Below, one piece after another: positions 1-64,000 of a DNA stretch of 64,000 bases. The notes below the pieces were generated by a model. That model did no database searches. It saw only the letters and a list, made by a program, of their open reading frames with translations, and was not told the DNA's origin. The translations under genes and the position numbers were made by a program. The stretch lies in sequence record NC_110934.1. One strand, written 5' to 3'. Numbering within the stretch: position 1 is the stretch's first letter; every line of letters starts with the position of its first letter. The DNA comes from Klebsiella phage KPP2018.

Positions 1-699
1 TTACCGTGCCATATTCCTGAAAGAAGTTTTTGTATCAAATCCATGCGCTGCTAACCTGTCTTTATCTGATACTTTAATCATATCAGGCTCACCAGTTCCT
101 AGTACACCAAAGATATACTGTTCGAGAACTTGGTGTAAACGGTATAAGTTACTTTCAATTTCCTGCCACGGAATACCTGACTGATGGAAACGAATGTTAG
201 TCTGAATCACGAAGTTACGAACATCATCGTTATCGTTCTTTTTAATACCTTTCACATATGCAATCGGTACACGCAGTTCGGATAAGATACGTTCTGCTTT
301 AGGTTTTGCTTCAGCGAGCAAATCACGCATTGTTTCACGAACATCTCCACGACTCTTATCCATTAAGTAAGAGCGAGCATGCAATCCCATCTCTTCCATT
401 TTATCGAACATAGTGTCGAGATTAAACGTTTTGAAGCTAAATGCTGGATGCCAGCAGTACAGCTCGTGTAACCAGTAAACTTCACCTGCAACAAATAGTG
501 GGTTTACAAAATATTCGAAATCACCACGAAAAGATAGCGAGCCATCACGAAATACCTGGCGAGTATGCACAATGTTCTTTTCTGCATCATCGGTTACTTT
601 AACCAGCAACTCTTCAGTTTTACGCTCCCAAACACGATCTGGGTCGAACAAACTGTTTTGCAAATCATACACATCGGCGAACTTAGAAATAATCCTCAT
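1..699 (-). CDS. Hypothetical protein, 232 aa; duplicate at 29465..30163
   Basis: ORF track; T5-type promoter at 705..778; start of the next gene overlaps its 3' end. Confidence 0.7.
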   Translation of the reverse strand: MRIISKFADVYDLQNSLFDPDRVWERKTEELLVKVTDDAEKNIVHTRQVFRDGSLSFRGDFEYFVNPLFVAGEVYWLHELYCWHPAFSFKTFNLDTMFDKMEEMGLHARSYLMDKSRGDVRETMRDLLAEAKPKAERILSELRVPIAYVKGIKKNDNDDVRNFVIQTNIRFHQSGIPWQEIESNLYRLHQVLEQYIFGVLGTGEPDMIKVSDKDRLAAHGFDTKTSFRNMAR

Positions 700-704
700 A
701 TTTA

Positions 705-778
705 ATCCTCTTGCCTCAATCTATAAACATATTATACAAAAGTTTGGGCATCTAAGCAACTAAAATTTTATTATAAAA
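705..778 (-). promoter_or_regulatory. T5-type early promoter (-10 TATAAT at 731..736, -35 TTGCTT at 754..759, A/T UP element, conserved transcribed start)
   Basis: Matches the window-wide motif tcaatttataNaNatattataNNN(17)NagcaaNtNaatttttaa as written on the plus strand. Confidence 0.7.
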
Positions 779-781
779 ATA

Positions 782-818
782 GCCCAGTCGCAAAAGTGCA
801 GGCTGGGCTTTGTCATTA
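782..818 (-). terminator. Rho-independent terminator hairpin (agcccag...ctgggct followed by a T-run), apparently usable in both directions
   Basis: GC-rich stem followed by atttttat on the minus strand, after the stop of CDS 854..1234. Confidence 0.55.
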
Positions 819-853
819 TTTGCTTTTGCTAGTAAGTTGATTTAGTATCAATC

Positions 854-1234
854 TTATGTAATATTAGTTTCTCTAGCTTTGCGTAGTACCCCTGCATTTC
901 TCCACAATTTGATGTCAGCAACTGTTTCTTTATATGGAGCAATGGTAGAACCAATTGGGCCAGCAACTAATAGTCCAAAGAACCCTACAATACGCATGTA
1001 GAACAAGCATTCTTTGGCTGTCATATTATTTACTGCTTTTTTCTGCTTTTCATCTTTAAACTTCTGTTCTTGATCATCAATATGTAGATACTTAACAAAC
1101 CATTCAGCAGAATATTCATCCAAATGTCTAATAATAGCTATCGCATATCCAGCACCGATTAAAAACCAGGTTGTAACAAGAATTAGTAATATAGTCATAT
1201 TATCTCCAGTTAGGGCTAGCAGCCATCTCACCAC
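854..1234 (-). CDS. Small membrane protein, 126 aa (possibly starting at an internal Met)
   Basis: ORF with two hydrophobic helices. Confidence 0.6.
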   Translation of the reverse strand: MVRWLLALTGDNMTILLILVTTWFLIGAGYAIAIIRHLDEYSAEWFVKYLHIDDQEQKFKDEKQKKAVNNMTAKECLFYMRIVGFFGLLVAGPIGSTIAPYKETVADIKLWRNAGVLRKARETNIT

Positions 1235-1308
1235 TTACCGCACTAAGGGGCACGACTCCCTTATCCGTAACAGTTGCAGGTGACGCAACTCGGTCCTACG
1301 CGAGTTCT

Positions 1309-1593
1309 TTAGGTATTCTGCATTTCAGCTTTAAATTTTTTCATATTACGAGTTTTTCTATAAAAGAAAAACACAGATGTTGGGCCTAGAAGAATATCCA
1401 CAATAAATATCATAGATCTAGCACATCTGAGTAATGTTTTATCATCAAGAGGAGGCAGATCTAACGGTCGAGTTTTATGTATAACGTATAATATTACATC
1501 TTTATTCTTAGAAATATACAGATCATCAACCAAGCTGTAAATAGCTACTATAGATCCAATGATGAACCAAAGAGCAAATGGAGAGATAATCAT
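1309..1593 (-). CDS. Small membrane protein, 94 aa
   Basis: ORF with hydrophobic segments; overlaps the next gene by 4 nt. Confidence 0.6.
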   Translation of the reverse strand: MIISPFALWFIIGSIVAIYSLVDDLYISKNKDVILYVIHKTRPLDLPPLDDKTLLRCARSMIFIVDILLGPTSVFFFYRKTRNMKKFKAEMQNT

Positions 1594-1928
1594 TTCAGAT
1601 CCTTTTCATTAATTAGAATATTAGTAAACAGTGGAGTAACTCCTAGACTCATAGTAGGTCCAAACATATTCATGGCTACCCACAATTGCATAGTGATCAT
1701 CCCATCTTTAATCTCTGGATCTTTATATTCTTCGATACGTTTTTTAGCAAAGGCAATTACATCTGGAGTACTACCGTTCTTTACAACATGATCATGCCAA
1801 AACTGGGTATTCTCACTACGTAGGAATGTTAAAACATCCTTAGTTGCTGGAATCTGCACTGTGCTATTGATGTTTAGTCTTTTCACGTTCTTTTCCATGT
1901 TACTCTTCTCCTTCAAAGTCGCAATCAT
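1590..1928 (-). CDS. Hypothetical protein, 112 aa
   Basis: ORF. Confidence 0.6.
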   Translation of the reverse strand: MIATLKEKSNMEKNVKRLNINSTVQIPATKDVLTFLRSENTQFWHDHVVKNGSTPDVIAFAKKRIEEYKDPEIKDGMITMQLWVAMNMFGPTMSLGVTPLFTNILINEKDLK

Positions 1929-2307
1929 AACGACAAGTAAAAGAACTGGAGCTATTAGTACGTTGGGTGGTTATTTCACCGCGTTTGCTAATAGTAACGG
2001 CTGGAGTAGAGAAGTTTTTATTAGTATAGATTTCTACTTTACCATTACGTTCTTTAACATCACGAACTTTACCATACTCGGTAATAATGCCGTTCTGTTG
2101 GACTTTAACACTGCCATTTTTCATAGAAACTTTGGTAGATGCCAGAGAACCGAAACTAACTGCGGAGATCATCAGTGCAATAATAAACTTATTCATCTTC
2201 ATCCTCCCCACTACAATCACGACATACATCATAATCGTTGAAAGAACGTTCGTGAGCTTCACACCACCAAGAACAAGAATCGCAGAGAAACATTTCAGTT
2301 TTCTCAA
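1900..2307 (-). CDS. Secreted or signal-peptide protein (likely true start at 2202, MKMNKFIIALMISAVSFGSLAS...)
   Basis: Signal-peptide-like N-terminus at the internal Met. Confidence 0.5.
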   Translation of the reverse strand: MRKLKCFSAILVLGGVKLTNVLSTIMMYVVIVVGRMKMNKFIIALMISAVSFGSLASTKVSMKNGSVKVQQNGIITEYGKVRDVKERNGKVEIYTNKNFSTPAVTISKRGEITTQRTNSSSSFTCRYDCDFEGEE

Positions 2308-2470
2308 TTGCTTGGCCTAAAAGATCATCAGCTTCCTCAGCAGTAATCTTCAATCCGCACACATCTGCCACACGTTCTTTAATTAAACGACCTGCTTCGT
2401 GGTAAGACATACAGGTTCCCGCAACATCATGTTCAAGAACATGAACAGCACAGTCTAGACGAGTTTTCAT
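2189..2470 (-). CDS. Cys-rich small protein, 93 aa (CxxC motifs)
   Basis: ORF; promoter at 2478..2548. Confidence 0.6.
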   Translation of the reverse strand: MKTRLDCAVHVLEHDVAGTCMSYHEAGRLIKERVADVCGLKITAEEADDLLGQAIEKTEMFLCDSCSWWCEAHERSFNDYDVCRDCSGEDEDE

Positions 2471-2477
2471 TTCAAAC

Positions 2478-2548
2478 CTCTCTCATCAATTTATAAACAT
2501 ATTATAGCAAGAAAAGAGAGGTTTAGCAAATGAATTATTTCAGAATTT
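2478..2548 (-). promoter_or_regulatory. T5-type early promoter (-10 at 2501..2506, -35 at 2524..2529, 17-nt spacer)
   Basis: Motif family. Confidence 0.7.
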
Positions 2549-2894
2549 AGTCATAGCACCACCATAATCCACGCTTACGCATGTCATGGTCGCGATTATA
2601 ATCATAATTTTCTGGATCTTTCATCACGCGGTGGAGTTCTTGACGGTTCCCTTGGCGAACCATTTTATTAGAATGCCACTTAACATTCTTACTAATAGAA
2701 TTCCAGTTATAACCATCCTTTTTCTCATTACGAATGGTTGCTTCCTTCATTTCTTTTTTGATGTCGTCCCAGGATTTGGCATAAATAACACGAATCCAGT
2801 AGCCATTTTCTTTGAGGAAAGAATATTCTTGAGAGAATTGTTCTTTAGACTTCCACCACTGATCACCAGATTGTTTACGATAAGTACGGCTCAT
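2547..2894 (-). CDS. Hypothetical protein, 115 aa
   Basis: ORF. Confidence 0.6.
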   Translation of the reverse strand: MSRTYRKQSGDQWWKSKEQFSQEYSFLKENGYWIRVIYAKSWDDIKKEMKEATIRNEKKDGYNWNSISKNVKWHSNKMVRQGNRQELHRVMKDPENYDYNRDHDMRKRGLWWCYD

Positions 2895-2969
2895 ATTACC
2901 TCCATTAAGTCTTTTAAATTAACCTAATGTGGATGAATTTTATTATACATATATTATGTACCTTTATAC

Positions 2970-3012
2970 AGAAAAACCCCAGACTACTTATTCAATAGCT
3001 GGGGTTTGTTAT
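2970..3012 (-). terminator. Rho-independent terminator (ccccagc...gctgggg plus a T-run) after CDS 3016..3321
   Basis: Hairpin followed by tttttctgtat on the minus strand. Confidence 0.6.
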
Positions 3013-3015
3013 TAA

Positions 3016-3321
3016 TTACAGATCGGGGCGTTCATCTTCGAACGCCACGAAGCCATCAAATTCATCATTTGAAATACCACCAGTATAGGTGATGTCCGCA
3101 ATCATCGCTTCCATTTTCCGGATCTCCGAGGTTTTCATGCCTGCTTTACTATTCTTATAGTATTTGCGAGGGTTCCCACACATCCAACAAGAACAGATGC
3201 AAGGAGTAGTAGTGACAATACCTAACCGCTTAGGGCTTTCTTCATGTGGAAAGATTGTCCAATACTTCTTGCGGTTGTTCTTCACACGTTGCCGGTGATG
3301 ACGTCTTAATGCTCGATCCAC
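3016..3321 (-). CDS. Cys-rich zinc-finger-like protein, 101 aa
   Basis: CICSCWMCGNP motif. Confidence 0.6.
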   Translation of the reverse strand: MDRALRRHHRQRVKNNRKKYWTIFPHEESPKRLGIVTTTPCICSCWMCGNPRKYYKNSKAGMKTSEIRKMEAMIADITYTGGISNDEFDGFVAFEDERPDL

Positions 3322-3402
3322 ACATTTCTCCTAAAACTTGGGAGATAAATGGAGTTTGCTCGACTACCTTGCGTAGTTCGGAGAAACCGTATCCAAACCC
3401 CA

Positions 3403-3771
3403 TTACATCGCCTGAGTAAATGTACGACTAATAACGTCGTTCTGTTGTTCACGAGTCAGTGCATTAAATCGAACAGCGTAGCCAGAGACACGGATGGTCA
3501 ACTGATGATATTTTTCAGGATGTTTCTGCGCATCCAAAAGCTGATCACGGCTTAACACATTGACATTTAGGTGCTGACCACCTTCGATTTGAGGGGCGAC
3601 TTCCACTTTGACTTCACGGAAGGCTTCGGGATCGAATTGTGGTGTGATACCTTCTAGATCTTCAACTAGAACTTTCTGTTTAAGTTCACCATTGTCGGAG
3701 TATAGCTGAATAATCTGATTTTCATGAACAAGGTTAATTACGCCAGATTTAAGATTTTGATATGCTTTCAT
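3403..3771 (-). CDS. Hypothetical protein, 122 aa
   Basis: ORF. Confidence 0.6.
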
Positions 3772-3813
3772 TAGATCTCCCCGATGTTAGAATTTGGCTC
3801 AGCTCTTTATTCT

Positions 3814-4008
3814 TTATACTTTTCCATAGTATACGGAAACTGTCTTACCAGTTTGGTTCATGACGTATGCTACTTCATCTTCTTTTAAAAAGATGGCTTG
3901 ATCTACTCCAACTATAGCCAATCTCTTATTTCTAGGATTAAAGCTTACGCTTTTGCCCGTATGGATATGTTCACCATTCTTGGCTGACATTATTTTAATT
4001 GTTAACAT
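3814..4008 (-). CDS. Hypothetical small protein, 64 aa
   Basis: ORF directly downstream of a tRNA. Confidence 0.45.
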   Translation of the reverse strand: MLTIKIMSAKNGEHIHTGKSVSFNPRNKRLAIVGVDQAIFLKEDEVAYVMNQTGKTVSVYYGKV

Positions 4009-4045
4009 AGCTGCTCCTAAATTTAGCTATCTCTAGCTATTTTAA

Positions 4046-4122
4046 TGGTAGTTAGTAGTGGATTTGAACCACTGTAGTCGCTCCGTATGAGGGAGGTGCA
4101 TAACCACTCTGCCAACTAACTG
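4046..4122 (-). tRNA. tRNA-Met/Ile2 (anticodon CAT); CCA encoded
   Basis: Cloverleaf read by hand; T-arm motif; anticodon loop CTCATAC. Confidence 0.7.
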
Positions 4123-4217
4123 TTATGTTTTACTAGACTAAGTAAGTATTCTTTATACTCTTTAGACCAATTAGCTTTTTTAAACTTTCCTGGACGCATA
4201 GTCTTAATTCCTAAATT

Positions 4218-4294
4218 TGGTACTCCGGGAGGGATTTAAACCCCCGATCTCTCGGTTATCAGCCGAGTGCTTTAGATCGCTAAGCTACCGAAGC
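4218..4294 (-). tRNA. tRNA-Ile (GAT)
   Basis: Hand fold; loop CTGATAA; CCA encoded. Confidence 0.75.
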
Positions 4295-4295
4295 A

Positions 4296-4502
4296 TTAAT
4301 ATTTAATTGCAGAACGTTTACCATTTCTAGGCGCATCTGGAAGTCGTGCACGTTCTGCCATTCTTCGCTTAATCTTTGAGATATTTTCTAGTGTTTGTTC
4401 TTCAGGCTTAATACCTGAAACACTACACCACTGATTACCATCCCATGCGGTAATGATCATAACACCATTACCCATAATCTTTTCTGTGAAAGTAATTCTC
4501 AT
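4296..4502 (-). CDS. Hypothetical protein, 68 aa
   Basis: ORF. Confidence 0.45.
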   Translation of the reverse strand: MRITFTEKIMGNGVMIITAWDGNQWCSVSGIKPEEQTLENISKIKRRMAERARLPDAPRNGKRSAIKY

Positions 4503-4795
4503 TATAGCAACTCATCTAAGCAAGAGGTATATTTAAGTTTACCATCTTTATCTACTTTGATTTCGACTTCCGCTCGTGGTACTTGACGAACTACACCATG
4601 AATCATCTTATAGCGAATGCCTTTAGCTGGTTCACGATCTTTTGGAAATACTTGCTTAACCGTTACTACCTTGAAACCCTCACGCGGTGTTAACACTACT
4701 ACTTGATCACCTTCTTTGATCTTCCAAGAGCTAGGAAATTCATAGGTATAGCGTTGACCACCAGTTTGGAACACAACAGAAAGATAACGTTTCAT
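4502..4795 (-). CDS. Hypothetical protein, 97 aa
   Basis: ORF; promoter at 4803..4873. Confidence 0.55.
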   Translation of the reverse strand: MKRYLSVVFQTGGQRYTYEFPSSWKIKEGDQVVVLTPREGFKVVTVKQVFPKDREPAKGIRYKMIHGVVRQVPRAEVEIKVDKDGKLKYTSCLDELL

Positions 4796-4802
4796 TTGGT
4801 TT

Positions 4803-4873
4803 CCCTCTCATTAATTTATATAAATATTATAACAATAAATAAGAGAGAAAGCAAATGAATTTTTAATAAAGTT
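4803..4873 (-). promoter_or_regulatory. T5-type early promoter (-10 at 4826..4831, -35 at 4849..4854)
   Basis: Motif family. Confidence 0.7.
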
Positions 4874-5057
4874 TAGTCACTTCATAAACTATACTACGAG
4901 ATTCTTTATTACGTTGTATTAAATTAGCATATGCTTCTTCAGCTTCATTTTTAGTATTAAAGTCTATAACGTGAGAGGTATTAGCTCTGTTTGATTGGCT
5001 ATACCAGATAACTACTAGGAGTTTAAACATACTAATCCTTAAATTGGTGCTGGGCAC
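4863..5057 (-). CDS. Hypothetical small protein, 64 aa
   Basis: ORF. Confidence 0.4.
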   Translation of the reverse strand: MPSTNLRISMFKLLVVIWYSQSNRANTSHVIDFNTKNEAEEAYANLIQRNKESRSIVYEVTKLY

Positions 5058-5131
5058 AGGATTCGAACCTGCAACGGGATTACTCCTCCTGATTACAAAT
5101 CAGGTGCATTCAACCATTCTGCCAACCCAGC
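5045..5131 (-). tRNA. Atypical 87-nt type-II-shaped tRNA (15-nt extra arm) with anticodon TGT (Thr) as read
   Basis: Acceptor GCTGGGT/GCCCAGC, A73, CCA encoded; anticodon loop TTTGTAA; extra arm AGGAGTAATCCCGTT. Confidence 0.6.
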
Positions 5132-5296
5132 AGAACCCGTTATTTCAACGGGATTTCTTTTTCAATAACAGGGGACTTGTCAGTCATGACTGTCATTGCC
5201 ATTTGTTGTAGAAATTCAAAGGTGAAGGCTACACGTTCTTCACCAATCTCTACTTCTACACGTTTCTTTTGTTTATCGATCTTGACTTTCAGATTA

Positions 5297-5518
5297 TCAG
5301 CCATCTTCGGGTTCTCGTTGCTGCGCTACTTCTAGCCAGTCTGGTAGAAGAAACTTTGTACGAAATTCTTCGTAAGTTTCTTTGGGATAAAAGCTAAAAC
5401 CTCCTTTCTCGTCATTCAGGATAACAGAGCCGTCAGTTTGTTCGTATGCTCGGTATGTTTCTCCAATAACAATAACTCGTTTATCGGTACTTTTATTACG
5501 AAATTCAAAAACGTGCAT
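5297..5518 (-). CDS. Hypothetical protein, 73 aa
   Basis: ORF. Confidence 0.5.
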   Translation of the reverse strand: MHVFEFRNKSTDKRVIVIGETYRAYEQTDGSVILNDEKGGFSFYPKETYEEFRTKFLLPDWLEVAQQREPEDG

Positions 5519-5534
5519 AACGTTTCCTTAAAGT

Positions 5535-5610
5535 TGGAGCGGCTAGAGGGAATCGAACCCTACTCAGCGAGGCTTGGAAGGCCTGCGACACAACCCGTGT
5601 GCTTAACCGC
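5535..5610 (-). tRNA. tRNA-Gly (TCC)
   Basis: Hand fold; loop CTTCCAA; short D-arm. Confidence 0.7.
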
Positions 5611-5618
5611 TTATTGTT

Positions 5619-5694
5619 TGGCTGGAGAAGGAGGAATCGAACCTACCATTAACGGAGTCAAAGGCCGTTGTGCTAACCGTTACACTACTCTCCA
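5619..5694 (-). tRNA. tRNA-Gln (TTG)
   Basis: U1:A72; loop CTTTGAC. Confidence 0.7.
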
Positions 5695-5700
5695 ATTATT

Positions 5701-5776
5701 TGGCTGGAGTGCCTGGGATCGAACCAGGAACCTTCGGAGTCAGAGGCCGACGATCTGCCAATTGATCTACACTCCA
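5701..5776 (-). tRNA. tRNA-Gln (CTG)
   Basis: U1:A72; loop CTCTGAC. Confidence 0.7.
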
Positions 5777-5784
5777 ATAACCCT

Positions 5785-5985
5785 TTACTCTACAGGAACC
5801 GTGGCGATTGGTTCTGGATCTTCTAAACGTTTGCCTTCATGATCTACTCGAATAACTCCGCATCCTTCGCAAATCACAACAGCACCGTAGCCTTCTTTAA
5901 CTTCAGCTTCTGTAATCAAACCAGAAAGATCACCAGTATCTCTGCCCCACATATCAATGGAGCATTGTTTGCAGAAATCAGCCAT
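5785..5985 (-). CDS. Zinc-ribbon small protein, 66 aa (two CxxC pairs)
   Basis: ORF. Confidence 0.5.
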   Translation of the reverse strand: MADFCKQCSIDMWGRDTGDLSGLITEAEVKEGYGAVVICEGCGVIRVDHEGKRLEDPEPIATVPVE

Positions 5986-6010
5986 ATTTTATTTCCTATT
6001 TAAGTTAATT

Positions 6011-6087
6011 TGGGGTGGCTAGTGGAATTCGAATCCACATAGGCCTGATTCACAATCAGGATCATTAACCAATTATGATATAGCCAC
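6011..6087 (-). tRNA. tRNA-His (GTG)
   Basis: Loop TTGTGAA; CCA encoded. Confidence 0.7.
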
Positions 6088-6300
6088 AATTGAAAACTCG
6101 CAGGGTTAGCGAAACCTTCCTCAATTAGCATGTTCTAGAATACTAATCAAGTTATCTCCTATTGCACGCAGCTCAAGACGAGTACGAATTTTCAATTGTG
6201 GCGGCTCTCCGAAACTCTTCTACTCTAGCCTTAGCAGCTTACTCCCGAACGCATGTCGGGAAAGTCTTACTAAGAGCATCAAATAGCACCGTTACACTTT
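6088..6300 (-). ncRNA. Candidate structured RNA: about 120-nt region closed by a 14-bp stem (ccacaattgaaaa...ttttcaattgtgg) next to tRNA-His
   Basis: Long perfect inverted repeat; no ORF; lies in a transcribed tRNA block. Confidence 0.3.
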
Positions 6301-6321
6301 GAGCCATAGATATATCAAGAA

Positions 6322-6440
6322 GCAGAAGGACTTGAACCTTCACGAGATAGACCATTTATCTCAGCCGCTTTATGAGGTATGTTGCAAGGAGTGGATGTTC
6401 CTTATAAACCTTTTAGGCAGCCCCGTCTACCGATTCCGGC
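6322..6440 (-). other. tRNA-like element with a perfect T-arm (GAAGG TTCAAGT CCTTC) but no acceptor pairing I could find
   Basis: T-arm motif at 6331..6347; the remaining cloverleaf could not be closed by hand. Confidence 0.3.
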
Positions 6441-6471
6441 ATACTTCAAGAATTTTTATAAACCAGCAGAA

Positions 6472-6645
6472 GCCTCATTTAAAGCATCAACAATAGCCTC
6501 ACGTTGGGTCATTCCATACCCGGTGGAATCTAGGTGTGGCAAATAAGCCTTCCATCCCTTATCTGTTTCATGAAGACATGCTTTAAATTTTGTACCATCC
6601 TTCATTGTTACAGTAACTGTTTTGCTCATAAGATTTCCTTATAGT
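6472..6645 (-). CDS. Small protein of about 57 aa (MSKTVTVTMKDGTKFKACLHETDKGW...)
   Basis: Hand-translated; shorter than the ORF-track cutoff. Confidence 0.35.
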
Positions 6646-6649
6646 TAAT

Positions 6650-6739
6650 TGGCAGAAGATAATGGAGTCGAACCATCACCGTATCGCTACAGCGGGCTGG
6701 TTTTCAAGACCAGTTACGTACCACTACGTCCTATCTTCT
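6650..6739 (-). tRNA. tRNA-Ser (TGA), type II
   Basis: Loop CTTGAAA; long extra arm; G73; CCA encoded. Confidence 0.75.
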
Positions 6740-6745
6740 ATTGTT

Positions 6746-6836
6746 TGGCGGAAGAGGAGAGATTTGAACTCTCAAGCCGTTTTACCAGTCAGCCACTTTC
6801 CAAGCGGTTTTCGTCGCCAATTCGATTTGCTCTTCC
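6746..6836 (-). tRNA. tRNA-Ser (GGA), type II
   Basis: Loop TTGGAAA; long extra arm; G73. Confidence 0.65.
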
Positions 6837-6860
6837 AATAATAAGATGATGCCTCTATCA

Positions 6861-6905
6861 CACCAGGCAGTTACGCCTCGCTGGGATTCGAACCCATTAA
6901 AACAG
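6861..6905 (-). other. Orphan T-arm or tRNA 3' fragment (TGGG TTCGAAT CCCA) with no matching 5' half
   Basis: T-loop motif only. Confidence 0.3.
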
Positions 6906-6948
6906 CTCAACCAAGATAGTAGGTTTAATTTACTCTGACCATCAAATT

Positions 6949-7025
6949 TGGTGCGTGACAAGGGATTCGAACCCTCAAAACCCGACTTCTAAGGACGGTA
7001 TGTATGCCAATTCCATCAATCACGC
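6949..7025 (-). tRNA. Atypical type-I tRNA with Leu anticodon TAG, A73 and a 5-nt variable loop
   Basis: Loop CTTAGAA; a T:T mismatch in the anticodon stem; CCA encoded. Confidence 0.55.
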
Positions 7026-7030
7026 ATGTT

Positions 7031-7109
7031 TGGTGGAGAATAACGGAATCGAACCGTTCTGATGTCCTCGGTGCAAGCGAGGTGTCCACTCCATGCAGAC
7101 CCATTCCCC
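7031..7109 (-). tRNA. tRNA-Ala (TGC) with a G3:U70 wobble
   Basis: Loop CTTGCAC; G3:T70 is the Ala identity pair. Confidence 0.75.
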
Positions 7110-7320
7110 AAATTCTTTAGTTTACTAAGGCTATTAGCTCGGCGTAACTACAGCACCTTCGCTTCAAGCGGAAGGAACCGCGTCATCTCGCAAACCCGAT
7201 ACACTATTCAGTTGCCGCTGAATCTAGTGGACTAATCTAGAACTTCTCCCGAATCGTAGGGATCGTGCTTTTTGGCAGCCAGTCCTAGGTCGAGCTAATA
7301 CCTTAGTGAACTATGATGAG
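7110..7320 (-). ncRNA. Candidate small RNA: about 210 nt, no ORF, hairpins, downstream of a T5-type promoter and upstream of the tRNAs
   Basis: Inverted repeats ccttcgc/gcggaagg and ctagtggactaatctag. Confidence 0.3.
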
Positions 7321-7326
7321 GATTTC

Positions 7327-7398
7327 TCCTCATCAATTTATATAAATATTATAACAAGAAATTAAGCATCAAGCAAGTACATTTTTAGCGATTTCTTG
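7327..7398 (-). promoter_or_regulatory. T5-type early promoter firing into the ncRNA/tRNA block
   Basis: Motif family. Confidence 0.7.
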
Positions 7399-7737
7399 TA
7401 GTTCCTTTACATCACGAACGTAAAGGTAATCAGAGCTTCCAGAGTGCATACTTTGCATAACCACACCTTCATCTGGTGCATTATCCTTCAGAGTAATTCC
7501 TAACCAGAACTCGGCAAAACTAGGTGTTATCTCACCTTGACTTGCCTTGAATACATCATATTCTGTAAGTTCTTGACCAGTAGATAATCCCAAATATACA
7601 GAACTAAGATCAATCTCTTTATGAGACTCATAAAACTCCGATAGATCCTTTTCCATATCCCAGCCATGCTGTAGCGCGAACTCCATTGTCACATGACCGA
7701 AATAACCTTGAATCTTGCTTGATAATTGCATTTGCAA
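7369..7737 (-). CDS. Hypothetical protein, 122 aa
   Basis: ORF. Confidence 0.6.
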   Translation of the reverse strand: MQMQLSSKIQGYFGHVTMEFALQHGWDMEKDLSEFYESHKEIDLSSVYLGLSTGQELTEYDVFKASQGEITPSFAEFWLGITLKDNAPDEGVVMQSMHSGSSDYLYVRDVKELQEIAKNVLA

Positions 7738-7756
7738 TTCCTTATTTTGAGTTAAT

Positions 7757-7830
7757 TGGTACTCGGTGATAGAATCGAACTATCGCAACCGCCGTGTAAA
7801 GACGGGGTTCTCCCATTAAACTAACCGAGC
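7757..7830 (-). tRNA. tRNA-Val (TAC)
   Basis: Loop TTTACAC. Confidence 0.7.
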
Positions 7831-7834
7831 AATT

Positions 7835-7913
7835 TGGTAGATCGCCTGGGACTCGAACCCAGAACCTTCCGATTAAAAGTCGGATGCTACTAAACCTATT
7901 GAGCTAGCGATCT
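7835..7913 (-). tRNA. tRNA-Lys (TTT)
   Basis: Loop CTTTTAA. Confidence 0.7.
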
Positions 7914-7916
7914 ATT

Positions 7917-8084
7917 AGTAACCATTGTATACTTCTTTAATAGAGTGAACCTTCAAGTAAGGGTGATTAGTATTAAACTCTGACATTACTTCATCCCAAT
8001 TTTTACCATAATGGGCAAGTAAGGATTTTGATGTATTCTTACCTGAACGTTTGTCGCTTACTACTAATCGAAATACTTTCATTT
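7917..8084 (-). CDS. Small protein of about 55 aa (MKVFRLVVSDKRSGK...)
   Basis: Hand-translated. Confidence 0.35.
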
Positions 8085-8102
8085 CGAAATCCCCTATTAA
8101 AA

Positions 8103-8180
8103 TGGAAGCGGGTGCAGGAATCGAACCTACCTCTTTCTAGCTTATGAGACTAGTGATCTCTACCAGAGATCTAACCCGCA
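8103..8180 (-). tRNA. tRNA-Met/Ile2 (CAT) with a 1:72 mismatch
   Basis: Loop CTCATAA. Confidence 0.65.
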
Positions 8181-8186
8181 ATTGTT

Positions 8187-8262
8187 TGGTCAGTGCGGCA
8201 GGACTCGAACCTGCGACCCGAAGCATCCAAGGCTCCCACGCTACCAACTGCGCTACGCACTG
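8187..8262 (-). tRNA. tRNA-Pro (TGG) with C1:G72
   Basis: Loop CTTGGAT. Confidence 0.75.
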
Positions 8263-8303
8263 TTAATTCTTTTATTGTGGAGGAATATTAATAATTCGTC
8301 CGT

Positions 8304-8471
8304 CTACACAATAAACGGTACTAGGAATTGTACTATATATATGTAGAAATTCTTTATATTACTCTCCCCGCCACAGAAATTTTTAGCAAATTCATACTCT
8401 TTATTAATGGTTGAGTCAAATTTAAAACAACCAGTAAGTAGGAATACAGATAGTAATAAAATTTTCTTCAT
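8304..8471 (-). CDS. Small lipoprotein, 55 aa (lipobox LLTGC)
   Basis: Hand-translated MKKILLLSVFLLTGCFKF...; promoter at 8478..8552. Confidence 0.45.
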   Translation of the reverse strand: MKKILLLSVFLLTGCFKFDSTINKEYEFAKNFCGGESNIKNFYIYIVQFLVPFIV

Positions 8472-8477
8472 TTAGCT

Positions 8478-8552
8478 TTCCTTCTCTTCACTTTATAAAA
8501 TATATTATACAGATAATTAAGCAGAATAGCAAATGAATTTTTAATAAATTTA
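8478..8552 (-). promoter_or_regulatory. T5-type early promoter
   Basis: Motif family. Confidence 0.7.
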
Positions 8553-8559
8553 CTTATTG

Positions 8560-8683
8560 TGTAGGCCACCTGGAGGCTACCAACCCCACGGCTGACAAAG
8601 AAGTTTGCGAGACCTCTCTTAAATGCCAGAATAGATCCGCCGATCTATCGGAACCTACATAATAAGTAAACTTTATAGTGTCA
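8560..8683 (-). ncRNA. Unassigned non-coding stretch with hairpins inside the tRNA block
   Basis: No ORF and no tRNA fold found. Confidence 0.2.
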
Positions 8684-8804
8684 TTCTAGACAGGACTCGA
8701 ACCTGTTATCACTTGTGCGGACTTACGAGAACCATTCTTTCACTCGAATCGAACGAGCTTCTGCCCTCGCCAAGCTGGTTTCCCCGTCAACCACGCTAGA
8801 ATGT
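8684..8804 (-). other. 120-nt tRNA-like element: acceptor-like closing stem ATTCTAG/CTAGAAT enclosing two T-arm hairpins; no CCA
   Basis: Two T-arm motifs (GCTCG TTCGATT CGAGT and ACAGG TTCGAGT CCTGT). Confidence 0.4.
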
Positions 8805-8924
8805 TTAATTGTTTTCAGTGCAAGAGTCCGAGTCTTGGACACGACCGCTTCGCAAGTACATAGGCAGCTTATCATGAATCAGCACTTCCGAATTGCTAGC
8901 TCCGTGTTCTGCACTGAAATTTTA

Positions 8925-9272
8925 TTAGTTTAACCGTAAAGTATTATCTACTTCACCATTAATTGTTCGGCATTCTTCTGGGATTGCCGGGGTGGCCTTG
9001 TATTCCCACCATTCAGAACCGTCATATTCACCACGTTCTAACCAAGTTCCATCAGTAAACCATACGTTACCATAAAGCAATTGTCCACCGAAACCAGAAT
9101 CATATTTAAAGTCTAGATTATTTAGAAAATCTTCAATATCTTTTTCTGTATAACCTACGGGTAATACCCAAACTTCTTTGTCCCCATAATAACCGAATTC
9201 TATCTTAATACACTTAACTTCAGACTTAGTATTCTTTAGGGCAAGTAACAACTCTTCTTTAGCATTAATCAT
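8925..9272 (-). CDS. Hypothetical protein, 115 aa
   Basis: ORF. Confidence 0.6.
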   Translation of the reverse strand: MINAKEELLLALKNTKSEVKCIKIEFGYYGDKEVWVLPVGYTEKDIEDFLNNLDFKYDSGFGGQLLYGNVWFTDGTWLERGEYDGSEWWEYKATPAIPEECRTINGEVDNTLRLN

Positions 9273-9298
9273 AACATATTTCTCGTGCTAGTTTAATT

Positions 9299-9375
9299 TG
9301 GCGCGACCGATGGGATTCGAACCCACATTCTCTCCAGTGACAGGGGAGTACCATTACCAAGCCAGCCCCGGTCGC
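9299..9375 (-). tRNA. tRNA-Asp (GTC); copy 1 carries a C31:U39 mismatch (9336 a), whereas copy 2 has a paired G
   Basis: Loop CTGTCAC; G73; the one SNP found between the copies. Confidence 0.75.
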
Positions 9376-9384
9376 ATAATTCAT

Positions 9385-9570
9385 TTACTCAGCTTTGAGT
9401 TTTTCAATAGCTGCATTAAGTTCCTTAAGAAACTCTTTTCGTACATTAAGACGATTAAGACTTACTAGTATATCATGTTTAAGTTCTTCGATATATTTCT
9501 TCTCAACTTCAATATTGTTGATAGTGCTATCACGATGAACTTCTAGCTGCGCAATTACATTCTTGGACAT
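9385..9570 (-). CDS. Coiled-coil small protein, 61 aa
   Basis: ORF. Confidence 0.45.
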   Translation of the reverse strand: MSKNVIAQLEVHRDSTINNIEVEKKYIEELKHDILVSLNRLNVRKEFLKELNAAIEKLKAE

Positions 9571-9672
9571 GCTTGTTTCCTCAGTTATTAATAAAAATGG
9601 TATCTGTGGCTGAATTCGATATCAGCAATGATAGCTGGTTGGCTACCGGTTTACTTAACTCTACACAGAATT

Positions 9673-9755
9673 TGGCGGGCCGTGTAGGATTCGAACCTAC
9701 GTTGTCTTTCGACATGGATTAACAGTCCACCGCCAAACCGCTTGGCTAACGACCC
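9673..9755 (-). tRNA. tRNA-Asn (GTT) with an unusual 13-nt extra arm
   Basis: Loop CTGTTAA; extra arm GTCGAAAGACAAC. Confidence 0.65.
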
Positions 9756-9907
9756 TAAATTTATATTGCTGACTAGGATTTTCACCTAGACGGAGTTAGC
9801 ACCGTAGCGTGTAGCGGCATACCCCTCCAAACCGTGCCTCATCTTTCAATTACGGAGACAGTGTTCCTACGCGTGCCTGAATTGATTTAACAATTCTTTC
9901 AGCAAAT
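9756..9907 (-). ncRNA. Unassigned structured non-coding stretch between tRNA-Asn and tRNA-Cys
   Basis: Hairpins; no ORF. Confidence 0.2.
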
Positions 9908-9983
9908 TGGACGACCGCATGAGATTTGAACTCACATAAGAAGGATTTGCAATCCTTCTCCTAAGCCATTCAGCCAACGGTCG
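9908..9983 (-). tRNA. tRNA-Cys (GCA), U73
   Basis: Loop TTGCAAA. Confidence 0.75.
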
Positions 9984-10007
9984 ATTTATCTTGTTCTGTC
10001 ATGTTGC

Positions 10008-10075
10008 TCCCCCAGTTCAATTTATGTAATTATTATACAGAACTTTTGGAAACTAAGCAACTACATTTTTTAAGA
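10008..10075 (-). promoter_or_regulatory. T5-type early promoter firing into the tRNA block
   Basis: Motif family. Confidence 0.65.
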
Positions 10076-10340
10076 ATTTGATGCCTTTCTTTCTCTTCTT
10101 ATATTTCCACGTTAATGGATTCTGTCGATTATGAACACTTGAGATCTTTGTCTCATCAAAGTTCTTCAATATCATGTAATCACAAGATAGTTGTTCTAAT
10201 GGAATGTGATCACCGTCAAAAGCGTGTACATAAGGTTGTTGACTAGCACGATAATGATAGACTTTGTTAATTCTACGTTTCAGCGACTTATCCGCGCAGT
10301 AAATAAAGAAGTTTTCAGGATGCATCAGCAGCTCCTTCAA
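10053..10340 (-). CDS. Hypothetical protein, 95 aa
   Basis: ORF. Confidence 0.55.
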   Translation of the reverse strand: MKELLMHPENFFIYCADKSLKRRINKVYHYRASQQPYVHAFDGDHIPLEQLSCDYMILKNFDETKISSVHNRQNPLTWKYKKRKKGIKFLKNVVA

Positions 10341-10417
10341 TTTGGTGCACCCTGTTCGTATCGAACGAACCTCTCAAGCTCTTCAGGCAAGCGCTAATCC
10401 ATCTCAGCTAAAGGTGC
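10341..10417 (-). tRNA. tRNA-Phe (GAA)? The anticodon stem is weak
   Basis: Loop CTGAAGA; two T:T mismatches in the stem. Confidence 0.45.
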
Positions 10418-10424
10418 AAATTTT

Positions 10425-10495
10425 GGCAGGGGTAAAGGTATTCGAAACCTTTTCATGGGTTTTGGAGGCCCATTTGCAACCTATGCGTACCCCAA
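10425..10495 (-). tRNA. tRNA-Trp (CCA), compact 71 nt with a reduced D-arm
   Basis: Loop CUCCAAA, as in E. coli tRNA-Trp. Confidence 0.55.
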
Positions 10496-10504
10496 TTATT
10501 AATT

Positions 10505-10578
10505 GGCACACCCAACGAGGATCGAACTCGTGTTCCCACTGTGAAAGAGTGGTGTCCTAACCGCTAGACGATAGGTGC
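10505..10578 (-). tRNA. tRNA-Glu (TTC)
   Basis: Loop CTTTCAC. Confidence 0.7.
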
Positions 10579-10585
10579 ATTAAAT

Positions 10586-10673
10586 TGGTGGGGAAAGATG
10601 GAGTCGAACCACCCGAGTCGCAATGACAACTGATTTACAGTCAGCTCTGCTACCACTTACAGAATATTTCCCC
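10586..10673 (-). tRNA. tRNA-Tyr (GTA), type II
   Basis: Loop CUGUAAA; A73. Confidence 0.75.
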
Positions 10674-10803
10674 ATATTTAGAAGTATTCAAAAATTCTCA
10701 TTTAAACACTTTTAAATATGTTTCCAAATTAGATAAATATTATATCAAGTTTTATAGTATTGGGCAAGTCAAATTTTAAAGAACTTGCCCAATGCTGTAT
10801 TAG

Positions 10804-11079
10804 TTAGTCGAACTTAGGAGTGACAGTTAAGGAGAACGGAAGTTCAAAAACTTCTTCGCCCTCATCACTAATAGTGATTACACGACCTTTAAGTTCAGAC
10901 ATTGAAATATCAATATCAGCTTTTGCATCTGGAGCCATGCCAGCTTCAATACATTTAGCTTTAATTTCCGGCAGAAGTTCTACATCGTAGAAATAAAGCC
11001 ATTCAATCTCACCTTCCCAGCCTTCCCAGGATTTACAGATTGCACTTTCAATACCAGCAGCTATAACACGATTTTGCAT
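10804..11079 (-). CDS. Acidic hypothetical protein, 91 aa
   Basis: ORF; promoter at 11088..11162. Confidence 0.6.
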   Translation of the reverse strand: MQNRVIAAGIESAICKSWEGWEGEIEWLYFYDVELLPEIKAKCIEAGMAPDAKADIDISMSELKGRVITISDEGEEVFELPFSLTVTPKFD

Positions 11080-11087
11080 TCGTTAAC

Positions 11088-11162
11088 TCCTTCATCAATT
11101 TATATAACTATTATATCAGAAATTTAAAGCAAAAGGCAAGTACATTTTTAAAAATTCTGTTT
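11088..11162 (-). promoter_or_regulatory. T5-type early promoter
   Basis: Motif family. Confidence 0.7.
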
Positions 11163-11169
11163 GGAGGAG

Positions 11170-11376
11170 CTAAACTCCAGATTCTTCAGCCAAGTCTAGA
11201 CTAATAAGAGATATAGCCATAATTGCTGCTCCGTGCTCTTTTTCTCCAGTCTCTTTAGCTAGAGTTATAATATCAAGAAATTGCTTATGAAAATCTGCAA
11301 CCTCTTGAGTTATACCTGCCTCAGCAATCATGCCTTTAAGCATGAAGCGTTGTGCGGTAATTTCAGGATTAGCCAT
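11170..11376 (-). CDS. Hypothetical protein, 68 aa
   Basis: ORF. Confidence 0.5.
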   Translation of the reverse strand: MANPEITAQRFMLKGMIAEAGITQEVADFHKQFLDIITLAKETGEKEHGAAIMAISLISLDLAEESGV

Positions 11377-11551
11377 GTTGTTTCTCCAGTTTCATCTTTA
11401 ATAGTCTACAAATAAAATCAATGTCTTCATCCGTGCCTAGATCTCTATCTTCAAGGGTTGCCTTGAAGTTTTTAGTCAATTCCATGAGAATAACTTCTCT
11501 AGAACGACGTGTTGGCGGAGGTGGATGTCTATACATCTTATTTCCTTAATT

Positions 11552-11628
11552 TGGTAGGGGTGGTGGGATTCGAACCCACAAAACCTGAATTTTAAGTCCA
11601 GTACCTATGCCAATTCGATTACACCCCC
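11552..11628 (-). tRNA. Atypical type-I tRNA with Leu anticodon TAA, A73 and a 5-nt variable loop
   Basis: Loop CTTAAAA. Confidence 0.55.
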
Positions 11629-11635
11629 ATGTAGT

Positions 11636-11824
11636 TTAGTCAATTACTTTTGAGGCTTCAAGGTAGTCGATATAGTGTACGTTTTCTACCGTAATCATAT
11701 AATCCGCCACTTTATCCATAGCTTGGGCTTCAGAGGTAGCTCTGGCTAACCTATATCCTTTTCTATACTCATCCGGGTATTCTCTATCTTGAATAAACAC
11801 AACATAAACTATATATAGATCCAT
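11636..11824 (-). CDS. Hypothetical protein, 62 aa
   Basis: ORF. Confidence 0.45.
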   Translation of the reverse strand: MDLYIVYVVFIQDREYPDEYRKGYRLARATSEAQAMDKVADYMITVENVHYIDYLEASKVID

Positions 11825-11843
11825 TTGTGACCTCTATTTAATT

Positions 11844-11921
11844 TGGTGGCTCCCCGAGGATTCGAACCTACGTACCTTCCGGTTATGAGCCGGGTGCTCA
11901 TACCATATGAGCTTGAGAACC
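11844..11921 (-). tRNA. tRNA-Met/Ile2 (CAT); the third CAT tRNA
   Basis: Loop CTCATAA. Confidence 0.6.
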
Positions 11922-11927
11922 AAAATC

Positions 11928-12016
11928 TGGCGGAAGAAGTGGGAATCGAACCCACAAGGCTATATTTCAAACCGACAGATTAGCAATCTGCTGCAATACC
12001 ATTATGCTATTCTTCC
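11928..12016 (-). tRNA. tRNA-Ser (GCT), type II
   Basis: Loop TTGCTAA; G73. Confidence 0.75.
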
Positions 12017-12037
12017 GAATTTATAAGATATATTATA

Positions 12038-12607
12038 TTAGAAATTTAGCTTCATAGCAAGAAAATTTTTCAAGTTTTCGGTAGACATCTCATCCACATC
12101 TACAGGAGAAACAAATCCATTTAATTGTCTAGCAAACTTTTCACCAGCAGGATCATTGTCCCCAACAGCTACCAATTTAAAAGGTAGTAATTTCAGTTGC
12201 TTTAATAACGCTTTTCCTGGAGAAGAACCCAACATTGCCAGGGCTGGATAACCCGCATTATGTAATGCAACTGCCTTAAATACAGATTCAGCAATCAATA
12301 CTACTTTTTCATCCCCATTGAGAGTTTCTAGTCCCCATACACACTGTGTAGTAGAATAAGTAAAGTATTTAGCTTCAAAGGGGCACTTACCATGACCTTT
12401 TGGAGCAGAAGGATTATAAGTTTGATAGCCCCTCAACATTCCAGAGAAATCATACAACGGGACTGTTAGCCACCCTTCCGGACTTAACCAGCAATGATAT
12501 TTATCTGTATCAAATCCTCTAGATAAGAGGTGCTGTGTTAGCTCATCAACATTCATATTTGGTTCCTCTCTCAAATTTATAGATATATTATACAGAGAAT
12601 TTAGCAT
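12038..12607 (-). CDS. TOPRIM-domain protein (small primase-like), 189 aa
   Basis: VVLIAES...VAVGDNDPAG resembles the Toprim E and DxD motifs. Confidence 0.55.
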   Translation of the reverse strand: MLNSLYNISINLREEPNMNVDELTQHLLSRGFDTDKYHCWLSPEGWLTVPLYDFSGMLRGYQTYNPSAPKGHGKCPFEAKYFTYSTTQCVWGLETLNGDEKVVLIAESVFKAVALHNAGYPALAMLGSSPGKALLKQLKLLPFKLVAVGDNDPAGEKFARQLNGFVSPVDVDEMSTENLKNFLAMKLNF

Positions 12608-12625
12608 TCAAGCAATCAAATTTTT
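12548..12625 (-). promoter_or_regulatory. T5-type early promoter
   Basis: Motif family. Confidence 0.7.
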
Positions 12626-12731
12626 TAACTTTTTAGAGGAAAATCATAGGGCACTTAAGGGTAGCAGATAAGTGGTGAGGACCAAAATTTGTGACCCCAC
12701 TAAAAATCCAGGGGCAATTTTTAAAGACCCC

Positions 12732-12760
12732 TTGACATTTTCGCTGGGGTAGTGTAAAGT
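12732..12760 (+). promoter_or_regulatory. Sigma70 promoter (TTGACA, 17-nt spacer, TG-TAAAGT) for the plus-strand low-complexity operon; copy at 42196..42224
   Basis: Read directly. Confidence 0.6.
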
Positions 12761-12822
12761 ATATGTTATGGATGAGTGATCAAAGAGACACACATTTTCT
12801 ATATACTAGGAGGTGTCAAAAA

Positions 12823-13593
12823 ATGACAGAAGAAGTAGCTAAGAGTCCTGAGACCGTCGCTAGCGTTGCAGCAGAACTGCACCGTCACGAGGAATCAGAT
12901 AAGAAAAAGTGGGAGAAGGTCAGAGCCTACGAAGAGAAACATCGTGAACACGATGAAGATGATGAAGAAGATGACGATGATGAGTATTGTCATAAATATG
13001 GAAAACGTAAAATGCAAGAACCAGTAAACGTATTCACTAGTGGCTTCCCTGGCCTAATGGGTGGTTACCCAGCAAACGCAGGTGCTTTCGGTGGTGAAGG
13101 TATGGGACTATTCGGAGCTATCCTAATCGGTGCTCTATTAACAGGCGGATTCGGTGGTTTTGGTGGATTTGGTGGACGTGGTGTAGTTGGTGAAGGTACC
13201 GCAGTTGATGCAGTACTTCAGAACCAAGATACCGCTAGTATTCTAGCAGCTATTAACACTACTCGTACAGAAGCTAACCAGGGTACTGGAGCTGTTTTAA
13301 GCGCAGTTAACAATGGTTTTAGCCAGACATCCCAAAACCAGAGCCGTGATACTCAGTCTGTACTAACTACGATCTATGGTACGGGTGCTAATCTGTCTAA
13401 TCAAATCTGCCAGGAAACTCGCAACGTTATTCAGGGTCAGTTCGATCTTTCTCGCCAGATTGATCAATCTTTCGCAGCTAACCAGATAGCTCGTGCACAA
13501 GATAAGTTTGATTCTGCACAGATCGCTTTCCAGCAGACTTTACAAACTAATAACCAGTTTGCCGCTGTTCAGGCTCAGATGTGTGCTAACCAG
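12823..13593 (+). pseudogene. 5' 257 codons of the Gly-rich/acidic protein gene (intact copy 42287..43279), cut off by the repeat junction
   Basis: Identical to copy 2 up to 13593, then reads into unrelated sequence. Confidence 0.85.
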
Positions 13594-13699
13594 TTATGAT
13601 AATGATCAAATCGATCAGCAAACGGCGGGCTTTTTGCTGGACACGCTGAAAGCGGAACACTGCACTAAAAAGCAAGCGGCAAAAATTATTTTAATGTAA
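13594..13699 (+). pseudogene. C-terminal fragment (...DNDQIDQQTAGFLLDTLKAEHCTKKQAAKIILM) of a gene whose 5' part is missing
   Basis: In-frame coding-like sequence that starts exactly at the junction. Confidence 0.5.
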
Positions 13700-13747
13700 T
13701 TAATAAAGGGGCGAAAGTAACGCCCCACTAACTAGGGAGTATTACAA

Positions 13748-13897
13748 ATGATTATTTTTCGAGCTATTCTGGCGGGTATCTTGGGCGCTATTTTATCTTT
13801 GTTTGCAATAGCTTTCGATGTTCACGCGGTTATTATCGGCGCGGGTATCGCTGCATTTTCTTATCTGCTGGGCTGCATGACTAGTAAAGGAGAATAA
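13748..13897 (+). CDS. 49-aa membrane peptide
   Basis: Hand-translated MIIFRAILAGILGAILSLFAIAFDVHAVIIGAGIAAFSYLLGCMTSKGE. Confidence 0.45.
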   Translation: MIIFRAILAGILGAILSLFAIAFDVHAVIIGAGIAAFSYLLGCMTSKGE

Positions 13898-13899
13898 AA

Positions 13900-14112
13900 A
13901 TGATCCGCAACGTTTCTCTTGCACGTTCGAAAGGCTTTAAGCTGGTGGATGCTAACACGTTCGAGCGGGAAGATTGTAAAATCGAATATGTAGCACGTAA
14001 CAAAAATGCCTTTCGTGTTACTGAGAAAAAATTTGATAAGCGCGGCAACGTGATCGCTGAAACGGTTAAGCACTTTGCCACCTTTTACGCTGCGTTTCGT
14101 GGGGTACTATGA
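13900..14112 (+). CDS. Hypothetical protein, 70 aa
   Basis: ORF; its stop overlaps the next start (ATGA). Confidence 0.5.
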   Translation: MIRNVSLARSKGFKLVDANTFEREDCKIEYVARNKNAFRVTEKKFDKRGNVIAETVKHFATFYAAFRGVL

Positions 14113-14249
14113 AAAGCGTTATCGTTATTGCCCTTGCAATGGTTGGCGGTTTTACCGCCACCTTATTCAAAAATGACCCCATTTCATTGGGGATCTTTAT
14201 GTTATTATCTGGCTATCTAATTGGGAGGTTGTCAAATGGTTATTTATGA
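14109..14249 (+). CDS. 46-aa membrane peptide
   Basis: MKSVIVIALAMVGGFTATLF... Confidence 0.45.
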   Translation: MKSVIVIALAMVGGFTATLFKNDPISLGIFMLLSGYLIGRLSNGYL

Positions 14250-14580
14250 GGGCAATCGTTTTGTTGCTAATTGCCGTCCTGCATTATTAGCAAACTACTT
14301 AAATCAGCTTTCCCCAGCTTATAAGGGTGTTATTAATATTTATGAGGGCAAGGCGCATTATAAAATCAATGCGGTCGTTGCCCGTGAACTAGCATTTCAA
14401 TTTTTGACCTTTGCATCTTGTGATATTCAGGTCATGGGGGAAGCATTAATTGCAGAAAATGAAGATGATTTTATTAATATTTTCCGCAAGATATGCACCG
14501 AGCGGCTGATAATGAAAGGCGCGTATATTCAATCCACGGCTGATAGTATTGAAACAGCGTTTCGAAAGGTGGCGCAATGA
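14236..14580 (+). CDS. Hypothetical protein of about 114 aa
   Basis: ORF 14221..14580; an SD-like ggaggt sits upstream of the Met at 14236. Confidence 0.5.
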   Translation: MVIYEGNRFVANCRPALLANYLNQLSPAYKGVINIYEGKAHYKINAVVARELAFQFLTFASCDIQVMGEALIAENEDDFINIFRKICTERLIMKGAYIQSTADSIETAFRKVAQ

Positions 14581-14735
14581 AAAAGTTTTTAATAGCTGGC
14601 ATGTTTCCGTTGTTGCCTTATGTAATTTGCTGGGCTTTATACGCTCATGGCGCTAGTGTTCCCGCTGTGGCTTCATTTGGTGTATCGGCGGGCTTTCTAG
14701 CTGGACTATTAGCAAGCGTATACTTACGCAAATAA
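14577..14735 (+). CDS. 52-aa membrane peptide
   Basis: MKKFLIAGMFPLLPYVICWALY...; start overlaps the upstream stop. Confidence 0.45.
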   Translation: MKKFLIAGMFPLLPYVICWALYAHGASVPAVASFGVSAGFLAGLLASVYLRK

Positions 14736-14754
14736 TTAATAATGGGGCGTTATT

Positions 14755-14949
14755 ATGAGCAATAAAATTGTTGTAACCAAAATCAGTACAATGGTTGATG
14801 TTTTTTACGTGCCCGATACGCCGGAAAACCGACAAGCGGTCGAGCGTGGAGAATATGATAAAGTGATTTATGATCACGATGGTTATTATCAGCATTTAGT
14901 GGATTCCTACGGGGAGGAGGAGAAGATCACGCATCGACTACCAGACTAA
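14755..14949 (+). CDS. Hypothetical protein, 64 aa
   Basis: ORF. Confidence 0.5.
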   Translation: MSNKIVVTKISTMVDVFYVPDTPENRQAVERGEYDKVIYDHDGYYQHLVDSYGEEEKITHRLPD

Positions 14950-14983
14950 TAATCACGGGGCGCAACTATCAGGAAGTGCCCCC

Positions 14984-15013
14984 AATTCTCAAATGAGAAT
15001 GATTCTCATTTGA
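14984..15013. repeat. Perfect 23-bp palindrome caaatgagaatgattctcatttg
   Basis: Read directly; the same core recurs in iteron family 1. Confidence 0.8.
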
Positions 15014-15233
15014 CCGCGCCCGCGATGGTTAGCCTGCTAATGGTTAGGGTGTTACGTGTCGCCTTGTGTGATCGTTAGCGTGCTAACTAATTTTCAAGCC
15101 TCCTTCAATTTTGCCCTTGTTTTAGTATCCCCAACAAAATTAAACGCGTTAGAATGCGTTTGAGAGCGTTTTAACGCTATATTAGAATTATTCACTGCGT
15201 AGGAATACTGTATATTTATACAGTAGGATAAGC

Positions 15234-15242
15234 TGTGGATAA
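15234..15242 (-). promoter_or_regulatory. DnaA box (TTATCCACA on the minus strand)
   Basis: Plus strand reads tgtggataa, the exact consensus. Confidence 0.7.
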
Positions 15243-15245
15243 GTC

Positions 15246-15254
15246 TGTTGATAA
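15246..15254 (-). promoter_or_regulatory. DnaA-like box (TTATCAACA, 1 mismatch)
   Basis: Plus strand reads tgttgataa. Confidence 0.5.
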
Positions 15255-15306
15255 CGCTTCAAAACGGCTAGAATTTTGTCAAGTCAAATCGTGCTGTTAG
15301 TAAGTC

Positions 15307-15315
15307 TGTGGATAA
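15307..15315 (-). promoter_or_regulatory. DnaA box (TTATCCACA)
   Basis: tgtggataa; the flanks repeat the first box (aagtctgtKgataac). Confidence 0.7.
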
Positions 15316-15392
15316 CTTAAATAACAGTGTTTCTCACTTCCGTTCTTAAATGAGAATCATTATCATTTGCATTTCACTATCTAACTAATAAT

Positions 15393-15525
15393 CATTCCGC
15401 TTTTTAAATGAGAATCATTCCGCTTTTTAAATGAGATTGATTCTCATTCCGCTTTTTAAATGCGAATTATTATCATTCTCATTCCGCTTTTTAAATGAGA
15501 ATGATTCTTATTATCATTCGTATTT
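15393..15525. repeat. Iteron family 1: 4 direct copies of cattccgctttttaaatgagaat(N)att at 15393, 15416, 15445 and 15480, each with a palindromic aaatgagaat/attctcattt core
   Basis: Read directly. Confidence 0.85.
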
Positions 15526-15551
15526 AGCGCAGGGCAATTGCCCTGCGCTTT

Positions 15552-16153
15552 TGTGCAAATCCGACATTGCTCCACGGGTGTTACGTGCGGGCGTGTATGT
15601 GCGAATCCGACAATCTTTGGTAGTGTGCAAATCCGACCCGAAAAATTTTTATAGTGTGCAAATCCGACAATGAATTTTCCCAAAAACTCCAGCAATCTCG
15701 AACTGCGTTCGAATCCTGTGGGGTATGTGCAAATTCGACACGGTTTTTCTAGGATTAAGATGTGCAAATCCGACAAGATTTTTGTGACTTCGATTGGAGG
15801 GTGTGTGATTGTGTGGGTTTGGGGAGAAGATGAGAGAGCGAGAGAAAATAAGGGAAGAAACTGGAGGAGCAGCATGGGTGGCGTGTAACGCCTGATTTGC
15901 TGCGTTTTTGGGGAAGAGTTGAGAAGATTTGGGTTAATTGGGCTTGGGGCGAGATAAAGTAAAATTTTATTAGCAAAATGGGGCAAAATAGCTTGACAAG
16001 TGAAAATTCCTGTGGCTCTAAAAACTCAGGCAATCATGGGCCTTCGGCCCGAAATAATGCTGCTATTTTCAGGAGATTATATGTGCCTAAAAACTTAGGC
16101 ATTTGTGCAAATCCGACCATAAATTTCTAGAAACACAATGTGCAAATCCGACA
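15552..16153. repeat. Iteron family 2: 8 copies of TGTGCAAATCCGACA (0-1 mismatches) at 15552, 15598, 15624, 15655, 15726, 15761, 16104 and 16139
   Basis: Read directly. Confidence 0.85.
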
Positions 16154-16584
16154 GTAATTTCTGGAAATGTGTTTTCAAAAAATGTCTCCTAGAAATAACC
16201 GCCCTCCCTATAACCGCCCTGTATTAAACCGCCTAGTATATGTTCCTAGAAACTTAGGAGAACCGCCCACTAGAAGCGTGATATCTCGTGGGTATTTCGT
16301 GAGAACTCTGGAGTTTCTAGGAAAGTGTATGTGATCCTAGAGATGGGGAGCGGCAACAGGTGTATCATCTTGAACACAGATATTGCCTTTAAATATATTC
16401 GTATGTTTTAAAAGTAAATGATCCCCCATTTCATGTGAGATTCCTCGTGGGGCGCGTGAGTATTACGGAAGAACTCTAATATTGGCCCGCGCTAAGACTA
16501 GCCGCTATAGCACAGACGCAAATAGAGTTGTAATAATCATCGCCCCTAGAGTTCACAATAAGAGTTATTGTTAATCTATGAGAT

Positions 16585-16614
16585 TATTATAACATACATT
16601 TTTAATAACGTCAA
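16585..16614 (-). promoter_or_regulatory. Sigma70 promoter on the minus strand (TTGACG, 18 nt, TATAAT) firing leftward into the GC-rich block
   Basis: Read directly; overlaps the stop of CDS 16611..17366. Confidence 0.55.
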
Positions 16615-17366
16615 GAAGATTTTGCTAACGTTTTTGGATTCTTCCTGGCTTTGAGATATATCCCTTTAGATGCTAGGTAAATATATGTTGCTAGGAATGA
16701 AGATTCTGATCCCGATTCCTCATAGGTTAACGTACCTCTAGGGTATTTATTTGTTTTAGGAGCATAGTTAAGCACAGCCGCAGTTAATGATCCTAATCCT
16801 AGAACATCCGCAAGACGTCTAAAGGTATTCTCTTCATCATGAATAGCATAAAGAATGTTATCTTCAATATCCGTTAATGGAATCTTACGGATATGAGATA
16901 CTGCAATCCGTGCTATCATAGCTCCAATTGTTTTATTAATATCCTCGAAAGAAACACTCTCCATATATTTTAGAGGGGGAAGATGGTCATATTTACATTT
17001 CTTAGGCGGAATAAGAAGTTGTTCAGGGTAAGCCTCTAGTGCCTGACGAACGTTTGCTTCTGGATATGTTGGCAAAGGTTCATCTATAATAACATGTAAA
17101 AAGTTAGCTCTATGCCCTTTAGCAGTTGGATCTAAAGACTTGAGTACTTTATTCATATCCACATATGAATATGCTAGGTCTGCTTGAGGAGCATTAATAT
17201 CAAACTTAATCTTCTTGCCCTCCCATTTAGCAGGGAACATCTCACAAACAAACATTACTGCATGTTTGACGTCTGGCTCTAGCTCTGATAGACATTTGTG
17301 ATCTGCTGTTACTGCTAAAGCGAGTATATTCTTAAATTTATTAGCTTCTTCAATCATATATCCCAT
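16611..17366 (-). CDS. Hypothetical protein, 251 aa
   Basis: ORF. Confidence 0.7.
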   Translation of the reverse strand: MGYMIEEANKFKNILALAVTADHKCLSELEPDVKHAVMFVCEMFPAKWEGKKIKFDINAPQADLAYSYVDMNKVLKSLDPTAKGHRANFLHVIIDEPLPTYPEANVRQALEAYPEQLLIPPKKCKYDHLPPLKYMESVSFEDINKTIGAMIARIAVSHIRKIPLTDIEDNILYAIHDEENTFRRLADVLGLGSLTAAVLNYAPKTNKYPRGTLTYEESGSESSFLATYIYLASKGIYLKARKNPKTLAKSS

Positions 17367-17695
17367 GCCTGCTGACTAGTATCACTAACTTGTGTCTTTT
17401 TCTCTCTTCGTGGTTTAAAAGTTCCTGTAGTATTACTTTTACTAGGTTCTAATTTATACCACAGCATTCCTAGCTGGTTAACCATATGAGCAACATTTCT
17501 AGGGGTCAATGGAGGTAGGGATTCACAGTTTGATATCTCTATTAATATATTAAATAATTCTGTCTCTTTAGCCTTACTGTTTACTACCACCACGTATTCT
17601 AATGTCTCTACCTCAGAATCCTCGTCTTTATAGTAAAGGCTAAGAGTAATTAAATTTTCCCCAGCAGGAGTTATTTTTGTTTTACCAAATATCAT
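17354..17695 (-). CDS. Hypothetical protein, 113 aa
   Basis: ORF. Confidence 0.6.
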   Translation of the reverse strand: MIFGKTKITPAGENLITLSLYYKDEDSEVETLEYVVVVNSKAKETELFNILIEISNCESLPPLTPRNVAHMVNQLGMLWYKLEPSKSNTTGTFKPRREKKTQVSDTSQQAWDI

Positions 17696-18309
17696 TAATT
17701 ACCTCTCTTATCTTCATTAAGCGCAGCTCCCAACGCCTCCATAATAGCATCTTCTAAACTTCCATGTTTACTAGGATCATTAAAATGAATAGCATAAACA
17801 GAACTCCTAGAAACTCCAGCATCCGCAGGTGCTACGCTTCGCATATCAGATTCAAAAGCTTCTTGAGTATGCTTTAACTGTACAGAAGGGCCGTAATCTT
17901 CACCAAACTTGTATGACTGCGTACTACTTATCACACCCCCACAAGGAACATTGTGCATATCCGACATTAATCTTTTATCGGAGTTATTCAGCATTGCGAT
18001 TGGCCCTGACTGCCACGGATCTCGAATAGTTACTGGAGTACTGGGGCGGTTCACTTCAGCCTTCACAAGTTTGTACCCTGCATCGATTAATGCGTTAATT
18101 AGATTATCAGCTGGGATGCGAGCCTTGCCAAAAATCTTACGAGCATCTTCGAGCTTATCCTCAAGATCTTTACATGCTCTAAGGTCAGTGTGTGCAAATG
18201 TTAGCTTCATAGATTTAAATTGTACAGTAGCAGTTAAATCTTTAAAGCTATAATCCCATGTGTTCAGTTCATGATCCGGTACTACTTGAATAGGTTGTTG
18301 TGCAAACAT
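17695..18309 (-). CDS. Hypothetical protein, 204 aa
   Basis: ORF. Confidence 0.7.
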   Translation of the reverse strand: MFAQQPIQVVPDHELNTWDYSFKDLTATVQFKSMKLTFAHTDLRACKDLEDKLEDARKIFGKARIPADNLINALIDAGYKLVKAEVNRPSTPVTIRDPWQSGPIAMLNNSDKRLMSDMHNVPCGGVISSTQSYKFGEDYGPSVQLKHTQEAFESDMRSVAPADAGVSRSSVYAIHFNDPSKHGSLEDAIMEALGAALNEDKRGN

Positions 18310-18494
18310 TATATATTCTCCAGTTTGTCTAACAGTTTATGAGCTGCGATGTTATATTGAAAGAGTTCATTATTGAGAATTTCATTCTCACAGGTTAACT
18401 CTAGATTCTTAGTATTGAGGCGACTGCAAATCAGTATCAGTCCCAGGATTATTAGGAGTGAGCCTCCTAGTAATACAAGAAGTAATGTTTCCAT
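18309..18494 (-). CDS. Small membrane protein, 61 aa
   Basis: ORF with an N-terminal TM segment. Confidence 0.5.
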   Translation of the reverse strand: METLLLVLLGGSLLIILGLILICSRLNTKNLELTCENEILNNELFQYNIAAHKLLDKLENI

Positions 18495-18727
18495 TATTTA
18501 ATTCCCATGTAACGTTTGAGATATCCGATGAAGTCTTCCGCTGTATGCTCTACGCTACCTTGAGCTACGAATAGCTTGAGAGCTTCACGTTGTAGTTTGA
18601 GAGCAGCTAACTCACCCCGTAATTTTATCAGATCTTCTGCTAGTTCTCTAGCTCTACGCATAATAACAAAAGATACAAGTACTACGATGAATAACATAAC
18701 TACTAAAATAATTGCTATGATTTCCAT
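18494..18727 (-). CDS. Small membrane/coiled-coil protein, 77 aa
   Basis: ORF. Confidence 0.5.
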   Translation of the reverse strand: MEIIAIILVVMLFIVVLVSFVIMRRARELAEDLIKLRGELAALKLQREALKLFVAQGSVEHTAEDFIGYLKRYMGIK

Positions 18728-19005
18728 ATTAACATCCAGCTTTTATCACACATTTGGGCATGGTCTATCAGTTCATTCATTGATGTATTGTTATCATAAA
18801 TGCACTCTAGTATATACCTTCTATCAAATTCGTCAACCAAATATTCTACGTTATTTATTACTACTTTATACAGATCTGGGACTAGAGAGCATGTATTTGG
18901 TACGGGGCGACTGCTTAAGTCTATTTCGTTTTTACCCCATTCTGTTTTAAATAGTTTGTTACTAAGTGCTGCTAATGGGTTTGACCACACAATATAGCTA
19001 CTCAC
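18715..19005 (-). CDS. Hypothetical protein, 96 aa
   Basis: ORF. Confidence 0.55.
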   Translation of the reverse strand: MSSYIVWSNPLAALSNKLFKTEWGKNEIDLSSRPVPNTCSLVPDLYKVVINNVEYLVDEFDRRYILECIYDNNTSMNELIDHAQMCDKSWMLIWKS

Positions 19006-19546
19006 TATTTATCTCCCTTCTTAACTTTGAAAACTTATTATACCAAACTATATGATTATCGTCAATTACAAATTTATGATAACATGCTGGCACGGTATAA
19101 GTTCCATAATCCGTGACACGCTGCACAACCTTGTGTGCACACAGTCGACAACCATGCCCTTCTAAATGAGATCTAGCAGTTTGCCAGTAATACCCTTCAT
19201 GATCTGGGCAATAGATCTCGACTTGCTGTTGCATTGTTTTATAATTTACACGCTCATACCCAAAGAAAGCTCCATGAACTGCAACAGCTTTCTTGATAAA
19301 TATAAGGTTTAGTGCTTCTTGCTGAAAGTCGGGATGTAGCTGCTTAATCTTAGTTCTATTAATAGATCCATCCGATTTGATAAACCTATTTATTGGGAAG
19401 TTGTTAGCTTCCTCGATTAGTAATTCATTTACTTTTTCTCTCATATTAGATATTCTCACACCTAAGGTAGAAACATTCGTAAGCATCACCAGTAAACTCT
19501 TTACCTTGTAGTATACATTTAGCCTGGTCTTCTGGTACTCCGGCAT
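18998..19546 (-). CDS. Hypothetical protein, 182 aa, with a Cys/His cluster (CPDHEG...HGCRLCAH); possibly an HNH-like zinc motif
   Basis: ORF. Confidence 0.6.
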   Translation of the reverse strand: MPEYQKTRLNVYYKVKSLLVMLTNVSTLGVRISNMREKVNELLIEEANNFPINRFIKSDGSINRTKIKQLHPDFQQEALNLIFIKKAVAVHGAFFGYERVNYKTMQQQVEIYCPDHEGYYWQTARSHLEGHGCRLCAHKVVQRVTDYGTYTVPACYHKFVIDDNHIVWYNKFSKLRREINSE

Positions 19547-19670
19547 CTAATAATTGTTGTTTACTTGGCTTTTCAGCGAATACCTTTACAAAATATTCAC
19601 CATCCTGATTATACTCATTTATATCTCTAGTAAGGACATATACTTGCATTTGAAATTCCTTGAAACACAA
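19446..19670 (-). CDS. Hypothetical protein, 74 aa
   Basis: ORF. Confidence 0.5.
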   Translation of the reverse strand: MCFKEFQMQVYVLTRDINEYNQDGEYFVKVFAEKPSKQQLLDAGVPEDQAKCILQGKEFTGDAYECFYLRCENI

Positions 19671-19700
19671 AAGGCCAGAACAATTAAGTCCTGGCCTCTA
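19668..19700 (-). terminator. Rho-independent terminator (aggccag...ctggcct plus a T-run)
   Basis: Hairpin and tttttgtgttt on the minus strand. Confidence 0.55.
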
Positions 19701-19703
19701 GAA

Positions 19704-20141
19704 TTAATGAAGTTGTTTACCACTTCTTAACATAGTGGCCGTTTCCATAAGATTTAACGTTGTATCACGCTTTTTGATTTGTTTGTCGAGTTCATCGGTG
19801 CGTTTGCCAATGTAAGCGTTAATAGCCATATTCATAGCTGAGGCGAGATCTTCTTTGGTTATCTCTTCATCATCTAAGGCTAATTTAGCCAAAGAATCGA
19901 ACGCAATAGAAAGTCCTATAAGATCTGAGGTTTCACTAGCTAAGATGGGATCAATATTATCTATTGTTACTTCTAACATAGAGTTAACAATATCTTCTCC
20001 GTCTACTAGACCAGATTCAATATTACTCTCCCATTCCTTCATCTGCTCCAGCAATGGATTTTTCTTTTCTGTCATGGTAGAGATTTCCTGTGTCAGTTGG
20101 TAAGAAGGACGATTGAGCTTTAGGTGGATGTTGTTTAGCAA
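19704..20141 (-). CDS. Acidic hypothetical protein, 145 aa
   Basis: ORF. Confidence 0.6.
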   Translation of the reverse strand: MLNNIHLKLNRPSYQLTQEISTMTEKKNPLLEQMKEWESNIESGLVDGEDIVNSMLEVTIDNIDPILASETSDLIGLSIAFDSLAKLALDDEEITKEDLASAMNMAINAYIGKRTDELDKQIKKRDTTLNLMETATMLRSGKQLH

Positions 20142-20484
20142 TCCAGTTAAGAATCAGCACACGACTAGGAACAATATCAGTGTTGTACCAGAAATCGTGA
20201 ACCCATTGACGAGCATCCTCAAACTTACCAAATTTATATGCTTTCTTAAACAATTTAAACCCAAAACAATCTGGTGTAAAGTCTACTTCACGATACTGAA
20301 CTACTTTAGAACCGGTTAGGTCTTGGATTGCTGCATTAATTTCTGTATGAGAGAATTTTGTTTCGTGAAACTTATTAAAGAATCGGTAGTTGAAGCGTCC
20401 GTTCGTTTCGACAAACAACTGGATAAAGAGATCGTTAAATTGATTATCAAACCAGTAATTCTGTAGTTGTTGTAGTGCTGTCAT
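20023..20484 (-). CDS. Hypothetical protein, 153 aa (5' end overlaps the previous ORF, so the start is uncertain)
   Basis: ORF. Confidence 0.55.
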   Translation of the reverse strand: MTALQQLQNYWFDNQFNDLFIQLFVETNGRFNYRFFNKFHETKFSHTEINAAIQDLTGSKVVQYREVDFTPDCFGFKLFKKAYKFGKFEDARQWVHDFWYNTDIVPSRVLILNWIAKQHPPKAQSSFLPTDTGNLYHDRKEKSIAGADEGMGE

Positions 20485-20681
20485 TTACGAACTCCGTTAA
20501 TTGCCACGATGATGCCTTCGTACATAAAAGGAAGTAGTTCAGAAGTGTAGAAGATATTTTCCGTTATTCCTAGATGTCGAAAAAGTATATTAAATAATGC
20601 TGTTAGAAATACAATCTGAGGCAGTAATACAAAATACTCAGTTACAATCTTTGGTGCCTGATAAACAAGACGTTTTATCAT
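20481..20681 (-). CDS. Small membrane protein, 66 aa
   Basis: ORF. Confidence 0.45.
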   Translation of the reverse strand: MIKRLVYQAPKIVTEYFVLLPQIVFLTALFNILFRHLGITENIFYTSELLPFMYEGIIVAINGVRK

Positions 20682-20780
20682 TGTTTTTAAGTCTCCTTAT
20701 TACTTTGGCCTGCTCCACAATAATAAAAACTGCAAGCACTAATAGTGCTATTAGCCCCGCAGTAATTGGTACTAAATCAA

Positions 20781-21107
20781 TCATGGGAGACGCCATACGT
20801 AATTAGCTGTCTGTAGGATCTTAGGTGTGTCATTATGATACATTACTACAGACTTTGGTGAATAACTATCAGCTAGTTCTTTACGAATCATCTTACATTC
20901 TTCACCAGTATCGATATTTTTAACTATCACTTTCATATTAAGAGGTGTTAATACAGAAAGTGGTTTCCAAGAGTCCTCAATTTCAATTCCTACCTTTTTC
21001 TCGATTAACATGAGAACTTCTAGTGTATCATCTGGAATACTAATATTATTATTCACAAACTGTAATATCTCATGTAAGGTATTTAATTCATTAAAATTAA
21101 GCTTCAT
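20781..21107 (-). CDS. Hypothetical protein, 108 aa
   Basis: ORF. Confidence 0.6.
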   Translation of the reverse strand: MKLNFNELNTLHEILQFVNNNISIPDDTLEVLMLIEKKVGIEIEDSWKPLSVLTPLNMKVIVKNIDTGEECKMIRKELADSYSPKSVVMYHNDTPKILQTANYVWRLP

Positions 21108-21342
21108 CTTTAAGAATATCCTCTACCATATCACAAGACTGTTGCAATTCATCAGCAATACGTTTAATATCGGTTTTTGTTACTTTACCAACTAACATCA
21201 CCAGTAACATAGAAAAGATAATAAGTGGAACTGGAATAACAAATAAAGCTACTTTAGCTACATTCTTTGGTGCCCATGTGTGGTATTTAGTAACCAGTAC
21301 ACCAACCACAATTAGATAAAACGCTAGAATAAACATCATCAT
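21097..21342 (-). CDS. Small membrane protein, 81 aa
   Basis: ORF. Confidence 0.5.
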   Translation of the reverse strand: MMMFILAFYLIVVGVLVTKYHTWAPKNVAKVALFVIPVPLIIFSMLLVMLVGKVTKTDIKRIADELQQSCDMVEDILKDEA

Positions 21343-21620
21343 TTTTTAATCTCCGTAATTATCTGTGCGCGCATTACTTTATTAGGTAATTTTGTATTCC
21401 CAGCTATTGCTTCAATATTGTTTAGTTTTTCTTTTAGAATATCTGAGCGTCTTTGTGCTAGTTCAATATCTTGTTCTTGTTCTATTAAGCGGCAGTGAAG
21501 TCCACTATTAGTAGTAAGCATACTCTCCATATTTTTTCGCATGCTTACAATACCAATAATCCCACCAATCGCTGCTAGTGTCATAAGAACTAGTAGTCCA
21601 ATGAGAATTTCAGTTAACAT
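21339..21620 (-). CDS. Small membrane/coiled-coil protein, 93 aa
   Basis: ORF. Confidence 0.5.
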   Translation of the reverse strand: MLTEILIGLLVLMTLAAIGGIIGIVSMRKNMESMLTTNSGLHCRLIEQEQDIELAQRRSDILKEKLNNIEAIAGNTKLPNKVMRAQIITEIKK

Positions 21621-21780
21621 TAAATACTCCTACATTTTTCGTTATCTGGGACTAATTTACACATTTCTACTTTCAGTTCTTTTGCTGAGTTTTCTAGTTT
21701 AGAAACTTTATTGTGAATAAGTCCCAAAAATATCGCTTGGAAAACTACCATTATTGCTACTAATGCTAGTTTATTCTCCA

Positions 21781-22050
21781 TTATTTCTTACCTTTCAGTT
21801 GCTTAACTTCACGCTCAAAAGATGCTGCACGACGTTCAGCAGTTGCCTGGTGCTCTTTCGCAAAACGAGCTTCCTGTTTTGCGAGGTTGAATGCCATAGC
21901 ATTCTTATTCAGAGAATCATACATCTTTTTCATTGCCGGAATAGACATCTTCATGAGCTGACCCTCAAAACCCTGCATGTCGAGGAGAATTGCCAGAACG
22001 TTAGCCATTTCGTTTTTAGTCATGTTTTCCATTAGAATTTCCTCTCTCAT
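21781..22050 (-). CDS. Hypothetical protein, 89 aa
   Basis: ORF; promoter at 22045..22112. Confidence 0.55.
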   Translation of the reverse strand: MREEILMENMTKNEMANVLAILLDMQGFEGQLMKMSIPAMKKMYDSLNKNAMAFNLAKQEARFAKEHQATAERRAASFEREVKQLKGKK

Positions 22051-22112
22051 TAATTTATGAACTTATTATACAGAATTTTAAGGCTTAAAGCAACTGAATT
22101 TTTTAATTACTT
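22045..22112 (-). promoter_or_regulatory. T5-type early promoter
   Basis: Motif family. Confidence 0.7.
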
Positions 22113-22542
22113 ACCAATCGTTAACAACGCCGGAGAACTCAGAAGCAAAAACTTTTTCAAATTTCTCTGCAATTTCAGGATGATCTTTGCAGATCAGCTC
22201 AATACAGGCTTCTGGAGTCATTCCTTCATCTTCAGGATCACCATAGTATTTATCCCAAAGATCATCAGGAATGATATGCTCCGCCAAATCTTGGAAAGAG
22301 ATTAACTGATAACGTTCTGCCTCCTCAGCGATAAGAATTTCGCACAGATCTTTATCTATATCGCTACGATAATCAGCAATTAATAGGGCATTGCAAGCAT
22401 GACATTCCCAGACCATCAAACGTTCAGAGATAGGATTAGACTTATCTTGAACGTAAGACTGGAACAAGGTTCGGAAAGTTGCCTTAACTTGTTCAAACTT
22501 ATCTGCTGCTGCGAAAACTAGAGCTTTATCAACTTTGTTCAT
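22111..22542 (-). CDS. Hypothetical protein, 143 aa
   Basis: ORF. Confidence 0.65.
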   Translation of the reverse strand: MNKVDKALVFAAADKFEQVKATFRTLFQSYVQDKSNPISERLMVWECHACNALLIADYRSDIDKDLCEILIAEEAERYQLISFQDLAEHIIPDDLWDKYYGDPEDEGMTPEACIELICKDHPEIAEKFEKVFASEFSGVVNDW

Positions 22543-22552
22543 TTTGATTCCT

Positions 22553-22625
22553 TCTCATCAATTTATAAAGTAATTATATAGAAACTTAAGCATTTTAGCA
22601 AATAAAACTTTTAATTAAAATGCCT
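22553..22625 (-). promoter_or_regulatory. T5-type early promoter
   Basis: Motif family. Confidence 0.7.
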
Positions 22626-22709
22626 AATCCTATGCCAATAGCAATACAAATGATTATAAGTATTGCTATCGCTTGTATGATTCGTTTAATAATAGCCTCA
22701 GCTATATAT

Positions 22710-23231
22710 TCAGACATTTAACATCCAGCTAGTTTTATCATGTGAGGTATACTTACCACTCATGATGTCTTCCAGACGTACTGGTGATTTTGCATACTCG
22801 ACACAAACGTTAATATAACGGGGATCCCCCATTAGCTCAAAGTGAGTATGCCCATGTAAGTTCTTCTTACCTCTCAGCTCCCCATGGTGTATTGGAGCAT
22901 GGGAAAGCCAGAAGTTTTTATACTTAACTAGTGATTGTACATTATCTACAATCCCTATTAAGTCTTTGAAAGATAATCCTTCTCGTTCTAAGTCGTGGTT
23001 TCCCAAAACTAACGTAGTTCTAACATTGCCAAAGAGTTTTTCGAACTTCTCCAAACCATTTCTAGATACAAATGCGTCTCCTAAAATATAGAATACTGTA
23101 CGCTTATCTTTCACGGATGTAATAGTATCCATAATAAATTCGTCATGCTCTTCCATAGTAGAGAAGATTGGTCTGAATTTAGTAATATTTGCATGCCCCA
23201 AGTGGAGGTCACTCCAAAAGCGAACTTTCAT
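22710..23231 (-). CDS. Calcineurin-like metallophosphatase, 173 aa
   Basis: DLHLGH...GDAF...GNHD motifs. Confidence 0.7.
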   Translation of the reverse strand: MKVRFWSDLHLGHANITKFRPIFSTMEEHDEFIMDTITSVKDKRTVFYILGDAFVSRNGLEKFEKLFGNVRTTLVLGNHDLEREGLSFKDLIGIVDNVQSLVKYKNFWLSHAPIHHGELRGKKNLHGHTHFELMGDPRYINVCVEYAKSPVRLEDIMSGKYTSHDKTSWMLNV

Positions 23232-24106
23232 TAAAGAACCCTCTGTACACCACAGCTATCTTCCCGGAGTGTAGTAAATGTGGTGATTTTACCCGTTTCA
23301 TCGTTAACTTGCGCAACCGTCAACTGCCCGTTGAAAACACCGCCAGTATCAAGATAAACACGGTTTTTATAAAGAAGTGGGTAAGGAACCCCAGTATGTC
23401 CGTGAAACACGAAATCTACACCTTTAACTTCTGGCACTTCTACCATGTATTTTTCTTTAAATCCTGCATAACGCTGGAAGTACGGGTGTTCCTCACCATT
23501 TTTGGACAAGTAGAAGCCTATTTCTTGGACTACATCTCGATCCCATAAATATGGTTCAATATGGTATCCAGGATGGTCATGTGGGTCTTCCTTAGCTGCT
23601 TCTACTTGTGCAATAAGATTATCCCATACTGGGGTTTCTACTTCATTACCACATTCTTTGTACGTAAAAGGTACGCCACCGTGAACAACACCATACTTCT
23701 TACCACGATGTCTAACAGTTAAGAATACTGGCATTTTTTCAGCCATATCTTCGGCAATATTTTTAATGGTGTCTGCATCCAGCTCATCCATGGCCCACAT
23801 ACCACCGTTATACATCCAATTAGCCCAATCTCCTGCAATCATAAATTGGTCATGATTACCACGGACACTGATAAAATGTGGATTATACAGGAATTTGGCT
23901 AAAACTTGTAGGTTTTGTGTGCCTCGGTCAATTAAGTCACCAACACATACTAAGCAATCTTTTTTGCCATTATACCTTGCTAATTTCAACGCATCTTCTA
24001 GCAAATCATTGCATCCATGAATATCACCAACGAAAAATAAGTTGGCGTCATCAGGCACTACTAGAGTTTTATGTACATTAAATTCTTTTTTCATAATTAT
24101 TCCCAA
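23231..24106 (-). CDS. Ser/Thr protein phosphatase (PP-lambda-like), 291 aa
   Basis: GDIHGC...GDLIDRG...GNHD motifs. Confidence 0.8.
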   Translation of the reverse strand: MGIIMKKEFNVHKTLVVPDDANLFFVGDIHGCNDLLEDALKLARYNGKKDCLVCVGDLIDRGTQNLQVLAKFLYNPHFISVRGNHDQFMIAGDWANWMYNGGMWAMDELDADTIKNIAEDMAEKMPVFLTVRHRGKKYGVVHGGVPFTYKECGNEVETPVWDNLIAQVEAAKEDPHDHPGYHIEPYLWDRDVVQEIGFYLSKNGEEHPYFQRYAGFKEKYMVEVPEVKGVDFVFHGHTGVPYPLLYKNRVYLDTGGVFNGQLTVAQVNDETGKITTFTTLREDSCGVQRVL

Positions 24107-24342
24107 ATAACAGTTAAAATAGTTGTGCCATAATCATTAGATAGTTGGAGAGTATAACCCTCTTTATAGAGGGCTTTTATAGCTTCATAACTAATTTCAT
24201 CACGATTAAACTGTACAAAAGAACCTCCAATCTCCACGGAAGAAACTATTCTCTTTTTAACGTATTTATATGGTTTCTTTCTACTCTTAAGGAGTGTAGC
24301 TCTATTTATTCTAGCTAAACGTTTTGCTTGTTCCGCTAACAT
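24097..24342 (-). CDS. Hypothetical protein, 81 aa
   Basis: ORF. Confidence 0.5.
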   Translation of the reverse strand: MLAEQAKRLARINRATLLKSRKKPYKYVKKRIVSSVEIGGSFVQFNRDEISYEAIKALYKEGYTLQLSNDYGTTILTVIWE

Positions 24343-24346
24343 TTAA

Positions 24347-24781
24347 TTATCTCCAGTGATTAGTATGCTTCTCAGCTTCCTCATCGTTAGGCTCAAAGAC
24401 AACATGGCAGTCAACTGCTTCCCAAAAAGCCTCACGGATTAAAGAGTTTTTAGCTGAAATGTCTAATTCTCCCCACTCTTCTAAAGTCTCTAGGTCTGTA
24501 TCAACTTCGGTATCACAGCCAACCAACCCCAAAGAAACAACAATAGTAACGCGATCTTCACGTTGTTCGGGATAAACATCAGCATATTCCCAAGCAGCTT
24601 CTTCAACATAATATTGTTGTTCCTTTTCTGGAAGTGACTTATACTTTTCTTCTGTAATACCCATCTCAACGGCGCGAGTACCACATACTACATTATTATT
24701 AATAATTAGATATGCATAGTTCATCGTAATACTCCTATTTCTTGAAGGGCAAAGAAAGCCATTAATATGACTAAAATCCAT
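24347..24781 (-). CDS. Acidic hypothetical protein, 144 aa
   Basis: ORF. Confidence 0.6.
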   Translation of the reverse strand: MDFSHINGFLCPSRNRSITMNYAYLIINNNVVCGTRAVEMGITEEKYKSLPEKEQQYYVEEAAWEYADVYPEQREDRVTIVVSLGLVGCDTEVDTDLETLEEWGELDISAKNSLIREAFWEAVDCHVVFEPNDEEAEKHTNHWR

Positions 24782-24814
24782 ACAAAGATATGTGACATAA
24801 TCATATTAATGTCT

Positions 24815-24885
24815 CTCATCAATTTATATAAGTATTATACCAAAATTTTTAGCAAAAAGCAAGTAAAATAAAAGCCTGATCAGCT
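24815..24885 (-). promoter_or_regulatory. T5-type early promoter
   Basis: Motif family. Confidence 0.7.
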
Positions 24886-24900
24886 AAGATCAGGCTTTGT
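24868..24900 (-). terminator. Rho-independent terminator (agcctgatc...gatcaggct plus a T-run)
   Basis: Hairpin with T-runs on both strands. Confidence 0.55.
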
Positions 24901-24903
24901 TTA

Positions 24904-25194
24904 TTAGTCCTCTGGATTATCATCCAGGAAATTTTTAATAGCTTCGTGCATAGTTTCTTTACGAAGCTGACGTCCAATCAGAATATGATTAGCTTCTATT
25001 CGACCATTAGGTAAGCGATCCGCCAGAACTACTACAGGAACTTGGCGCACACCAAATTTCTGCATTAATTCTGTATTATCAGTCTCTTTATGGATTTCCA
25101 AATTATAGTCATTGACTACTTTATCAAATACTGGCTCAAACATTTTGCAAGGGTTGCAAGTAGAACCTTTCAATAGATATACTAATTTACTCAT
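24904..25194 (-). CDS. Thioredoxin/glutaredoxin-like protein, 96 aa (CNPC motif)
   Basis: CxxC active-site motif near the N-terminus. Confidence 0.6.
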   Translation of the reverse strand: MSKLVYLLKGSTCNPCKMFEPVFDKVVNDYNLEIHKETDNTELMQKFGVRQVPVVVLADRLPNGRIEANHILIGRQLRKETMHEAIKNFLDDNPED

Positions 25195-25618
25195 AGTTAT
25201 TAATGGCCTCTAAGAAGTTTCTCATAGTTTTTACGGTTGCAGTGCTTAGATCAAGATTTACACCCAAACACTCGGTTAATGCCTCCTGATAAGGAGCCTT
25301 CAATCTGCCTTCTGGGACTTCTACCTTTTTATACTCTTTATTTTTGACCTTTTTAATCATAGTCTCTAGTACAAGAAGCGGTAATTTAGCACCTTCAATA
25401 TCAGTACCCAAAAGTTCAGTTAAAATTTTATTAAGATCAAGACGAGTTAACTTTTTGCCCTTAGACATAGATGCACCTACCTTTGTATCAATAGATTTTT
25501 CCGCTTTCTTTTCGAGCTTTTTGTACTCAGGAGAGTCATGATCACGGAGTGCAATGTTTAGCTCGTAATGTGGTATACGAAAATGTTCCGCCATTTGAGT
25601 ATAGAAACGATCAGACAT
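25187..25618 (-). CDS. Hypothetical protein, 143 aa
   Basis: ORF; promoter at 25625..25695. Confidence 0.6.
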   Translation of the reverse strand: MSDRFYTQMAEHFRIPHYELNIALRDHDSPEYKKLEKKAEKSIDTKVGASMSKGKKLTRLDLNKILTELLGTDIEGAKLPLLVLETMIKKVKNKEYKKVEVPEGRLKAPYQEALTECLGVNLDLSTATVKTMRNFLEAINNYE

Positions 25619-25624
25619 AATATA

Positions 25625-25695
25625 TACCTCTCTTAACTAATTTATGTATATATTATATAATAACTAGGGCTAAAAGTCAACTACTTTTTTATCTT
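25625..25695 (-). promoter_or_regulatory. T5-type early promoter
   Basis: Motif family. Confidence 0.65.
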
Positions 25696-26110
25696 AATCT
25701 ACTACATGTATAAATCTTTTCCTAACTAGATACATAGTTATTGGGTAAATTGAGTACATAAGTATCGGGGAGAAAAGGGTGAAATACGCTGTAACTCCCC
25801 CAGCTAACATCAAAGGTATTAATGCTAGAGTAAGGGCCATAAGAATCATACCGAATGAAACAGCCAAAGCTATGGATATAGGATTCTCTAGTTCCATCCA
25901 TAACCAACAATATTTCGTATCTCTATGGCAATTGCATTTACAAACGCCGAATGAACCCATAATTATATACTCTAGTCCGTGAATAACCTTTATTAATAAG
26001 CTATTTCGGGTAGTTAATGCAAGGATAGTAAAGACTATCATTAAAACGAATACTACTAGACTTATTTTCCAGATACCTAGCAGCATCATAGTGAATAGTT
26101 CTGCAAACAT
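25694..26110 (-). CDS. Polytopic membrane protein, 138 aa
   Basis: Several hydrophobic segments. Confidence 0.6.
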   Translation of the reverse strand: MFAELFTMMLLGIWKISLVVFVLMIVFTILALTTRNSLLIKVIHGLEYIIMGSFGVCKCNCHRDTKYCWLWMELENPISIALAVSFGMILMALTLALIPLMLAGGVTAYFTLFSPILMYSIYPITMYLVRKRFIHVVD

Positions 26111-26187
26111 GGCTTTCTCCTATCTTCAAAAATTATTAAAGCCCCCTTTGCCTAAAAAGGCGGGAATACTCCCGCCTCAGTTATTAA

Positions 26188-26601
26188 TTAAACTAGTTCG
26201 ACATGACCGCCATCATAGGTACCACGTTTTATTTCATCGTGATAATCTCCCGAAGCATTCCAATCAGCACCAAAGCGAAGTTTAATGCCTAGTTCTTTAC
26301 CGGCTTGTTCAAAAGCCTTTTTAACTGCCCAAAATGCTTCTAAATCATTCCAATCAATTTTGCCATTAATGTATGGAGCAAAATCAAGGGCATCCCCAGT
26401 AATATGCTTGCTTTTACTAGGATCTTTTAAAAATGAAGTACCATTAGCAATATTCTGGGCACTTTGTGCTACTGTACGAATACCCTGTACGATCGTGAAA
26501 TCATATGGAGATAATTCTAAAGCTCTACGAGCTACTTTTTGTAGCTCTGGCTTAACGGTAGCTAATTGTTTTTCGCTATTTTTACCAAATTTAAAACTCA
26601 T
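26188..26601 (-). CDS. lys: Endolysin, L-alanyl-D-glutamate peptidase (M15-like), 137 aa
   Basis: Size and sequence character of the T5 Lys family; directly downstream of the holin. Confidence 0.75.
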   Translation of the reverse strand: MSFKFGKNSEKQLATVKPELQKVARRALELSPYDFTIVQGIRTVAQSAQNIANGTSFLKDPSKSKHITGDALDFAPYINGKIDWNDLEAFWAVKKAFEQAGKELGIKLRFGADWNASGDYHDEIKRGTYDGGHVELV

Positions 26602-27254
26602 ATTGATCTACCTAAAGATCTCTGTTGTGGGGAACAGAGCTTTGTTAAATACTCGTTAAATTTCTCAGAATCGGCTGCATCTACAGGATTATCTTTCCAA
26701 GCAATACCAATATATCCAGCATAGATATTGTTTAGATTGAAATACGGACAAGTGTATATGTAATTAAAAGTAACGTTCTTAAACGCAGGTATATTTAACC
26801 CCATGTATTTATTTACTTTTACACTTAAATCCGATGCGTAGTTAAAGCCTTCCAAGTGACGTCTATATAGCTCAGACGTTTTATTTACCGCTTTATCGGC
26901 CAAGTCAGCCCTATCTAATTGCGCATTGCTTTCCCATGCAATAATGTTAGAATAATCATTAATGGCATCGGGTTTATACTTGACGACAAAAACAGCATCC
27001 GCACCCGTTTGGGAGAAAAGCACCATGCTCTTCTCTCTAGCTACATTAGGAAAGTTATCTATCCTTTGAGTTTGAACATCCTGTAGAACCGCAGACGTGG
27101 AGAAAGTCTTTAAGAATGACATCACCTCGCTAGTATTACTAACAAATAAGAAAATAATGACAGCAACTAAGATAGTTAGCAGACGTTTAAGAAGCGATGC
27201 TGGATCTTTCGCTTCTTGGAGCAGTACCGTTAATAATTGTAAGAACTTTTCCAA
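26598..27254 (-). CDS. Holin (T5-type, 218 aa) with an N-terminal TM segment
   Basis: Size and position; stop overlaps the endolysin start. Confidence 0.6.
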   Translation of the reverse strand: MEKFLQLLTVLLQEAKDPASLLKRLLTILVAVIIFLFVSNTSEVMSFLKTFSTSAVLQDVQTQRIDNFPNVAREKSMVLFSQTGADAVFVVKYKPDAINDYSNIIAWESNAQLDRADLADKAVNKTSELYRRHLEGFNYASDLSVKVNKYMGLNIPAFKNVTFNYIYTCPYFNLNNIYAGYIGIAWKDNPVDAADSEKFNEYLTKLCSPQQRSLGRSI

Positions 27255-27374
27255 TTGTAACCTCCTCTAACCAGTACCATTATACTAATTTTGGAGGAAA
27301 ATTACAATGTGTTTTTAAAGATCACTTCTGGAGCATAAAATTTTGTCGTTGTCAAGAAGAATTTTAGATAAAAG

Positions 27375-27405
27375 AAAAGCCAGGGTCGTTAAACCCTGGC
27401 TTAAA
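27375..27405 (-). terminator. Rho-independent terminator (agccagggt...accctggct plus a T-run)
   Basis: Hairpin. Confidence 0.55.
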
Positions 27406-27410
27406 ACTAC

Positions 27411-28010
27411 TTACTCTTCGTTGTGCTCCTCGAATTGAGGTAACTGGGCTTTATTATATTGCTCAGATCGATATTTTGCCAAGATTTCAATACGCTTATG
27501 GATTTCTTTGCTATCTAGATAGATATTTTTGTTGTCTTTTACCATCTCGTCGATTTCATCTATTGAGAAGAATGGATAGTAGACATCTAGCATCATATCT
27601 TCTACGAACTTGTTGTAAGATTCATAGGCTTTCTTGATTTCTTGACCTTTCTCACAGAATCCGCCAGAGAACGTGTGTCCCATTAACGTAGCATGTGGAT
27701 GTACTACCCATCCATGACAGGATAGGAAAATTGTGCAGTAAGCAGAAGCACTAGGACCAATCAGATGTCCTATAACTGTTCCACGGCAATTAGCAATTAA
27801 GTTAGATAACTGTGCAGCAGTATCAACATAACCACCCGGGCCATTAATCATCAGATTAATTTCGTCGTCCTCATTTGCCTGCATAAGTACCATTGATAAA
27901 TCACGGTATTCATCCGGCGGGCCTAATTCTTCATCAAAGAAAAAGGTATACTCATTAGATTGGCGAATGGAGTGAAACAGGTTAGTCTTTTCTTCTTTTT
28001 TATTAGTCAT
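27411..28010 (-). CDS. ClpP-like serine peptidase, 199 aa
   Basis: NGPGGYV...GPSAS...HPH resembles the ClpP catalytic motifs. Confidence 0.6.
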   Translation of the reverse strand: MTNKKEEKTNLFHSIRQSNEYTFFFDEELGPPDEYRDLSMVLMQANEDDEINLMINGPGGYVDTAAQLSNLIANCRGTVIGHLIGPSASAYCTIFLSCHGWVVHPHATLMGHTFSGGFCEKGQEIKKAYESYNKFVEDMMLDVYYPFFSIDEIDEMVKDNKNIYLDSKEIHKRIEILAKYRSEQYNKAQLPQFEEHNEE

Positions 28011-28022
28011 AGCGATCCTTGA

Positions 28023-28775
28023 TTATCCAACTAGTGGTTCTAGCTCTAAGTCACAGAAGTTATAAACTTCTAGTTTAAGGTTATTGATACCATCGAATTT
28101 ATTAACTAATTCGTGAGTAATATATTTTGCAGGAATACCACTTTCAGATGGATGATCTGATTTAATAGTGAACTTCTGCTCAGCGGGTACTACATTTACT
28201 ATCAAAGAATCCATATCTAAATGGTTTGTTTCTCTGAGTAGCTCTCCTTCATTGGGGAATCTAACATCTGTTATTACGGCGACGTCTGGGTCGTCTTTAG
28301 CGATGGATTGCTCCAGAATTATGAGCCAAATGCGTTCATGCACCAGCTGCCTTCCTAGCTCTGTTCCTACGAGCTGTAACATTTTTCTCGGAGAAATAAA
28401 TAAACTATAAAGACCATCTTCTTTACTCCCTGAGATAAGTTGTTGAGGATTAAGATATTTTTCCTCAAAAATAGGCCAAACGTACGAGAAGTCTTCAAAC
28501 TTATCGATACCATACTTAAACCACACATCCCTGGCTCGCTCCAATTGAGATTGTGTGACCGTAAACCATTGGTCAATCTCTTTTCCCCTGCGCTCTCCTA
28601 GAAACTCTGGAGTTACACCGAGGATTACGGATGCAAGTTCATAAACGGGCTTAGCAAAACTGTAACGACAGGGTAAACACATTGGATACGTGTCATTACA
28701 CCAATCAATAATTAATTTTGCAACGGTATCTTTTCCCGAACCAGCTTCACCATGTAAACCGACTAATACTGACAT
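28023..28775 (-). CDS. dnk: Deoxynucleoside monophosphate kinase, 250 aa
   Basis: P-loop GEAGSGKDT; same size as T5 Dnk. Confidence 0.75.
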   Translation of the reverse strand: MSVLVGLHGEAGSGKDTVAKLIIDWCNDTYPMCLPCRYSFAKPVYELASVILGVTPEFLGERRGKEIDQWFTVTQSQLERARDVWFKYGIDKFEDFSYVWPIFEEKYLNPQQLISGSKEDGLYSLFISPRKMLQLVGTELGRQLVHERIWLIILEQSIAKDDPDVAVITDVRFPNEGELLRETNHLDMDSLIVNVVPAEQKFTIKSDHPSESGIPAKYITHELVNKFDGINNLKLEVYNFCDLELEPLVG

Positions 28776-29128
28776 TAATCTTTCCTATTTGTAATGGGTG
28801 GATAGTAAACTAAGCAACGTTTTTCTTGTAAATCTTGACGATAGAAGCAAACCATACCAGTCAGTCGTGAAATGTAAGAGTAAACTGCTTCCTCACATTT
28901 TGCTTTTGCATTCCAATCTTTGTATGGTATAACAACTACTACGCCATCTTCTCCATTTGTAGCTAATTTCTTTTCAAACCTAAAGTTAAAGCTACAAGGT
29001 TGAAGTCCTTTAGGCCAGTCTACATGAGCTTGCTTTAACTCATGAGATGGCTCTGGTTTTATTTCTTCTGCACAGCCTGTGATCGTGATTGTGGCTGCGA
29101 GCAGTACTCCAAGTTTCCAGTTAAACAC
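28775..29128 (-). CDS. Outer-membrane lipoprotein, likely o-spanin (lipobox ITGC), 117 aa
   Basis: Signal peptide plus a Cys lipobox; overlaps the i-spanin. Confidence 0.55.
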   Translation of the reverse strand: MFNWKLGVLLAATITITGCAEEIKPEPSHELKQAHVDWPKGLQPCSFNFRFEKKLATNGEDGVVVVIPYKDWNAKAKCEEAVYSYISRLTGMVCFYRQDLQEKRCLVYYPPITNRKD

Positions 29129-29508
29129 GCTAATCTTTCCTCGAACTCTTTATTCTGCTTTTTAGCAATTAATGTTACCAATCCAGGCTTTGCAGCGATA
29201 ACATCTTGACGACTAAGAGCTTTATCTAGCTGCTTAATCTTTTTGTCTAGATCTGCTTGCGAAATATTATTCATTGTGAAATACTGATTCATTCTAGTCT
29301 CACGAAGTTCGCTTTCAGCTTTCACCTTATTAAGGGAAGTCTCTAGAGAGGAAATCTTTTTAGTAGCTACCGCAAGATCTCCCGCTAAAGTCTCCACTTT
29401 ATCTACTAAGTGATAAGCACCGAACCCGATGCCTATCGCTAGACCTGCTCCCAGGATATACCACTTACCGTGCCATATTCCTGAAAGAAGTTTTTGTATC
29501 AAATCCAT
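29059..29508 (-). CDS. i-spanin-like protein (N-terminal TM plus coiled coil), 149 aa; its 5' end lies inside repeat copy 2
   Basis: Architecture; overlaps the lipoprotein gene. Confidence 0.55.
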   Translation of the reverse strand: MDLIQKLLSGIWHGKWYILGAGLAIGIGFGAYHLVDKVETLAGDLAVATKKISSLETSLNKVKAESELRETRMNQYFTMNNISQADLDKKIKQLDKALSRQDVIAAKPGLVTLIAKKQNKEFEERLACLTGNLEYCSQPQSRSQAVQKK

Positions 29509-32500
29509 GCGCTGCTAACCTGTCTTTATCTGATACTTTAATCATATCAGGCTCACCAGTTCCTAGTACACCAAAGATATACTGTTCGAGAACTTGGTGT
29601 AAACGGTATAAGTTACTTTCAATTTCCTGCCACGGAATACCTGACTGATGGAAACGAATGTTAGTCTGAATCACGAAGTTACGAACATCATCGTTATCGT
29701 TCTTTTTAATACCTTTCACATATGCAATCGGTACACGCAGTTCGGATAAGATACGTTCTGCTTTAGGTTTTGCTTCAGCGAGCAAATCACGCATTGTTTC
29801 ACGAACATCTCCACGACTCTTATCCATTAAGTAAGAGCGAGCATGCAATCCCATCTCTTCCATTTTATCGAACATAGTGTCGAGATTAAACGTTTTGAAG
29901 CTAAATGCTGGATGCCAGCAGTACAGCTCGTGTAACCAGTAAACTTCACCTGCAACAAATAGTGGGTTTACAAAATATTCGAAATCACCACGAAAAGATA
30001 GCGAGCCATCACGAAATACCTGGCGAGTATGCACAATGTTCTTTTCTGCATCATCGGTTACTTTAACCAGCAACTCTTCAGTTTTACGCTCCCAAACACG
30101 ATCTGGGTCGAACAAACTGTTTTGCAAATCATACACATCGGCGAACTTAGAAATAATCCTCATATTTAATCCTCTTGCCTCAATCTATAAACATATTATA
30201 CAAAAGTTTGGGCATCTAAGCAACTAAAATTTTATTATAAAAATAGCCCAGTCGCAAAAGTGCAGGCTGGGCTTTGTCATTATTTGCTTTTGCTAGTAAG
30301 TTGATTTAGTATCAATCTTATGTAATATTAGTTTCTCTAGCTTTGCGTAGTACCCCTGCATTTCTCCACAATTTGATGTCAGCAACTGTTTCTTTATATG
30401 GAGCAATGGTAGAACCAATTGGGCCAGCAACTAATAGTCCAAAGAACCCTACAATACGCATGTAGAACAAGCATTCTTTGGCTGTCATATTATTTACTGC
30501 TTTTTTCTGCTTTTCATCTTTAAACTTCTGTTCTTGATCATCAATATGTAGATACTTAACAAACCATTCAGCAGAATATTCATCCAAATGTCTAATAATA
30601 GCTATCGCATATCCAGCACCGATTAAAAACCAGGTTGTAACAAGAATTAGTAATATAGTCATATTATCTCCAGTTAGGGCTAGCAGCCATCTCACCACTT
30701 ACCGCACTAAGGGGCACGACTCCCTTATCCGTAACAGTTGCAGGTGACGCAACTCGGTCCTACGCGAGTTCTTTAGGTATTCTGCATTTCAGCTTTAAAT
30801 TTTTTCATATTACGAGTTTTTCTATAAAAGAAAAACACAGATGTTGGGCCTAGAAGAATATCCACAATAAATATCATAGATCTAGCACATCTGAGTAATG
30901 TTTTATCATCAAGAGGAGGCAGATCTAACGGTCGAGTTTTATGTATAACGTATAATATTACATCTTTATTCTTAGAAATATACAGATCATCAACCAAGCT
31001 GTAAATAGCTACTATAGATCCAATGATGAACCAAAGAGCAAATGGAGAGATAATCATTTCAGATCCTTTTCATTAATTAGAATATTAGTAAACAGTGGAG
31101 TAACTCCTAGACTCATAGTAGGTCCAAACATATTCATGGCTACCCACAATTGCATAGTGATCATCCCATCTTTAATCTCTGGATCTTTATATTCTTCGAT
31201 ACGTTTTTTAGCAAAGGCAATTACATCTGGAGTACTACCGTTCTTTACAACATGATCATGCCAAAACTGGGTATTCTCACTACGTAGGAATGTTAAAACA
31301 TCCTTAGTTGCTGGAATCTGCACTGTGCTATTGATGTTTAGTCTTTTCACGTTCTTTTCCATGTTACTCTTCTCCTTCAAAGTCGCAATCATAACGACAA
31401 GTAAAAGAACTGGAGCTATTAGTACGTTGGGTGGTTATTTCACCGCGTTTGCTAATAGTAACGGCTGGAGTAGAGAAGTTTTTATTAGTATAGATTTCTA
31501 CTTTACCATTACGTTCTTTAACATCACGAACTTTACCATACTCGGTAATAATGCCGTTCTGTTGGACTTTAACACTGCCATTTTTCATAGAAACTTTGGT
31601 AGATGCCAGAGAACCGAAACTAACTGCGGAGATCATCAGTGCAATAATAAACTTATTCATCTTCATCCTCCCCACTACAATCACGACATACATCATAATC
31701 GTTGAAAGAACGTTCGTGAGCTTCACACCACCAAGAACAAGAATCGCAGAGAAACATTTCAGTTTTCTCAATTGCTTGGCCTAAAAGATCATCAGCTTCC
31801 TCAGCAGTAATCTTCAATCCGCACACATCTGCCACACGTTCTTTAATTAAACGACCTGCTTCGTGGTAAGACATACAGGTTCCCGCAACATCATGTTCAA
31901 GAACATGAACAGCACAGTCTAGACGAGTTTTCATTTCAAACCTCTCTCATCAATTTATAAACATATTATAGCAAGAAAAGAGAGGTTTAGCAAATGAATT
32001 ATTTCAGAATTTAGTCATAGCACCACCATAATCCACGCTTACGCATGTCATGGTCGCGATTATAATCATAATTTTCTGGATCTTTCATCACGCGGTGGAG
32101 TTCTTGACGGTTCCCTTGGCGAACCATTTTATTAGAATGCCACTTAACATTCTTACTAATAGAATTCCAGTTATAACCATCCTTTTTCTCATTACGAATG
32201 GTTGCTTCCTTCATTTCTTTTTTGATGTCGTCCCAGGATTTGGCATAAATAACACGAATCCAGTAGCCATTTTCTTTGAGGAAAGAATATTCTTGAGAGA
32301 ATTGTTCTTTAGACTTCCACCACTGATCACCAGATTGTTTACGATAAGTACGGCTCATATTACCTCCATTAAGTCTTTTAAATTAACCTAATGTGGATGA
32401 ATTTTATTATACATATATTATGTACCTTTATACAGAAAAACCCCAGACTACTTATTCAATAGCTGGGGTTTGTTATTAATTACAGATCGGGGCGTTCATC

Positions 32501-33509
32501 TTCGAACGCCACGAAGCCATCAAATTCATCATTTGAAATACCACCAGTATAGGTGATGTCCGCAATCATCGCTTCCATTTTCCGGATCTCCGAGGTTTTC
32601 ATGCCTGCTTTACTATTCTTATAGTATTTGCGAGGGTTCCCACACATCCAACAAGAACAGATGCAAGGAGTAGTAGTGACAATACCTAACCGCTTAGGGC
32701 TTTCTTCATGTGGAAAGATTGTCCAATACTTCTTGCGGTTGTTCTTCACACGTTGCCGGTGATGACGTCTTAATGCTCGATCCACACATTTCTCCTAAAA
32801 CTTGGGAGATAAATGGAGTTTGCTCGACTACCTTGCGTAGTTCGGAGAAACCGTATCCAAACCCCATTACATCGCCTGAGTAAATGTACGACTAATAACG
32901 TCGTTCTGTTGTTCACGAGTCAGTGCATTAAATCGAACAGCGTAGCCAGAGACACGGATGGTCAACTGATGATATTTTTCAGGATGTTTCTGCGCATCCA
33001 AAAGCTGATCACGGCTTAACACATTGACATTTAGGTGCTGACCACCTTCGATTTGAGGGGCGACTTCCACTTTGACTTCACGGAAGGCTTCGGGATCGAA
33101 TTGTGGTGTGATACCTTCTAGATCTTCAACTAGAACTTTCTGTTTAAGTTCACCATTGTCGGAGTATAGCTGAATAATCTGATTTTCATGAACAAGGTTA
33201 ATTACGCCAGATTTAAGATTTTGATATGCTTTCATTAGATCTCCCCGATGTTAGAATTTGGCTCAGCTCTTTATTCTTTATACTTTTCCATAGTATACGG
33301 AAACTGTCTTACCAGTTTGGTTCATGACGTATGCTACTTCATCTTCTTTTAAAAAGATGGCTTGATCTACTCCAACTATAGCCAATCTCTTATTTCTAGG
33401 ATTAAAGCTTACGCTTTTGCCCGTATGGATATGTTCACCATTCTTGGCTGACATTATTTTAATTGTTAACATAGCTGCTCCTAAATTTAGCTATCTCTAG
33501 CTATTTTAA

Positions 33510-36500
33510 TGGTAGTTAGTAGTGGATTTGAACCACTGTAGTCGCTCCGTATGAGGGAGGTGCATAACCACTCTGCCAACTAACTGTTATGTTTTACTAG
33601 ACTAAGTAAGTATTCTTTATACTCTTTAGACCAATTAGCTTTTTTAAACTTTCCTGGACGCATAGTCTTAATTCCTAAATTTGGTACTCCGGGAGGGATT
33701 TAAACCCCCGATCTCTCGGTTATCAGCCGAGTGCTTTAGATCGCTAAGCTACCGAAGCATTAATATTTAATTGCAGAACGTTTACCATTTCTAGGCGCAT
33801 CTGGAAGTCGTGCACGTTCTGCCATTCTTCGCTTAATCTTTGAGATATTTTCTAGTGTTTGTTCTTCAGGCTTAATACCTGAAACACTACACCACTGATT
33901 ACCATCCCATGCGGTAATGATCATAACACCATTACCCATAATCTTTTCTGTGAAAGTAATTCTCATTATAGCAACTCATCTAAGCAAGAGGTATATTTAA
34001 GTTTACCATCTTTATCTACTTTGATTTCGACTTCCGCTCGTGGTACTTGACGAACTACACCATGAATCATCTTATAGCGAATGCCTTTAGCTGGTTCACG
34101 ATCTTTTGGAAATACTTGCTTAACCGTTACTACCTTGAAACCCTCACGCGGTGTTAACACTACTACTTGATCACCTTCTTTGATCTTCCAAGAGCTAGGA
34201 AATTCATAGGTATAGCGTTGACCACCAGTTTGGAACACAACAGAAAGATAACGTTTCATTTGGTTTCCCTCTCATTAATTTATATAAATATTATAACAAT
34301 AAATAAGAGAGAAAGCAAATGAATTTTTAATAAAGTTTAGTCACTTCATAAACTATACTACGAGATTCTTTATTACGTTGTATTAAATTAGCATATGCTT
34401 CTTCAGCTTCATTTTTAGTATTAAAGTCTATAACGTGAGAGGTATTAGCTCTGTTTGATTGGCTATACCAGATAACTACTAGGAGTTTAAACATACTAAT
34501 CCTTAAATTGGTGCTGGGCACAGGATTCGAACCTGCAACGGGATTACTCCTCCTGATTACAAATCAGGTGCATTCAACCATTCTGCCAACCCAGCAGAAC
34601 CCGTTATTTCAACGGGATTTCTTTTTCAATAACAGGGGACTTGTCAGTCATGACTGTCATTGCCATTTGTTGTAGAAATTCAAAGGTGAAGGCTACACGT
34701 TCTTCACCAATCTCTACTTCTACACGTTTCTTTTGTTTATCGATCTTGACTTTCAGATTATCAGCCATCTTCGGGTTCTCGTTGCTGCGCTACTTCTAGC
34801 CAGTCTGGTAGAAGAAACTTTGTACGAAATTCTTCGTAAGTTTCTTTGGGATAAAAGCTAAAACCTCCTTTCTCGTCATTCAGGATAACAGAGCCGTCAG
34901 TTTGTTCGTATGCTCGGTATGTTTCTCCAATAACAATAACTCGTTTATCGGTACTTTTATTACGAAATTCAAAAACGTGCATAACGTTTCCTTAAAGTTG
35001 GAGCGGCTAGAGGGAATCGAACCCTACTCAGCGAGGCTTGGAAGGCCTGCGACACAACCCGTGTGCTTAACCGCTTATTGTTTGGCTGGAGAAGGAGGAA
35101 TCGAACCTACCATTAACGGAGTCAAAGGCCGTTGTGCTAACCGTTACACTACTCTCCAATTATTTGGCTGGAGTGCCTGGGATCGAACCAGGAACCTTCG
35201 GAGTCAGAGGCCGACGATCTGCCAATTGATCTACACTCCAATAACCCTTTACTCTACAGGAACCGTGGCGATTGGTTCTGGATCTTCTAAACGTTTGCCT
35301 TCATGATCTACTCGAATAACTCCGCATCCTTCGCAAATCACAACAGCACCGTAGCCTTCTTTAACTTCAGCTTCTGTAATCAAACCAGAAAGATCACCAG
35401 TATCTCTGCCCCACATATCAATGGAGCATTGTTTGCAGAAATCAGCCATATTTTATTTCCTATTTAAGTTAATTTGGGGTGGCTAGTGGAATTCGAATCC
35501 ACATAGGCCTGATTCACAATCAGGATCATTAACCAATTATGATATAGCCACAATTGAAAACTCGCAGGGTTAGCGAAACCTTCCTCAATTAGCATGTTCT
35601 AGAATACTAATCAAGTTATCTCCTATTGCACGCAGCTCAAGACGAGTACGAATTTTCAATTGTGGCGGCTCTCCGAAACTCTTCTACTCTAGCCTTAGCA
35701 GCTTACTCCCGAACGCATGTCGGGAAAGTCTTACTAAGAGCATCAAATAGCACCGTTACACTTTGAGCCATAGATATATCAAGAAGCAGAAGGACTTGAA
35801 CCTTCACGAGATAGACCATTTATCTCAGCCGCTTTATGAGGTATGTTGCAAGGAGTGGATGTTCCTTATAAACCTTTTAGGCAGCCCCGTCTACCGATTC
35901 CGGCATACTTCAAGAATTTTTATAAACCAGCAGAAGCCTCATTTAAAGCATCAACAATAGCCTCACGTTGGGTCATTCCATACCCGGTGGAATCTAGGTG
36001 TGGCAAATAAGCCTTCCATCCCTTATCTGTTTCATGAAGACATGCTTTAAATTTTGTACCATCCTTCATTGTTACAGTAACTGTTTTGCTCATAAGATTT
36101 CCTTATAGTTAATTGGCAGAAGATAATGGAGTCGAACCATCACCGTATCGCTACAGCGGGCTGGTTTTCAAGACCAGTTACGTACCACTACGTCCTATCT
36201 TCTATTGTTTGGCGGAAGAGGAGAGATTTGAACTCTCAAGCCGTTTTACCAGTCAGCCACTTTCCAAGCGGTTTTCGTCGCCAATTCGATTTGCTCTTCC
36301 AATAATAAGATGATGCCTCTATCACACCAGGCAGTTACGCCTCGCTGGGATTCGAACCCATTAAAACAGCTCAACCAAGATAGTAGGTTTAATTTACTCT
36401 GACCATCAAATTTGGTGCGTGACAAGGGATTCGAACCCTCAAAACCCGACTTCTAAGGACGGTATGTATGCCAATTCCATCAATCACGCATGTTTGGTGG

Positions 36501-39500
36501 AGAATAACGGAATCGAACCGTTCTGATGTCCTCGGTGCAAGCGAGGTGTCCACTCCATGCAGACCCATTCCCCAAATTCTTTAGTTTACTAAGGCTATTA
36601 GCTCGGCGTAACTACAGCACCTTCGCTTCAAGCGGAAGGAACCGCGTCATCTCGCAAACCCGATACACTATTCAGTTGCCGCTGAATCTAGTGGACTAAT
36701 CTAGAACTTCTCCCGAATCGTAGGGATCGTGCTTTTTGGCAGCCAGTCCTAGGTCGAGCTAATACCTTAGTGAACTATGATGAGGATTTCTCCTCATCAA
36801 TTTATATAAATATTATAACAAGAAATTAAGCATCAAGCAAGTACATTTTTAGCGATTTCTTGTAGTTCCTTTACATCACGAACGTAAAGGTAATCAGAGC
36901 TTCCAGAGTGCATACTTTGCATAACCACACCTTCATCTGGTGCATTATCCTTCAGAGTAATTCCTAACCAGAACTCGGCAAAACTAGGTGTTATCTCACC
37001 TTGACTTGCCTTGAATACATCATATTCTGTAAGTTCTTGACCAGTAGATAATCCCAAATATACAGAACTAAGATCAATCTCTTTATGAGACTCATAAAAC
37101 TCCGATAGATCCTTTTCCATATCCCAGCCATGCTGTAGCGCGAACTCCATTGTCACATGACCGAAATAACCTTGAATCTTGCTTGATAATTGCATTTGCA
37201 ATTCCTTATTTTGAGTTAATTGGTACTCGGTGATAGAATCGAACTATCGCAACCGCCGTGTAAAGACGGGGTTCTCCCATTAAACTAACCGAGCAATTTG
37301 GTAGATCGCCTGGGACTCGAACCCAGAACCTTCCGATTAAAAGTCGGATGCTACTAAACCTATTGAGCTAGCGATCTATTAGTAACCATTGTATACTTCT
37401 TTAATAGAGTGAACCTTCAAGTAAGGGTGATTAGTATTAAACTCTGACATTACTTCATCCCAATTTTTACCATAATGGGCAAGTAAGGATTTTGATGTAT
37501 TCTTACCTGAACGTTTGTCGCTTACTACTAATCGAAATACTTTCATTTCGAAATCCCCTATTAAAATGGAAGCGGGTGCAGGAATCGAACCTACCTCTTT
37601 CTAGCTTATGAGACTAGTGATCTCTACCAGAGATCTAACCCGCAATTGTTTGGTCAGTGCGGCAGGACTCGAACCTGCGACCCGAAGCATCCAAGGCTCC
37701 CACGCTACCAACTGCGCTACGCACTGTTAATTCTTTTATTGTGGAGGAATATTAATAATTCGTCCGTCTACACAATAAACGGTACTAGGAATTGTACTAT
37801 ATATATGTAGAAATTCTTTATATTACTCTCCCCGCCACAGAAATTTTTAGCAAATTCATACTCTTTATTAATGGTTGAGTCAAATTTAAAACAACCAGTA
37901 AGTAGGAATACAGATAGTAATAAAATTTTCTTCATTTAGCTTTCCTTCTCTTCACTTTATAAAATATATTATACAGATAATTAAGCAGAATAGCAAATGA
38001 ATTTTTAATAAATTTACTTATTGTGTAGGCCACCTGGAGGCTACCAACCCCACGGCTGACAAAGAAGTTTGCGAGACCTCTCTTAAATGCCAGAATAGAT
38101 CCGCCGATCTATCGGAACCTACATAATAAGTAAACTTTATAGTGTCATTCTAGACAGGACTCGAACCTGTTATCACTTGTGCGGACTTACGAGAACCATT
38201 CTTTCACTCGAATCGAACGAGCTTCTGCCCTCGCCAAGCTGGTTTCCCCGTCAACCACGCTAGAATGTTTAATTGTTTTCAGTGCAAGAGTCCGAGTCTT
38301 GGACACGACCGCTTCGCAAGTACATAGGCAGCTTATCATGAATCAGCACTTCCGAATTGCTAGCTCCGTGTTCTGCACTGAAATTTTATTAGTTTAACCG
38401 TAAAGTATTATCTACTTCACCATTAATTGTTCGGCATTCTTCTGGGATTGCCGGGGTGGCCTTGTATTCCCACCATTCAGAACCGTCATATTCACCACGT
38501 TCTAACCAAGTTCCATCAGTAAACCATACGTTACCATAAAGCAATTGTCCACCGAAACCAGAATCATATTTAAAGTCTAGATTATTTAGAAAATCTTCAA
38601 TATCTTTTTCTGTATAACCTACGGGTAATACCCAAACTTCTTTGTCCCCATAATAACCGAATTCTATCTTAATACACTTAACTTCAGACTTAGTATTCTT
38701 TAGGGCAAGTAACAACTCTTCTTTAGCATTAATCATAACATATTTCTCGTGCTAGTTTAATTTGGCGCGACCGATGGGATTCGAACCCACATTCTCTCCC
38801 GTGACAGGGGAGTACCATTACCAAGCCAGCCCCGGTCGCATAATTCATTTACTCAGCTTTGAGTTTTTCAATAGCTGCATTAAGTTCCTTAAGAAACTCT
38901 TTTCGTACATTAAGACGATTAAGACTTACTAGTATATCATGTTTAAGTTCTTCGATATATTTCTTCTCAACTTCAATATTGTTGATAGTGCTATCACGAT
39001 GAACTTCTAGCTGCGCAATTACATTCTTGGACATGCTTGTTTCCTCAGTTATTAATAAAAATGGTATCTGTGGCTGAATTCGATATCAGCAATGATAGCT
39101 GGTTGGCTACCGGTTTACTTAACTCTACACAGAATTTGGCGGGCCGTGTAGGATTCGAACCTACGTTGTCTTTCGACATGGATTAACAGTCCACCGCCAA
39201 ACCGCTTGGCTAACGACCCTAAATTTATATTGCTGACTAGGATTTTCACCTAGACGGAGTTAGCACCGTAGCGTGTAGCGGCATACCCCTCCAAACCGTG
39301 CCTCATCTTTCAATTACGGAGACAGTGTTCCTACGCGTGCCTGAATTGATTTAACAATTCTTTCAGCAAATTGGACGACCGCATGAGATTTGAACTCACA
39401 TAAGAAGGATTTGCAATCCTTCTCCTAAGCCATTCAGCCAACGGTCGATTTATCTTGTTCTGTCATGTTGCTCCCCCAGTTCAATTTATGTAATTATTAT

Positions 39501-48790: not shown

Positions 48791-49476
48791 TCGATCATAG
48801 CTGCAACACAATAGCTTTCAACTAAGGCATCAAATGCAGGATCATGCTTAACCGGATAGATCCCATAACGAATAGTGTCCATCTTCTCCATTTTAGCTAT
48901 TGCCCAGCTAATACCTTCGGTCTCTAGAGCTTTATAACTGTATCCAGCTTGCATCCAGAGATTACGAAGAGATCGAACATTACCCAAATTCCAGAATTTC
49001 CACGGAACTACCTCTTCATTGGTTCCAGCATGGAACGTGTTTGCAGAGTAGATAGTCATATCAAACTCTGGGCCATTGCCATAATACAAAGCGTTTTCGC
49101 CTAGAGCCAACTCCATAATATTTTGGGCCATAGAGAAGGCAGCATAGTTTGAGCCTAATTTATTAGTGCAATGATGTTTACCATTTTGGAAGGCAATCAG
49201 TTTTGGATTACGTTCCTTCATAGCTTCCATAATGTGGATAGCAGACGGGCTATTTTTAGCTTGATCCATCCAGAATGCTAGAGTAGATGCTGTAACTTTA
49301 GCACCAGAATTAAGCTGATCTTGTACATCCAAAGTAACAAATACTAGATCAGGGTCTTTATCAATTCCATGCATAGCCACAAAAGCGAAAGAAGGCATTG
49401 CGATATGAGTAGTACCACAATCTCCTGGAGTTCCTAGAGATTCAATATCTAGCATACCAAATGGTTTTACTTTCAT
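48775..49476 (-). CDS. DEDDh 3'-5' exonuclease (DnaQ-like), 233 aa
   Basis: Exo I LDIESLG, Exo II YGNGPEFD, Exo III HDPAFDA. Confidence 0.65.
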   Translation of the reverse strand: MKVKPFGMLDIESLGTPGDCGTTHIAMPSFAFVAMHGIDKDPDLVFVTLDVQDQLNSGAKVTASTLAFWMDQAKNSPSAIHIMEAMKERNPKLIAFQNGKHHCTNKLGSNYAAFSMAQNIMELALGENALYYGNGPEFDMTIYSANTFHAGTNEEVVPWKFWNLGNVRSLRNLWMQAGYSYKALETEGISWAIAKMEKMDTIRYGIYPVKHDPAFDALVESYCVAAMIEKMKI

Positions 49477-49504
49477 AACTTATCCTTTATTGTGTAGAAA
49501 ACTA

Positions 49505-49741
49505 TTAAAGAGCTGTCTCTTTAATAGACTCCCACTTCTTGGGGTCTTTAAAACCAGGAAGCATATCCTCACTGACATCCCAGTTCTCTTCCATAGAGAA
49601 GTCGGGCCATTCATTCCAGCTACCTTCCAGCTCTTCATAACAGCTGTCCATTACCTCATGACTAGAAAGTCGTGTATAATCTCTAGCGGACTTATGAGTG
49701 CTAGCACGGTTAAAATCATTCTTTACTACAAAATTACGCAT
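49505..49741 (-). CDS. Acidic small protein, 78 aa
   Basis: ORF. Confidence 0.5.
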   Translation of the reverse strand: MRNFVVKNDFNRASTHKSARDYTRLSSHEVMDSCYEELEGSWNEWPDFSMEENWDVSEDMLPGFKDPKKWESIKETAL

Positions 49742-49782
49742 AGTTTCTCCAAATAAGAGGGGCTTTCGCCCCCTGATTTAAA

Positions 49783-49998
49783 TCACTTGCCCAGCAGTTT
49801 AAGGATATTTTCCATAATAGTTTGGGCAGATTTTTCACTCTTGTTGGTTTCAGCCAACTTTAAAGCGAGTTCTTCCTGCTGTTTCTGAATATCCGCAGCA
49901 ATTTTTTGATCAGCCTCAATACGAGCTTGAAGCTCATCAGTGATAGTGGTAAAGGAAGCAACGATTTCAGTAACAGAACGTGGTTTCTTAGAAAACAT
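49783..49998 (-). CDS. Coiled-coil small protein, 71 aa, flanked by two copies of the hairpin aggggctttcgccccct (49761..49780 and 50034..50050)
   Basis: ORF; repeated GC hairpins read directly. Confidence 0.5.
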   Translation of the reverse strand: MFSKKPRSVTEIVASFTTITDELQARIEADQKIAADIQKQQEELALKLAETNKSEKSAQTIMENILKLLGK

Positions 49999-50062
49999 AA
50001 AAATATCCTTGATTAGTTAGAGAATTAGTAGATTGTAGGGGCTTTCGCCCCCTATTTATCTA

Positions 50063-50578
50063 TTACTTCGCTTTACGCTTGCGAGCTGGTTTAGCAGATT
50101 TACGAGCGGAATCACCCGTGAACTTAATGCCTACACCGTAACACAGAGCACGAACATTATCTTTACTATACTCTACGCCAAAGATATTTGGTTTAACAGA
50201 ACCAAACTGTCCACGAGTATCACGCAATACATCTGCTGTTGGTTTACGCTTCTGGTTAACTGCCTTCTCATAGTCTTTCATAGACATACCATTACGAGAG
50301 AACAATTCAGCCCCAGCGTTGAAGCTCAGGGAAACTGGGACAGATTTGTGGCCGTAATTTTCTACATACATAACCATTTTGTAGGATTTACGGGTCGCAT
50401 TTTTAGCCTTAGGCTTCTGACGAATCGGAGCCGGATTATTCAGTGCTTGAGCAGCCTGAGCATCGGTAGGATGCTTACGCAGATGGCGTTCCAGACGAGC
50501 TTTGCGATTAGCCTCGGTCTGCGGGAAAGTTTTAACTGCCGGAGCTGCTTGAGTTTTTGCGTTTTTCTGCTTAGCCAT
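50063..50578 (-). CDS. Basic (Lys/Arg/Ala-rich termini) putative DNA-binding protein, 171 aa
   Basis: ORF. Confidence 0.6.
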   Translation of the reverse strand: MAKQKNAKTQAAPAVKTFPQTEANRKARLERHLRKHPTDAQAAQALNNPAPIRQKPKAKNATRKSYKMVMYVENYGHKSVPVSLSFNAGAELFSRNGMSMKDYEKAVNQKRKPTADVLRDTRGQFGSVKPNIFGVEYSKDNVRALCYGVGIKFTGDSARKSAKPARKRKAK

Positions 50579-50587
50579 TATTTGTTT

Positions 50588-50665
50588 TCCTTTTTGTTTA
50601 TCAATTTATGAAGTATATTATACGAGAATTTGAAGCGTTTAGCAAATGAATTTTTAATTTATTAA
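50588..50665 (-). promoter_or_regulatory. T5-type early promoter
   Basis: Motif family. Confidence 0.7.
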
Positions 50666-51103
50666 CTGTAAGCTTCTTTTAATTTCAGACCTTACCTGCA
50701 TCAAAAGAACTCCTAAAGTATTATCCCCGATGCCTCGGCAAACACCCCAATATGTATCTCCCCAGGTATTTCCTTCGATCAAAGTTGCATTTTTTGTTGC
50801 TAACAGTTTGTCTCTCAAATCAGGAATTGCAAACTTTAACCGTAAAAGCTCTAGCATTACATCATCTTTTACCTTATCCCAGTCATGGCGCAGAGTTAAT
50901 TTACGTCCTCTACGTTTGGCAACTCCTGCGTTTAGAGAGCGTAGTACATGAGCTACATCATCTTTTTGGTCTGATTTCATAGCCTGAAAAGCATGTTCTA
51001 CAGTATCAGCATGCCATATTTCATTTAGATATTCGAAAGTAATTGGTGATAAATAAAAGTTTGATAAGAAACTATAAGTACCTTTAAATTCAGTAATCTT
51101 CAT
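50654..51103 (-). CDS. NADAR (YbiA-like, DUF1768) domain protein, 149 aa
   Basis: FLSNFY...EHAFQA...GNTWGDTYWG motifs. Confidence 0.65.
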   Translation of the reverse strand: MKITEFKGTYSFLSNFYLSPITFEYLNEIWHADTVEHAFQAMKSDQKDDVAHVLRSLNAGVAKRRGRKLTLRHDWDKVKDDVMLELLRLKFAIPDLRDKLLATKNATLIEGNTWGDTYWGVCRGIGDNTLGVLLMQVRSEIKRSLQLIN

Positions 51104-51384
51104 TTTTTACGCCCCGCATCTTTAGCCTCCTCGGCTGTATAGATATACTGATAAGCCCCTTTGGAGTAGGCTGGAGCAGTACACATTTTCTTACGCTCAA
51201 TCTCTTCTTGAGCTTTTCTTTCGCGTTCAGCTAATTCTTCGTCCAGATAAACTAAACGTTGTTCTGGAGGAGGTGGAAGTCGTGTCTCTGGCTCACCAAT
51301 ATTAGCCTTTCTTATTTGACGAGGTGATTGTGCACGTTTTCTCAATGGTTTAAATCCTAATGAATTTGAGTTATAAATCCACAT
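51100..51384 (-). CDS. Hypothetical protein, 94 aa
   Basis: ORF. Confidence 0.5.
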   Translation of the reverse strand: MWIYNSNSLGFKPLRKRAQSPRQIRKANIGEPETRLPPPPEQRLVYLDEELAERERKAQEEIERKKMCTAPAYSKGAYQYIYTAEEAKDAGRKK

Positions 51385-51391
51385 AAAGCCC

Positions 51392-51462
51392 TCCTCACTT
51401 TCAATACGAATATTATACTAAATTAGAGGGCTTTAAGCAAGAAAATTTTTAATTTATTTATT
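51392..51462 (-). promoter_or_regulatory. T5-type early promoter
   Basis: Motif family. Confidence 0.65.
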
Positions 51463-51949
51463 ACATCTCAGCCATTTCAGCTTCAGTAATAACAGTATTA
51501 CACAATGCATCTACAGCTTCATTACCACTAATACCAGAATGTCCTTTAACCTTAATAAAGGTAGGATTAGTATTATGAAAGTTGATATACTGCTGTGTTA
51601 ATTTAAATGCTTCCTGCCAAAGTTCTAGATTAAGAGGAACTTCACCATCTGCTTTCTTCCAGCCTTTCCTTTGCCAAGAAAACATCCAACTTTCCATGCC
51701 GTTTTTGCAATAAGCAGAGTCAGTATAGATAGCAATTGGTCTATTATCTTTTTTAACGGACCAACGTAGAGCTTCTACAATAGCTGTGAGTTCCATCTCA
51801 TTATTTGTAGTTTTAGGATTATAACCAGATTTAGAACCTAAACGATCGTCGTTATCATCATAGACAATAAAACCCCAAGCACCTGGACCTGGGTTAGACT
51901 TACAAGCACCATCTGTGTAAATGTGGAAAACCGATATTATACCTCCCAA
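51461..51949 (-). CDS. rnh: Ribonuclease H, 162 aa
   Basis: IYTDGACKSNPGPGAWG...E...D motifs. Confidence 0.8.
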   Translation of the reverse strand: MGGIISVFHIYTDGACKSNPGPGAWGFIVYDDNDDRLGSKSGYNPKTTNNEMELTAIVEALRWSVKKDNRPIAIYTDSAYCKNGMESWMFSWQRKGWKKADGEVPLNLELWQEAFKLTQQYINFHNTNPTFIKVKGHSGISGNEAVDALCNTVITEAEMAEM

Positions 51950-52218
51950 CTAATTTTAAGACCCATGTCTACAAAGGCAGCTTCTCGGTAGTATTGAGAG
52001 ATATGATACCCCTTATCCGATAAGGTTTTTAGTACCGATTTAGCTGCTCCTGGCATTTCTCTAGGATTATATAGCCACCTAGCGTAAGGATTATCTCGAA
52101 TAATTACTTCTGTATTTCCAGACTTAGCAGCTTCTACAATCTTTTCTTCTATAAACTTTAGAAGTGCGGGTACTTCTGTTAATCCTGCAAGTTCTTGAGC
52201 TTCTTTGGCTGAAATCAT
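51937..52218 (-). CDS. Hypothetical protein, 93 aa
   Basis: ORF; promoter at 52225..52290. Confidence 0.55.
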   Translation of the reverse strand: MISAKEAQELAGLTEVPALLKFIEEKIVEAAKSGNTEVIIRDNPYARWLYNPREMPGAAKSVLKTLSDKGYHISQYYREAAFVDMGLKISWEV

Positions 52219-52311
52219 TATATACCTCCAATTTATAAAATATATTATATTTAAATTTCACTAAATAAGCAAATGAAATTTGAATATAATAGCCCCGAAG
52301 GGCTATTTAAA

Positions 52312-53165
52312 TTACACAGTGAATGGATATGCAATAGCAGGGTGGTGTTCGTAACCACGAACAGTAAAATCATCCTTACTTACCCAGGTCAATACATCCT
52401 CCAGAGTTTGGATATTTGGATTGATTTCTAGAGTAGGAGGTGCAAAAGGTTCACGATCGAATTGCTTATGCTCCATCAAAACATTATACTGATCCTCATA
52501 GATATGAAGATTGATAATCTTCTGGCGTGCAATTCCTGGTTTAAGGCCTGTAATCTGTGCCATTAATGCTAGAAGCGTATAGCACTGAACCATGTTAAAT
52601 ACTTGGCCTAACAGGAAGTCATTAGATCTCTGGAAAGAGTTCAGGTATAATGTATCTCCCAAAATAGAGAACTGATGGGTGTGCATACATGGACGTAAGC
52701 AACCCTTTGAGAACTCTCCCGGATTCCAGAAGGTTAGAATTTCCCCCGATCATCAATGCCCTTCTTCAGATTATGATAAATCTTGGCTAGTTGGTCAAAC
52801 ATAAGACCATCGGAATTAGTCCACTGACGTCCTTGAACACCATAGACTCGTCCCATATCATCCTCACCTTTACGGTATGGATTGTCTAGCCAAGCTAAGT
52901 TTTCATTTGCATTAGCATTCCATGTGTTAACACCAATAGCGCGGAATTGTGCTGCTGAGTCATACCCACGTAGATACCCAATCATTTCCATTATTGCTTG
53001 TTTTGCAAACGCCTTACGGGTAGTAATAAGGGGAAATTCACCTGCACCTACGTTAAAAGTAAAATCTGCGTCAATAATAGTGAGGCAACGAACCCCTGTT
53101 CTAGGATTCGTTACCCACTGACCCTCTGATAGAATACGTTTTCCAACTTCGATATACTGATCCAT
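52312..53165 (-). CDS. thyA: Thymidylate synthase (ThyA-type), split by a 1-nt frameshift in a G5 run (plus strand ccccc at 52743..52747); parts 53165..52734 and about 52746..52312
   Basis: The N-terminal ORF ends ...GIDDRGKF*. The frame shifted by one continues ...[25 protein letters not shown]..., which aligns with the ThyA active-site region (WNP...PCH...QFYV). Confidence 0.75.
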
Positions 53166-53698
53166 TAATAAGTAACCAATTCCTGTACAAATCGCAGGCT
53201 GTTATCACTGTTTGCGCCGGTTGCGTAAACTAAACGAGTAGATTCATAGTTGTAATCTAGAATCGTATTATCCAGATGTACATCTGCCTCTAGTTTTTGA
53301 TCACTAAAGATTGTGGATACGAAAGCACTTTCAATATGACCATGAATATACATTTCGTACAGTAATGTTGCGCCACCTAAAACCACTGTCTGTTGATCTT
53401 TTAAGAATGTAGGTAATGTATCCCCAATCTTTGAAATTGGGGTATAGATACCATGTTTAATATCATCAGGCAGAGGACGATCTGCACGAATAAAGAGGTC
53501 AGATTCTCCAATCATACGTTGCCGAACAACTTCTGGAAGTGCTAAATAAGTACCAGCACCAATGATGATGTTATCTGGATTCAACATGTCCAGTTGAGAA
53601 TAGAAAGCATCTAGTTCTTCTTTGAAGGAACCCCATGGAAGTTTACCACGGAGGCCGAACTCCCCATTCGGCCCAACTGCATACATTGCTGTAATCAT
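53165..53698 (-). CDS. frd: Dihydrofolate reductase, 177 aa
   Basis: Short DHFR-sized ORF directly between thyA and nrdB and overlapping both; family call made by eye from position and composition. Confidence 0.8.
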
Positions 53699-54840
53699 AA
53701 GAAATCTCCAAATTCATTACCCAGATCTTTCAGAGTATCAGTAGAGGTCTCAGTTACCTGACCTACACGATATGCTGCACCAATCTGGATTTCTTGTGGA
53801 GCAGGCTGTAGAGAAGTAGTATCCAACCAGTTCATGATCCATGGAATGGGGTTCTTGGTGATTACCGGCAGATTACTTGGCCATTCTACACCGATGTGCA
53901 TAAATGCATTACGTCCCACAAAGTACAAATACTCTTCTAGAAGTTCTGCGTTCAAACCAATCAGGCTACGACCTTTGAAAATGAAATGACCCCATTCAAT
54001 TTCAGTTTTCAGAGTTTTCAGGAGCTGTGCTGGTGCTTTAGCCACTGCTTCATCCACCAGGTCTTTGTCAAACTGCTGGAACATAATCTGGATGATTGCT
54101 TTGGACATCTGAGTGTGCAGAGCTTCATCTTTAGCGATTAATTGCAGATTTTTAGCAATACCTTGCAGAATATCGTTCTCTGCTAATGCAAAGGTACATG
54201 CAAAGGATGCGTAAAACTGCATTGCTTCCAGACCATAGATCGCAAAGTAAGCGTCTAATAGTTTAGCCTGAGTTTCACGTTTAACTTCAGGGAACTCAGT
54301 TTCTGGGTATGTATTGTCGCCACGATGATCGCGTACTGCAATGAAATACTGACCTAACTGGTACAGTTCATCGAATAGTTCAACAGAATCAGCGATGCGT
54401 GCGAATGCTTCTTGGTTTTTGGTTACAGAATCAATAAATTCTGCTGGATCAGTTAACACATTACGAATAATATTGCTATAAGCACGACTATGCAGATCTT
54501 CAAAATAGCTCCACTGCTTGAGCATACCTTCCAATTCTGGACGACTTACAAGCGGCATAATAGCTGCTTCAGGAGCGCGACTGATAAAGGAATCAGTTTG
54601 AGTCTGCCATGCTAAGTTCAGGAGTGTAATTTCCTGAATTTCACGCGGGAGATTAGGCCATTGTTTCTTATCTGCTTCCAGACTGATTTCAGTTTCAGTC
54701 CAAAATTGAGAGCGTTGCAGAAGTGCCAGACGTTCTAGTTCTGGATGTGCTACACGTACATAATCTGCGATACCGAGAGAATCTCCCAGGAAAAGGTCAG
54801 CGTTAGTATGATCCCAATTCAGGTTTAGTAAAGTAGTCAT
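53695..54840 (-). CDS. nrdB: Ribonucleotide reductase, small subunit, 381 aa
   Basis: Di-iron/tyrosyl-radical family. Confidence 0.85.
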   Translation of the reverse strand: MTTLLNLNWDHTNADLFLGDSLGIADYVRVAHPELERLALLQRSQFWTETEISLEADKKQWPNLPREIQEITLLNLAWQTQTDSFISRAPEAAIMPLVSRPELEGMLKQWSYFEDLHSRAYSNIIRNVLTDPAEFIDSVTKNQEAFARIADSVELFDELYQLGQYFIAVRDHRGDNTYPETEFPEVKRETQAKLLDAYFAIYGLEAMQFYASFACTFALAENDILQGIAKNLQLIAKDEALHTQMSKAIIQIMFQQFDKDLVDEAVAKAPAQLLKTLKTEIEWGHFIFKGRSLIGLNAELLEEYLYFVGRNAFMHIGVEWPSNLPVITKNPIPWIMNWLDTTSLQPAPQEIQIGAAYRVGQVTETSTDTLKDLGNEFGDFL

Positions 54841-54851
54841 TGATTTTCCTC

Positions 54852-54925
54852 TTTCTCACTATTTCAGGAATATTATAGCAAATCTGGTAGCGATTAGCAA
54901 GTAAAATTTCAAAGAAAAAGGAGAC
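54852..54925 (-). promoter_or_regulatory. T5-type early promoter (variant)
   Basis: Motif family. Confidence 0.55.
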
Positions 54926-54946
54926 CCGAAGATCTCCTTGTTTTTA

Positions 54947-57277
54947 TTAAATAGTACAACCACCGGATGCACAACCGGCTGCTTCTTCTCCAGCACCTCC
55001 ACCATTTGCGGTATTGAAGTTAGCATAATACCAAGTTTTCCACCCATACTTAACAGCAGTCATGAAATCACGAACTACTACTGGGCCAGGAATGATTTCA
55101 TTCTCAAACTTGGTGTAGTCATAGTACATATTCGTACTGATAGACTGACTGAAGAATTTCTGCATAGTTGCTACCCACTTGATCCACTCGATACGATCTA
55201 CATCATAAGCCAGTTTATAGCTCATTAACGTTTCCCAATCGGTTGCACCTGGAGCAATTGCAATTACTTTATTAACTGCACTACCCTTGATAGATACAAT
55301 CTTACGAGGTGGTTCGATAGAGTTAGTAACACCTAACAGAACAGAAGAACTTTCTCCCGGCATCTGAGCAGTCAGAACAGAGTTACGCATACCATATTTC
55401 AGAATATCTGCACGTAGAGACTCCCAATCCATTTCTAGACCTACGGATACCAGTTCATCAACAGTTTTCTTGTACGTGTCGATTACCAGAATTCCTTTAG
55501 ATGGTTTAGTACGATCAAACCACTCACATGCGCCCTGTTCTTTAGCTAGGCGTACAGAGGCTTTATGCAGGAAGTAAGACAGTTTTTCAGCCTCACGGTG
55601 AATCCAGTTACGAGCTTCAATACCTTCATAAGCCAGACCTTCTGCTGCCATTGCACCTGCTGCGTTCATCAGGCCAATACCCACATTACGACGTTTCTTA
55701 GCCGTATATTCCATAGTTGGGAACGGATAATCCTGAATTTCAATAATTGTATCAACGAATTTCAGGAGGATGTAGCAAGTTTTTTCCCACTCGGCCAGAG
55801 ATTCCATGCGTCCAAGTACAACACCACCTAAGTTACACAGAGATACTTCACCAATATCCTCCGGCTTCATTTGATCAAGTTGTTCTTTTGTCTTATACAG
55901 TTCCGTGATATGATGGAATGGGCGTGTAGGCTGAGTAATTTCAACACAAAGGTTTGTCATACGGATCGGATCAAGGAAGTTACCGTGACGATTAGATTCC
56001 CCGATGTGATGAGCATACATACGTCCTGTTTCCATTCGGATACGTAGCCAAGTATCTAGGATTTCTTTTGCAGAGACTTTAGGGGCTGCAGGAACTGTTT
56101 TTCCTTCGTGGTCGATCTTTGTAAGAGATGCCACACGTTTCTCCGCTGCCACGTAGATTTCTTCAAATTTAGCCTCGTCATCACTATAAAACGCTTCATG
56201 AACTTCTGGAGCATAGAAGTATGACATTAGCGTAATATCTTCGTTTTTAAGATAACGTTTTAACAAAAGATTGTTAAAGCTCAGAGAATAATCCATCTTA
56301 TCGATTTTATTCTCATCTGTAGCACGTTGTTGCTTAACCTGCATCAATTGAATGATTTCAGGGTCGAAGTATGGATAAGACACTGTAGCAGAACCACCAC
56401 GAGTTTGCTGAGTATTGGCCTTTACTGAGCGGTCAATGTGTCGATAATATGGCAGTTTTCCGGAATGCGGGAATGCCCCATTTCGCACCGGATCAGCAAT
56501 TGATCGGCTTTCAAGATGATACCCGATTCCCGCTCTGGCTGCGACCATTTTGAAGACGATGTGCTCGGCGGTGTCGATTGAATCCAGCGTGTCAGTGGAA
56601 TCCACGAGGCAGCAACTAGCAAATCCACGGTCACTAGAGCGCAGACCAACCAGTGGCGGCGTAGGAACGTTGATTTTGTGGAGCGACATTGCGTTGTAGA
56701 GATCGATTGCATCTAAAATTGTCCAGTTAGGTTGAGATAGCATCGCCATTGCCATACCCATGTAGGCAAACTGCGGAGTTTCATAAATTTCACCAGTGGC
56801 TATGTTACGACGGGAATACTTATCAAAGAACTGCTTCAGCCCACCACTAGTAAAAAGACGGTCACGATCATGGTCGATAACCTGATTCAGAGCTTCAAAT
56901 TGCTCATCGGTAATCCATGCACTCATGTCTTCCCATGCACCTACGCTAACCATGTGGTCATGGAAGAAGCGTAGAGAAGGTGGTTCGAAGGAATCATAAA
57001 GGCGTTTACGCATTTGCGCAAGACGTAATTCCTTTGCTGGCACATCATATGCTGGATTATCTTTAATAAGACTTTCAGCAGCTTTAATTAATGCATCCAT
57101 CAGAGTGTCGGAATCTACAACCCCTTTAGGCAGAGTTTTTTGAGCAGTCATAGTAATGGCTGACCAACTTACATCAACTGTTTTGCAACCATACTCTGCC
57201 CAACCATTGATTTTTTCAGGAGCAAAATCTTCTACAGTACCGTCACGTTTAATTACTTTTTCAATGCGATGGCTCAT
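54947..57277 (-). CDS. nrdA: Ribonucleotide reductase, large subunit, with ATP cone, 776 aa (start MSHRIEKVIKRDG at 57277; the ORF-track N-terminal extension is not coding)
   Basis: Class Ia motifs; an SD-like aagga sits before the ATG at 57275..57277. Confidence 0.85.
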   Translation of the reverse strand: MSHRIEKVIKRDGTVEDFAPEKINGWAEYGCKTVDVSWSAITMTAQKTLPKGVVDSDTLMDALIKAAESLIKDNPAYDVPAKELRLAQMRKRLYDSFEPPSLRFFHDHMVSVGAWEDMSAWITDEQFEALNQVIDHDRDRLFTSGGLKQFFDKYSRRNIATGEIYETPQFAYMGMAMAMLSQPNWTILDAIDLYNAMSLHKINVPTPPLVGLRSSDRGFASCCLVDSTDTLDSIDTAEHIVFKMVAARAGIGYHLESRSIADPVRNGAFPHSGKLPYYRHIDRSVKANTQQTRGGSATVSYPYFDPEIIQLMQVKQQRATDENKIDKMDYSLSFNNLLLKRYLKNEDITLMSYFYAPEVHEAFYSDDEAKFEEIYVAAEKRVASLTKIDHEGKTVPAAPKVSAKEILDTWLRIRMETGRMYAHHIGESNRHGNFLDPIRMTNLCVEITQPTRPFHHITELYKTKEQLDQMKPEDIGEVSLCNLGGVVLGRMESLAEWEKTCYILLKFVDTIIEIQDYPFPTMEYTAKKRRNVGIGLMNAAGAMAAEGLAYEGIEARNWIHREAEKLSYFLHKASVRLAKEQGACEWFDRTKPSKGILVIDTYKKTVDELVSVGLEMDWESLRADILKYGMRNSVLTAQMPGESSSVLLGVTNSIEPPRKIVSIKGSAVNKVIAIAPGATDWETLMSYKLAYDVDRIEWIKWVATMQKFFSQSISTNMYYDYTKFENEIIPGPVVVRDFMTAVKYGWKTWYYANFNTANGGGAGEEAAGCASGGCTI

Positions 57278-57642
57278 TTGGCTTTCCTTTTTATAGTTAT
57301 CAGGATTTAAGGAATATTCTACTTTATTATCGGTCATTAGGCAAATAAAATTTTCTGATAGAAAAGGCCCGAGTATTTTCATACCCAGGCCCTGTATATT
57401 ACCAGTCTAGCTTTTTAGCTTATTCAATTACTTTAGCTCTAGCTACTTCTTTTAATAGAATATCTATGGAGGTGCTCAGCTCGTTATAATTGAATGGTTT
57501 ATTTGGATTTGAGGTTACAATTTTCCACGCTAGGGTTGTCTTAGGACTTTCTTCCCCTTCCTTACGTGTAATCATATTAGCAGCACTCAGTGAAGTACGA
57601 TGTATTTTAGTTTTACGGCTCAGATGAACGACGTTTCCCATA

Positions 57643-58404
57643 TTACACCTTCCCCATGTCTTTAAAAATATCATAGAATGCTTTAGACTCAACAGAACGA
57701 ACGTTATCAATCAATTCGATCATTGAGAATGGGGCATTTTCGTATTTCTCATAGACTTCCATAAGGAGTGCTAGACCTGAGTCACCTTTAATGTCTTTCT
57801 GAGCTATATCTCCGCAGATAATTAAACGGCAGTCTTGTCCTACACGAGTTAGGAGACAAATCATTGCCTCAACGGAAATATTCTGAGCTTCATCGACAAT
57901 TACATAGGAGTTGTTGAAAGTTCTGCCACGAGCATGTTCGATAGCCAAAAATTTAATTTTCTGACGTTCGACATATCCTTTATATGCATGATCGCCGATG
58001 GCCCATTTCATACCATCAGCTATTGGCTCCAACCAAGGTTCTAGCTTTTCCGCTAGATCACCAGGAAGCATACCAAGAGACTTACCTAGAGGTTCATTAG
58101 GACGTACGAGAATCACTTGCTCAATATCTGAGTGAATGTCTACGAGTTCCTGAGCTGCAAGAACGGACGGAATAAAGGTTTTACCAGTACCTGGCTCACC
58201 AATACCCACAGTCACTGTGTTGTTCTTGATCATATTGATGTATGATTTTTGCTCGCGGTTTTTACCTACTAGGGATTTAGCAACTGGGTTAGCGTAATCA
58301 TTAGAAAAATCAGCCTGAATTACGTTATTCTCATACTTGTTGCCACGCTTTCTTGAACCATTGCGGTTCTCTCTTTTTTGACGTGCTTTTCCCATAAATA
58401 ACAC
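57643..58404 (-). CDS. phoH: PhoH-like ATPase, 253 aa
   Basis: Walker A GEPGTGKT. Confidence 0.8.
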   Translation of the reverse strand: MLFMGKARQKRENRNGSRKRGNKYENNVIQADFSNDYANPVAKSLVGKNREQKSYINMIKNNTVTVGIGEPGTGKTFIPSVLAAQELVDIHSDIEQVILVRPNEPLGKSLGMLPGDLAEKLEPWLEPIADGMKWAIGDHAYKGYVERQKIKFLAIEHARGRTFNNSYVIVDEAQNISVEAMICLLTRVGQDCRLIICGDIAQKDIKGDSGLALLMEVYEKYENAPFSMIELIDNVRSVESKAFYDIFKDMGKV

Positions 58405-58447
58405 TCCTATAGTGTACTTCGCTAACAGAGGATCAACAAAAAGATCT

Positions 58448-58520
58448 TGTTTATCAACTTACAAATATATTATACCAATATATACAGTAAAAAGCAACTA
58501 CAATTTTAAATAAGCCTATG
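58448..58520 (-). promoter_or_regulatory. T5-type early promoter for phoH
   Basis: Motif family. Confidence 0.65.
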
Positions 58521-58689
58521 ATATTGCATTTAAATAAAAAATTTGCTTGCTTTTAACGTGAGATGTGTGATACTAGATAATCATTTTATATCGCGTGCAC
58601 GAGTGCGTGATTATACAATTTTTAATAGAGATTGGCAAATAAAATTTTTTGACTCAGATCATGTTACAGAACTTTATAGTAAAATATTG

Positions 58690-58718
58690 TTGACATCCGC
58701 CCTCGAATGAGTTATAAT
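58690..58718 (+). promoter_or_regulatory. Consensus sigma70 promoter (TTGACA, 17 nt, TATAAT) for nrdD
   Basis: Read directly. Confidence 0.7.
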
Positions 58719-58747
58719 AGTAGTCTTAGTTAGAGAAGGAGAGTATA

Positions 58748-60622
58748 ATGAATCGCAATGAAGAACTAAAGTATAAAGAAATGCAGGCGTTAATTAGAAA
58801 CTGCAAAGAGATTATCGAAGGGTCAGCAGATGAAGAGCTGCTGTTTAATAATGCTAATAAACCCTCAGAACGTTTCCCTACACAAAGGGATATGCTTGCA
58901 GGTGAATTGAGTAAGTATCTGATTCTAGAAGAAATGCCAATTCAGATTCGAAATGCTCATATGATTGGGGATATTCATTTCCATGATGCTGATTATGCTG
59001 CATTAGGCATGACTAATTGTTGTCTGGTAGCTCTGGAAGATATGTTGAAGAATGGTATGAAGGTTGGTAATGCTGAAATTAGCACTCCAAACTCTATCAC
59101 TACTGCGGCGGCTATTACTGCTCAGATTATCACTCAGGTTAGCTCCCATCAGTATGGTGGTACTTCTGTAGATCGCCTTGATGAAGTATTAGCCCCTTAT
59201 GTTCGTAAATCCTATGACAAAAATCATGCGTTTGCAAAACGTTGGACTAAGGATGAAGCCAAAGCATCCGTAATGGCTACGGAGATGACTGAAAAAGAAG
59301 TCTATGATGCCTGTCAAGGTCTGGAGTATGAAATCAATACGATGTTCAACTCTAATGGTCAGAGTCCATTTATTACCTTTGGTTTTGGTCTAGGAACTTC
59401 TTGGGAAGCACGTCTAGTACAGAAAGCAATACTGAAAGTACGCATGGATGGTTTAGGTATCAATAAACGTACAGCTATCTTCCCGAAACTGGTATTTGTA
59501 CTTCGTGATGGTGTTAATATGAAACCAGGAGATGTTAATTATGACATCAAGAAGTTAGCTATGAAATGTACTGCTGAACGTATGTATCCAGACTATATCA
59601 GCTATGATAAGGTTGTGGAAGTTACTGGGGACTACAAAGTTTCTATGGGCTGCCGTTCATTCTTAGCTGCTACAGAAGATGGTGAAACTGCCGGTCGTAA
59701 TAACTTAGGTGTTGTTTCTGTAAACTTGCCTAGAATTGCTATCGAAGCTGAAGGAAATATTGACCTATTCTTTGATTTGCTTGAGCTACGTGTAGATACA
59801 GCATTAAAAGCGTTGGAGTGGAGAGTTGATCGCTTAAAATACATTCAAGCTAAAGCTGCGCCCATCCTCTATATGTCAGGAGCCTTTGGGTTACGCTTGG
59901 AGCCTGATGAATACGTATTCGATCATTTCTATAACCGTGCTTCTGTATCTCTAGGGTATATTGGTTGCCATGAAATGCTACAGTTCATGTTTGGCAAAGA
60001 TGTAGACACAATGTCCGAGACCTGCATCAAGTTTGTTCAGCGTGTATTGCAGTACATGCGGGATAGAGTCGATCAGAAGAAGGAAGAAACTAAGTTAGGT
60101 TATAGCCTGTATGCTACACCATCAGAATCCCTATGTGACCGTTTTTGTCGTCTAGACCGTGAATATTTCCCGGAACATGAAGATATTCTGTCCAAAGGAT
60201 ACTACACTAACTCTCACCACCTTGATGTAGAACGTAAAGTTGCTCCCAATGTGAAATTTGATTATGAATCTAACTTTACTCCGATTGCTTCTGGTGGGTG
60301 CATTTCCTATGTAGAACTACCGGATATGAAACGATTCCCAGATGCACTGGAATGGGTTATTAATTATGCTGCTAGTAAGGTTCATTACTTCGGTATTAAT
60401 ACCCCAGTGGATTCTTGTGGTAAATGTGGATTCTTAGGTGAAACAATAGCATCCGAAGATGGATTTAAGTGCCCTATCTGTGGTAATCATGACCCCGAAA
60501 CTCTTGAAGTAACTCGTCGAGTTTGTGGGTATCTTGGAAATCCGGGTGCTCGTCCATTTAACCCAGGCAAACAGCACGAGGTGATGGGCAGAGTGAAACA
60601 TCAGGATATTCGAGCTAAATAA
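58748..60622 (+). CDS. nrdD: Anaerobic ribonucleoside-triphosphate reductase, 624 aa
   Basis: C-terminal Zn ribbon CxxC...CxxC and glycyl-radical motif RVCGYLG. Confidence 0.85.
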   Translation: MNRNEELKYKEMQALIRNCKEIIEGSADEELLFNNANKPSERFPTQRDMLAGELSKYLILEEMPIQIRNAHMIGDIHFHDADYAALGMTNCCLVALEDMLKNGMKVGNAEISTPNSITTAAAITAQIITQVSSHQYGGTSVDRLDEVLAPYVRKSYDKNHAFAKRWTKDEAKASVMATEMTEKEVYDACQGLEYEINTMFNSNGQSPFITFGFGLGTSWEARLVQKAILKVRMDGLGINKRTAIFPKLVFVLRDGVNMKPGDVNYDIKKLAMKCTAERMYPDYISYDKVVEVTGDYKVSMGCRSFLAATEDGETAGRNNLGVVSVNLPRIAIEAEGNIDLFFDLLELRVDTALKALEWRVDRLKYIQAKAAPILYMSGAFGLRLEPDEYVFDHFYNRASVSLGYIGCHEMLQFMFGKDVDTMSETCIKFVQRVLQYMRDRVDQKKEETKLGYSLYATPSESLCDRFCRLDREYFPEHEDILSKGYYTNSHHLDVERKVAPNVKFDYESNFTPIASGGCISYVELPDMKRFPDALEWVINYAASKVHYFGINTPVDSCGKCGFLGETIASEDGFKCPICGNHDPETLEVTRRVCGYLGNPGARPFNPGKQHEVMGRVKHQDIRAK

Positions 60623-60624
60623 GC

Positions 60625-60660
60625 TAATCAGCCGGGTTGCTAGTCGACCTGGCTTTTATT
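60625..60660 (+). terminator. Rho-independent terminator after nrdD
   Basis: Hairpin followed by ttttatttta. Confidence 0.55.
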
Positions 60661-60664
60661 TTAT

Positions 60665-60720
60665 TTGCTTTCAGCCAAAAATTTATATATAATAGATTTA
60701 TAAATTTGAGAGGAGAAAGA
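60665..60720 (+). promoter_or_regulatory. T5 P25-like early promoter (TTTGCTT...TATAAT...ATAAATTTGAGAGGAG)
   Basis: Near-identical in architecture to the classic T5 early promoters. Confidence 0.75.
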
Positions 60721-60721
60721 T

Positions 60722-61102
60722 ATGGAATTAAAGCCCTATATAGTTGAATCTACATGTGGTAGTTTCCATCTGGGTGTGGATGATATTGCTGAGGCTGTCT
60801 TTGCTGCTACAGGTGATTACTCGCATATAGAGGGTGTTGCATACCCTACCATTATTGGCGATTGGGTGGGAACAAATCTAGATGTATCACCTTATAACCC
60901 ATATTGCTTGTTTGATGAAGACAGAGATGAAGTAAAATGTAATCTTGAATTTGTGTATAATAGAGTGTTAAAAGTGTACCAACGTAGCCCCAATGGGTAC
61001 GAAGATATTACTTGGAGTATTAAACAGTATCTTAAAGATATATACTCTAGTTTTTCTGACGAAGACCTAGAAACAGTTGCAGTGGAGTTTAATAATGACT
61101 AA
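60722..61102 (+). CDS. Hypothetical protein, 126 aa
   Basis: ORF with an SD. Confidence 0.6.
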   Translation: MELKPYIVESTCGSFHLGVDDIAEAVFAATGDYSHIEGVAYPTIIGDWVGTNLDVSPYNPYCLFDEDRDEVKCNLEFVYNRVLKVYQRSPNGYEDITWSIKQYLKDIYSSFSDEDLETVAVEFNND

Positions 61103-61301
61103 GAATGTGAAACACCTTAAATATCGCTTAATTTACAACGGACGTATGGAAACAGAAGATCTGGCCCAATTAGCTATTAATTCTAATGAGGTTACTGTGC
61201 GTGCACTGGCAATTGAAAAGTTGCGTGCCTCTTATGAAAATCGTGTTATGGAATTAGAGGAGAAACTTTATGGCATTCTCGAAGCCGATGCTACCAGATA
61301 A
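61077..61301 (+). CDS. Hypothetical protein, 74 aa
   Basis: ORF. Confidence 0.5.
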   Translation: MQWSLIMTKNVKHLKYRLIYNGRMETEDLAQLAINSNEVTVRALAIEKLRASYENRVMELEEKLYGILEADATR

Positions 61302-61491
61302 GGGTTTAAACGCCGCTTTGGAAAACGCATTAATGCAGCACTGGGAAACTGGCTATAGGGATGGTGTTGAATCTTGCGCTACTATGCTAGAAGTTATTGC
61401 TAATACCTTAATGGAGAAAGGTAATAAAGAATTAGCTGAGCTGTTAGATAGTATTGTGCAAAACTTTAGAGAACAGGTGAAAAATGCGTAG
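61270..61491 (+). CDS. Hypothetical protein, 73 aa
   Basis: ORF. Confidence 0.5.
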   Translation: MAFSKPMLPDKGLNAALENALMQHWETGYRDGVESCATMLEVIANTLMEKGNKELAELLDSIVQNFREQVKNA

Positions 61492-62299
61492 ATTAATTAT
61501 TATTAGCGGTGCAGGTTTGAGTGTTGAAAGTGGTGTACGAGCTTTTCGTACTGATACTGCTAGTGGTAAAGCATTGTGGGATGATTATGATCTAGAAGAA
61601 GTATGTAATATTCATGCCTTTCGTGGTAATTTTTATCATAAAACCCATATGTTTTACAACAAGCGTCGTGAAGAGCTAAAAACTGTTGAACCCAATCTTG
61701 CGCATTTGCGTATTGGTGAATGGTATAAACAATATCCAGGTCAAATAGTAAACTTGACTACCAATGTTGATGACCTTATTGAGCGTGCTGGCGTTCCACA
61801 TAGTGACATTCTGCACATTCACGGATATTTAAAAGAGGTTGTTGTAGCTGATAGCTACAATAGTAGCAATAAACGGATTATTGATGTAGGATACAATTCT
61901 ATTGATCCAGATGATTATAAATGGGTTAAACCTAATGTAATCTTCTTTGGAGAGCATGCTCCAGCATATGCGGAGATGTACAATGTTTTTGATGGTATTA
62001 CCAGTCAAGATATGATCATTGTGGTTGGTTGCTCTAACCAAGTAATTAACTTCTACTGGGAATTATTTCCTGTTCTTAATTTGACTGCTGCCAAGCTAAT
62101 GGTTGTTAACTACTATGATAGTGCCCTAGCGGTGGAACCGGGCTATCAAGGTATGACTCGTAGTGAGATGTACCAGCTGGAAGAACGCGGTATCCCTTAC
62201 TGGAGTAAAGGTGCGGTAGATGCTTTCAGTGATCCTGATTTTATTGCTCGTGTAGAAGCTCATTTAGGGGGTAGACCTTATGTATCAGGAAATAAGTAA
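61484..62299 (+). CDS. Sir2-family (sirtuin-like) NAD-dependent deacylase/ADP-ribosyltransferase, 271 aa
   Basis: GAGLSVESGVRAFR matches the sirtuin NAD-binding motif GAG(I/L)SxxSG(I/V)xxFR. Confidence 0.65.
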   Translation: MRRLIIISGAGLSVESGVRAFRTDTASGKALWDDYDLEEVCNIHAFRGNFYHKTHMFYNKRREELKTVEPNLAHLRIGEWYKQYPGQIVNLTTNVDDLIERAGVPHSDILHIHGYLKEVVVADSYNSSNKRIIDVGYNSIDPDDYKWVKPNVIFFGEHAPAYAEMYNVFDGITSQDMIIVVGCSNQVINFYWELFPVLNLTAAKLMVVNYYDSALAVEPGYQGMTRSEMYQLEERGIPYWSKGAVDAFSDPDFIARVEAHLGGRPYVSGNK

Positions 62300-62792
62300 T
62301 ACTCCAATTATTTTTCTAGACATTGATGGGGTGCTCAATTCGAGCATCTCCCACCATCATGCACCCGATGATGAAAAGATTTTCTTTGGAAGTGACTGGG
62401 TTTTCAAACCGCTTCTCAAAGCTTTTCAGGACTTTATTCGCCCTTCTCCGATAATGATTGTTGGAGTATCATCTTGGTTCTCTGTTAGAAATGAGATGGA
62501 GAACGTTCAGATTATGACCGGATTAGGTCTTATCGATCGCTTTCTTGGTACAACGGATTTTACTGGGGGTGGATTATCTAGGGGTAATTCTGTTCTTCGC
62601 TTCGTTGAAAAGCATAGGCTCAAACATTGGTGTGTGCTTGATGATGCGGGTGCTATGATGTATCAGTATCCAACGGTTATAGTCAACGGTAGGACTGGGA
62701 TAAATCTTCAAGATTTAAAAGCTGTTAGCTATATGCTAGAATTTAGCCCAGATCTTGAAATGTGTAAGTCCTTACAACAATTTAAGGTGTAA
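62280..62792 (+). CDS. HAD-superfamily phosphatase or 5'-nucleotidase-like protein, 170 aa
   Basis: Motif I FLDIDGVLN. Confidence 0.55.
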   Translation: MYQEISNTPIIFLDIDGVLNSSISHHHAPDDEKIFFGSDWVFKPLLKAFQDFIRPSPIMIVGVSSWFSVRNEMENVQIMTGLGLIDRFLGTTDFTGGGLSRGNSVLRFVEKHRLKHWCVLDDAGAMMYQYPTVIVNGRTGINLQDLKAVSYMLEFSPDLEMCKSLQQFKV

Positions 62793-62794
62793 AT

Positions 62795-63223
62795 ATGTTT
62801 AATAATGTATTCTCTAAAGAAGCTAACCCAATTTTGGTTAACTTTTGGCGTACTCTCCCAGCTAGCCTGTATAATGAGGCTATTAACTCTTTGAAAATAT
62901 GGTGTGAGAATAACGAAATCTCCTTTGCTTTTAAAGATGATATTGATGAGGCTCCCTGTATTGGTTTAATTGTTCAGGTAGAGGATGGTCTTGAAGAGAT
63001 TGTGGGCTGGAAAGAGTTAGACGAAATGGGCTTAGTTTTTGCGTTAAACTATAAGCTGTTTATGCCTGCTAAGCATCGCCTCGTTGTTAACTATAAAACT
63101 AGTGAATCTCCTGGTTTTCAGGTTAATGAACGTTATGGTTGGTCTTACTCACCGGAAGAAGTAAATGAGGGGATTCAGAAACTTCGACGTTTCGGGTATA
63201 TGATCCCAGGTTTAACTGCCTAA
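62795..63223 (+). CDS. Hypothetical protein, 142 aa; paralogue of the next gene
   Basis: Shares PCIG...W.ELD.MGL..ALN..LF...PG with 63233..63625. Confidence 0.6.
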   Translation: MFNNVFSKEANPILVNFWRTLPASLYNEAINSLKIWCENNEISFAFKDDIDEAPCIGLIVQVEDGLEEIVGWKELDEMGLVFALNYKLFMPAKHRLVVNYKTSESPGFQVNERYGWSYSPEEVNEGIQKLRRFGYMIPGLTA

Positions 63224-63232
63224 GGGGGTATA

Positions 63233-63625
63233 ATGGAACAAGTATATTGGCGTCAGATTGACCCTAGTTTGGTGAAACGTGCGGAGAAGCTGCTACAACG
63301 TTGGTTGGGGGTAGGACAAGCCTCCTTCACTTTTCCTGAGCAGCAAATAGATGACCCCTGTATTGGTGTTTTTCTATCCGGCTACGCGGGGGAATGGGAA
63401 TTGGATTGGAATGAATTGTCTGCTATGGGCTTGATTGTTGCCCTAAACTTCTCTTTGTTCCACCCACGTGGTTTGGCCATATGTCGTGTGCCGGATGATG
63501 GTTGTTCGCCCCATCTTTTACAGGTGGAAGATGATATTTGGGAGTACACTCCAGGTATTCTCAAAGAAGCTAAAGAACAATTAAATCGTGTTGGGATTTA
63601 TGTTCCAGGCCTAAATGATGAATGA
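63233..63625 (+). CDS. Hypothetical protein, 130 aa; tandem paralogue
   Basis: See previous. Confidence 0.6.
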   Translation: MEQVYWRQIDPSLVKRAEKLLQRWLGVGQASFTFPEQQIDDPCIGVFLSGYAGEWELDWNELSAMGLIVALNFSLFHPRGLAICRVPDDGCSPHLLQVEDDIWEYTPGILKEAKEQLNRVGIYVPGLNDE

Positions 63626-63716
63626 CTTTTATTAGCTGAACTCTGATTACCGAGTCATTTTGGCTCGGTTTTATCCGTACTCAAGACCAATGCTAGCACC
63701 ATCCGGAAAATTTTAC

Positions 63717-63775
63717 TTGCAGGATGCCCAAAATCTTGATATAATATTTATATTGAATTGAGAGACATTAGTAAA
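63717..63775 (+). promoter_or_regulatory. T5-type promoter (TTGCAG, 17 nt, TATAAT, then ttatattgaattgagagaca)
   Basis: Read directly. Confidence 0.55.
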
Positions 63776-64000
63776 AATTGATTTTGCTAATTTTTCTTGT
63801 TTACAATCCGCGATACGGAACAGTTAGGCTGCCCCATTAAGGGTTGTTTTAACTATTACTAGTGTTTATATTGCATTAGTTAATCTTCAATTAAGTGATC
63901 TGTGTACCCTGAATTCGGAAAGGTAAATCCAAACCGTGCATATTTAGCTCGTTATATAGGCAGAGTTTTATATGGGGGTGCGAACGAAAAGAGCAGCGAA

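What the first reader, a model, noticed from the sequence alone, without database searches (positions are those of the whole stretch)
4046..12016. tRNA array of at least 26 genes with several structurally non-canonical members
The minus-strand array reads Met, Ile, Gly, Gln x2, His, Ser x3, Ala, Val, Lys, Met x2 more, Pro, Asp, Asn, Cys, Phe?, Trp, Glu and Tyr, plus Arg at 45024 outside the repeat. Most have CCA encoded. The oddities by hand folding are as follows. (a) An 87-nt tRNA with a 15-nt extra arm (type II) but anticodon TGT, where Thr is normally type I (5045..5131). (b) Two tRNAs with Leu anticodons (TAG at 6949..7025 and TAA at 11552..11628) that are type I, where Leu is normally type II, both with A73. 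No canonical type-II tRNA-Leu or type-I tRNA-Thr was found. (c) tRNA-Asn carries a 13-nt extra arm. (d) tRNA-Trp is only 71 nt with a minimal D-arm. If these folds are right, the phage encodes minimalist Leu tRNAs and an oddly shaped UGU reader. That could affect aminoacylation identity, or it could mean these are decoys or substrates for tRNA-targeting defence or anti-defence.
Basis: partly seen in the sequence, partly recalled or inferred. Interest (0 to 1): 0.65.

Follow-up and report, generated by a model that had tools for sequence, protein, structure and literature searches.

The report
T5-like phage tRNAs with swapped shapes
This is the known tRNA gene cluster of a T5-like phage. Its odd members are real: leucine tRNAs without the usual extra arm, and threonine and asparagine tRNAs with an added one. 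They keep the marks of their own amino acid, recur in many unrelated phages, and may help phages survive bacterial enzymes that cut tRNAs.

Summary
ARAGORN and Rfam find the array at 4046-12016 on the minus strand: 21 default calls plus Ile2(CAU), Gly, Ser(GGA) and Trp, so 25 genes. It is repeated exactly at +29464, and tRNA-Arg lies at 45024. The source is a T5-like Demerecviridae phage.

ARAGORN reproduces the hand folds:
- Thr(UGU) is 87 nt with a 15-nt hairpin variable (V) arm.
- Leu(UAG) and Leu(UAA) are 77-nt type I tRNAs with A73.
- Asn is 83 nt with a GUC-GAAA-GAC V hairpin.
- Trp is 71 nt, as annotated in T5.

T5 itself has a type I Thr and a type II Leu in the same slots, so these are replaced alleles.

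The shapes are not peculiar to this phage. Type I Leu keeps every determinant read by E. coli LeuRS in 96-100% of 104 distinct viral sequences. Long-V Thr, Asn, Cys and Trp tRNAs carry the acceptor and discriminator marks that match their anticodon. Their V helices show compensatory changes.

They are therefore most likely cognate, working tRNAs, not mischargers or decoys. Thr(UGU) and Asn(GUU) are published targets of the PARIS nuclease AriB, and Bas33 carries the identical 87-nt Thr. An anti-nuclease role for the V arm is plausible but untested. Interest is moderate.

The parts
4046..12016 (-). tRNA gene array of 25 genes. It is copy 1 of an exact repeat; copy 2 is at 33510-41480.
   Evidence: ARAGORN; Rfam. 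Syntenic with T5 28038-37258.
5045..5131 (-). tRNA-Thr(UGU), 87 nt. Class-II-shaped: Ser-type 3-bp D arm, 15-nt V arm (GGA-GUAA-UCC hairpin), G1-C72, C2-G71, A73, CCA.
   Evidence: fold; 58.9 bits. Identical in about 50 T5-like records, including Bas33. V helix covaries.
6949..7025 (-). tRNA-Leu(UAG), 77 nt, type I. V loop GUUUU, A73, A14, A15, G18G19, A20a, U48.
   Evidence: Determinant statistics.
11552..11628 (-). tRNA-Leu(UAA), 77 nt, type I. Paralogue of the UAG species; there is no counterpart in T5.
9673..9755 (-). tRNA-Asn(GUU), 83 nt, with a GUC-GAAA-GAC hairpin in the V region, and G73.
   Evidence: V helix covaries.
10424..10494 (-). tRNA-Trp(CCA), 71 nt, with a reduced D arm (3 bp plus 5-nt loop), a C31.A39 mismatch and U1.U72.
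   Evidence: One base different from the tRNA-Trp annotated in T5. Fold. Not called by ARAGORN or Rfam.
7835..7913 (-). tRNA-Lys(UUU), 79 nt. Positions 36-41 read UAAUCG; E. coli has UAAUCA and T5 has UAAACC.
   Evidence: AriB site from PMC12409363.
5535..5610 (-). tRNA-Gly(UCC), 76 nt.
   Evidence: ARAGORN relaxed. Identical to T5 tRNA-Gly.
6746..6836 (-). tRNA-Ser(GGA), 91 nt.
   Evidence: Diverged homologue of T5 Ser2; Bas33 annotates a 91-nt Ser(GGA) in the same slot.
11844..11921 (-). tRNA with a CAU anticodon. T5 annotates the homologue as Ile2, read through a lysidine modification.
   Evidence: Rfam 40.3 bits, ARAGORN relaxed, T5 annotation.
45024..45098 (-). tRNA-Arg(UCU), outside the repeat.
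   Evidence: Identical to T5 tRNA-Arg.
34509..34595 (-). Second copy of the 87-nt tRNA-Thr(UGU).
36413..36489 (-). Second copy of type I tRNA-Leu(UAG).
41016..41092 (-). Second copy of type I tRNA-Leu(UAA).

Best explanation
This is the early-region tRNA gene cluster of a T5-like (Demerecviridae) phage. Its structurally odd members are most likely working tRNAs for the amino acid their anticodon specifies. Only their variable region has the wrong length for that amino acid.

(1) The two 77-nt Leu tRNAs are tRNA-Leu that lost the long variable arm. They keep everything E. coli-type LeuRS reads: A73, the A15:U48 pair, G18G19 and A20a. LeuRS needs neither the arm nor the anticodon, so the host enzyme should leucylate them. 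They would then read CUA and UUA, which this phage uses heavily.

(2) The 87-nt UGU tRNA sits on a tRNA-Ser-like body: a Ser-type D arm, and a V arm reduced to a 3-bp hairpin. Its acceptor end and anticodon carry the Thr determinants (G1-C72, C2-G71, G35, U36). It lacks the LeuRS determinant A20a and has the SerRS antideterminant C2-G71. It should therefore be threonylated and read ACA.

(3) tRNA-Asn is an ordinary Asn body (G73, GUU) with a GNRA-capped 3-bp hairpin inserted in the V region.

(4) The 71-nt Trp is the tRNA-Trp already annotated in T5.

Function, inferred: the array supplies decoding capacity and replaces host tRNAs destroyed by tRNA-targeting defences. Thr(UGU), Asn(GUU) and Lys(UUU) are exactly the targets of the PARIS nuclease AriB. 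The remodelled V regions may additionally hinder nucleases that read tRNA shape. This last step is a hypothesis.
For: Shown here:
- Folds and scores.
- T5 has a 75-nt type I Thr and an 85-nt type II Leu at the same syntenic slots, so these are allelic replacements.
- The 87-nt Thr is present in about 100 T5-like records. It has homologues in Aeromonas T4-like phage PX29 (85-nt Thr) and in Erwinia T4-like phages, where it is an 87-nt Trp with A1-U72 and G73.
- Type I Leu occurs in Demerecviridae, Seunavirus, Felixounavirus and Vibrio Thalassavirus, with many compensatory stem changes.
- In 104 distinct viral type I Leu sequences: A73 in 103, A15:U48 in 100, GG in 104, A20a in 100. This matches type II Leu and differs from other short-V tRNAs, where A15:U48 is 34% and A20a is 51%.
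- Ser and Tyr, whose synthetases need the arm, stay long in 79 of 80 and 39 of 39 bystander genes. Leu is short in 10 of 37 and 43 of 102 bystander genes.
- All 12 distinct long-V Thr(UGU) have G1-C72 and C2-G71, A or U at 73, and none has A20a. Long-V Asn has G73 in 9 of 10, and long-V Cys has U73 in 8 of 8.
- RNAalifold predicts the V helices independently, with changes on both sides in 6-7 of 15 sequences per pair (Thr, Trp, Cys set) and 2-4 of 8 (Asn set).
- In window ORFs CUA is 19% and UUA 24% of Leu codons, and ACA is 21% of Thr codons.

From the literature:
- E. coli LeuRS identity is A73, A15-U48, G18G19 and A20a. Variants lacking the V arm remain active (PMC9976931, citing Larkin 2002 and Asahara 1998).
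- AriB cleaves host Lys(UUU), Thr(UGU) and Asn(GUU) between positions 40 and 41, and phage T5 variants rescue infection (PMC12409363).
- Bas33 (HildyBeyeler) carries the identical 87-nt Thr and a long-V Asn but no Lys(UUU). T5 tRNA-Lys alone rescues it from PARIS, whereas T7 needs Lys plus Thr (PMC12409363).
Against: - There are no expression, modification or aminoacylation data for these exact species.
- E. coli LeuRS failed to charge the type I tRNA-Leu(CAA) of Streptomyces coelicolor, and that paper states the enzyme charges only type II (PMC6614811).
- The 87-nt Thr keeps the exact AriB motif U36AAUC|A41, and the Asn keeps UAAUC|C. Resistance, if any, cannot come from the substitutions described for T5.
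- The Bas33 rescue is indirect. T5Mos is not rescued despite encoding its own Thr.
- The viral-contig sample was drawn with sequence patterns, so frequencies are biased. Only the bystander counts are roughly unbiased.
- The Thr identity set (G1-C72, C2-G71, G35, U36) is quoted from my own knowledge of the E. coli ThrRS literature. The review read here does not spell it out.
- Minimum-free-energy folds of the single Leu sequences are not cloverleaves, which is common for tRNAs.
Confidence: 0.6

Rival explanations
1. Neutral history only. The tRNAs are functional and cognate, but the unusual V regions have no adaptive role. The Leu arm was lost because LeuRS does not select for it. The Thr arm is a shrinking relic of a tRNA-Ser ancestor whose anticodon changed by one base (UGA to UGU) and whose identity was then re-tuned.
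For: - The Thr D arm (GCAGAAUGGUUGAAUGC) is the Ser-type D arm: 60 distinct tRNA-Ser carry the same motif.
- Arm loss is seen only in the isotype whose synthetase ignores the arm.
- V stems of the Thr, Cys and Trp forms are shorter (3-4 bp) than Ser stems (5-6 bp).
Against: - The hairpins persist with compensatory changes and are repeatedly capped by GNRA tetraloops across distant phage lineages. That argues for selection on the hairpin rather than decay.
- Asn has a non-Ser body with an inserted hairpin, so the relic argument does not cover it.
Confidence: 0.3
2. Identity mismatch. The class-II-shaped UGU tRNA is charged by an anticodon-blind synthetase (LeuRS or SerRS) and inserts Leu or Ser at ACA codons, as nematode nev-tRNAs do.
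For: - It has class II shape, A73 and an A15:U48 pair.
- Precedent: nev-tRNAs with Gly or Ile anticodons are leucylated (PMC3333845, PMC4300185).
Against: - A20a is absent in 12 of 12 long-V Thr sequences.
- C2-G71 is a listed antideterminant against SerRS, and G73 is absent (PMC9976931 Table 3).
- The V stem is only 3 bp.
- Discriminator and acceptor marks track the anticodon in the Thr, Asn, Cys and Trp long-V classes.
- ACA makes up 11 per 1000 codons in phage ORFs, so systematic mistranslation would be costly.
- Bas33 does not need an added Thr tRNA under PARIS (PMC12409363).
Confidence: 0.06
3. Decoys. The odd tRNAs are not used in translation but soak up tRNA-targeting nucleases or other host factors.
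For: The 87-nt Thr and the Asn keep the host-like AriB motif UAAUC. Decoy action of phage tRNA-Tyr is discussed for Septu (PMC13096335).
Against: - They have full canonical T loops, G18G19, encoded CCA and intact cognate identity sets.
- They are the only Leu and Thr tRNAs in an array that otherwise covers all 20 amino acids.
- Their anticodons match codons the phage uses often.
Confidence: 0.05
4. Artefacts or pseudogenes: the folds are mis-predictions, or the genes are decaying.
For: Trp and Ser(GGA) escape both detectors. T5 notes that several of its tRNAs cannot be converted to suppressors.
Against: - Rfam scores are 47-59 bits against a 29-bit threshold.
- Sequences are identical in many independent isolates.
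- Covariation is seen in every helix.
Confidence: 0.02

Closest known systems
Bacteriophage T5 tRNA gene region (NC_005859, 28.0-37.3 kb, plus tRNA-Arg at 40.8 kb)
   Same: Same genome position, strand, gene order and flanking genes. Arg and Gly are identical. His (apart from T5's extra 5' base), Met, Val, fMet, Cys, Ser(GCU), Trp, Phe and Ile2 are nearly so.
   Different: - T5 has a 75-nt type I Thr(UGU), an 85-nt type II Leu(UAG), a 78-nt Asn and no Leu(UAA).
- Here those slots hold non-homologous alleles with the opposite V-arm class.
- No ORF of 70 aa or more with an HNH endonuclease match lies inside this array.
Phage T5 tRNA-Lys(UUU), Thr(UGU) and Asn(GUU) as anti-PARIS tRNAs (PMC11464382, PMC12409363)
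   Same: Same three isoacceptors are encoded. Bas33, used in that work, carries the identical 87-nt Thr.
   Different: T5 variants escape AriB by substitutions at positions 39, 41 and 16. The Thr and Asn here keep the host-like 36-41 motif and differ instead by a V hairpin and a D loop without U17. Resistance has not been tested.
Type I tRNA-Leu of Streptomyces coelicolor and human mitochondria (PMC6614811), and the short-V tRNA-Leu(TAG) in mycobacterial tRNA clusters (PMC6582537)
   Same: tRNA-Leu with a short variable loop coexisting with, or replacing, type II forms. The mycobacterial case is also in a mobile tRNA gene cluster.
   Different: - S. coelicolor needs a specialised LeuRS, and E. 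coli LeuRS does not charge its type I Leu.
- The phage forms keep the E. coli determinant set and infect hosts with ordinary LeuRS.
- The mycobacterial case was noted in one sentence without analysis.
Nematode nev-tRNAs (PMC3333845, PMC4300185)
   Same: Class-II-shaped tRNAs that carry anticodons of class I amino acids.
   Different: nev-tRNAs retain Leu identity and are leucylated. The phage forms have cognate acceptor and discriminator marks and only a mini V hairpin.
T5 tRNA-Tyr resisting retron-Eco7 PtuAB, and Septu cleavage of the tRNA-Tyr V loop (PMC11555353, PMC13096335)
   Same: Precedent that bacterial defence nucleases read or cut the variable arm, and that phage tRNAs escape through an altered variable loop.
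   Different: That case concerns Tyr. No nuclease directed at the tRNA-Leu V arm is known to me.
allo-tRNAs and selC-like tRNA-Cys (reviewed in PMC7609411)
   Same: Long V arms on tRNAs with unexpected anticodons.
   Different: Those have 8/4 or 9/3 acceptor/T geometry and Ser or Sec-type identity. The tRNAs here have standard 7/5 geometry.

Membership tests
tRNA (Rfam RF00005) | Covariance-model score above the 29-bit gathering threshold | tested here: met
   Thr 58.9, Leu(UAG) 47.5, Leu(UAA) 57.4 and Asn 59.0 bits. Trp and Ser(GGA) are not reported.
T5-type tRNA gene cluster (Demerecviridae) | Synteny and sequence similarity with T5 at 23.7-58 kb, with tRNA genes on the early-gene strand | tested here: met
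   Collinear blastn blocks at 76-95% identity. 129 phage records cover at least 80% of the array.
Class II (long variable arm) tRNA | Variable region of 10 nt or more that forms a stem-loop | tested here: met
   Thr has 15 nt with a GGA/UCC stem. Asn has 13 nt with a GUC/GAC stem. Both helices covary. Both Leu tRNAs fail this, with 5-nt loops.
tRNA-Leu as a substrate of E. coli-type LeuRS | Discriminator A73 | tested here: met
   Both window Leu tRNAs, and 103 of 104 viral type I Leu.
tRNA-Leu as a substrate of E. coli-type LeuRS | A15:U48 pair, G18G19 and A20a in the D loop (PMC9976931) | tested here: met
   D loop GAAUUGGCAUA and V loop GUUUU in both. In the viral sample 100/104, 104/104 and 100/104.
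tRNA-Leu as a substrate of E. coli-type LeuRS | Actual leucylation by the host enzyme | not testable with these tools
   Needs an aminoacylation assay. A contrary precedent exists for the S. coelicolor type I Leu (PMC6614811).
tRNA-Thr as a substrate of E. coli-type ThrRS | G1-C72, C2-G71, G35 and U36 (identity set quoted from my own knowledge of the ThrRS literature) | tested here: met
   Window Thr starts GCUGGGU and ends GCCCAGC-A, with anticodon UGU. 12 of 12 long-V Thr sequences agree.
Leu-charged class II tRNA with a foreign anticodon (nev-tRNA-like) | Complete LeuRS determinant set on the class II body | tested here: not met
   A73 and A15:U48 are present, but A20a is replaced by U or C in 12 of 12.
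tRNA-Ser as a substrate of SerRS | G73, G2-C71 and a long V stem | tested here: not met
   A73, C2-G71 (an antideterminant in PMC9976931 Table 3) and a 3-bp V stem, against 5-6 bp in viral tRNA-Ser.
AriB (PARIS)-resistant phage tRNA | Substitutions at positions 39 or 41, or at U16, as in the T5 variants | tested here: not met
   Thr has UAAUCA and Asn UAAUCC, both host-like. U16 is kept and U17 is absent. Lys has UAAUCG, changed at position 41 only.
AriB (PARIS)-resistant phage tRNA | Resistance to cleavage and rescue of infection | not testable with these tools
   Indirect only: Bas33, with the identical Thr, needs only T5 tRNA-Lys to escape PARIS (PMC12409363).

The most novel reading that the evidence does not exclude
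Remodelling of the variable arm is a general phage counter-defence. Phages add a short GNRA-capped V hairpin to tRNAs that host nucleases recognise by shape along the anticodon-stem to D-loop face; Thr(UGU) and Asn(GUU) are AriB targets. Phages also delete the dispensable V arm from tRNA-Leu, removing a handle for arm-directed nucleases. In both cases synthetase identity is left intact.
Probability: 0.2. Interest if true: 0.75.

Novelty: new variant of a known kind. Interest (0 to 1): 0.5.

Why it matters
Phage tRNAs are now known to neutralise tRNA-cutting immune systems such as PARIS, retron-Eco7 and Septu. So far escape has been explained by point substitutions or by dosage. If class-switched variable arms also confer escape, that would be a second, structural route.

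It would also show which parts of a tRNA can be changed freely without losing identity. That is useful for designing orthogonal tRNAs. The type I Leu family also contradicts the textbook rule that bacterial-type tRNA-Leu is always class II. It offers natural substrates to test whether E. coli LeuRS really cannot charge type I tRNA-Leu.

Tried and rejected
- Mischarging (Leu or Ser on the UGU tRNA): rejected on determinants.
- Chance or mis-folding: rejected by Rfam scores, by identity across isolates and by covariation.
- Reciprocal swap of one V arm between Leu and Thr: rejected. The T5 and window alleles are not homologous in the rest of the molecule. The Thr body is Ser-like and the Leu body is Leu-like.
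- Test of the AriB idea by comparing positions 36-41. Long-V Thr keep UAAUC in 10 of 12, against about 26 of 60 for short-V Thr. This is only suggestive, because the sequences are not independent and the hosts are unknown.
- Ten full-text literature searches found no description of class-switched phage tRNAs, apart from one sentence on a mycobacterial cluster.
- Supplementary files of the AriB paper are not held.
- tRNAscan-SE could not be run.
- The 29.46-kb repeat could not be explained. No record in the phage collection spans its junction.

Full report
**What is there.**
ARAGORN finds 43 tRNA genes in the window, all on the minus strand. There are 21 in 4046-12016, the same 21 shifted by 29464 bases, and tRNA-Arg(UCU) at 45024-45098. 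Rfam's tRNA model confirms them at 32-65 bits and adds a CAU-anticodon tRNA at 11847-11921.

Relaxed ARAGORN settings add Gly(UCC) at 5535-5610. Comparison with the annotated T5 and Bas33 genomes adds Ser(GGA) at 6746-6836 and a 71-nt Trp(CCA) at 10424-10494.

The window is 95-97% identical to T5-like Salmonella and Escherichia phages. It is collinear with T5 itself. The array is flanked by a glycyl-radical ORF and a Toprim ORF, as in T5.

**The four oddities are real.**
ARAGORN's folds match the hand folds.
- Thr(UGU) is 87 nt, with a 3-bp D stem, an 11-nt D loop and a 15-nt variable region holding a GGA-GUAA-UCC hairpin.
- Leu(UAG) and Leu(UAA) are 77 nt, with a 5-nt variable loop GUUUU and A73.
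- Asn(GUU) is 83 nt, with a GUC-GAAA-GAC hairpin. The cloverleaf including this hairpin is its minimum-free-energy fold.
- Trp is 71 nt, with a 3-bp D stem and a 5-nt D loop. It differs at one base from the tRNA-Trp annotated in T5.

No type II Leu and no type I Thr is present anywhere in the window.

**They are replaced alleles.**
T5 carries a canonical 75-nt Thr(UGU) and an 85-nt type II Leu(UAG) at the same syntenic slots. It has no Leu(UAA). The T5 and window alleles are unrelated outside the universally conserved tRNA positions.

In the phage collection the counts are as follows.

| tRNA form | Records |
|---|---|
| 87-nt Thr | about 100 T5-like records |
| T5-type Thr at 90% identity or more | about 310 |
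| Type I Leu(UAG) at 95% identity or more | about 160 |
| T5-type type II Leu at 90% identity or more | about 55 |
| Long-V Asn at 90% identity or more | about 280 |

Among T5-like phages the arm-less Leu is therefore the commoner form.

**The shapes recur in unrelated phages.**
- The 87-nt Thr has a 77%-identical 85-nt Thr(UGU) in Aeromonas T4-like phage PX29. It is about 80% identical to an 87-nt tRNA-Trp(CCA) in Erwinia T4-like phages.
- Type I Leu(UAG) occurs in Seunavirus, Felixounavirus and Vibrio Thalassavirus.
- The Ala-Leu gene pair here is 87.6% identical to the same pair in a Seunavirus, which points to cassette exchange between phage families.

Two pattern scans of IMG/VR gave 247 loci and 1731 tRNA calls. 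They contain 104 distinct type I Leu sequences with anticodons UAG, UAA, CAA, GAG, CAG and AAG.

Some loci were picked for an unrelated Ser-type motif, so the other tRNAs in them act as unselected bystanders. In those loci Leu is type I in 10 of 37 distinct genes, while Ser (21 of 21) and Tyr (10 of 10) stay long. Arm loss is thus confined to the one class II isotype whose bacterial synthetase does not use the arm.

**Identity is preserved.**
The review PMC9976931 states that E. coli LeuRS depends on A73, the A15-U48 pair, G18G19 and A20a. It also states that variants lacking the variable arm and the anticodon arm remain active. The comparison in the viral sample is below.

| Determinant | Type I Leu | Type II Leu | Other short-V tRNAs |
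|---|---|---|---|
| A73 | 103/104 | 87/94 | 569/1002 (not Leu isotypes) |
| A15:U48 | 100/104 | 92/94 | 34% |
| GG in D loop | 104/104 | 93/94 | 972/1002 |
| A20a | 100/104 | 92/94 | 51% |

Both window Leu genes have the full set.

The 87-nt Thr has G1-C72, C2-G71, G35 and U36. This is the E. coli Thr identity set, quoted from my own knowledge. All 12 distinct long-V Thr(UGU) sequences share it, with A or U at position 73, and none has A20a. C2-G71 is a listed antideterminant against SerRS.

The other long-V classes behave the same way:
- Long-V Asn has G73 in 9 of 10.
- Long-V Cys has U73 in 8 of 8.
- The long-V Trp has A1-U72 and G73.

In every class the acceptor end follows the anticodon, not the body shape. 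RNAalifold, given unaligned sequences, predicts the V helix on its own. Both-side changes occur in 6-7 of 15 sequences per pair (Thr, Trp, Cys set) and 2-4 of 8 (Asn set).

The phage uses CUA for 19% and UUA for 24% of Leu codons, and ACA for 21% of Thr codons. The anticodons therefore match demand.

**Origin.**
The D arm of the 87-nt Thr (GCAGAAUGGUUGAAUGC) is the tRNA-Ser-type D arm. Of 73 distinct tRNAs carrying that motif, 60 are Ser. The anticodon UGU is one substitution from Ser UGA. Likewise GCA (Cys) is one step from GCU, and CCA (Trp) is one step from CGA.

The non-Ser members have V stems of 3-4 bp, usually capped by GNRA loops, against 5-6 bp in Ser. The likely history is recruitment of a Ser scaffold, an anticodon change, re-tuning of the acceptor end and shortening of the arm. 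This is inference. Asn has an ordinary body with an inserted hairpin.

**Function.**
The cognate-decoder reading is well supported. The defence link comes from the literature.

AriB of PARIS cleaves host Lys(UUU), Thr(UGU) and, less efficiently, Asn(GUU) between positions 40 and 41, within the motif U36AAUC|A41. An AlphaFold 3 model places its second monomer on D-loop positions U16 and U17. T5's three variants together neutralise PARIS.

Bas33 is HildyBeyeler, as its locus tags show. It carries the identical 87-nt Thr, an 86-nt long-V Asn and no Lys(UUU). The paper reports that T5 tRNA-Lys alone rescues Bas33, whereas T7 needs Lys plus Thr. This indirectly suggests that the 87-nt Thr works and survives AriB.

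However, this Thr keeps UAAUCA and the Asn keeps UAAUCC. It differs from host tRNA only in the V hairpin and in a D loop lacking U17. The variable region lies between the two modelled AriB contact sites, so a steric shield is geometrically plausible, but it is untested.

For Leu, no arm-directed nuclease is known to me. The precedents are PtuAB and Septu, which cut the tRNA-Tyr variable arm.

**Caveats.**
- E. coli LeuRS did not charge the S. coelicolor type I Leu.
- No expression or charging data exist for these species.
- The viral sample is biased by the search patterns.
- tRNAscan-SE was not available.

**Novelty.**
The array is the known T5-type cluster, and the genes are already annotated as tRNA-Thr, tRNA-Leu and tRNA-Asn in hundreds of records. 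In ten full-text searches I found no description of the class switch. The one exception is a sentence noting a short-V Leu(TAG) in a mycobacterial tRNA cluster. I rate the finding a new variant of a known kind, of moderate interest.

Noticed in passing
window 1-13593 and 29465-43057; junction at 13593/13594: An exact 13.6-kb direct repeat at an offset of 29464 bases. Against T5 the window reads 23.7-38.8 kb, then 7.75-23.2 kb, then 23.7-58 kb. The junction joins a truncated T5.077 homologue (ORF 12763-13599) to terminal-repeat-like sequence. No record in the phage collection spans it. It is either a roughly 29.5-kb tandem duplication of the tRNA and early region, or a misassembly.
   Followed up: partly
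window 9336 versus 38800 (tRNA-Asp 9299-9375 and 38763-38839): This is the only difference between the two repeat copies, and it falls at position 39 of the tRNA-Asp anticodon stem. Copy 1 has U39, giving a C31.U39 mismatch (Rfam 42.8 bits). Copy 2 has G39, as in T5 (49.0 bits).
   Followed up: partly
window 45601-45672, minus strand: A tRNA-like element (Rfam tRNA 35.5 bits) with no CCA and no ARAGORN call. It lies in the region homologous to T5 'RNAX', a stable RNA of unknown function.
   Followed up: no
window 6317-6448 and 8734-8801, minus strand: Weak tRNA-like signals: Rfam 25.2 bits, and relaxed ARAGORN calls 'Tyr(ata)' and 'Arg(gcg)'. They lie where T5 annotates tRNA-like stable RNAs RNA1 and RNA2.
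   Followed up: no
window 6949-7109 versus L005 213-373 (Cronobacter phage EspYZU14, Seunavirus): The adjacent Ala(UGC)-Leu(UAG) gene pair is 87.6% identical, with the same order and spacing, in an unrelated myovirus family. This suggests exchange of tRNA cassettes between phage families.
   Followed up: partly
IMG/VR loci L052, L143, L145, L175, L188, L189, L190, L201: Eight distinct tRNA-Ile(UAU) genes carry 20-27-nt variable-region inserts, most with a loop motif AGAUUA or AGAUA. It is unclear whether these are V arms, introns or something else.
   Followed up: no
L003 2992-3078 (Erwinia phage IT22) and L082: An 87-nt class-II-shaped tRNA-Trp(CCA) with A1-U72 and G73. It shares the D arm, V hairpin and T arm of the window's 87-nt Thr.
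   Followed up: partly
window 3403-3771, minus strand: An ORF with a glycyl-radical domain (Pfam Gly_radical, E = 1e-17) lies directly beside the array. It is the homologue of T5.056.
   Followed up: no
window 7835-7913, minus strand: tRNA-Lys(UUU) differs from the T5 anti-PARIS variant. Positions 36-41 read UAAUCG, changed only at position 41, while T5 has UAAACC. Its AriB sensitivity is unknown.
   Followed up: no

What the first reader, a model, noticed from the sequence alone, without database searches (positions are those of the whole stretch)
8684..8930. 120-nt tRNA-like element with two T-arms inside a 250-nt ORF-free stretch
A 7-bp acceptor-like stem (ATTCTAG/CTAGAAT) closes a 106-nt interior. 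The interior contains two separate canonical T-arm hairpins (GCTCG-TTCGATT-CGAGT and ACAGG-TTCGAGT-CCTGT), and no CCA is encoded. It is followed by 125 nt of further non-coding sequence before the next gene. It is too short for a group I intron. It could be an intron- or insertion-containing tRNA, a fused pair of tRNA halves, or a tRNA-derived regulatory RNA. Similar orphan T-arm fragments lie at 6861..6905 and 6322..6440.
Basis: seen in the sequence. Interest (0 to 1): 0.55.

Follow-up and report, generated by a model that had tools for sequence, protein, structure and literature searches.

The report
T5 RNA2 tRNA-like stable RNA
This is the phage T5 'RNA2' gene: a tRNA-shaped small RNA whose anticodon loop is replaced by a conserved module carrying a second T-arm. 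The gene is already annotated in T5, its function is still unknown, and relatives turn up in other phages and in a giant tRNA array.

Summary
On the minus strand, 8679-8803 encodes a 125-nt RNA that is 96-97% identical to the annotated T5 misc_RNA 'rna2/RNA2'. An identical twin lies at 38143-38267, because the window repeats 13.6 kb.

Covariation across about 22 diverged homologs supports a 7-bp acceptor stem, a 5-bp D-arm, a stem at the anticodon-stem position, a 5-nt variable loop, a canonical outer T-arm and a second canonical T-arm. The final alignment is 89% paired against 64% in shuffles (0/500 reach it).

The second T-arm is not a variable arm. It sits in a 55-nt insert that replaces the anticodon loop. 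That insert holds the invariant positions (UAA, GGG/UCC, UGG, T-loop), while the frame stems drift by compensatory change.

The element is not a decoding tRNA:
- There is no anticodon loop and no U33.
- Position 8 is C, not U.
- There is no conserved identity set.
- The 3' end is G-ACA, while 21-22 of 23 real tRNAs in the window encode CCA.

It always lies in same-strand tRNA clusters, spaced like a tRNA gene.

Best reading: a natural tRNA-scaffolded, RNase P-processed stable RNA whose payload is a second elbow-like module. The payload's target is unknown. The gene itself is already known, but the wider family, its architecture and its function are not described in anything I could read.

The parts
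8679..8803 (-). Whole RNA2 gene (125 nt, CAUUCUAG...CUAGAAUGACA), the ortholog of T5 misc_RNA 'rna2'
   Evidence: Alignment to T5 st0 record positions 32962-33086. Covariance-model hit of 150.1 bits.
8796..8802 (-). Acceptor-stem 5' strand, AUUCUAG
   Evidence: All 7 of 7 pairs show changes on both sides across homologs; 93-95% paired.
8683..8689 (-). Acceptor-stem 3' strand, CUAGAAU
   Evidence: Same as above. Variants are UACGGGG/UCCCGUA, AGUUAAU/AUUAACU and GGGCGGG/CUCGUUC.
8679..8682 (-). Discriminator G plus ACA tail (no CCA)
   Evidence: Direct reading of the sequence. 21-22 of 23 true tRNAs in the window encode CCA. Only some Klebsiella-phage homologs and UTK0010 encode CCA.
8776..8793 (-). 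D-arm: 5-bp stem UGGUU/AACCA with loop GACGGGGA (conserved GG)
   Evidence: 5 of 5 pairs changed on both sides in the model-fitted alignments; 4 of 5 in the plain MAFFT alignment.
8771..8774 (-). 5' strand (CUUG) of the stem at the anticodon-stem position
   Evidence: Covaries with 8712-8715: CUUG/CAAG, CCAU/GUGG, UCUG/CAGA, CCUG/CAGG, CUCC/GGAG, UCACU/AGUGA, CUCCU/AGGAG.
8712..8715 (-). 3' strand (CAAG) of the stem at the anticodon-stem position
   Evidence: As above.
8716..8770 (-). 55-nt insert that replaces the anticodon loop (the 'payload')
   Evidence: The tRNA-trained and RNA2-trained models both place it at the anticodon loop. Mean pairwise identity is 0.67 for the insert against 0.55 for the frame in 14 lineages.
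8742..8758 (-). Inner T-arm, GCUCG-UUCGAUU-CGAGU
   Evidence: 94-98% paired; 4 of 5 pairs changed on both sides; G53'-C61' and the loop UUCGAUU are nearly invariant.
8763..8766 (-). Insert helix P_a, 5' strand GGGC (pairs with 8719-8722, GUCC)
   Evidence: GGG/UCC is complementary in nearly all sequences. Only the 4th pair varies (CG/UA/mismatch), so covariation is weak.
8719..8722 (-). Insert helix P_a, 3' strand GUCC
   Evidence: As above.
8760..8761 (-). Insert helix P_b core, 5' strand GA (pairs with 8727-8728, UC)
   Evidence: The G-C pair holds in 21/21. The neighbouring pair holds in 21/21 with AU12 UA4 GC3 CG2. The alternative register is not supported.
8727..8728 (-). Insert helix P_b core, 3' strand UC
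   Evidence: As above.
8723..8725 (-). Invariant UAA bulge between P_b and P_a
   Evidence: 100% identical in 14 lineage representatives.
8732..8734 (-). Conserved UGG in the single-stranded segment 3' of the inner T-arm; candidate D-loop-like partner of the inner T-loop
   Evidence: G78 is invariant and G79 is present in 13/14. The docking role is an inference.
8707..8711 (-). 5-nt variable loop, UGAUA
   Evidence: Position between the anticodon-position stem and the outer T-arm.
8690..8706 (-). Outer (canonical) T-arm, ACAGG-UUCGAGU-CCUGU
   Evidence: 96-98% paired; 3 of 5 pairs changed on both sides; the two G-C pairs next to the loop are invariant.
38143..38267 (-). Identical second copy of RNA2, the one lying in native genomic context
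   Evidence: The window's repeat has an offset of 29,464. Covariance-model hit of 150.1 bits. Junction tests.

Best explanation
The element is the ortholog of bacteriophage T5 'RNA2'. It is a small non-coding RNA transcribed as part of the polycistronic tRNA-cluster transcript on the minus strand.

Its outer part is a bona fide tRNA frame: a 7-bp acceptor stem, a D-arm with the GG loop, a stem at the anticodon-stem position, a 5-nt variable loop, and a T-arm with a canonical T-loop. In place of the 7-nt anticodon loop it carries a conserved module of about 55 nt. That module is a bulged helix (GGG/UCC, an invariant UAA bulge, a G-C/N-N' core) capped by a second canonical T-arm, followed by a conserved purine-rich strand ending in UGG.

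Proposed mechanism:
1. The tRNA frame acts as a natural 'tRNA scaffold'. RNase P and the 3'-end tRNA maturation enzymes excise the RNA, and the frame makes it stable (inferred from anatomy and context).
2. The RNA does not decode. It has no anticodon loop and no conserved identity elements, and it usually has no CCA (shown from sequence).
3. The conserved insert is the functional payload. Most likely it folds into a second tRNA-elbow-like knob, with the inner T-loop docked on the UGG strand, and this knob is bound by a conserved host factor that recognises T-arms or elbows (inferred; the target is unknown).
For: Identity:
- It is 96-97% identical over its full length to T5 rna2, in the same position between the T5p065 homolog and RNAIV/promoter P13a.
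- RefSeq T5 labels the locus 'rna2: RNA2'.

Structure:
- On a plain MAFFT alignment the five frame helices are 94.1% paired, 19/27 pairs change on both sides, 0/500 shuffles reach this, and slid controls give 33-47%.
- On the most diverse model-fitted alignment, 89.3% are paired against 63.5% in shuffles, the covariation score is 0.676 against 0.181, and slid controls give 35-44%.
- The inner T-arm is 94-98% paired, with 4/5 pairs compensated.

tRNA-likeness of the frame:
- The RNA2 model matches ordinary tRNAs end to end by skipping the insert.

Not a decoding tRNA:
- ARAGORN and Rfam give nothing, even at E<=10.
- The tail is G-ACA, while 21-22/23 real tRNAs here encode CCA.
- Acceptor stems and discriminators differ freely between lineages.

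The payload is the constrained part:
- UAA is 100% identical, the inner T-loop 86%, CNCG 82%, and GGGN and NUCC 80% each. Frame stems are 39-48% identical.
- The blastn match between Acinetobacter phages and T5 covers mainly the insert.

Processing context:
- It is always in same-strand tRNA clusters, 2-6 nt after a tRNA's CCA or about 10 nt before the next tRNA.
- It has no promoter or terminator of its own.

Scaffold principle:
- The engineered equivalent is processed and stabilised in E. coli (PMC3753655).

Host-factor inference:
- No protein-coding neighbour co-occurs across lineages, while hosts range from Enterobacterales to Acinetobacter.
Against: - No expression, end-mapping or stability data could be examined here. 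'Stable RNA' rests on the T5 annotators' label.
- The two short insert helices are conserved but barely covary. P_a has one varying pair, and P_b has a 2-bp core.
- The T-loop/UGG docking is pure inference.
- Alignments A5, A6 and A9 were fitted to the model and so lean towards it. Only one search is free of that bias.
- The single-sequence fold is not exceptional (z = -1.29).
- The T5 region containing RNA2 is deleted in the viable T5Mos strain (deletion 30661-38625), and RNA2 lies outside the fragment that rescues PARIS sensitivity (PMC11464382). It is therefore dispensable in the laboratory, and no phenotype is known.
- Some homologs do encode CCA (two of the three distinct Klebsiella-phage versions, and UTK0010), and one (L108) has G3.U70. 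Charging in some lineages is therefore not excluded.
Confidence: 0.6

Rival explanations
1. It is an intron-containing pre-tRNA. The 55-nt insert is removed, and the exons are joined to give a functional decoding tRNA.
For: The insert sits at the anticodon position of an otherwise good tRNA frame. A second gene of the cluster, RNA1, has the same plan. One distant member, L108, has a textbook frame with U8, a 5-bp anticodon stem and an AGGUC variable loop.
Against: - There is no U33 or anticodon-loop remnant flanking the insert in the window or in most lineages.
- The insert is more conserved than the exons, the reverse of what is expected for an intron.
- It is far too short for a group I intron, there is no Rfam intron hit, and there is no bulge-helix-bulge motif (a 2-nt and a 1-nt bulge separated by 2 bp).
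- E. coli has no known pathway that splices such an insert (established knowledge).
- Acceptor identity is not conserved, and CCA is usually absent, whereas true tRNAs here encode it.
- No insert-free allele was found.
Confidence: 0.06
2. It is an aminoacylatable tRNA-like RNA that acts on the ribosome or as an amino-acid donor. This would be tmRNA-like, or a non-decoding charged tRNA.
For: It has a full acceptor/T-arm minihelix. CCA is encoded in two of the three distinct Klebsiella-phage versions and in UTK0010. L108 has G3.U70. In W16-type Acinetobacter phages an RF-1-domain ORF starts 16 nt downstream.
Against: - The acceptor sequence and discriminator vary freely (G, U, A), so no synthetase identity set is conserved.
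- Most members lack CCA.
- Position 8 is C.
- There is no ORF or tag, and ARAGORN calls no tmRNA.
- The RF-1 neighbour is confined to one lineage.
Confidence: 0.08
3. It is only a cis-acting processing or stability element. As tRNA-like 'punctuation', it directs RNase P cleavage to release or stabilise the upstream T5p065 mRNA and the neighbouring RNAs, and the excised RNA has no function of its own.
For: It lies between an ORF and further RNA genes in a polycistronic unit with no promoter or terminator of its own. tRNA-like punctuation is an established principle (mitochondrial transcripts, mascRNA; from my own knowledge).
Against: - Punctuation needs only the acceptor/T-arm frame. It does not explain invariant nucleotides in the insert across Demerecviridae, Acinetobacter phages and a tRNA array.
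- In many genomes the element is flanked directly by tRNAs that already provide RNase P sites.
Confidence: 0.1
4. It is a non-functional relic: a tRNA gene scrambled by recombination or homing-endonuclease activity, with a piece of another tRNA inserted.
For: The T5 tRNA region is rich in homing endonucleases, and SegB-type enzymes recognise the T-arm motif GGTTCRANTCC (PMC2330249). A T-arm-containing relic does seem to exist at 6837-6948.
Against: Compensatory changes maintain all helices, including the inner T-arm, over a very wide divergence, and the single-stranded insert positions are invariant. A relic would decay.
Confidence: 0.03
5. It is protein-coding: the 'hypothetical protein' called over it in some GenBank records.
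For: Mechanical ORFs of 50 and 72 aa overlap it. Some records annotate a CDS there.
Against: The open frame and strand change between homologs, and two homologs have no frame open across it. There is a 1-nt indel in L031 and 5-6-nt indels in Pectobacterium and Yersinia phages. The substitution pattern is pairwise-compensatory, not codon-like.
Confidence: 0.01

Closest known systems
Bacteriophage T5 rna2 / RNA2 (misc_RNA in AY692264 and NC_005859)
   Same: The same gene. It is 96-97% identical over 125 nt and has the same neighbours (T5p065 upstream; RNAIV and promoter P13a downstream).
   Different: Nothing of substance. The window's copy differs by a few substitutions, one of which changes a U-G acceptor pair to U-A. 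The annotation gives no structure or function.
T5 RNA1 (window 6317-6448)
   Same: It is in the same cluster and has the same plan: a tRNA frame with a structured insert of about 45-50 nt at the anticodon loop. Compensatory changes are visible.
   Different: Its frame has a long variable arm (type II). Its insert is unrelated in sequence and carries no T-arm.
Phage T4 RNA C and RNA D (species 1 and 2 RNAs)
   Same: They are small stable RNAs co-transcribed with a phage tRNA cluster. They are partly tRNA-like (rnaC has a T-arm and an acceptor-like stem, and its gene also ends in ACA). Their function is still unknown (PMC3014915, PMC2330249).
   Different: There is no detectable homology. rnaC scores 17.5 bits against the RNA2 model, within the range of ordinary tRNAs. 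It has no second T-arm module, and rnaC has a 5' extension rather than an anticodon-position insert.
Engineered 'tRNA scaffold' chimeras (Ponchon and Dardel approach)
   Same: The architecture is identical. The acceptor, D and T arms are kept, and the anticodon stem-loop is replaced by a structured RNA. The chimera is processed and protected by the E. coli tRNA machinery (PMC3753655).
   Different: Those are artificial. Here the arrangement is natural and the payload is itself tRNA-derived in appearance.
Intron-containing tRNAs (bacterial group I introns in anticodon loops; archaeal/eukaryal BHB introns)
   Same: There is extra sequence at the anticodon loop of a tRNA frame.
   Different: The insert is 55 nt, with no group I core and no BHB. 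It has no anticodon-loop remnants, and it is more conserved than the frame.
Bacterial Y RNA-like YrlA and the tmRNA tRNA-like domain
   Same: They are non-decoding RNAs that reuse T-arm, D-loop and elbow mimicry.
   Different: Neither gives an Rfam match. In YrlA the termini form the Ro-binding stem and the tRNA-like part is distal, so the topology is permuted (from my own knowledge). tmRNA has an ORF and G3.U70 and lacks a D-stem.

Membership tests
T5 RNA2 (annotated misc_RNA) | Full-length sequence identity to T5 rna2 | tested here: met
   Pairwise alignment is 96% identical over the region, with all 125 nt aligned without gaps. blastn gives 96.6%.
T5 RNA2 (annotated misc_RNA) | Syntenic position in the tRNA cluster, between the T5p065 homolog and RNAIV/P13a, on the same strand as the tRNAs | tested here: met
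Canonical tRNA (Rfam RF00005 / ARAGORN) | Acceptor stem, D-arm and T-arm with a T-loop, and a 4-5-nt or long variable region | tested here: met
   Covariation-supported helices. The RNA2 model aligns end to end with true tRNAs.
Canonical tRNA (Rfam RF00005 / ARAGORN) | 7-nt anticodon loop with U33 on a 5-bp stem | tested here: not met
   A 55-nt insert follows a 4(+2)-bp stem, and there is no U at the expected position.
Canonical tRNA (Rfam RF00005 / ARAGORN) | Detection by the tRNA covariance model or ARAGORN | tested here: not met
   There is no hit at gathering score or at E<=10.
Canonical tRNA (Rfam RF00005 / ARAGORN) | 3' CCA (encoded, as in the other tRNAs of this genome) and U8 | tested here: not met
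   The tail is G-ACA, while CCA is encoded in 21-22/23 tRNAs. Position 8 is C in T5-type and Klebsiella-type sequences. Post-transcriptional CCA addition cannot be tested here.
Canonical tRNA (Rfam RF00005 / ARAGORN) | Aminoacylation | not testable with these tools
   Only indirect evidence is available: no conserved acceptor or discriminator identity.
tRNA with group I intron | Group I catalytic core (P3-P9, more than about 200 nt) in the anticodon loop | tested here: not met
   The insert is 55 nt, and no Intron_gpI hit appears at E<=10.
tRNA with BHB intron | Two 3-nt bulges separated by a 4-bp helix at the exon-intron junctions | tested here: not met
   The junction has a 2-nt 5' bulge and a 1-nt 3' bulge separated by 2 bp.
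tmRNA | Tag ORF, pseudoknots, G3.U70, and detection by ARAGORN or Rfam | tested here: not met
   The window copy has U3-A70.
YrlA / Y RNA | Match to the Rfam Y RNA-like models, with a Ro-binding terminal stem | tested here: not met
   No match at E<=10. The termini form an acceptor-like stem instead.
T4 rnaC/rnaD | Sequence and structure homology | tested here: not met
   The R1 model scores rnaC at 17.5 bits, which is no better than tRNAs, and rnaD gives no hit.
tRNA-scaffolded RNA (architecture class) | Acceptor, D and T arms retained, with the anticodon stem-loop replaced by a folded insert closed by a helix | tested here: met
   The definition is from PMC3753655.
tRNA-scaffolded RNA (architecture class) | Processed by RNase P and 3' maturation, and accumulates as a stable RNA | not testable with these tools
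   Only context supports this: tRNA-like spacing and A/T-rich leaders, as for the true tRNAs.

The most novel reading that the evidence does not exclude
RNA2 would define a widespread, undescribed family of natural tRNA-scaffolded RNAs that travel with large tRNA gene sets (Demerecviridae, about-167-kb Acinetobacter phages, other viral contigs, and a 47-tRNA array on a 1.46-Mb contig). Its conserved payload would be a free-standing second tRNA 'elbow'. This elbow would act as a decoy or ligand for a conserved tRNA-elbow- or T-arm-recognising factor. One possibility is that it blunts or diverts a tRNA-targeting immune nuclease. Another is that it modulates a tRNA maturation or quality-control enzyme, so that the accompanying tRNA arsenal works.
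Probability: 0.2. Interest if true: 0.8.

Novelty: already known. Interest (0 to 1): 0.45.

Why it matters
Phage tRNA clusters are now understood as counter-measures to tRNA-cleaving immunity (PARIS, Retron-Eco7, OLD; PMC11464382). The non-tRNA RNAs that sit in the same clusters have nevertheless stayed functionally blank for decades, including T4 RNA C/D and T5 RNA1, RNA2, RNAI, RNAIII and RNAIV.

This analysis does not discover a new gene. It does four useful things for an old orphan:
- It gives a covariation-backed architecture: a tRNA scaffold plus a second T-arm payload.
- It shows that the payload, not the frame, is the constrained part.
- It shows that the family reaches beyond T5-like phages.
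- It shows that the element is missing from Rfam and from most genome annotations, and is sometimes mis-called as a protein.

That makes a concrete experiment possible: delete the gene or mutate the invariant insert positions, then screen against defence systems and tRNA-binding proteins.

Tried and rejected
- Rfam, at gathering score and at E<=10, and ARAGORN give no family and no tRNA or tmRNA call at the locus.
- The single-sequence MFE fold got the middle of the molecule wrong. Its 7-bp helix CGAGGGC/GUUCUCG is contradicted by uncompensated G/U variation at its second position among T5-type sequences. Its GCUUG/UAAGU helix is replaced by the covarying CUUG/CAAG. The fold z-score of -1.29 would not have flagged the element.
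- The model's P_b register A (AGAA/UUCU) cannot be distinguished from shuffles. Register B was adopted instead.
- The long-variable-arm tRNA reading is rejected, because the variable loop is 5 nt.
- A search of IMG/VR for an insert-free version of the frame found nothing. This was an exact-pattern search, so its sensitivity is limited.
- Homology to T4 rnaC/rnaD was not found.
- No conserved protein partner is encoded next to RNA2 across lineages. The RF-1-domain ORF beside the W16-type copies occurs in one lineage only.
- Flanking small ORFs in the window give no Pfam hits and only 'unknown function' PHROGs.
- Of the 46 bacterial genome-contig hits to the core pattern, 45 had no RNA2-model hit at E<=1e-6. 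They are chance matches next to ordinary T-arms.
- Literature searches for T5 RNA2 or stable RNAs in the held library returned nothing specific. The Glukhov 2018 paper on T5 deletion mutants is not held.
Full report
WHAT IS THERE.

The tRNA genes of this window all lie on the minus strand (43 ARAGORN calls; 44 Rfam tRNA hits). Read on that strand, the finding is:

5'-C AUUCUAG CG UGGUU-GACGGGGA-AACCA G CUUG GC GA GGGC AGAA GCUCG-UUCGAUU-CGAGU GAAAGAAUGGUU CUCG UAA GUCC GC A CAAG UGAUA ACAGG-UUCGAGU-CCUGU CUAGAAU G ACA-3' (8803 to 8679).

ARAGORN calls nothing here, and Rfam gives no match on this strand even at E<=10.

IDENTITY.

The window comes from a T5-like phage (Demerecviridae). The locus matches more than 470 phage records at up to 98.7% identity. 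The T5 st0 record AY692264 annotates six misc_RNA genes in the tRNA cluster: RNAIII, RNAI, RNA1, RNA2H, RNAIV and rna2. A pairwise alignment puts the finding exactly on 'rna2' (record 32962-33086, 125 nt). It also puts the GC-rich block just downstream (8558-8660) on RNAIV. RefSeq T5 also labels the locus 'rna2: RNA2', whereas AY587007 and most other records leave it blank, and a few call a hypothetical protein.

It is a tRNA-like RNA with a long variable arm, and the Rfam tRNA model aligns it at 25.2 bits with a 45-nt insertion in the anticodon loop. The window-versus-T5 comparison shows compensatory changes in its acceptor stem, anticodon stem and insert hairpin.

STRUCTURE.

I collected homologs from several sources:
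- Tequintavirus and Epseptimavirus phages.
- Pectobacterium phages (Hongcheonvirus, Myunavirus).
- Yersinia phage phiR2-01.
- Klebsiella Sugarlandvirus phages.
- Acinetobacter phages of about 167 kb.
- IMG/VR and metagenome contigs.

On a plain MAFFT alignment of 24 sequences, the acceptor stem, D-arm, anticodon-position stem, GGGC/GUCC helix and outer T-arm are 94.1% paired. Nineteen of 27 pairs change on both sides. No shuffle out of 500 reaches the observed values, and sliding the partners by 1-3 columns drops pairing to 33-47%. This test is free of model-fitting bias.

MAFFT mis-registers the inner T-arm by one column between sequence types, so I built a covariance model (R1) and realigned. 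With 25 distinct sequences, all seven helices give 94.6% paired, and the inner T-arm is 98.4% paired with 4 of 5 pairs compensated. With the most divergent set of 22 distinct rows, pairing is 89.3% against 63.5% in shuffles, the covariation score is 0.676 against 0.181, and slid controls give 35-44%. These alignments lean towards the model by construction.

Examples of the covariation:
- Acceptor stem: AUUCUAG/CUAGAAU, UACGGGG/UCCCGUA, AGUUAAU/AUUAACU, GGGCGGG/CUCGUUC.
- Anticodon-position stem: CUUG/CAAG, CCAU/GUGG, UCUG/CAGA, CUCC/GGAG, UCACU/AGUGA, CUCCU/AGGAG.
- Inner T-stem: GCUCG/CGAGU, UACGG/CCGUA, GAUGG/CCAUU, UCCCG/CGGGU.

The stem after the D-arm is followed on its 3' side by a 5-nt variable loop and then the outer T-arm. 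The second T-arm therefore occupies the anticodon position, not the variable arm.

Inside the insert, GGG/UCC is almost invariant and barely covaries. Next to it, a G-C pair (21/21) and its neighbour (21/21 paired; AU12, UA4, GC3, CG2) define a short helix in a register two positions from the one I first modelled. The first register cannot be distinguished from shuffles. An invariant UAA bulge separates the two helices.

The single-sequence MFE fold got the middle wrong, and its z-score is unremarkable.

WHAT IS CONSTRAINED.

Across 14 lineage representatives, the frame stems are only 39-48% identical and are kept by compensation. The insert carries the invariant positions:
- UAA, 100% identical.
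- Inner T-loop UUCGAUU, 86%.
- CNCG, 82%.
- GGGN and NUCC, 80% each.
- Invariant G78 and A97.

Overall identity is 0.67 for the insert against 0.55 for the frame. The blastn similarity between T5 and the Acinetobacter phages covers essentially the insert plus the outer T-arm. This is the opposite of what an intron would show.

IS IT A tRNA?

The frame is tRNA-like enough that the RNA2 model aligns ordinary tRNAs end to end (12-39 bits) by skipping the insert. However, several features argue against a decoding tRNA:
- There is no 7-nt loop and no U33.
- Position 8 is C.
- The acceptor sequences and discriminators (G, U, A) are not conserved between lineages.
- The 3' stem strand is followed by G-ACA, whereas 21 of 23 true tRNAs of the window (22 after a one-base register correction) encode CCA.

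CCA does appear in two of the three distinct Klebsiella-phage versions and in UTK0010. Entry into the CCA pathway, or charging in some lineages, is therefore not excluded. An IMG/VR pattern search found no insert-free allele of the frame.

CONTEXT.

RNA2 has no promoter or terminator of its own. The only good promoter-like site is T5 P13a, downstream of RNAIV. In the relatives it sits where a tRNA gene would:
- 2-3 nt after the CCA of tRNA-Leu in Klebsiella phages.
- 6 nt after tRNA-Lys(CUU) in UTK0009 and phiR2-01.
- About 10 nt before tRNA-Gly in ende-type phages.
- 4 nt after tRNA-Ser in L045.
- 4 nt downstream of tRNA-Thr in L049.
- Abutting a tRNA(CUA) in L079.
- 6 nt after tRNA-Ala in L133 and L173.
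- 5 nt after tRNA-Gly, inside an array of 47 tRNA genes in 8.3 kb on a 1.46-Mb metagenome contig (L107).

That array meets the published definition of a tRNA array unit (PMC4758250). The contig is too long for a known phage, but I could not identify the organism.

No protein-coding neighbour is shared between lineages. The flanking small ORFs of the window give no functional clue.

According to PMC11464382, the viable strain T5Mos lacks 30661-38625, which includes RNA2. The fragment that rescues PARIS sensitivity (31885-32870) stops just short of it. RNA2 is therefore dispensable in the laboratory and is not the PARIS suppressor.

MECHANISM (shown versus inferred).

Shown:
- A conserved, covarying tRNA frame.
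- An insert at the anticodon position carrying a second canonical T-arm and invariant single-stranded nucleotides.
- No decoding features.
- Placement like a tRNA gene within tRNA operons.

Inferred:
- RNase P and the 3' maturation enzymes excise the RNA.
- The frame protects the RNA, exactly as in the engineered 'tRNA scaffold', where the anticodon stem-loop is replaced by a cargo RNA (PMC3753655).
- The cargo is the functional part. I propose that the inner T-loop docks on the conserved UGG strand, much as a T-loop docks on the D-loop GG, giving a second elbow-like knob at the end of a bulged helix of about 15-19 bp. This knob would be bound by a conserved host factor that recognises T-arms or elbows.

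I cannot say what that factor is. The host range (Enterobacterales, Acinetobacter, an unidentified bacterium) and the lack of a co-travelling protein gene point to something universal, or to a phage protein encoded elsewhere.

COMPARISON WITH WHAT IS KNOWN.

The gene itself is known, as T5 rna2. The nearest classical parallels are T4 RNA C and D, which are co-transcribed with the T4 tRNAs and have unknown roles (PMC3014915, PMC2330249). T4 rnaC has a T-arm and an acceptor-like stem, but against the RNA2 model it scores like an ordinary tRNA (17.5 bits) and has no comparable insert. They are the same kind of RNA, not the same family. The element is not a group I or BHB intron-containing tRNA, not a tmRNA and not a YrlA-type Y RNA (see the membership table).

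THE DUPLICATION.

Window 1-13593 is repeated at 29465-43057 with a single mismatch. One-kilobase probes show that the join at 13593|13594 exists in no phage record, and the probe splits exactly there. The joins at 29464|29465 and 43057|43058 are contiguous in more than 200 genomes. The finding's copy therefore belongs to an extra segment, and the copy at 38143-38267 is the one in native context. A real 29.5-kb tandem duplication would probably overfill a T5-type capsid. I suspect an assembly artefact but did not prove it.

VERDICT.

The entity is already annotated in T5, so it is 'already known'. What is not in the accessible literature or in Rfam is the covariation-supported architecture, the finding that the insert is the constrained payload, and the spread of the family beyond T5-like phages. 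Its function remains open.

Noticed in passing
window 1-13593 and 29465-43057; junction 13593|13594: There is a 13.6-kb direct repeat (offset 29,464; one mismatch at 9336) that contains the whole tRNA cluster. The join at 13593|13594 is found in no phage record, while the other two junctions are native. It is either a head-to-tail duplication of about 29.5 kb or, more likely, an assembly artefact.
   Followed up: partly
window 6317-6448 (-): This is T5 RNA1, a tRNA-like RNA with a long variable arm and a 45-nt insert in the anticodon loop (Rfam tRNA 25.2 bits, below gathering score). It shows compensatory changes against T5. It has the same 'tRNA scaffold plus payload' plan as RNA2, with an unrelated payload.
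   Followed up: partly
window 8806-8918 (-): A conserved block of about 113 nt lies between the T5p065 stop codon and RNA2. It is closed by a 9-bp terminal stem (CAGUGCAG.../...CUUGCACUG) and is not annotated in any T5 record. In ende/Pectobacterium-type and JLBYU43-type phages, different blocks of 65-80 nt replace it, and the ende/Pectobacterium-type block shares a CGGACUCU motif with it. The fold z-score is only -1.26, and there is too little variation for a covariation test.
   Followed up: partly
window 8558-8660 (-) and 7110-7290 (-): These are the orthologs of T5 RNAIV (fold z = -2.33, terminal stem UGUAGG/CCUACA) and RNA2H. They are further annotated stable RNAs of unknown function and have no Rfam family.
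   Followed up: no
It is conserved in about 247 phages, and its 3' part is homologous to something annotated tRNA-Ser in one Klebsiella phage. It has no significant fold (z = -0.38). It occupies the place of the HNH endonuclease gene of T5 and may be a tRNA relic or a homing-site remnant.
   Followed up: partly
window 6750-6836 (-): This is a Ser-type tRNA-like gene with an encoded CCA (T5 tRNA-Ser2, marked as a pseudogene in AY587007). ARAGORN does not call it, and Rfam sees it only as a weak tRNA-Sec-like match (19.7 bits).
   Followed up: no
L032 528-758 and L046 2800-3027 (Acinetobacter phage W16 type): A 76-aa ORF with an RF-1 domain (Pfam PF00472, E = 3e-10) starts 16 nt after the RNA2 homolog. 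By eye, the GGQ motif appears to be replaced (the region reads ...VGKHSNW...). The ORF is present only in this lineage.
   Followed up: partly
L079 7053-7127 and L046 6751-6823: Amber-suppressor-type tRNA(CUA) genes (ARAGORN calls them 'tRNA-Pyl') occur in the 167-kb Acinetobacter-phage-like contigs. In L079 the gene directly abuts the RNA2 homolog.
   Followed up: no
L107 1-8283 (contig Ga0308158_10000004, 1.46 Mb): This is an array of 47 tRNA genes in 8.3 kb, with an RNA2-family member at 6022-6141. The organism and any mobile-element context were not determined.
   Followed up: partly
L016 around 5875 (IMG/VR UViG 2706796320): In this T5-like genome the RNA2 3' end reads ...CUAGAAUGA-CCAAACAAUUGCGGGUGGG, so it runs straight into the tRNA-Pro CCA / tRNA-Met junction. 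This suggests a deletion of RNAIV, P13a, a small ORF and most of tRNA-Pro by recombination at a shared TGAC.
   Followed up: no
window 45601-45672 (-) and 11847-11921 (-): Two tRNAs are found by Rfam but not by ARAGORN. The one at 45601-45672 is followed by AGA instead of CCA.
   Followed up: no

What the first reader, a model, noticed from the sequence alone, without database searches (positions are those of the whole stretch)
9336..9336. The two repeat copies differ by a SNP in the tRNA-Asp anticodon stem
Everything I compared between the copies is identical except 9336 a versus 38800 c. In the minus-strand tRNA-Asp(GTC) this is position 39. Copy 2 has a Watson-Crick C31:G39 pair, as in canonical tRNA-Asp, and copy 1 has a C:U mismatch. 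A difference means the copies were not made by copy-paste. They are either independently evolving paralogues, with one tRNA copy degenerating, or two population haplotypes merged by an assembler.
Basis: seen in the sequence. Interest (0 to 1): 0.6.

Follow-up and report, generated by a model that had tools for sequence, protein, structure and literature searches.

The report
One-base difference in duplicated phage tRNA-Asp
A 13.6-kb block of a T5-like phage genome appears twice in this window, most likely through an assembly or record-handling error, and the single base that differs (in a tRNA-Asp gene) is an allele seen in no other public sequence, so this is most likely ordinary.

Summary
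Window 1..13593 and 29465..43057 are identical except 9336 A versus 38800 C. That base is position 39 of a minus-strand tRNA-Asp(GUC): C31:G39 in copy 2, C31·U39 in copy 1.

The window is a T5-like phage (Tequintavirus, about 97-98% identical to many Salmonella and E. coli phages). Window 13594..64000 follows the normal gene order. Copy 1 is an extra piece of the tRNA region. It is joined at 13593|13594 to a point inside the left terminal-repeat region. The joint is blunt, has no microhomology and truncates two genes. It was found in no searched collection. The region is single-copy in every related phage record that matched (353-439, depending on the query).

The G39 form matches 39 phage records exactly. 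The U39 form was found nowhere.

The most likely reading is one locus written twice: an untrimmed overlap or mis-join, perhaps followed by rotation. The A is then a consensus error or a minor population variant.

A real recent duplication is not excluded, but "degeneration" is not shown. There is only one change, it still scores as a tRNA (42.8 versus 49.0 bits), and both of the phage's tRNA-Gln genes carry C31·U39 natively.

Interest is low.

The parts
1..13593 (.). Copy 1 of the repeat. It is an extra copy of the tRNA region, out of the normal gene order. Its left end is cut by the window edge.
   Evidence: Identical to 29465..43057 except at one base. Maps to Salmonella phage Th1 positions about 23.8k-38,175 but is followed by Th1 position 7075.
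29465..43057 (.). Copy 2 of the repeat, lying in the normal syntenic position.
   Evidence: Window 13594..64000 is colinear with Th1 from 7075 onward (checked as far as Th1 49,515). Both 29464|29465 and 43057|43058 are continuous in relatives.
9299..9375 (-). tRNA-Asp(GUC), copy 1, with U39 (C31·U39 mismatch, 4-bp anticodon stem).
   Evidence: ARAGORN. Rfam tRNA score 42.8 bits. Anticodon hairpin -3.3 kcal/mol. This exact sequence is in 0 of 353 phage records and in none of the IMG/VR, metagenome or genome collections.
38763..38839 (-). tRNA-Asp(GUC), copy 2, with G39 (C31:G39), the family-typical form.
   Evidence: ARAGORN. Rfam tRNA score 49.0 bits. Anticodon hairpin -7.3 kcal/mol. 100% identical to 39 phage records. 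All 25 IMG/VR contigs with this anticodon arm have G39.
9336..9336 (-). The variant base: A on the + strand, U39 in the tRNA. Its counterpart is 38800 (C on the + strand, G39).
13593..13594 (.). The only novel joint: the end of the tRNA-region copy abuts sequence from inside the left terminal-repeat region.
   Evidence: It joins Th1 38175 to Th1 7075, which is about MM-1 position 7826, inside that phage's annotated LTR 1..10407. There is no microhomology. No phage record spans it. The exact junction sequence is absent from IMG/VR, genome and metagenome contigs.
12763..13599 (+). Truncated copy (278 aa) of the 350-aa ORF at 42227..43279, cut by the joint.
   Evidence: ORF lists. The truncated product is not on record. 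The full-length 330-aa form is on 14 contigs in normal context.
13594..29464 (.). Unique segment between the copies. It runs from the right part of the terminal-repeat region into the early genes, and its first gene lacks its 5' end.
   Evidence: Colinear with Th1 7075..23281. The start falls inside the homologue of Th1 CDS 6950..7180. In other phages the sequence to the left reads ...CAGGCGCT|TTATGAT.

Best explanation
The two 'copies' are most likely one genomic locus written twice. The window comes from a T5-like phage whose normal gene order runs from 13594 to 64000. The first 13,593 bases are a redundant second rendering of the tRNA region, attached by a non-biological joint at 13593|13594. 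One plausible origin is an untrimmed end-overlap of a contig assembled as a circle, later joined or rotated. Another is a chimeric mis-join. In the overlap case the period would be 29,464 bp. The two renderings would have been built from different read subsets. The A at 9336 is then either a consensus error or a low-frequency variant in the phage stock. The phage's real tRNA-Asp is the copy-2 form with C31:G39.

Shown: the single difference, its position in the tRNA, the unique blunt joint, single-copy status in all relatives, and the absence of the U39 allele elsewhere.

Inferred: that the joint is an artefact, and where the A came from.
For: (1) The joint 13593|13594 links Th1-equivalent positions 38175 and 7075. 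It has no shared bases at the breakpoint and cuts a 350-aa ORF to 278 aa and a small gene at its 5' end.

(2) No phage record spans the joint: 0 of 335 records cover at least 80% of the query. The junction sequence is absent from IMG/VR, 185k species genomes and JGI metagenomes. The truncated ORF product is not on record among 153 billion gene positions.

(3) The duplicated region is single-copy in all relatives: tRNA-Asp gives 353 places in 353 records, and the first kilobase gives 439 places in 439 records.

(4) The copies differ at 1 of 13,593 bases, whereas the nearest distinct phages differ by about 2%. Both copies therefore derive from one phage stock.

(5) The copy in the normal context carries the universal allele. 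The out-of-context copy carries an allele found nowhere else.

(6) Untrimmed overlapping ends that inflate a 135-kb replicon 1.4-fold are a documented assembler behaviour (PMC8235852).

(7) Window position 1 falls exactly on the stop codon of a gene, which hints that the sequence was cut or rotated deliberately.

(8) Related records in the listed rows are 84-121 kb. A further 29.5 kb would exceed all of them.
Against: No reads are available, so the joint cannot be shown to lack read support. The source record was not found, so the far end of the record cannot be inspected for the matching overlap. Only 13.6 kb of the presumed 29.5-kb overlap is visible. A blunt joint without homology is also what illegitimate recombination would give. 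The gene-boundary start could simply reflect how windows were cut.
Confidence: 0.68

Rival explanations
1. A genuine, very recent segmental duplication in the phage DNA, either a tandem duplication with a 29,464-bp period or an insertion of at least 13.6 kb. It would have arisen by illegitimate recombination, and a new G39U mutation in one tRNA-Asp copy would be tolerated because the other copy is intact.
For: The sequence as given contains both copies and a clean joint. A no-homology joint fits illegitimate end joining. Near-identity fits a recent event. The U39 gene still scores as a tRNA (42.8 bits).
Against: No relative has the duplication and no public sequence has the joint. The joint destroys two genes. 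An extra 13.6-29.5 kb would push the genome beyond every related record listed, the longest being 121 kb. My own inference, not tested: a T5-type capsid is unlikely to package that much extra DNA, and 13.6-kb perfect direct repeats would be lost quickly by homologous recombination.
Confidence: 0.17
2. Long-standing paralogues that evolve independently, with the copy-1 tRNA-Asp decaying into a pseudogene.
For: The mismatch weakens the anticodon hairpin by about 4 kcal/mol and lowers the tRNA model score by 6.2 bits.
Against: One difference in 13,593 bases means there has been almost no independent evolution. No relative carries two copies. The score stays far above the 29-bit gathering threshold. 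C31·U39 is the conserved native state of both tRNA-Gln genes in this phage group, so the mismatch need not inactivate the tRNA. The chance of a random hit in a tRNA stem is about 7%.
Confidence: 0.03
3. A functional variant. The G39U change would remodel the anticodon arm into a 4-bp stem with a 9-nt loop, for example to escape a host anticodon nuclease or to alter decoding. It would be kept either as a second gene copy or as a selected allele in the phage population.
For: Changes in the anticodon loops of phage tRNAs have been proposed to evade host tRNA nucleases, including colicin E5 (PMC10264068). From my own knowledge, not checked here, colicin E5's targets include tRNA-Asp. The phage's tRNA-Gln genes already use C31·U39.
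Against: The allele is a singleton, absent from every collection searched. The change is in the stem, not the loop. There is no sign of selection. The published proposal concerns loop positions.
Confidence: 0.02

Closest known systems
tRNA-Asp(GUC) gene of the T5-like phage tRNA cluster (Tequintavirus, Demerecviridae)
   Same: Copy 2 is 100% identical to the tRNA-Asp of 39 deposited phages. It differs from T5's own gene only in the T-loop (L017). It lies in the same gene order, within a block of 22 tRNA genes.
   Different: Copy 1 has U instead of G at position 39. This state was seen in none of 353 phage records and in none of 25 IMG/VR contigs that share the anticodon arm.
Untrimmed overlapping contig ends or mis-joins in assemblies of small replicons
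   Same: A large, near-perfect direct repeat. One blunt joint, unique to this sequence, that cuts genes. One of the copies lies out of its normal context. The artefact is documented for a 135-kb plasmid assembled 1.4 times too large (PMC8235852).
   Different: In a raw contig the two copies sit at opposite ends of the record. Here they are 29.5 kb apart, which needs an extra step (end-to-start joining, rotation or wrap-around). That step is not shown.
Long terminal repeats (LTR) of T5-like phages, about 10 kb
   Same: A multi-kilobase exact direct repeat in a T5-like genome. The segment at 13594 starts inside LTR-homologous sequence.
   Different: The repeated block is the tRNA region (Th1 about 23.8k-38.2k), not the pre-early terminal region. 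Relatives carry it once.
Native C31·U39 anticodon arms of the T5-like tRNA-Gln(UUG) and tRNA-Gln(CUG) genes
   Same: The same C opposite U at 31/39 and the same 4-bp stem.
   Different: In tRNA-Gln the mismatch is conserved across relatives, in 12 of 12 and 14 of 14 loci. In tRNA-Asp it is a singleton.

Membership tests
Bacterial-type tRNA (Rfam RF00005) | Cloverleaf covariance-model score above the gathering threshold (29 bits) | tested here: met
   Copy 1 scores 42.8 bits and copy 2 scores 49.0 bits. ARAGORN calls both.
tRNA-Asp | GUC anticodon, a CUGUCAC anticodon loop with C38, and a G73 discriminator (identity elements as I recall them for E. coli AspRS) | tested here: met
   Both copies have anticodon GTC, loop CTGTCAC, G before the encoded CCA, and a fully paired acceptor stem. 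Aminoacylation itself cannot be tested here.
tRNA-Asp | Five-base-pair anticodon stem closed by a standard 31:39 pair | tested here: not met
   This verdict is for copy 1 only, which has C31·U39. Copy 2 meets the feature with C31:G39. Hairpin energy is -3.3 versus -7.3 kcal/mol.
tRNA pseudogene | Loss of tRNA-model score, or disruption of several structural elements | tested here: not met
   There is one mismatch only, and the score stays 13.8 bits above threshold. The same mismatch is native in the tRNA-Gln genes.
T5-like phage (Tequintavirus) genome | Nucleotide similarity and gene order matching T5-like phages | tested here: met
   97-98% identity to many Salmonella and E. coli Tequintavirus records. 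Window 13594..64000 is colinear with Th1.
T5-type long terminal repeat | The repeat consists of the pre-early (first-step-transfer) terminal region and is present at both genome ends in relatives | tested here: not met
   The repeat is the tRNA region, which is single-copy in 353-439 relatives.
Genuine segmental or tandem duplication | The novel joint is physically present in the DNA molecules (junction-spanning reads, doubled depth) | not testable with these tools
   No reads are available. The joint is absent from all searched collections.
Assembly overlap artefact | The same overlap reappears at the other end of the record, and reads support only one copy | not testable with these tools
   The source record was not found. 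Only 64 kb is visible.

The most novel reading that the evidence does not exclude
The duplication is real, and the phage carries two tRNA blocks. In one block tRNA-Asp has gained G39U, which gives it the same C31·U39 arm that the phage's tRNA-Gln genes use. This variant could resist a host anticodon nuclease or decode differently while the standard copy keeps normal function.
Probability: 0.03. Interest if true: 0.45.

Novelty: not a real feature. Interest (0 to 1): 0.1.

Why it matters
If the artefact reading is right, the value is practical. The record behind this window holds at least 13.6 kb of redundant sequence and a false joint. These would inflate its gene and tRNA counts (43 tRNA calls instead of about 23) and create a spurious truncated ORF. 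The 'variant' tRNA-Asp should not be catalogued as a second gene. If the duplication were real, it would be an unusually large gene amplification in a T5-like phage and a small natural experiment on the 31:39 pair of tRNA-Asp. Nothing found here points that way.

Tried and rejected
(1) Looking for the source record or any sequence with the joint. I ran exact-pattern scans of IMG/VR, species genomes and metagenomes, megablast against 50,697 phage records, and exact-product look-ups of the truncated ORF with two start choices. All were negative.

(2) Looking for the U39 allele elsewhere. None was found.

(3) Looking for an identical phage assembled independently, through exact proteins. The best contigs are only about 98% identical, so there is no independent view of this strain.

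(4) Testing whether the breakpoint at 13594 is a T5 nick site. In relatives the lost left flank reads ...CAGGCGCT|TTATG, with GCGC one base from the break. However, the published major-nick consensus is R/GCGCRGG (PMC3517423), and the RGG part is not matched on either strand. GCGC also occurs about once per 185 bp in that region. I rejected this as unsupported.

(5) Testing whether the repeat is the T5 LTR. It is not.

(6) Testing whether 29465 is a true repeat boundary. Th1 has a 544-bp indel there, but 325 other phages are continuous across it, so it is only the window edge.

(7) Whole-tRNA minimum-free-energy folds. They did not give cloverleaves for either copy and were not informative, so I used the isolated anticodon arm and the covariance-model score instead.

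(8) A literature search for T5 packaging limits gave nothing usable. The capsid-capacity argument therefore remains an inference.

Full report
**The observation**

A base-by-base comparison of window 1..13593 with 29465..43057 finds exactly one difference, 9336 A versus 38800 C, and no indels. A self-BLAST agrees: 13,593 aligned, 1 mismatch, 0 gaps. The identity stops abruptly at 13593/43057.

ARAGORN finds the same 21 tRNA genes in each copy. They include tRNA-Asp(gtc) on the minus strand at 9299..9375 and 38763..38839. Read on the minus strand, the differing base is raw nucleotide 40 of 77. The anticodon sits at raw 35-37 because the D-loop has one extra base. This puts the difference at canonical position 39, the 3' partner of C31 at the loop end of the anticodon stem.

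Copy 2 reads CUCCC-CUGUCAC-GGGAG, with all five pairs standard. Copy 1 reads CUCCC-CUGUCAC-UGGAG, with C31·U39.

**What the window is**

The sequence is a T5-like phage. It is 97-98% identical to many Salmonella and E. coli Tequintavirus records.

Against Salmonella phage Th1, window 13594..64000 is colinear with Th1 from 7075 onward. It runs from the right part of the terminal-repeat region through the early genes, the tRNA block and the nucleotide-metabolism genes (colinearity checked as far as Th1 49,515). Copy 2 therefore lies where the tRNA block belongs, and 43057|43058 is ordinary continuous sequence.

Copy 1 corresponds to Th1 about 23.8k-38,175, but it is followed directly by Th1 7075. 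That point corresponds to about position 7826 of phage MM-1, inside its annotated LTR 1..10407.

The left edge of the repeat is only the window edge. The sequence across 29464|29465 is continuous in 325 related records. The one novel feature is the joint at 13593|13594.

**The joint**

- It is blunt. Copy 1 reads ...GCTAACCAG|TTATGAT. The normal continuation in copy 2 is ...GCTAACCAG|AACTCTC. In relatives the normal left flank of the second segment is ...CAGGCGCT|TTATGAT. No bases are shared at the breakpoint.
- It cuts a 350-aa ORF (42227..43279) to 278 aa (12763..13599). It also removes the 5' end of a small gene homologous to Th1 CDS 6950..7180.
- None of 335 matching phage records spans it.
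- The exact junction sequence is absent from IMG/VR, from one genome each of 185,579 species, and from JGI metagenomes.
- The truncated ORF product is not on record, while the full-length 330-aa form is on 14 contigs in normal context.
- The duplicated region is single-copy in every relative: 353 places in 353 records for tRNA-Asp, and 439 places in 439 records for the first kilobase.

**Which allele is the odd one**

The copy-2 tRNA-Asp is 100% identical to 39 phage records. The copy-1 sequence matches none of 353 records exactly.

An exact search for the U39 form found nothing in IMG/VR, metagenome contigs or species genomes. A search of IMG/VR that allowed any base at position 39 returned 25 contigs, some with non-orthologous tRNA-Asp genes, and all 25 have G.

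The A at 9336 is therefore a derived singleton, and it sits in the out-of-context copy.

**What the change does to the tRNA**

The Rfam tRNA score falls from 49.0 to 42.8 bits, still far above the 29-bit threshold. The isolated anticodon hairpin goes from -7.3 kcal/mol (5-bp stem, 7-nt loop) to -3.3 kcal/mol (4-bp stem, 9-nt loop).

This need not be disabling. Both tRNA-Gln genes of the same phage (5619..5694 and 5701..5776) have C31·U39 natively. That state is conserved in 12 of 12 and 14 of 14 related loci. Three further tRNAs here also have non-standard anticodon-stem pairs.

tRNA genes fill 12.8% of the 13.6 kb and their stems about 6.8%. A single random change landing in a stem is therefore not remarkable. 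'Degeneration' is not demonstrated.

**Most likely explanation (confidence about 0.68)**

One locus has been written twice. A unique, blunt joint that destroys genes, an out-of-context copy and near-perfect identity form the signature of a redundant overlap or a mis-join. So does the absence of any duplication in hundreds of relatives.

Assemblers are known to leave overlapping ends on small replicons. In one documented case a 135-kb plasmid came out 1.4 times too large (PMC8235852). If such a contig was then closed end to start and rotated, the end|start joint would become internal. It would produce exactly the layout seen here, with a period of 29,464 bp.

One small hint points to deliberate cutting. 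Window position 1 is exactly the last base of the stop codon of a minus-strand 232-aa ORF.

Under this reading the two renderings were built from different reads. The A is then a consensus error or a minor variant in the stock. The change is C to A on the + strand. From general knowledge, that is the class of substitution typical of oxidative-damage artefacts. This is weak evidence only.

The nearest distinct phages differ by about 2%, which would give roughly 270 differences over this length. Two co-assembled strains are therefore excluded, and both copies come from one stock.

**Rivals**

- *A real, very recent duplication (about 0.17).* It cannot be excluded without reads. It would add 13.6-29.5 kb to a genome whose relatives are at most 121 kb in the listed records. 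It would leave two broken genes. By my own inference, it would also be unstable to recombination and hard to package.
- *Long-standing paralogues with a decaying copy (about 0.03).* One difference in 13.6 kb and the absence of two-copy relatives contradict this.
- *An adaptive anticodon-arm variant (about 0.02).* The idea comes from the proposal that phage tRNAs evade anticodon nucleases such as colicin E5 (PMC10264068). Nothing here supports it, because the allele is a singleton and lies in the stem.

**Leads that failed**

A GCGC lies one base from the breakpoint in relatives, which suggested a T5 nick site. The published consensus R/GCGCRGG (PMC3517423) is not matched, and GCGC is dense in that region.

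The repeat is not the T5 LTR.

The source record could not be found, so the far end of the record and the reads remain unseen.

**Verdict**

The feature is most likely not biological, and interest is low.

The decisive test is read mapping. It should check junction-spanning reads at 13593|13594, depth over the repeated block, and the allele fraction at the tRNA-Asp site.

Noticed in passing
window 5619..5694 and 5701..5776 (minus strand); second copies at 35083..35158 and 35165..35240: Both tRNA-Gln genes (UUG and CUG) have a native C31·U39 mismatch at the loop end of the anticodon stem. It is conserved in 12 of 12 and 14 of 14 related loci.
   Followed up: partly
window 1 (equivalent to 29465): The window, and therefore copy 1, starts exactly on the last base of the stop codon of a minus-strand 232-aa ORF (29465..30163). 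This suggests a deliberate cut or rotation, or gene-anchored windows. None of the 60 best-matching phage records starts there.
   Followed up: partly
window 11847..11921, 41311..41385 and 45601..45672 (minus strand); also 7031..7109: Rfam calls tRNAs at 11847..11921 / 41311..41385 (40.3 bits) and at 45601..45672 (35.5 bits) that ARAGORN did not report. Conversely, ARAGORN's tRNA-Ala(tgc) at 7031..7109 / 36495..36573 does not reach the Rfam threshold.
   Followed up: no
window 9299..9375 and 38763..38839 (minus strand): This tRNA-Asp has G rather than the usual U at position 8. Its D-stem consists of one C:G pair and three G·U pairs. Both features are read directly from the sequence and are shared with relatives.
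   Followed up: no
window 4046..4121, 6949..7025 and 10343..10417 (minus strand): Other non-standard anticodon-stem pairs occur: tRNA-Met(CAU) has C27·C43, tRNA-Leu(UAG) has U30·U40, and tRNA-Phe has two U·U pairs. These positions are taken from ARAGORN's anticodon coordinates.
   Followed up: no
window about 4791..4875, 7323..7387, 8467..8552, 11087..11150, 22044..22109, 24809..24876, 45877..45943, 46542..46623, 48704..48783 and 50579..50659: A family of short dispersed repeats, 50-90 bp long and 79-90% identical, lies between genes. They may be shared promoter or terminator modules of the early region.
   Followed up: no
window 29461..29474, against Th1 23281..23825: Phage Th1 carries an extra 544 bp here relative to this phage, within a few bases of the point where copy 2 begins. 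325 other relatives are continuous across it.
   Followed up: yes
window 13594, and relatives L002, L038, L039, L041 and L046: In relatives a GCGC lies one base to the left of the breakpoint (...CAGGCGCT|TTATGAT). It recalls the core of the T5 nick motif but does not fit the full R/GCGCRGG consensus.
   Followed up: yes

What the first reader, a model, noticed from the sequence alone, without database searches (positions are those of the whole stretch)
13594..16560. Foreign-composition block with an operon of mini membrane proteins, DnaA boxes and two iteron families, starting mid-ORF
At 13594 the composition switches to a visibly GC-richer, enterobacterial-like style. The block opens with the last 34 codons of a gene whose start is absent. 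It then has six tightly coupled plus-strand genes (overlapping ATGA and TAAATG junctions), three of them 46-52-aa single-TM peptides. After that comes 1.65 kb with no ORFs: a 23-bp perfect palindrome, three DnaA boxes in a repeated aagtctgtKgataac context, and 4 plus 8 iterons. That architecture is typical of a theta-type replication origin or partition/incompatibility locus, not of T5-like phage DNA. T5 is reported to carry repeat- and DnaA-box-rich DNA at its injection-stop locus, but in T5 that locus is AT-rich and sits next to the A1/A2 genes. Both the composition and the neighbours are wrong here. Candidate explanations are a captured plasmid or prophage origin fragment (a moron), an injection-stop-signal-like element of this phage, or a chimeric contig with a co-isolated GC-richer phage or host DNA.
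Basis: partly seen in the sequence, partly recalled or inferred. Interest (0 to 1): 0.8.

Follow-up and report, generated by a model that had tools for sequence, protein, structure and literature searches.

The report
Known T5 injection-stop region, misjoined contig
The block is the ordinary right-hand end of a T5-like phage's terminal repeat (small pre-early genes plus the repeat-rich "injection stop signal"); it looks foreign only because a second copy of 13.6 kb from elsewhere in the same genome is joined to its left edge, most likely by the assembly.

Summary
Window 13594-16610 is homologous and syntenic to the right part of the T5 left terminal repeat. It holds the C-terminus of gene 012, genes 013, 014, 015 and 017, two extra small membrane ORFs, and the annotated injection stop signal (iss, "Repeat Region 3"). 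That region carries paired DnaA boxes and the DRC and DRD repeats. 456 phage records match the block. No plasmid and no complete E. coli genome does. GC is 41.3% against 39.3% for the window, about 1 SD, and T5's own iss is 41.7%.

The break at 13593|13594 is real. Window 1-13593 is a second copy, with 1 mismatch, of window 29465-43057, the tRNA region. The joint is blunt, cuts two genes, and occurs in none of 278 related records nor in three public contig collections. An untrimmed or misjoined assembly overlap is the most likely cause. A true 29.5-kb duplication is unlikely.

By-product: the iss also contains a 19/20 LexA (SOS) box next to the DnaA boxes, and the first "iteron" family matches the Fur box. 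Both are conserved across Demerecviridae, and neither appears in the literature I could search. Verdict: already known element plus a probable artefact; low interest, with one testable lead.

The parts
1..13593 (.). Second copy (copy 1) of window 29465-43057 (tRNA / 'deletable' region of T5-like phages). It is misplaced directly left of the block.
   Evidence: Self-BLAST gives 13593/13593 aligned with 1 mismatch, at 9336. It maps to Th1 23825-38175 and L6jm 24171-37944. The private A at 9336 breaks the C32-G40 pair of tRNA-Asp; copy 2 and L6jm have C.
13593..13594 (.). Anomalous blunt joint. The end of the duplicated segment (mid 350-aa gene) abuts the middle of the T5.012 homologue.
   Evidence: There is no microhomology. 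0 of 278 related records span it. The joint sequence is absent from IMG/VR, JGI metagenome and GTDB genome contigs. The chimeric 278-aa ORF is not on record.
12763..13599 (+). Truncated copy (278 aa, artificial stop across the joint) of the 350-aa gene whose intact copy is at 42227-43279.
   Evidence: It is 97.8% identical to Th1 gp065 over 277 aa.
13595..13699 (+). C-terminal 34 codons of the T5.012 homologue (pre-early gene). Its first 42 codons are missing.
   Evidence: 100% to Th1 gp008 residues 43-76; 97% to T5.012.
13748..13897 (+). T5.013 homologue, a 49-aa peptide with two hydrophobic segments.
   Evidence: 98% to Th1 gp009, 63% to T5.013; phrog_5607. Gp013 is toxic and causes a cell-integrity defect in T5 (10.64898/2026.04.02.716235).
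13900..14112 (+). T5.014 homologue, 70 aa, function unknown. It carries a probably misplaced 'AP endonuclease' label in PHROG and RefSeq.
   Evidence: (98.6% to T5.014).
14109..14249 (+). 46-aa hydrophobic peptide, not annotated in T5 or Th1.
   Evidence: (phrog_19184, full length).
14236..14580 (+). T5.015 homologue, 114 aa. This is the Ung-dependent endonuclease that nicks abasic sites (a host-takeover toxin).
   Evidence: 93.9% to T5.015. PMC8201957. Pfam PF26847 Phage_T5_AP_Endonuclease is on the Th1 114-aa homologue.
14577..14735 (+). 52-aa hydrophobic peptide in a variable cassette, at the position of T5.016.
   Evidence: phrog_35622; gap in the Th1 alignment, 14567-14745.
14755..14949 (+). 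T5.017 homologue, 64 aa.
   Evidence: 89%; phrog_6973.
14989..15013 (.). 25-bp perfect palindrome TCAAATGAGAAT-G-ATTCTCATTTGA. Its core matches the Fur 7-1-7 site at 12 of 14 specified positions. It lies in a 140-bp segment shared with Th1 but not with T5.
   Evidence: (I18).
15206..15225 (.). LexA (SOS) box-like palindrome TACTGTATATTTATACAGTA, 19/20 to the consensus.
   Evidence: only hit in 64 kb; 0.01 expected. (conserved in T5, Th1, Lindwurm, MM-1, Kenya-K16, S113, Klebsiella Uniso31 and My1). (recA 16/20, lexA 15 and 14/20, sulA 17/20).
15234..15254 (-). DnaA box pair 1: TGTGGATAA-gtc-TGTTGATAA (consensus box plus a one-mismatch variant, 3 bp apart). This is part of the IRD' arm of T5.
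   Evidence: (D9). Davison preprint 10.1101/866236.
15295..15315 (-). DnaA box pair 2: TGTTAGTAA-gtc-TGTGGATAA (degenerate box plus consensus box). This is part of the IRC' arm of T5.
15334..15520 (.). First 'iteron' family, equal to DRC and the associated palindromes of T5. There are 4 good and 3 degenerate copies of TCATTCCGCTTTTTAAATGAGAATSATTC. The cores match the Fur box at 15-16 of 19. The approximate T5 shear point of first-step-transfer DNA maps here.
   Evidence: (D1, D3).
15526..15549 (+). 24-bp perfect G+C-rich palindrome followed by TTTTG, a terminator-like hairpin. The T5 'major single-chain interruption' (9748/9749) maps to 15548/15549.
   Evidence: I20; -24.4 kcal/mol, z -4.2.
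15552..15774 (+). Second 'iteron' family, equal to DRD of T5. Six copies of TGTGCAAATCCGAC lie inside the terminal repeat.
   Evidence: (D2).
16018..16019 (.). Predicted right end of the terminal repeat (the boundary between repeat and unique DNA), placed by homology.
   Evidence: The T5 LTR end (10219) and the MM-1 LTR end (10407) both map here, in the same sequence context ...TGTGGCTC|TAAAAACTC.
16104..16152 (+). Two further DRD copies, outside the terminal repeat.
16197..16267 (+).
29465..43057 (.). Native copy (copy 2) of the duplicated segment, in normal synteny on both sides.

Best explanation
Window 13594-16610 is the native right-hand third of the terminal repeat of a Tequintavirus (T5-like phage, about 96% identical to Salmonella phage Th1). 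The terminal repeat is the first-step-transfer, pre-early DNA.

Contents (shown by homology):
- The rightward pre-early operon: gene 012 (cut), 013, 014, 015 (the Ung-dependent AP endonuclease), 017, and two extra small membrane ORFs.
- The roughly 1.6-kb non-coding 'Repeat Region 3', which in T5 is annotated as the injection stop signal. From left to right it holds a LexA-box-like palindrome, two DnaA-box pairs, the DRC / Fur-box-like array, a G+C hairpin at the site of the T5 7.9% nick, six DRD repeats, the end of the terminal repeat (about 16018), and two more DRD repeats.

Function (taken from the T5 literature, not tested here): this cis-acting locus marks where DNA entry pauses after about 8% of the genome, until the pre-early proteins A1 and A2 allow the rest to enter. 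The dense set of binding-site-like repeats most likely assembles a nucleoprotein complex on the part of the DNA that has just entered. The same stretch also carries the terminator of the pre-early operon and the cut site that defines the repeat end.

The left edge (inferred): the apparent 'start mid-ORF' is not an insertion boundary. Window 1-13593 is a second copy of window 29465-43057, butt-joined to the middle of gene 012. The most likely cause is an assembly or circularisation artefact, such as an untrimmed overlap of a contig that overshoots the genome, or two overlapping contigs joined end to end.
For: Identity and synteny:
- 456 phage records match the block, and 143 cover at least 80% of it.
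- From 13594 to at least 54841 the window is colinear with Th1 7075-49515.
- T5, Th1 and Lindwurm have the same gene order, with A1 and A2 upstream and the same three genes downstream.
- Protein identities to T5.012-T5.017 are 63-99%, and all ORFs are full-length PHROG members.
- The non-coding part aligns with T5 9296-10436, including the annotated iss, the nick and the LTR end.
- 567 records match the non-coding part, including Epseptimavirus, Sugarlandvirus and Myunavirus.
- Davison's preprint describes the same DnaA pairs 3 bp apart, 4 DRC and 9 DRD repeats.

Not foreign:
- No plasmid match and no E. coli genome match.
- No Rep or Par domain.
- GC is within 1 SD of the window and equals that of T5's own iss.

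Artefact:
- An exact 13,593-bp duplicate with one mismatch.
- A blunt joint with no microhomology that truncates two genes.
- The joint is absent from all 278 related records and from three public contig collections.
- The single difference is private to the misplaced copy and breaks a tRNA-Asp anticodon-stem pair.
Against: - I cannot see reads or the source record, so a genuine rearrangement is not excluded.
- The duplicate begins exactly at window base 1, which is also a gene boundary (the stop codon of the 232-aa minus-strand gene). I therefore cannot tell whether the repeat continues further left, which would make it a tandem 29,464-bp unit, or whether the record starts there.
- The function of the repeats as the injection stop is inferred from position. 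The BF23 paper states that experimental studies of their role are lacking (PMC10644984).
- The inverted partner of the DnaA module (Repeat Region 2, left of gene 011) is not in the window.
Confidence: 0.85

Rival explanations
1. The joint is real. This phage, or a sub-population of its DNA, carries a tandem duplication of the 29,464-bp unit (window 13594-43057). Alternatively it carries a circular or defective mini-genome made of that unit, so that the iss region truly lies next to the tRNA region.
For: The structure A-B-A-C, with the repeat starting at window base 1, is what the inside of a tandem duplication would look like. The one mismatch shows that the copies are not a simple copy-paste.
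Against: - The joint is blunt with no microhomology and destroys two genes.
- It is seen in no other T5-like record and in no public contig.
- The records matched here are about 102-125 kb, and T5 itself is 121.75 kb. Adding 29.5 kb would exceed what these capsids are known to hold (my own knowledge, not tested here).
- The private base change damages a tRNA stem, as a consensus error would.
Confidence: 0.1
2. The repeats of the non-coding region work mainly in genome-end formation and packaging, not in stopping injection. The DRD copies would be recognition sites for the terminase, or for a nicking or fill-in step that generates the terminal repeat.
For: - The terminal-repeat end annotated in T5 and MM-1 maps to 16018. 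That is between DRD copies 6 and 7, inside a roughly 90-bp block that is almost identical between T5 and the window.
- My1 has DRD-like copies and a similar TTGACAARTGAAAA context before its repeat end.
Against: No DRD copy lies near the left genome end in T5 1-13000. Nothing here or in the papers read tests this. The two functions are not mutually exclusive.
Confidence: 0.3
3. The block is a captured theta-type plasmid or prophage origin / partition locus (a moron). It could also be host or other-phage DNA joined in a chimeric contig.
For: Only the superficial architecture supports this: DnaA boxes, iterated repeats and an ORF-free stretch.
Against: - No plasmid or E. coli match, and no initiator or partition protein.
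- The block is present at the same place in hundreds of T5-like genomes.
- Its composition is ordinary.
- According to the Davison preprint, T5 replication origins map near the middle of the genome.
Confidence: 0.02

Closest known systems
Bacteriophage T5 injection stop signal (iss) / Repeat Region 3 of the left terminal repeat (NC_005859 misc_feature 9140-10149; Davison preprint 10.1101/866236)
   Same: The position is the same: between pre-early gene 017 and the leftward early genes. The order of elements is also the same: a palindrome, two DnaA-box pairs 3 bp apart, DRC repeats, the G+C hairpin at the nick, DRD repeats, and the repeat end. Identity is about 86% over 1.15 kb.
   Different: - The first 140 bp after gene 017 (14950-15093, with the 25-bp palindrome and 3 x ATGGTTAGCSTGCTA) are unrelated to T5 but shared with Th1.
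- There are 8 rather than 9 DRD copies.
- One DnaA box is degenerate (TGTTAGTAA).
- Gene 016 is replaced by a 52-aa ORF, and there is an extra 46-aa ORF.
- The partner inverted repeat (Repeat Region 2) and genes dmp-011 are missing from the window because of the joint.
Salmonella phage Th1 (NC_048795) 7075-10146, the closest sequenced relative found
   Same: 92-97% identity across the block and colinear downstream. The 251-aa neighbour is identical.
   Different: Th1 has the native left flank (gp007 and full-length gp008) and no duplication. A 180-280-bp cassette around 14567-14745 differs.
Iteron-type plasmid origins and E. coli oriC
   Same: Clustered DnaA boxes with about one helical turn between them, families of direct repeats, and no ORFs.
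   Different: There is no adjacent initiator gene and no plasmid homology. The locus lies at the entry end of a virulent phage genome whose origins map elsewhere, according to the Davison preprint.
E. coli LexA operators (recA, lexA, sulA) and Fur boxes (fhuA, fepA-fes, fepD-entS, fepB-entC)
   Same: 15206-15225 matches the SOS-box consensus at 19/20, against 14-17/20 for the E. coli operators. The DRC cores match the Fur 19-mer at 15-16/19, against 13-16/19 for the four E. coli promoters.
   Different: No convincing conserved promoter overlaps them. Binding is untested.

Membership tests
T5-like injection stop locus (Repeat Region 3 of the Demerecviridae terminal repeat) | Lies between the rightward pre-early operon (genes 011-017) and the leftward early genes. 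| tested here: met
   Synteny with T5, Th1 and Lindwurm.
T5-like injection stop locus (Repeat Region 3 of the Demerecviridae terminal repeat) | Long ORF-free stretch with two DnaA / DnaA* box pairs, each pair 3 bp apart (IRD'-spacer-IRC'). | tested here: met
   Pairs at 15234-15254 and 15295-15315. Definition.
T5-like injection stop locus (Repeat Region 3 of the Demerecviridae terminal repeat) | DRC (about 4) and DRD (about 9) direct repeats to the right of the DnaA module. | tested here: met
   4 good DRC copies and 8 DRD copies. They align with the T5 copies.
T5-like injection stop locus (Repeat Region 3 of the Demerecviridae terminal repeat) | Inverted partner IRC-spacer-IRD (Repeat Region 2) upstream of gene 011. 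| tested here: not met
   No window sequence matches T5 below 7749. The region lies left of the artificial joint, so its absence reflects the window, not necessarily the phage. Davison's type 4 phages also lack it.
T5-like injection stop locus (Repeat Region 3 of the Demerecviridae terminal repeat) | The terminal-repeat end falls inside the region. | tested here: inconclusive
   The homologous end sequence is present at 16018|16019. Physical ends cannot be seen from a single sequence.
T5-like injection stop locus (Repeat Region 3 of the Demerecviridae terminal repeat) | DNA transfer pauses here until A1 and A2 are made. | not testable with these tools
   Needs infection and shear or qPCR experiments.
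Theta-type iteron plasmid origin / partition locus | An adjacent Rep initiator or ParA/ParB gene. | tested here: not met
   Pfam finds none in 9 ORFs. PHROG gives only T5-type families.
Theta-type iteron plasmid origin / partition locus | Homology to known plasmid or chromosomal replicons. | tested here: not met
   No match in PLSDB in distant mode or in E. coli complete genomes.
Horizontally acquired island (moron) | Deviant composition and patchy presence among relatives. | tested here: not met
   GC is +1 SD only. The block is present in 456 records.
Assembly / concatenation artefact | A long near-identical duplicate ending in a blunt joint that truncates genes and is unique to this sequence. 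| tested here: met
Assembly / concatenation artefact | No read support across the joint. | not testable with these tools
   Reads are not available.
LexA operator (SOS box) | A CTGT-N8-ACAG palindrome close to TACTG(TA)5CAGTA. | tested here: met
   19/20 at 15206-15225. This is better than recA, lexA and sulA.
LexA operator (SOS box) | Overlaps a promoter and is bound by LexA. | tested here: inconclusive
   A promoter-like site at 15160-15188 lies just upstream, but its -35 element is not conserved in T5, S113, Klebsiella Uniso31 or My1. Binding is not testable here.
Fur box | Match to GATAATGATAATCATTATC / TGATAATnATTATCA at the level of real sites. | tested here: met
   15-16/19. Four of the five hits at 2 or fewer mismatches in 64 kb lie in 14994-15516, with 0.81 expected. 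Real promoters score 13-16/19.
Fur box | Fur binding and iron-dependent effect. | not testable with these tools
   Needs EMSA, ChIP or a fur host.

The most novel reading that the evidence does not exclude
The T5-type injection-stop locus may be a conserved landing pad for pre-existing host DNA-binding proteins, and not only for DnaA. A near-perfect LexA operator sits 8 nt from the DnaA boxes. A weaker second copy lies in the inverted partner region. The first 'iteron' family (DRC and its palindromes) consists of Fur-box-like sites. Host LexA and/or Fur, together with DnaA, would bind the last DNA to enter in the first step and take part in pausing, anchoring or timing the second step. Neither site is mentioned in Davison's 2020 analysis of this region, nor in any paper I could search.
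Probability: 0.25. Interest if true: 0.65.

Novelty: already known. Interest (0 to 1): 0.3.

Why it matters
For the scan, this removes a false 'foreign origin' call. It also flags a probable mis-assembly: a duplication of at least 13.6 kb, possibly 29.5 kb. That duplication would inflate the genome size and create two broken genes if the record were annotated as it stands.

For T5 biology, the mechanism of the two-step DNA transfer has been open for decades, and the papers read here say that the role of the iss repeats is untested. The LexA-box and Fur-box resemblances are conserved from Tequintavirus to Myunavirus and Sugarlandvirus. They give two more concrete host factors to test, with host mutants and with engineered phages.

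Tried and rejected
- Plasmid origin: a blastn distant search of PLSDB found nothing.
- Host or prophage DNA: a megablast search of 5,426 E. coli genomes found nothing.
- Known RNA: Rfam gave only two sub-threshold hits (24 and 21 bits, against a gathering score of 45).
- Protein domains: Pfam found none in the six ORFs.
- Recombination between paralogues: Th1 gp007 and L6jm gp077 are both 993 nt, which suggested it. However, the tRNA-region gene (350 aa here) gave no BLASTP hit to T5.011 or Th1 gp007 at E <= 1e-3, so the equal length is coincidence.
- Microhomology at the joint: none.
- Search for the joint or the source record: 0 hits in the IMG/VR, JGI metagenome and GTDB genome scans. No phage record is more than 97% identical overall. 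A 47-mer from the 52-aa ORF hit only one IMG/VR contig of 109,654 bp, the same length as the phage VSe12 record. The exact 251-aa neighbour is found only in Th1.
- A T5 nick site as the cause of the break: the native context is GCGCT|T, one base off the annotated GCGC|T nick pattern. I left this as a coincidence.
- A LexA-repressed promoter: the -35 element is not conserved.
- Davison 2015 (PMC4743489) could not be read. I did not try to retrieve Heusterspreute 1987. An earlier mention of LexA or Fur sites there cannot be excluded.

Full report
**What is at the coordinates.**
- The region holds six plus-strand ORFs of 49, 70, 46, 114, 52 and 64 aa at 13748-14949, with ATGA overlaps at 14109 and 14577.
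- They are preceded by the last 34 codons of a gene with no start (13595-13699).
- They are followed by 1661 bp (14950-16610) without a conserved ORF. The largest ORF there, 176 aa on the minus strand, is broken into 80- and 87-aa pieces in T5.
- The non-coding part has perfect palindromes at 14989-15013 and 15526-15549. It has two exact DnaA boxes (15234, 15307) and a one-mismatch variant (15246) in a repeated context.
- It has two repeat families. One has 4 good plus 3 degenerate copies of TCATTCCGCTTTTTAAATGAGAAT. The other has 8 copies of TGTGCAAATCCGAC, where 0.34 are expected by chance.

Three points do not hold.
- The "GC-richer foreign style" is not significant. The block is 41.3% GC, the window 39.3% with an SD of 1.9% for 3-kb windows. 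18% of such windows are as rich or richer, and the 830 bp just left of 13594 are 44.8%.
- The three small peptides each have two hydrophobic stretches, not one.
- The window-wide count of consensus DnaA boxes equals chance (8 found, 8.04 expected). Only their arrangement is special.

**What it is.**
- Megablast of 13594-16600 finds 456 phage records, nearly all Salmonella or Escherichia T5-like phages, and 143 of them cover at least 80%. Nothing matches in 72,556 plasmids or in 5,426 complete E. coli genomes.
- In Th1, Lindwurm and T5 the matching stretch lies 7-10 kb from the left genome end. A1 and A2 are upstream, and the same three minus-strand genes are downstream (251, 113 and 204 aa here).
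- The ORFs are homologues of T5.012 (C-terminus, 97%), T5.013 (63%), T5.014 (98.6%), T5.015 (93.9%) and T5.017 (89%). The 46- and 52-aa ORFs are full-length members of PHROG families 19184 and 35622.
- T5.015 is the pre-early toxin that binds Ung and nicks abasic sites (PMC8201957). Genes 011-017 are dispensable in the laboratory, and 013 and 015 are toxic when expressed alone (10.64898/2026.04.02.716235).
- The non-coding stretch aligns with T5 9296-10436. That interval is T5's annotated injection stop signal (9140-10149). It contains the "major DNA single-chain interruption" (9748/9749, mapping to window 15548/15549, the 3' edge of the G+C hairpin) and the end of the left terminal repeat (10219, mapping to window 16018). 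The LTR end annotated in phage MM-1 maps to the same base, in the same sequence context.
- Davison's comparison of 25 T5-like phages describes exactly this "Repeat Region 3". It has IRD'-spacer-IRC' with DnaA boxes in pairs 3 bp apart, four DRC and nine DRD repeats, and many palindromes (10.1101/866236).
- The non-coding part alone matches 567 phage records, including Epseptimavirus, Klebsiella Sugarlandvirus and Pectobacterium My1.
- T5's own iss is 41.7% GC against 39.2% for T5 1-13000. It is separated from A2 by 5 kb of genes.

**Why it seemed to start mid-ORF.**
- Every match of the left part of the window to relatives ends at 13593, and every match of the block begins at 13594.
- The cause is internal. 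Window 1-13593 is a second copy of window 29465-43057, with 13,592 of 13,593 bases identical.
- From 13594 onward the window is colinear with Th1 7075-49515. The first 13.6 kb correspond to Th1 23825-38175, the tRNA region. The layout is therefore A-B-A'-C.
- The joint is blunt with no microhomology. It cuts a 350-aa gene, whose intact copy is at 42227-43279, down to 278 aa. It also removes the first 42 codons of gene 012.
- None of 278 related records spans it. The joint sequence is absent from IMG/VR, JGI metagenome and GTDB genome contigs. The chimeric protein is not on record.
- The only difference between the copies is an A at 9336 in the misplaced copy. The native copy and L6jm have C. 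In the misplaced copy the change breaks the C32-G40 pair of the tRNA-Asp anticodon stem.
- I read this as an assembly or circularisation artefact, with probability about 0.7-0.8. Examples are a contig that overshoots the genome and was treated as circular, or two overlapping contigs joined.
- A true 29.5-kb tandem duplication is unlikely. The related records matched here are about 102-125 kb and T5 is 121.75 kb. That such a genome would be too long to package rests on my own knowledge of T5 capsid capacity, not on a tool result.
- I cannot see reads. The repeat starts exactly at window base 1, which is also a gene boundary, so I cannot say whether it extends further left.

**How it most likely works.**
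- Shown: the homology, the order of elements and their conservation.
- Taken from the literature: about 8% of T5 DNA enters first. Transfer pauses in this non-coding region. A1 and A2 are needed to resume.
- Not shown anywhere I could read: which element causes the pause. The BF23 paper says experimental studies are lacking (PMC10644984).
- Inference on position: the approximate shear point given by Davison falls in the DRC array (window about 15415-15500). The LexA-like box, the DnaA pairs and most DRC copies would then have entered the cell. The hairpin/nick, the DRD copies and the repeat end would still be outside.
- My best reading is a nucleoprotein complex of pre-existing host proteins on the just-entered DNA, as Davison proposed for membrane-bound DnaA.
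- The DRD copies bracket the repeat end: six lie inside the repeat, the end is at 16018, and two lie outside. They may serve end formation or packaging instead. The two roles are not exclusive.

**By-products.**
- (a) 15206-15225, TACTGTATATTTATACAGTA, matches the E. coli SOS-box consensus at 19 of 20 positions. It is the only hit in the window at 3 or fewer mismatches, with 0.01 expected.
  - It lies 8 nt left of the first DnaA pair.
  - It is conserved at that place in T5, Th1, Lindwurm, MM-1, Kenya-K16, S113 and Klebsiella Uniso31 (19/20) and in My1 (18/20, with the CTG...CAG arms kept).
  - A weaker copy sits in the inverted partner region.
  - The recA, lexA and sulA operators of K-12 score 14-17/20 by the same count.
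  - A 41-nt degenerate pattern covering this box and the first DnaA pair occurs in IMG/VR only in contigs of 96-123 kb.
- (b) The DRC/palindrome cores match the Fur box.
  - Four of the five window hits to TGATAATnATTATCA at 2 or fewer mismatches lie in 14994-15516, with 0.81 expected for 64 kb.
  - All 19-mer matches of 15/19 or better in the non-duplicated 50 kb lie in 15346-15515.
  - The Fur-regulated fhuA, fepA-fes, fepD-entS and fepB-entC promoters score 13-16/19.
  - Fur-like sites lie between the DnaA module and the DRD copies in My1, Klebsiella Uniso31 and S113 as well.
- The Davison preprint mentions neither LexA, SOS, Fur nor iron, and full-text searches found no paper linking them to T5. 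Davison 2015 could not be read, and I did not try to retrieve Heusterspreute 1987, so priority is uncertain. Binding is untested.
- Caveat on Fur: from my own knowledge, FhuA (the T5 receptor) is derepressed when Fur is inactive, which would argue against Fur being essential for the pause.

**Verdict.** The block is a known, family-wide element of T5-like phages, and its odd left edge is most probably an artefact of the sequence record. Novelty: already known. Interest is low (0.3). It is kept above the floor only by the LexA/Fur lead, which makes an old question a little more testable.

Noticed in passing
window 1-13593 and 29465-43057: A 13,593-bp direct duplicate with one mismatch (9336 A against 38800 C). 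The repeat starts exactly at window base 1, which is the stop codon of a 232-aa minus-strand gene. It may therefore extend further left, as a 29,464-bp tandem unit.
   Followed up: yes
window 15206-15225: A near-perfect LexA (SOS) box, 19/20, next to the DnaA boxes of the iss. It is conserved across Demerecviridae, with a weaker copy in Repeat Region 2 (T5 6211, Th1 5556). It is not mentioned in the literature I could search.
   Followed up: partly
window 14994-15516; also L005 (T5) 233-247 and L004 (Th1) 259-273: The DRC/palindrome repeats match the Fur box as well as real E. coli Fur sites do. In addition, a perfect TGATAATCATTATCA lies about 230-260 nt from the left genome end inside dmp. 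There it encodes DDNDY, so it may be a codon by-product.
   Followed up: partly
window 13900-14112 versus 14236-14580: The label 'endonuclease nicking abasic sites generated by host Ung' is attached in RefSeq (locus tag T5.014) and in phrog_4227 to the 70-aa protein. The paper names T5.015, and Pfam PF26847 (Phage_T5_AP_Endonuclease) hits the 114-aa protein. This is probably an off-by-one annotation transfer.
   Followed up: partly
window 16586-16614, minus strand: A strong sigma-70-like site (TTGACG, 17 nt, TATAAT with TG; 11/12) lies immediately after the last early gene and points leftward into the non-coding region. A similar site is visible in T5 (TTGACA, 17 nt, TATCAT) in the alignment. 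Its transcript and purpose are unknown.
   Followed up: no
window 17952-17965 (inside ORF 17695-18309, minus strand): A ninth DRD-like copy (TGTGCATATCCGAC, 1 mismatch) lies 1.8 kb right of the array, inside a coding gene. T5 has a DRD copy at the corresponding place (12153, in T5.019).
   Followed up: no
window 15790-15985: A strongly purine- and G-rich plus strand (GC skew +0.35) lies between the DRD array and the terminal-repeat end. It is partly conserved in T5.
   Followed up: no
L008 (Escherichia phage anhysbys, Phapecoctavirus) 2063-2081: An unrelated 149-kb phage has a Fur-box-like 19-mer (16/19) in an intergenic region that carries an annotated repeat_region. This is what produced the weak BLAST hit to the DRC array.
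   Followed up: no
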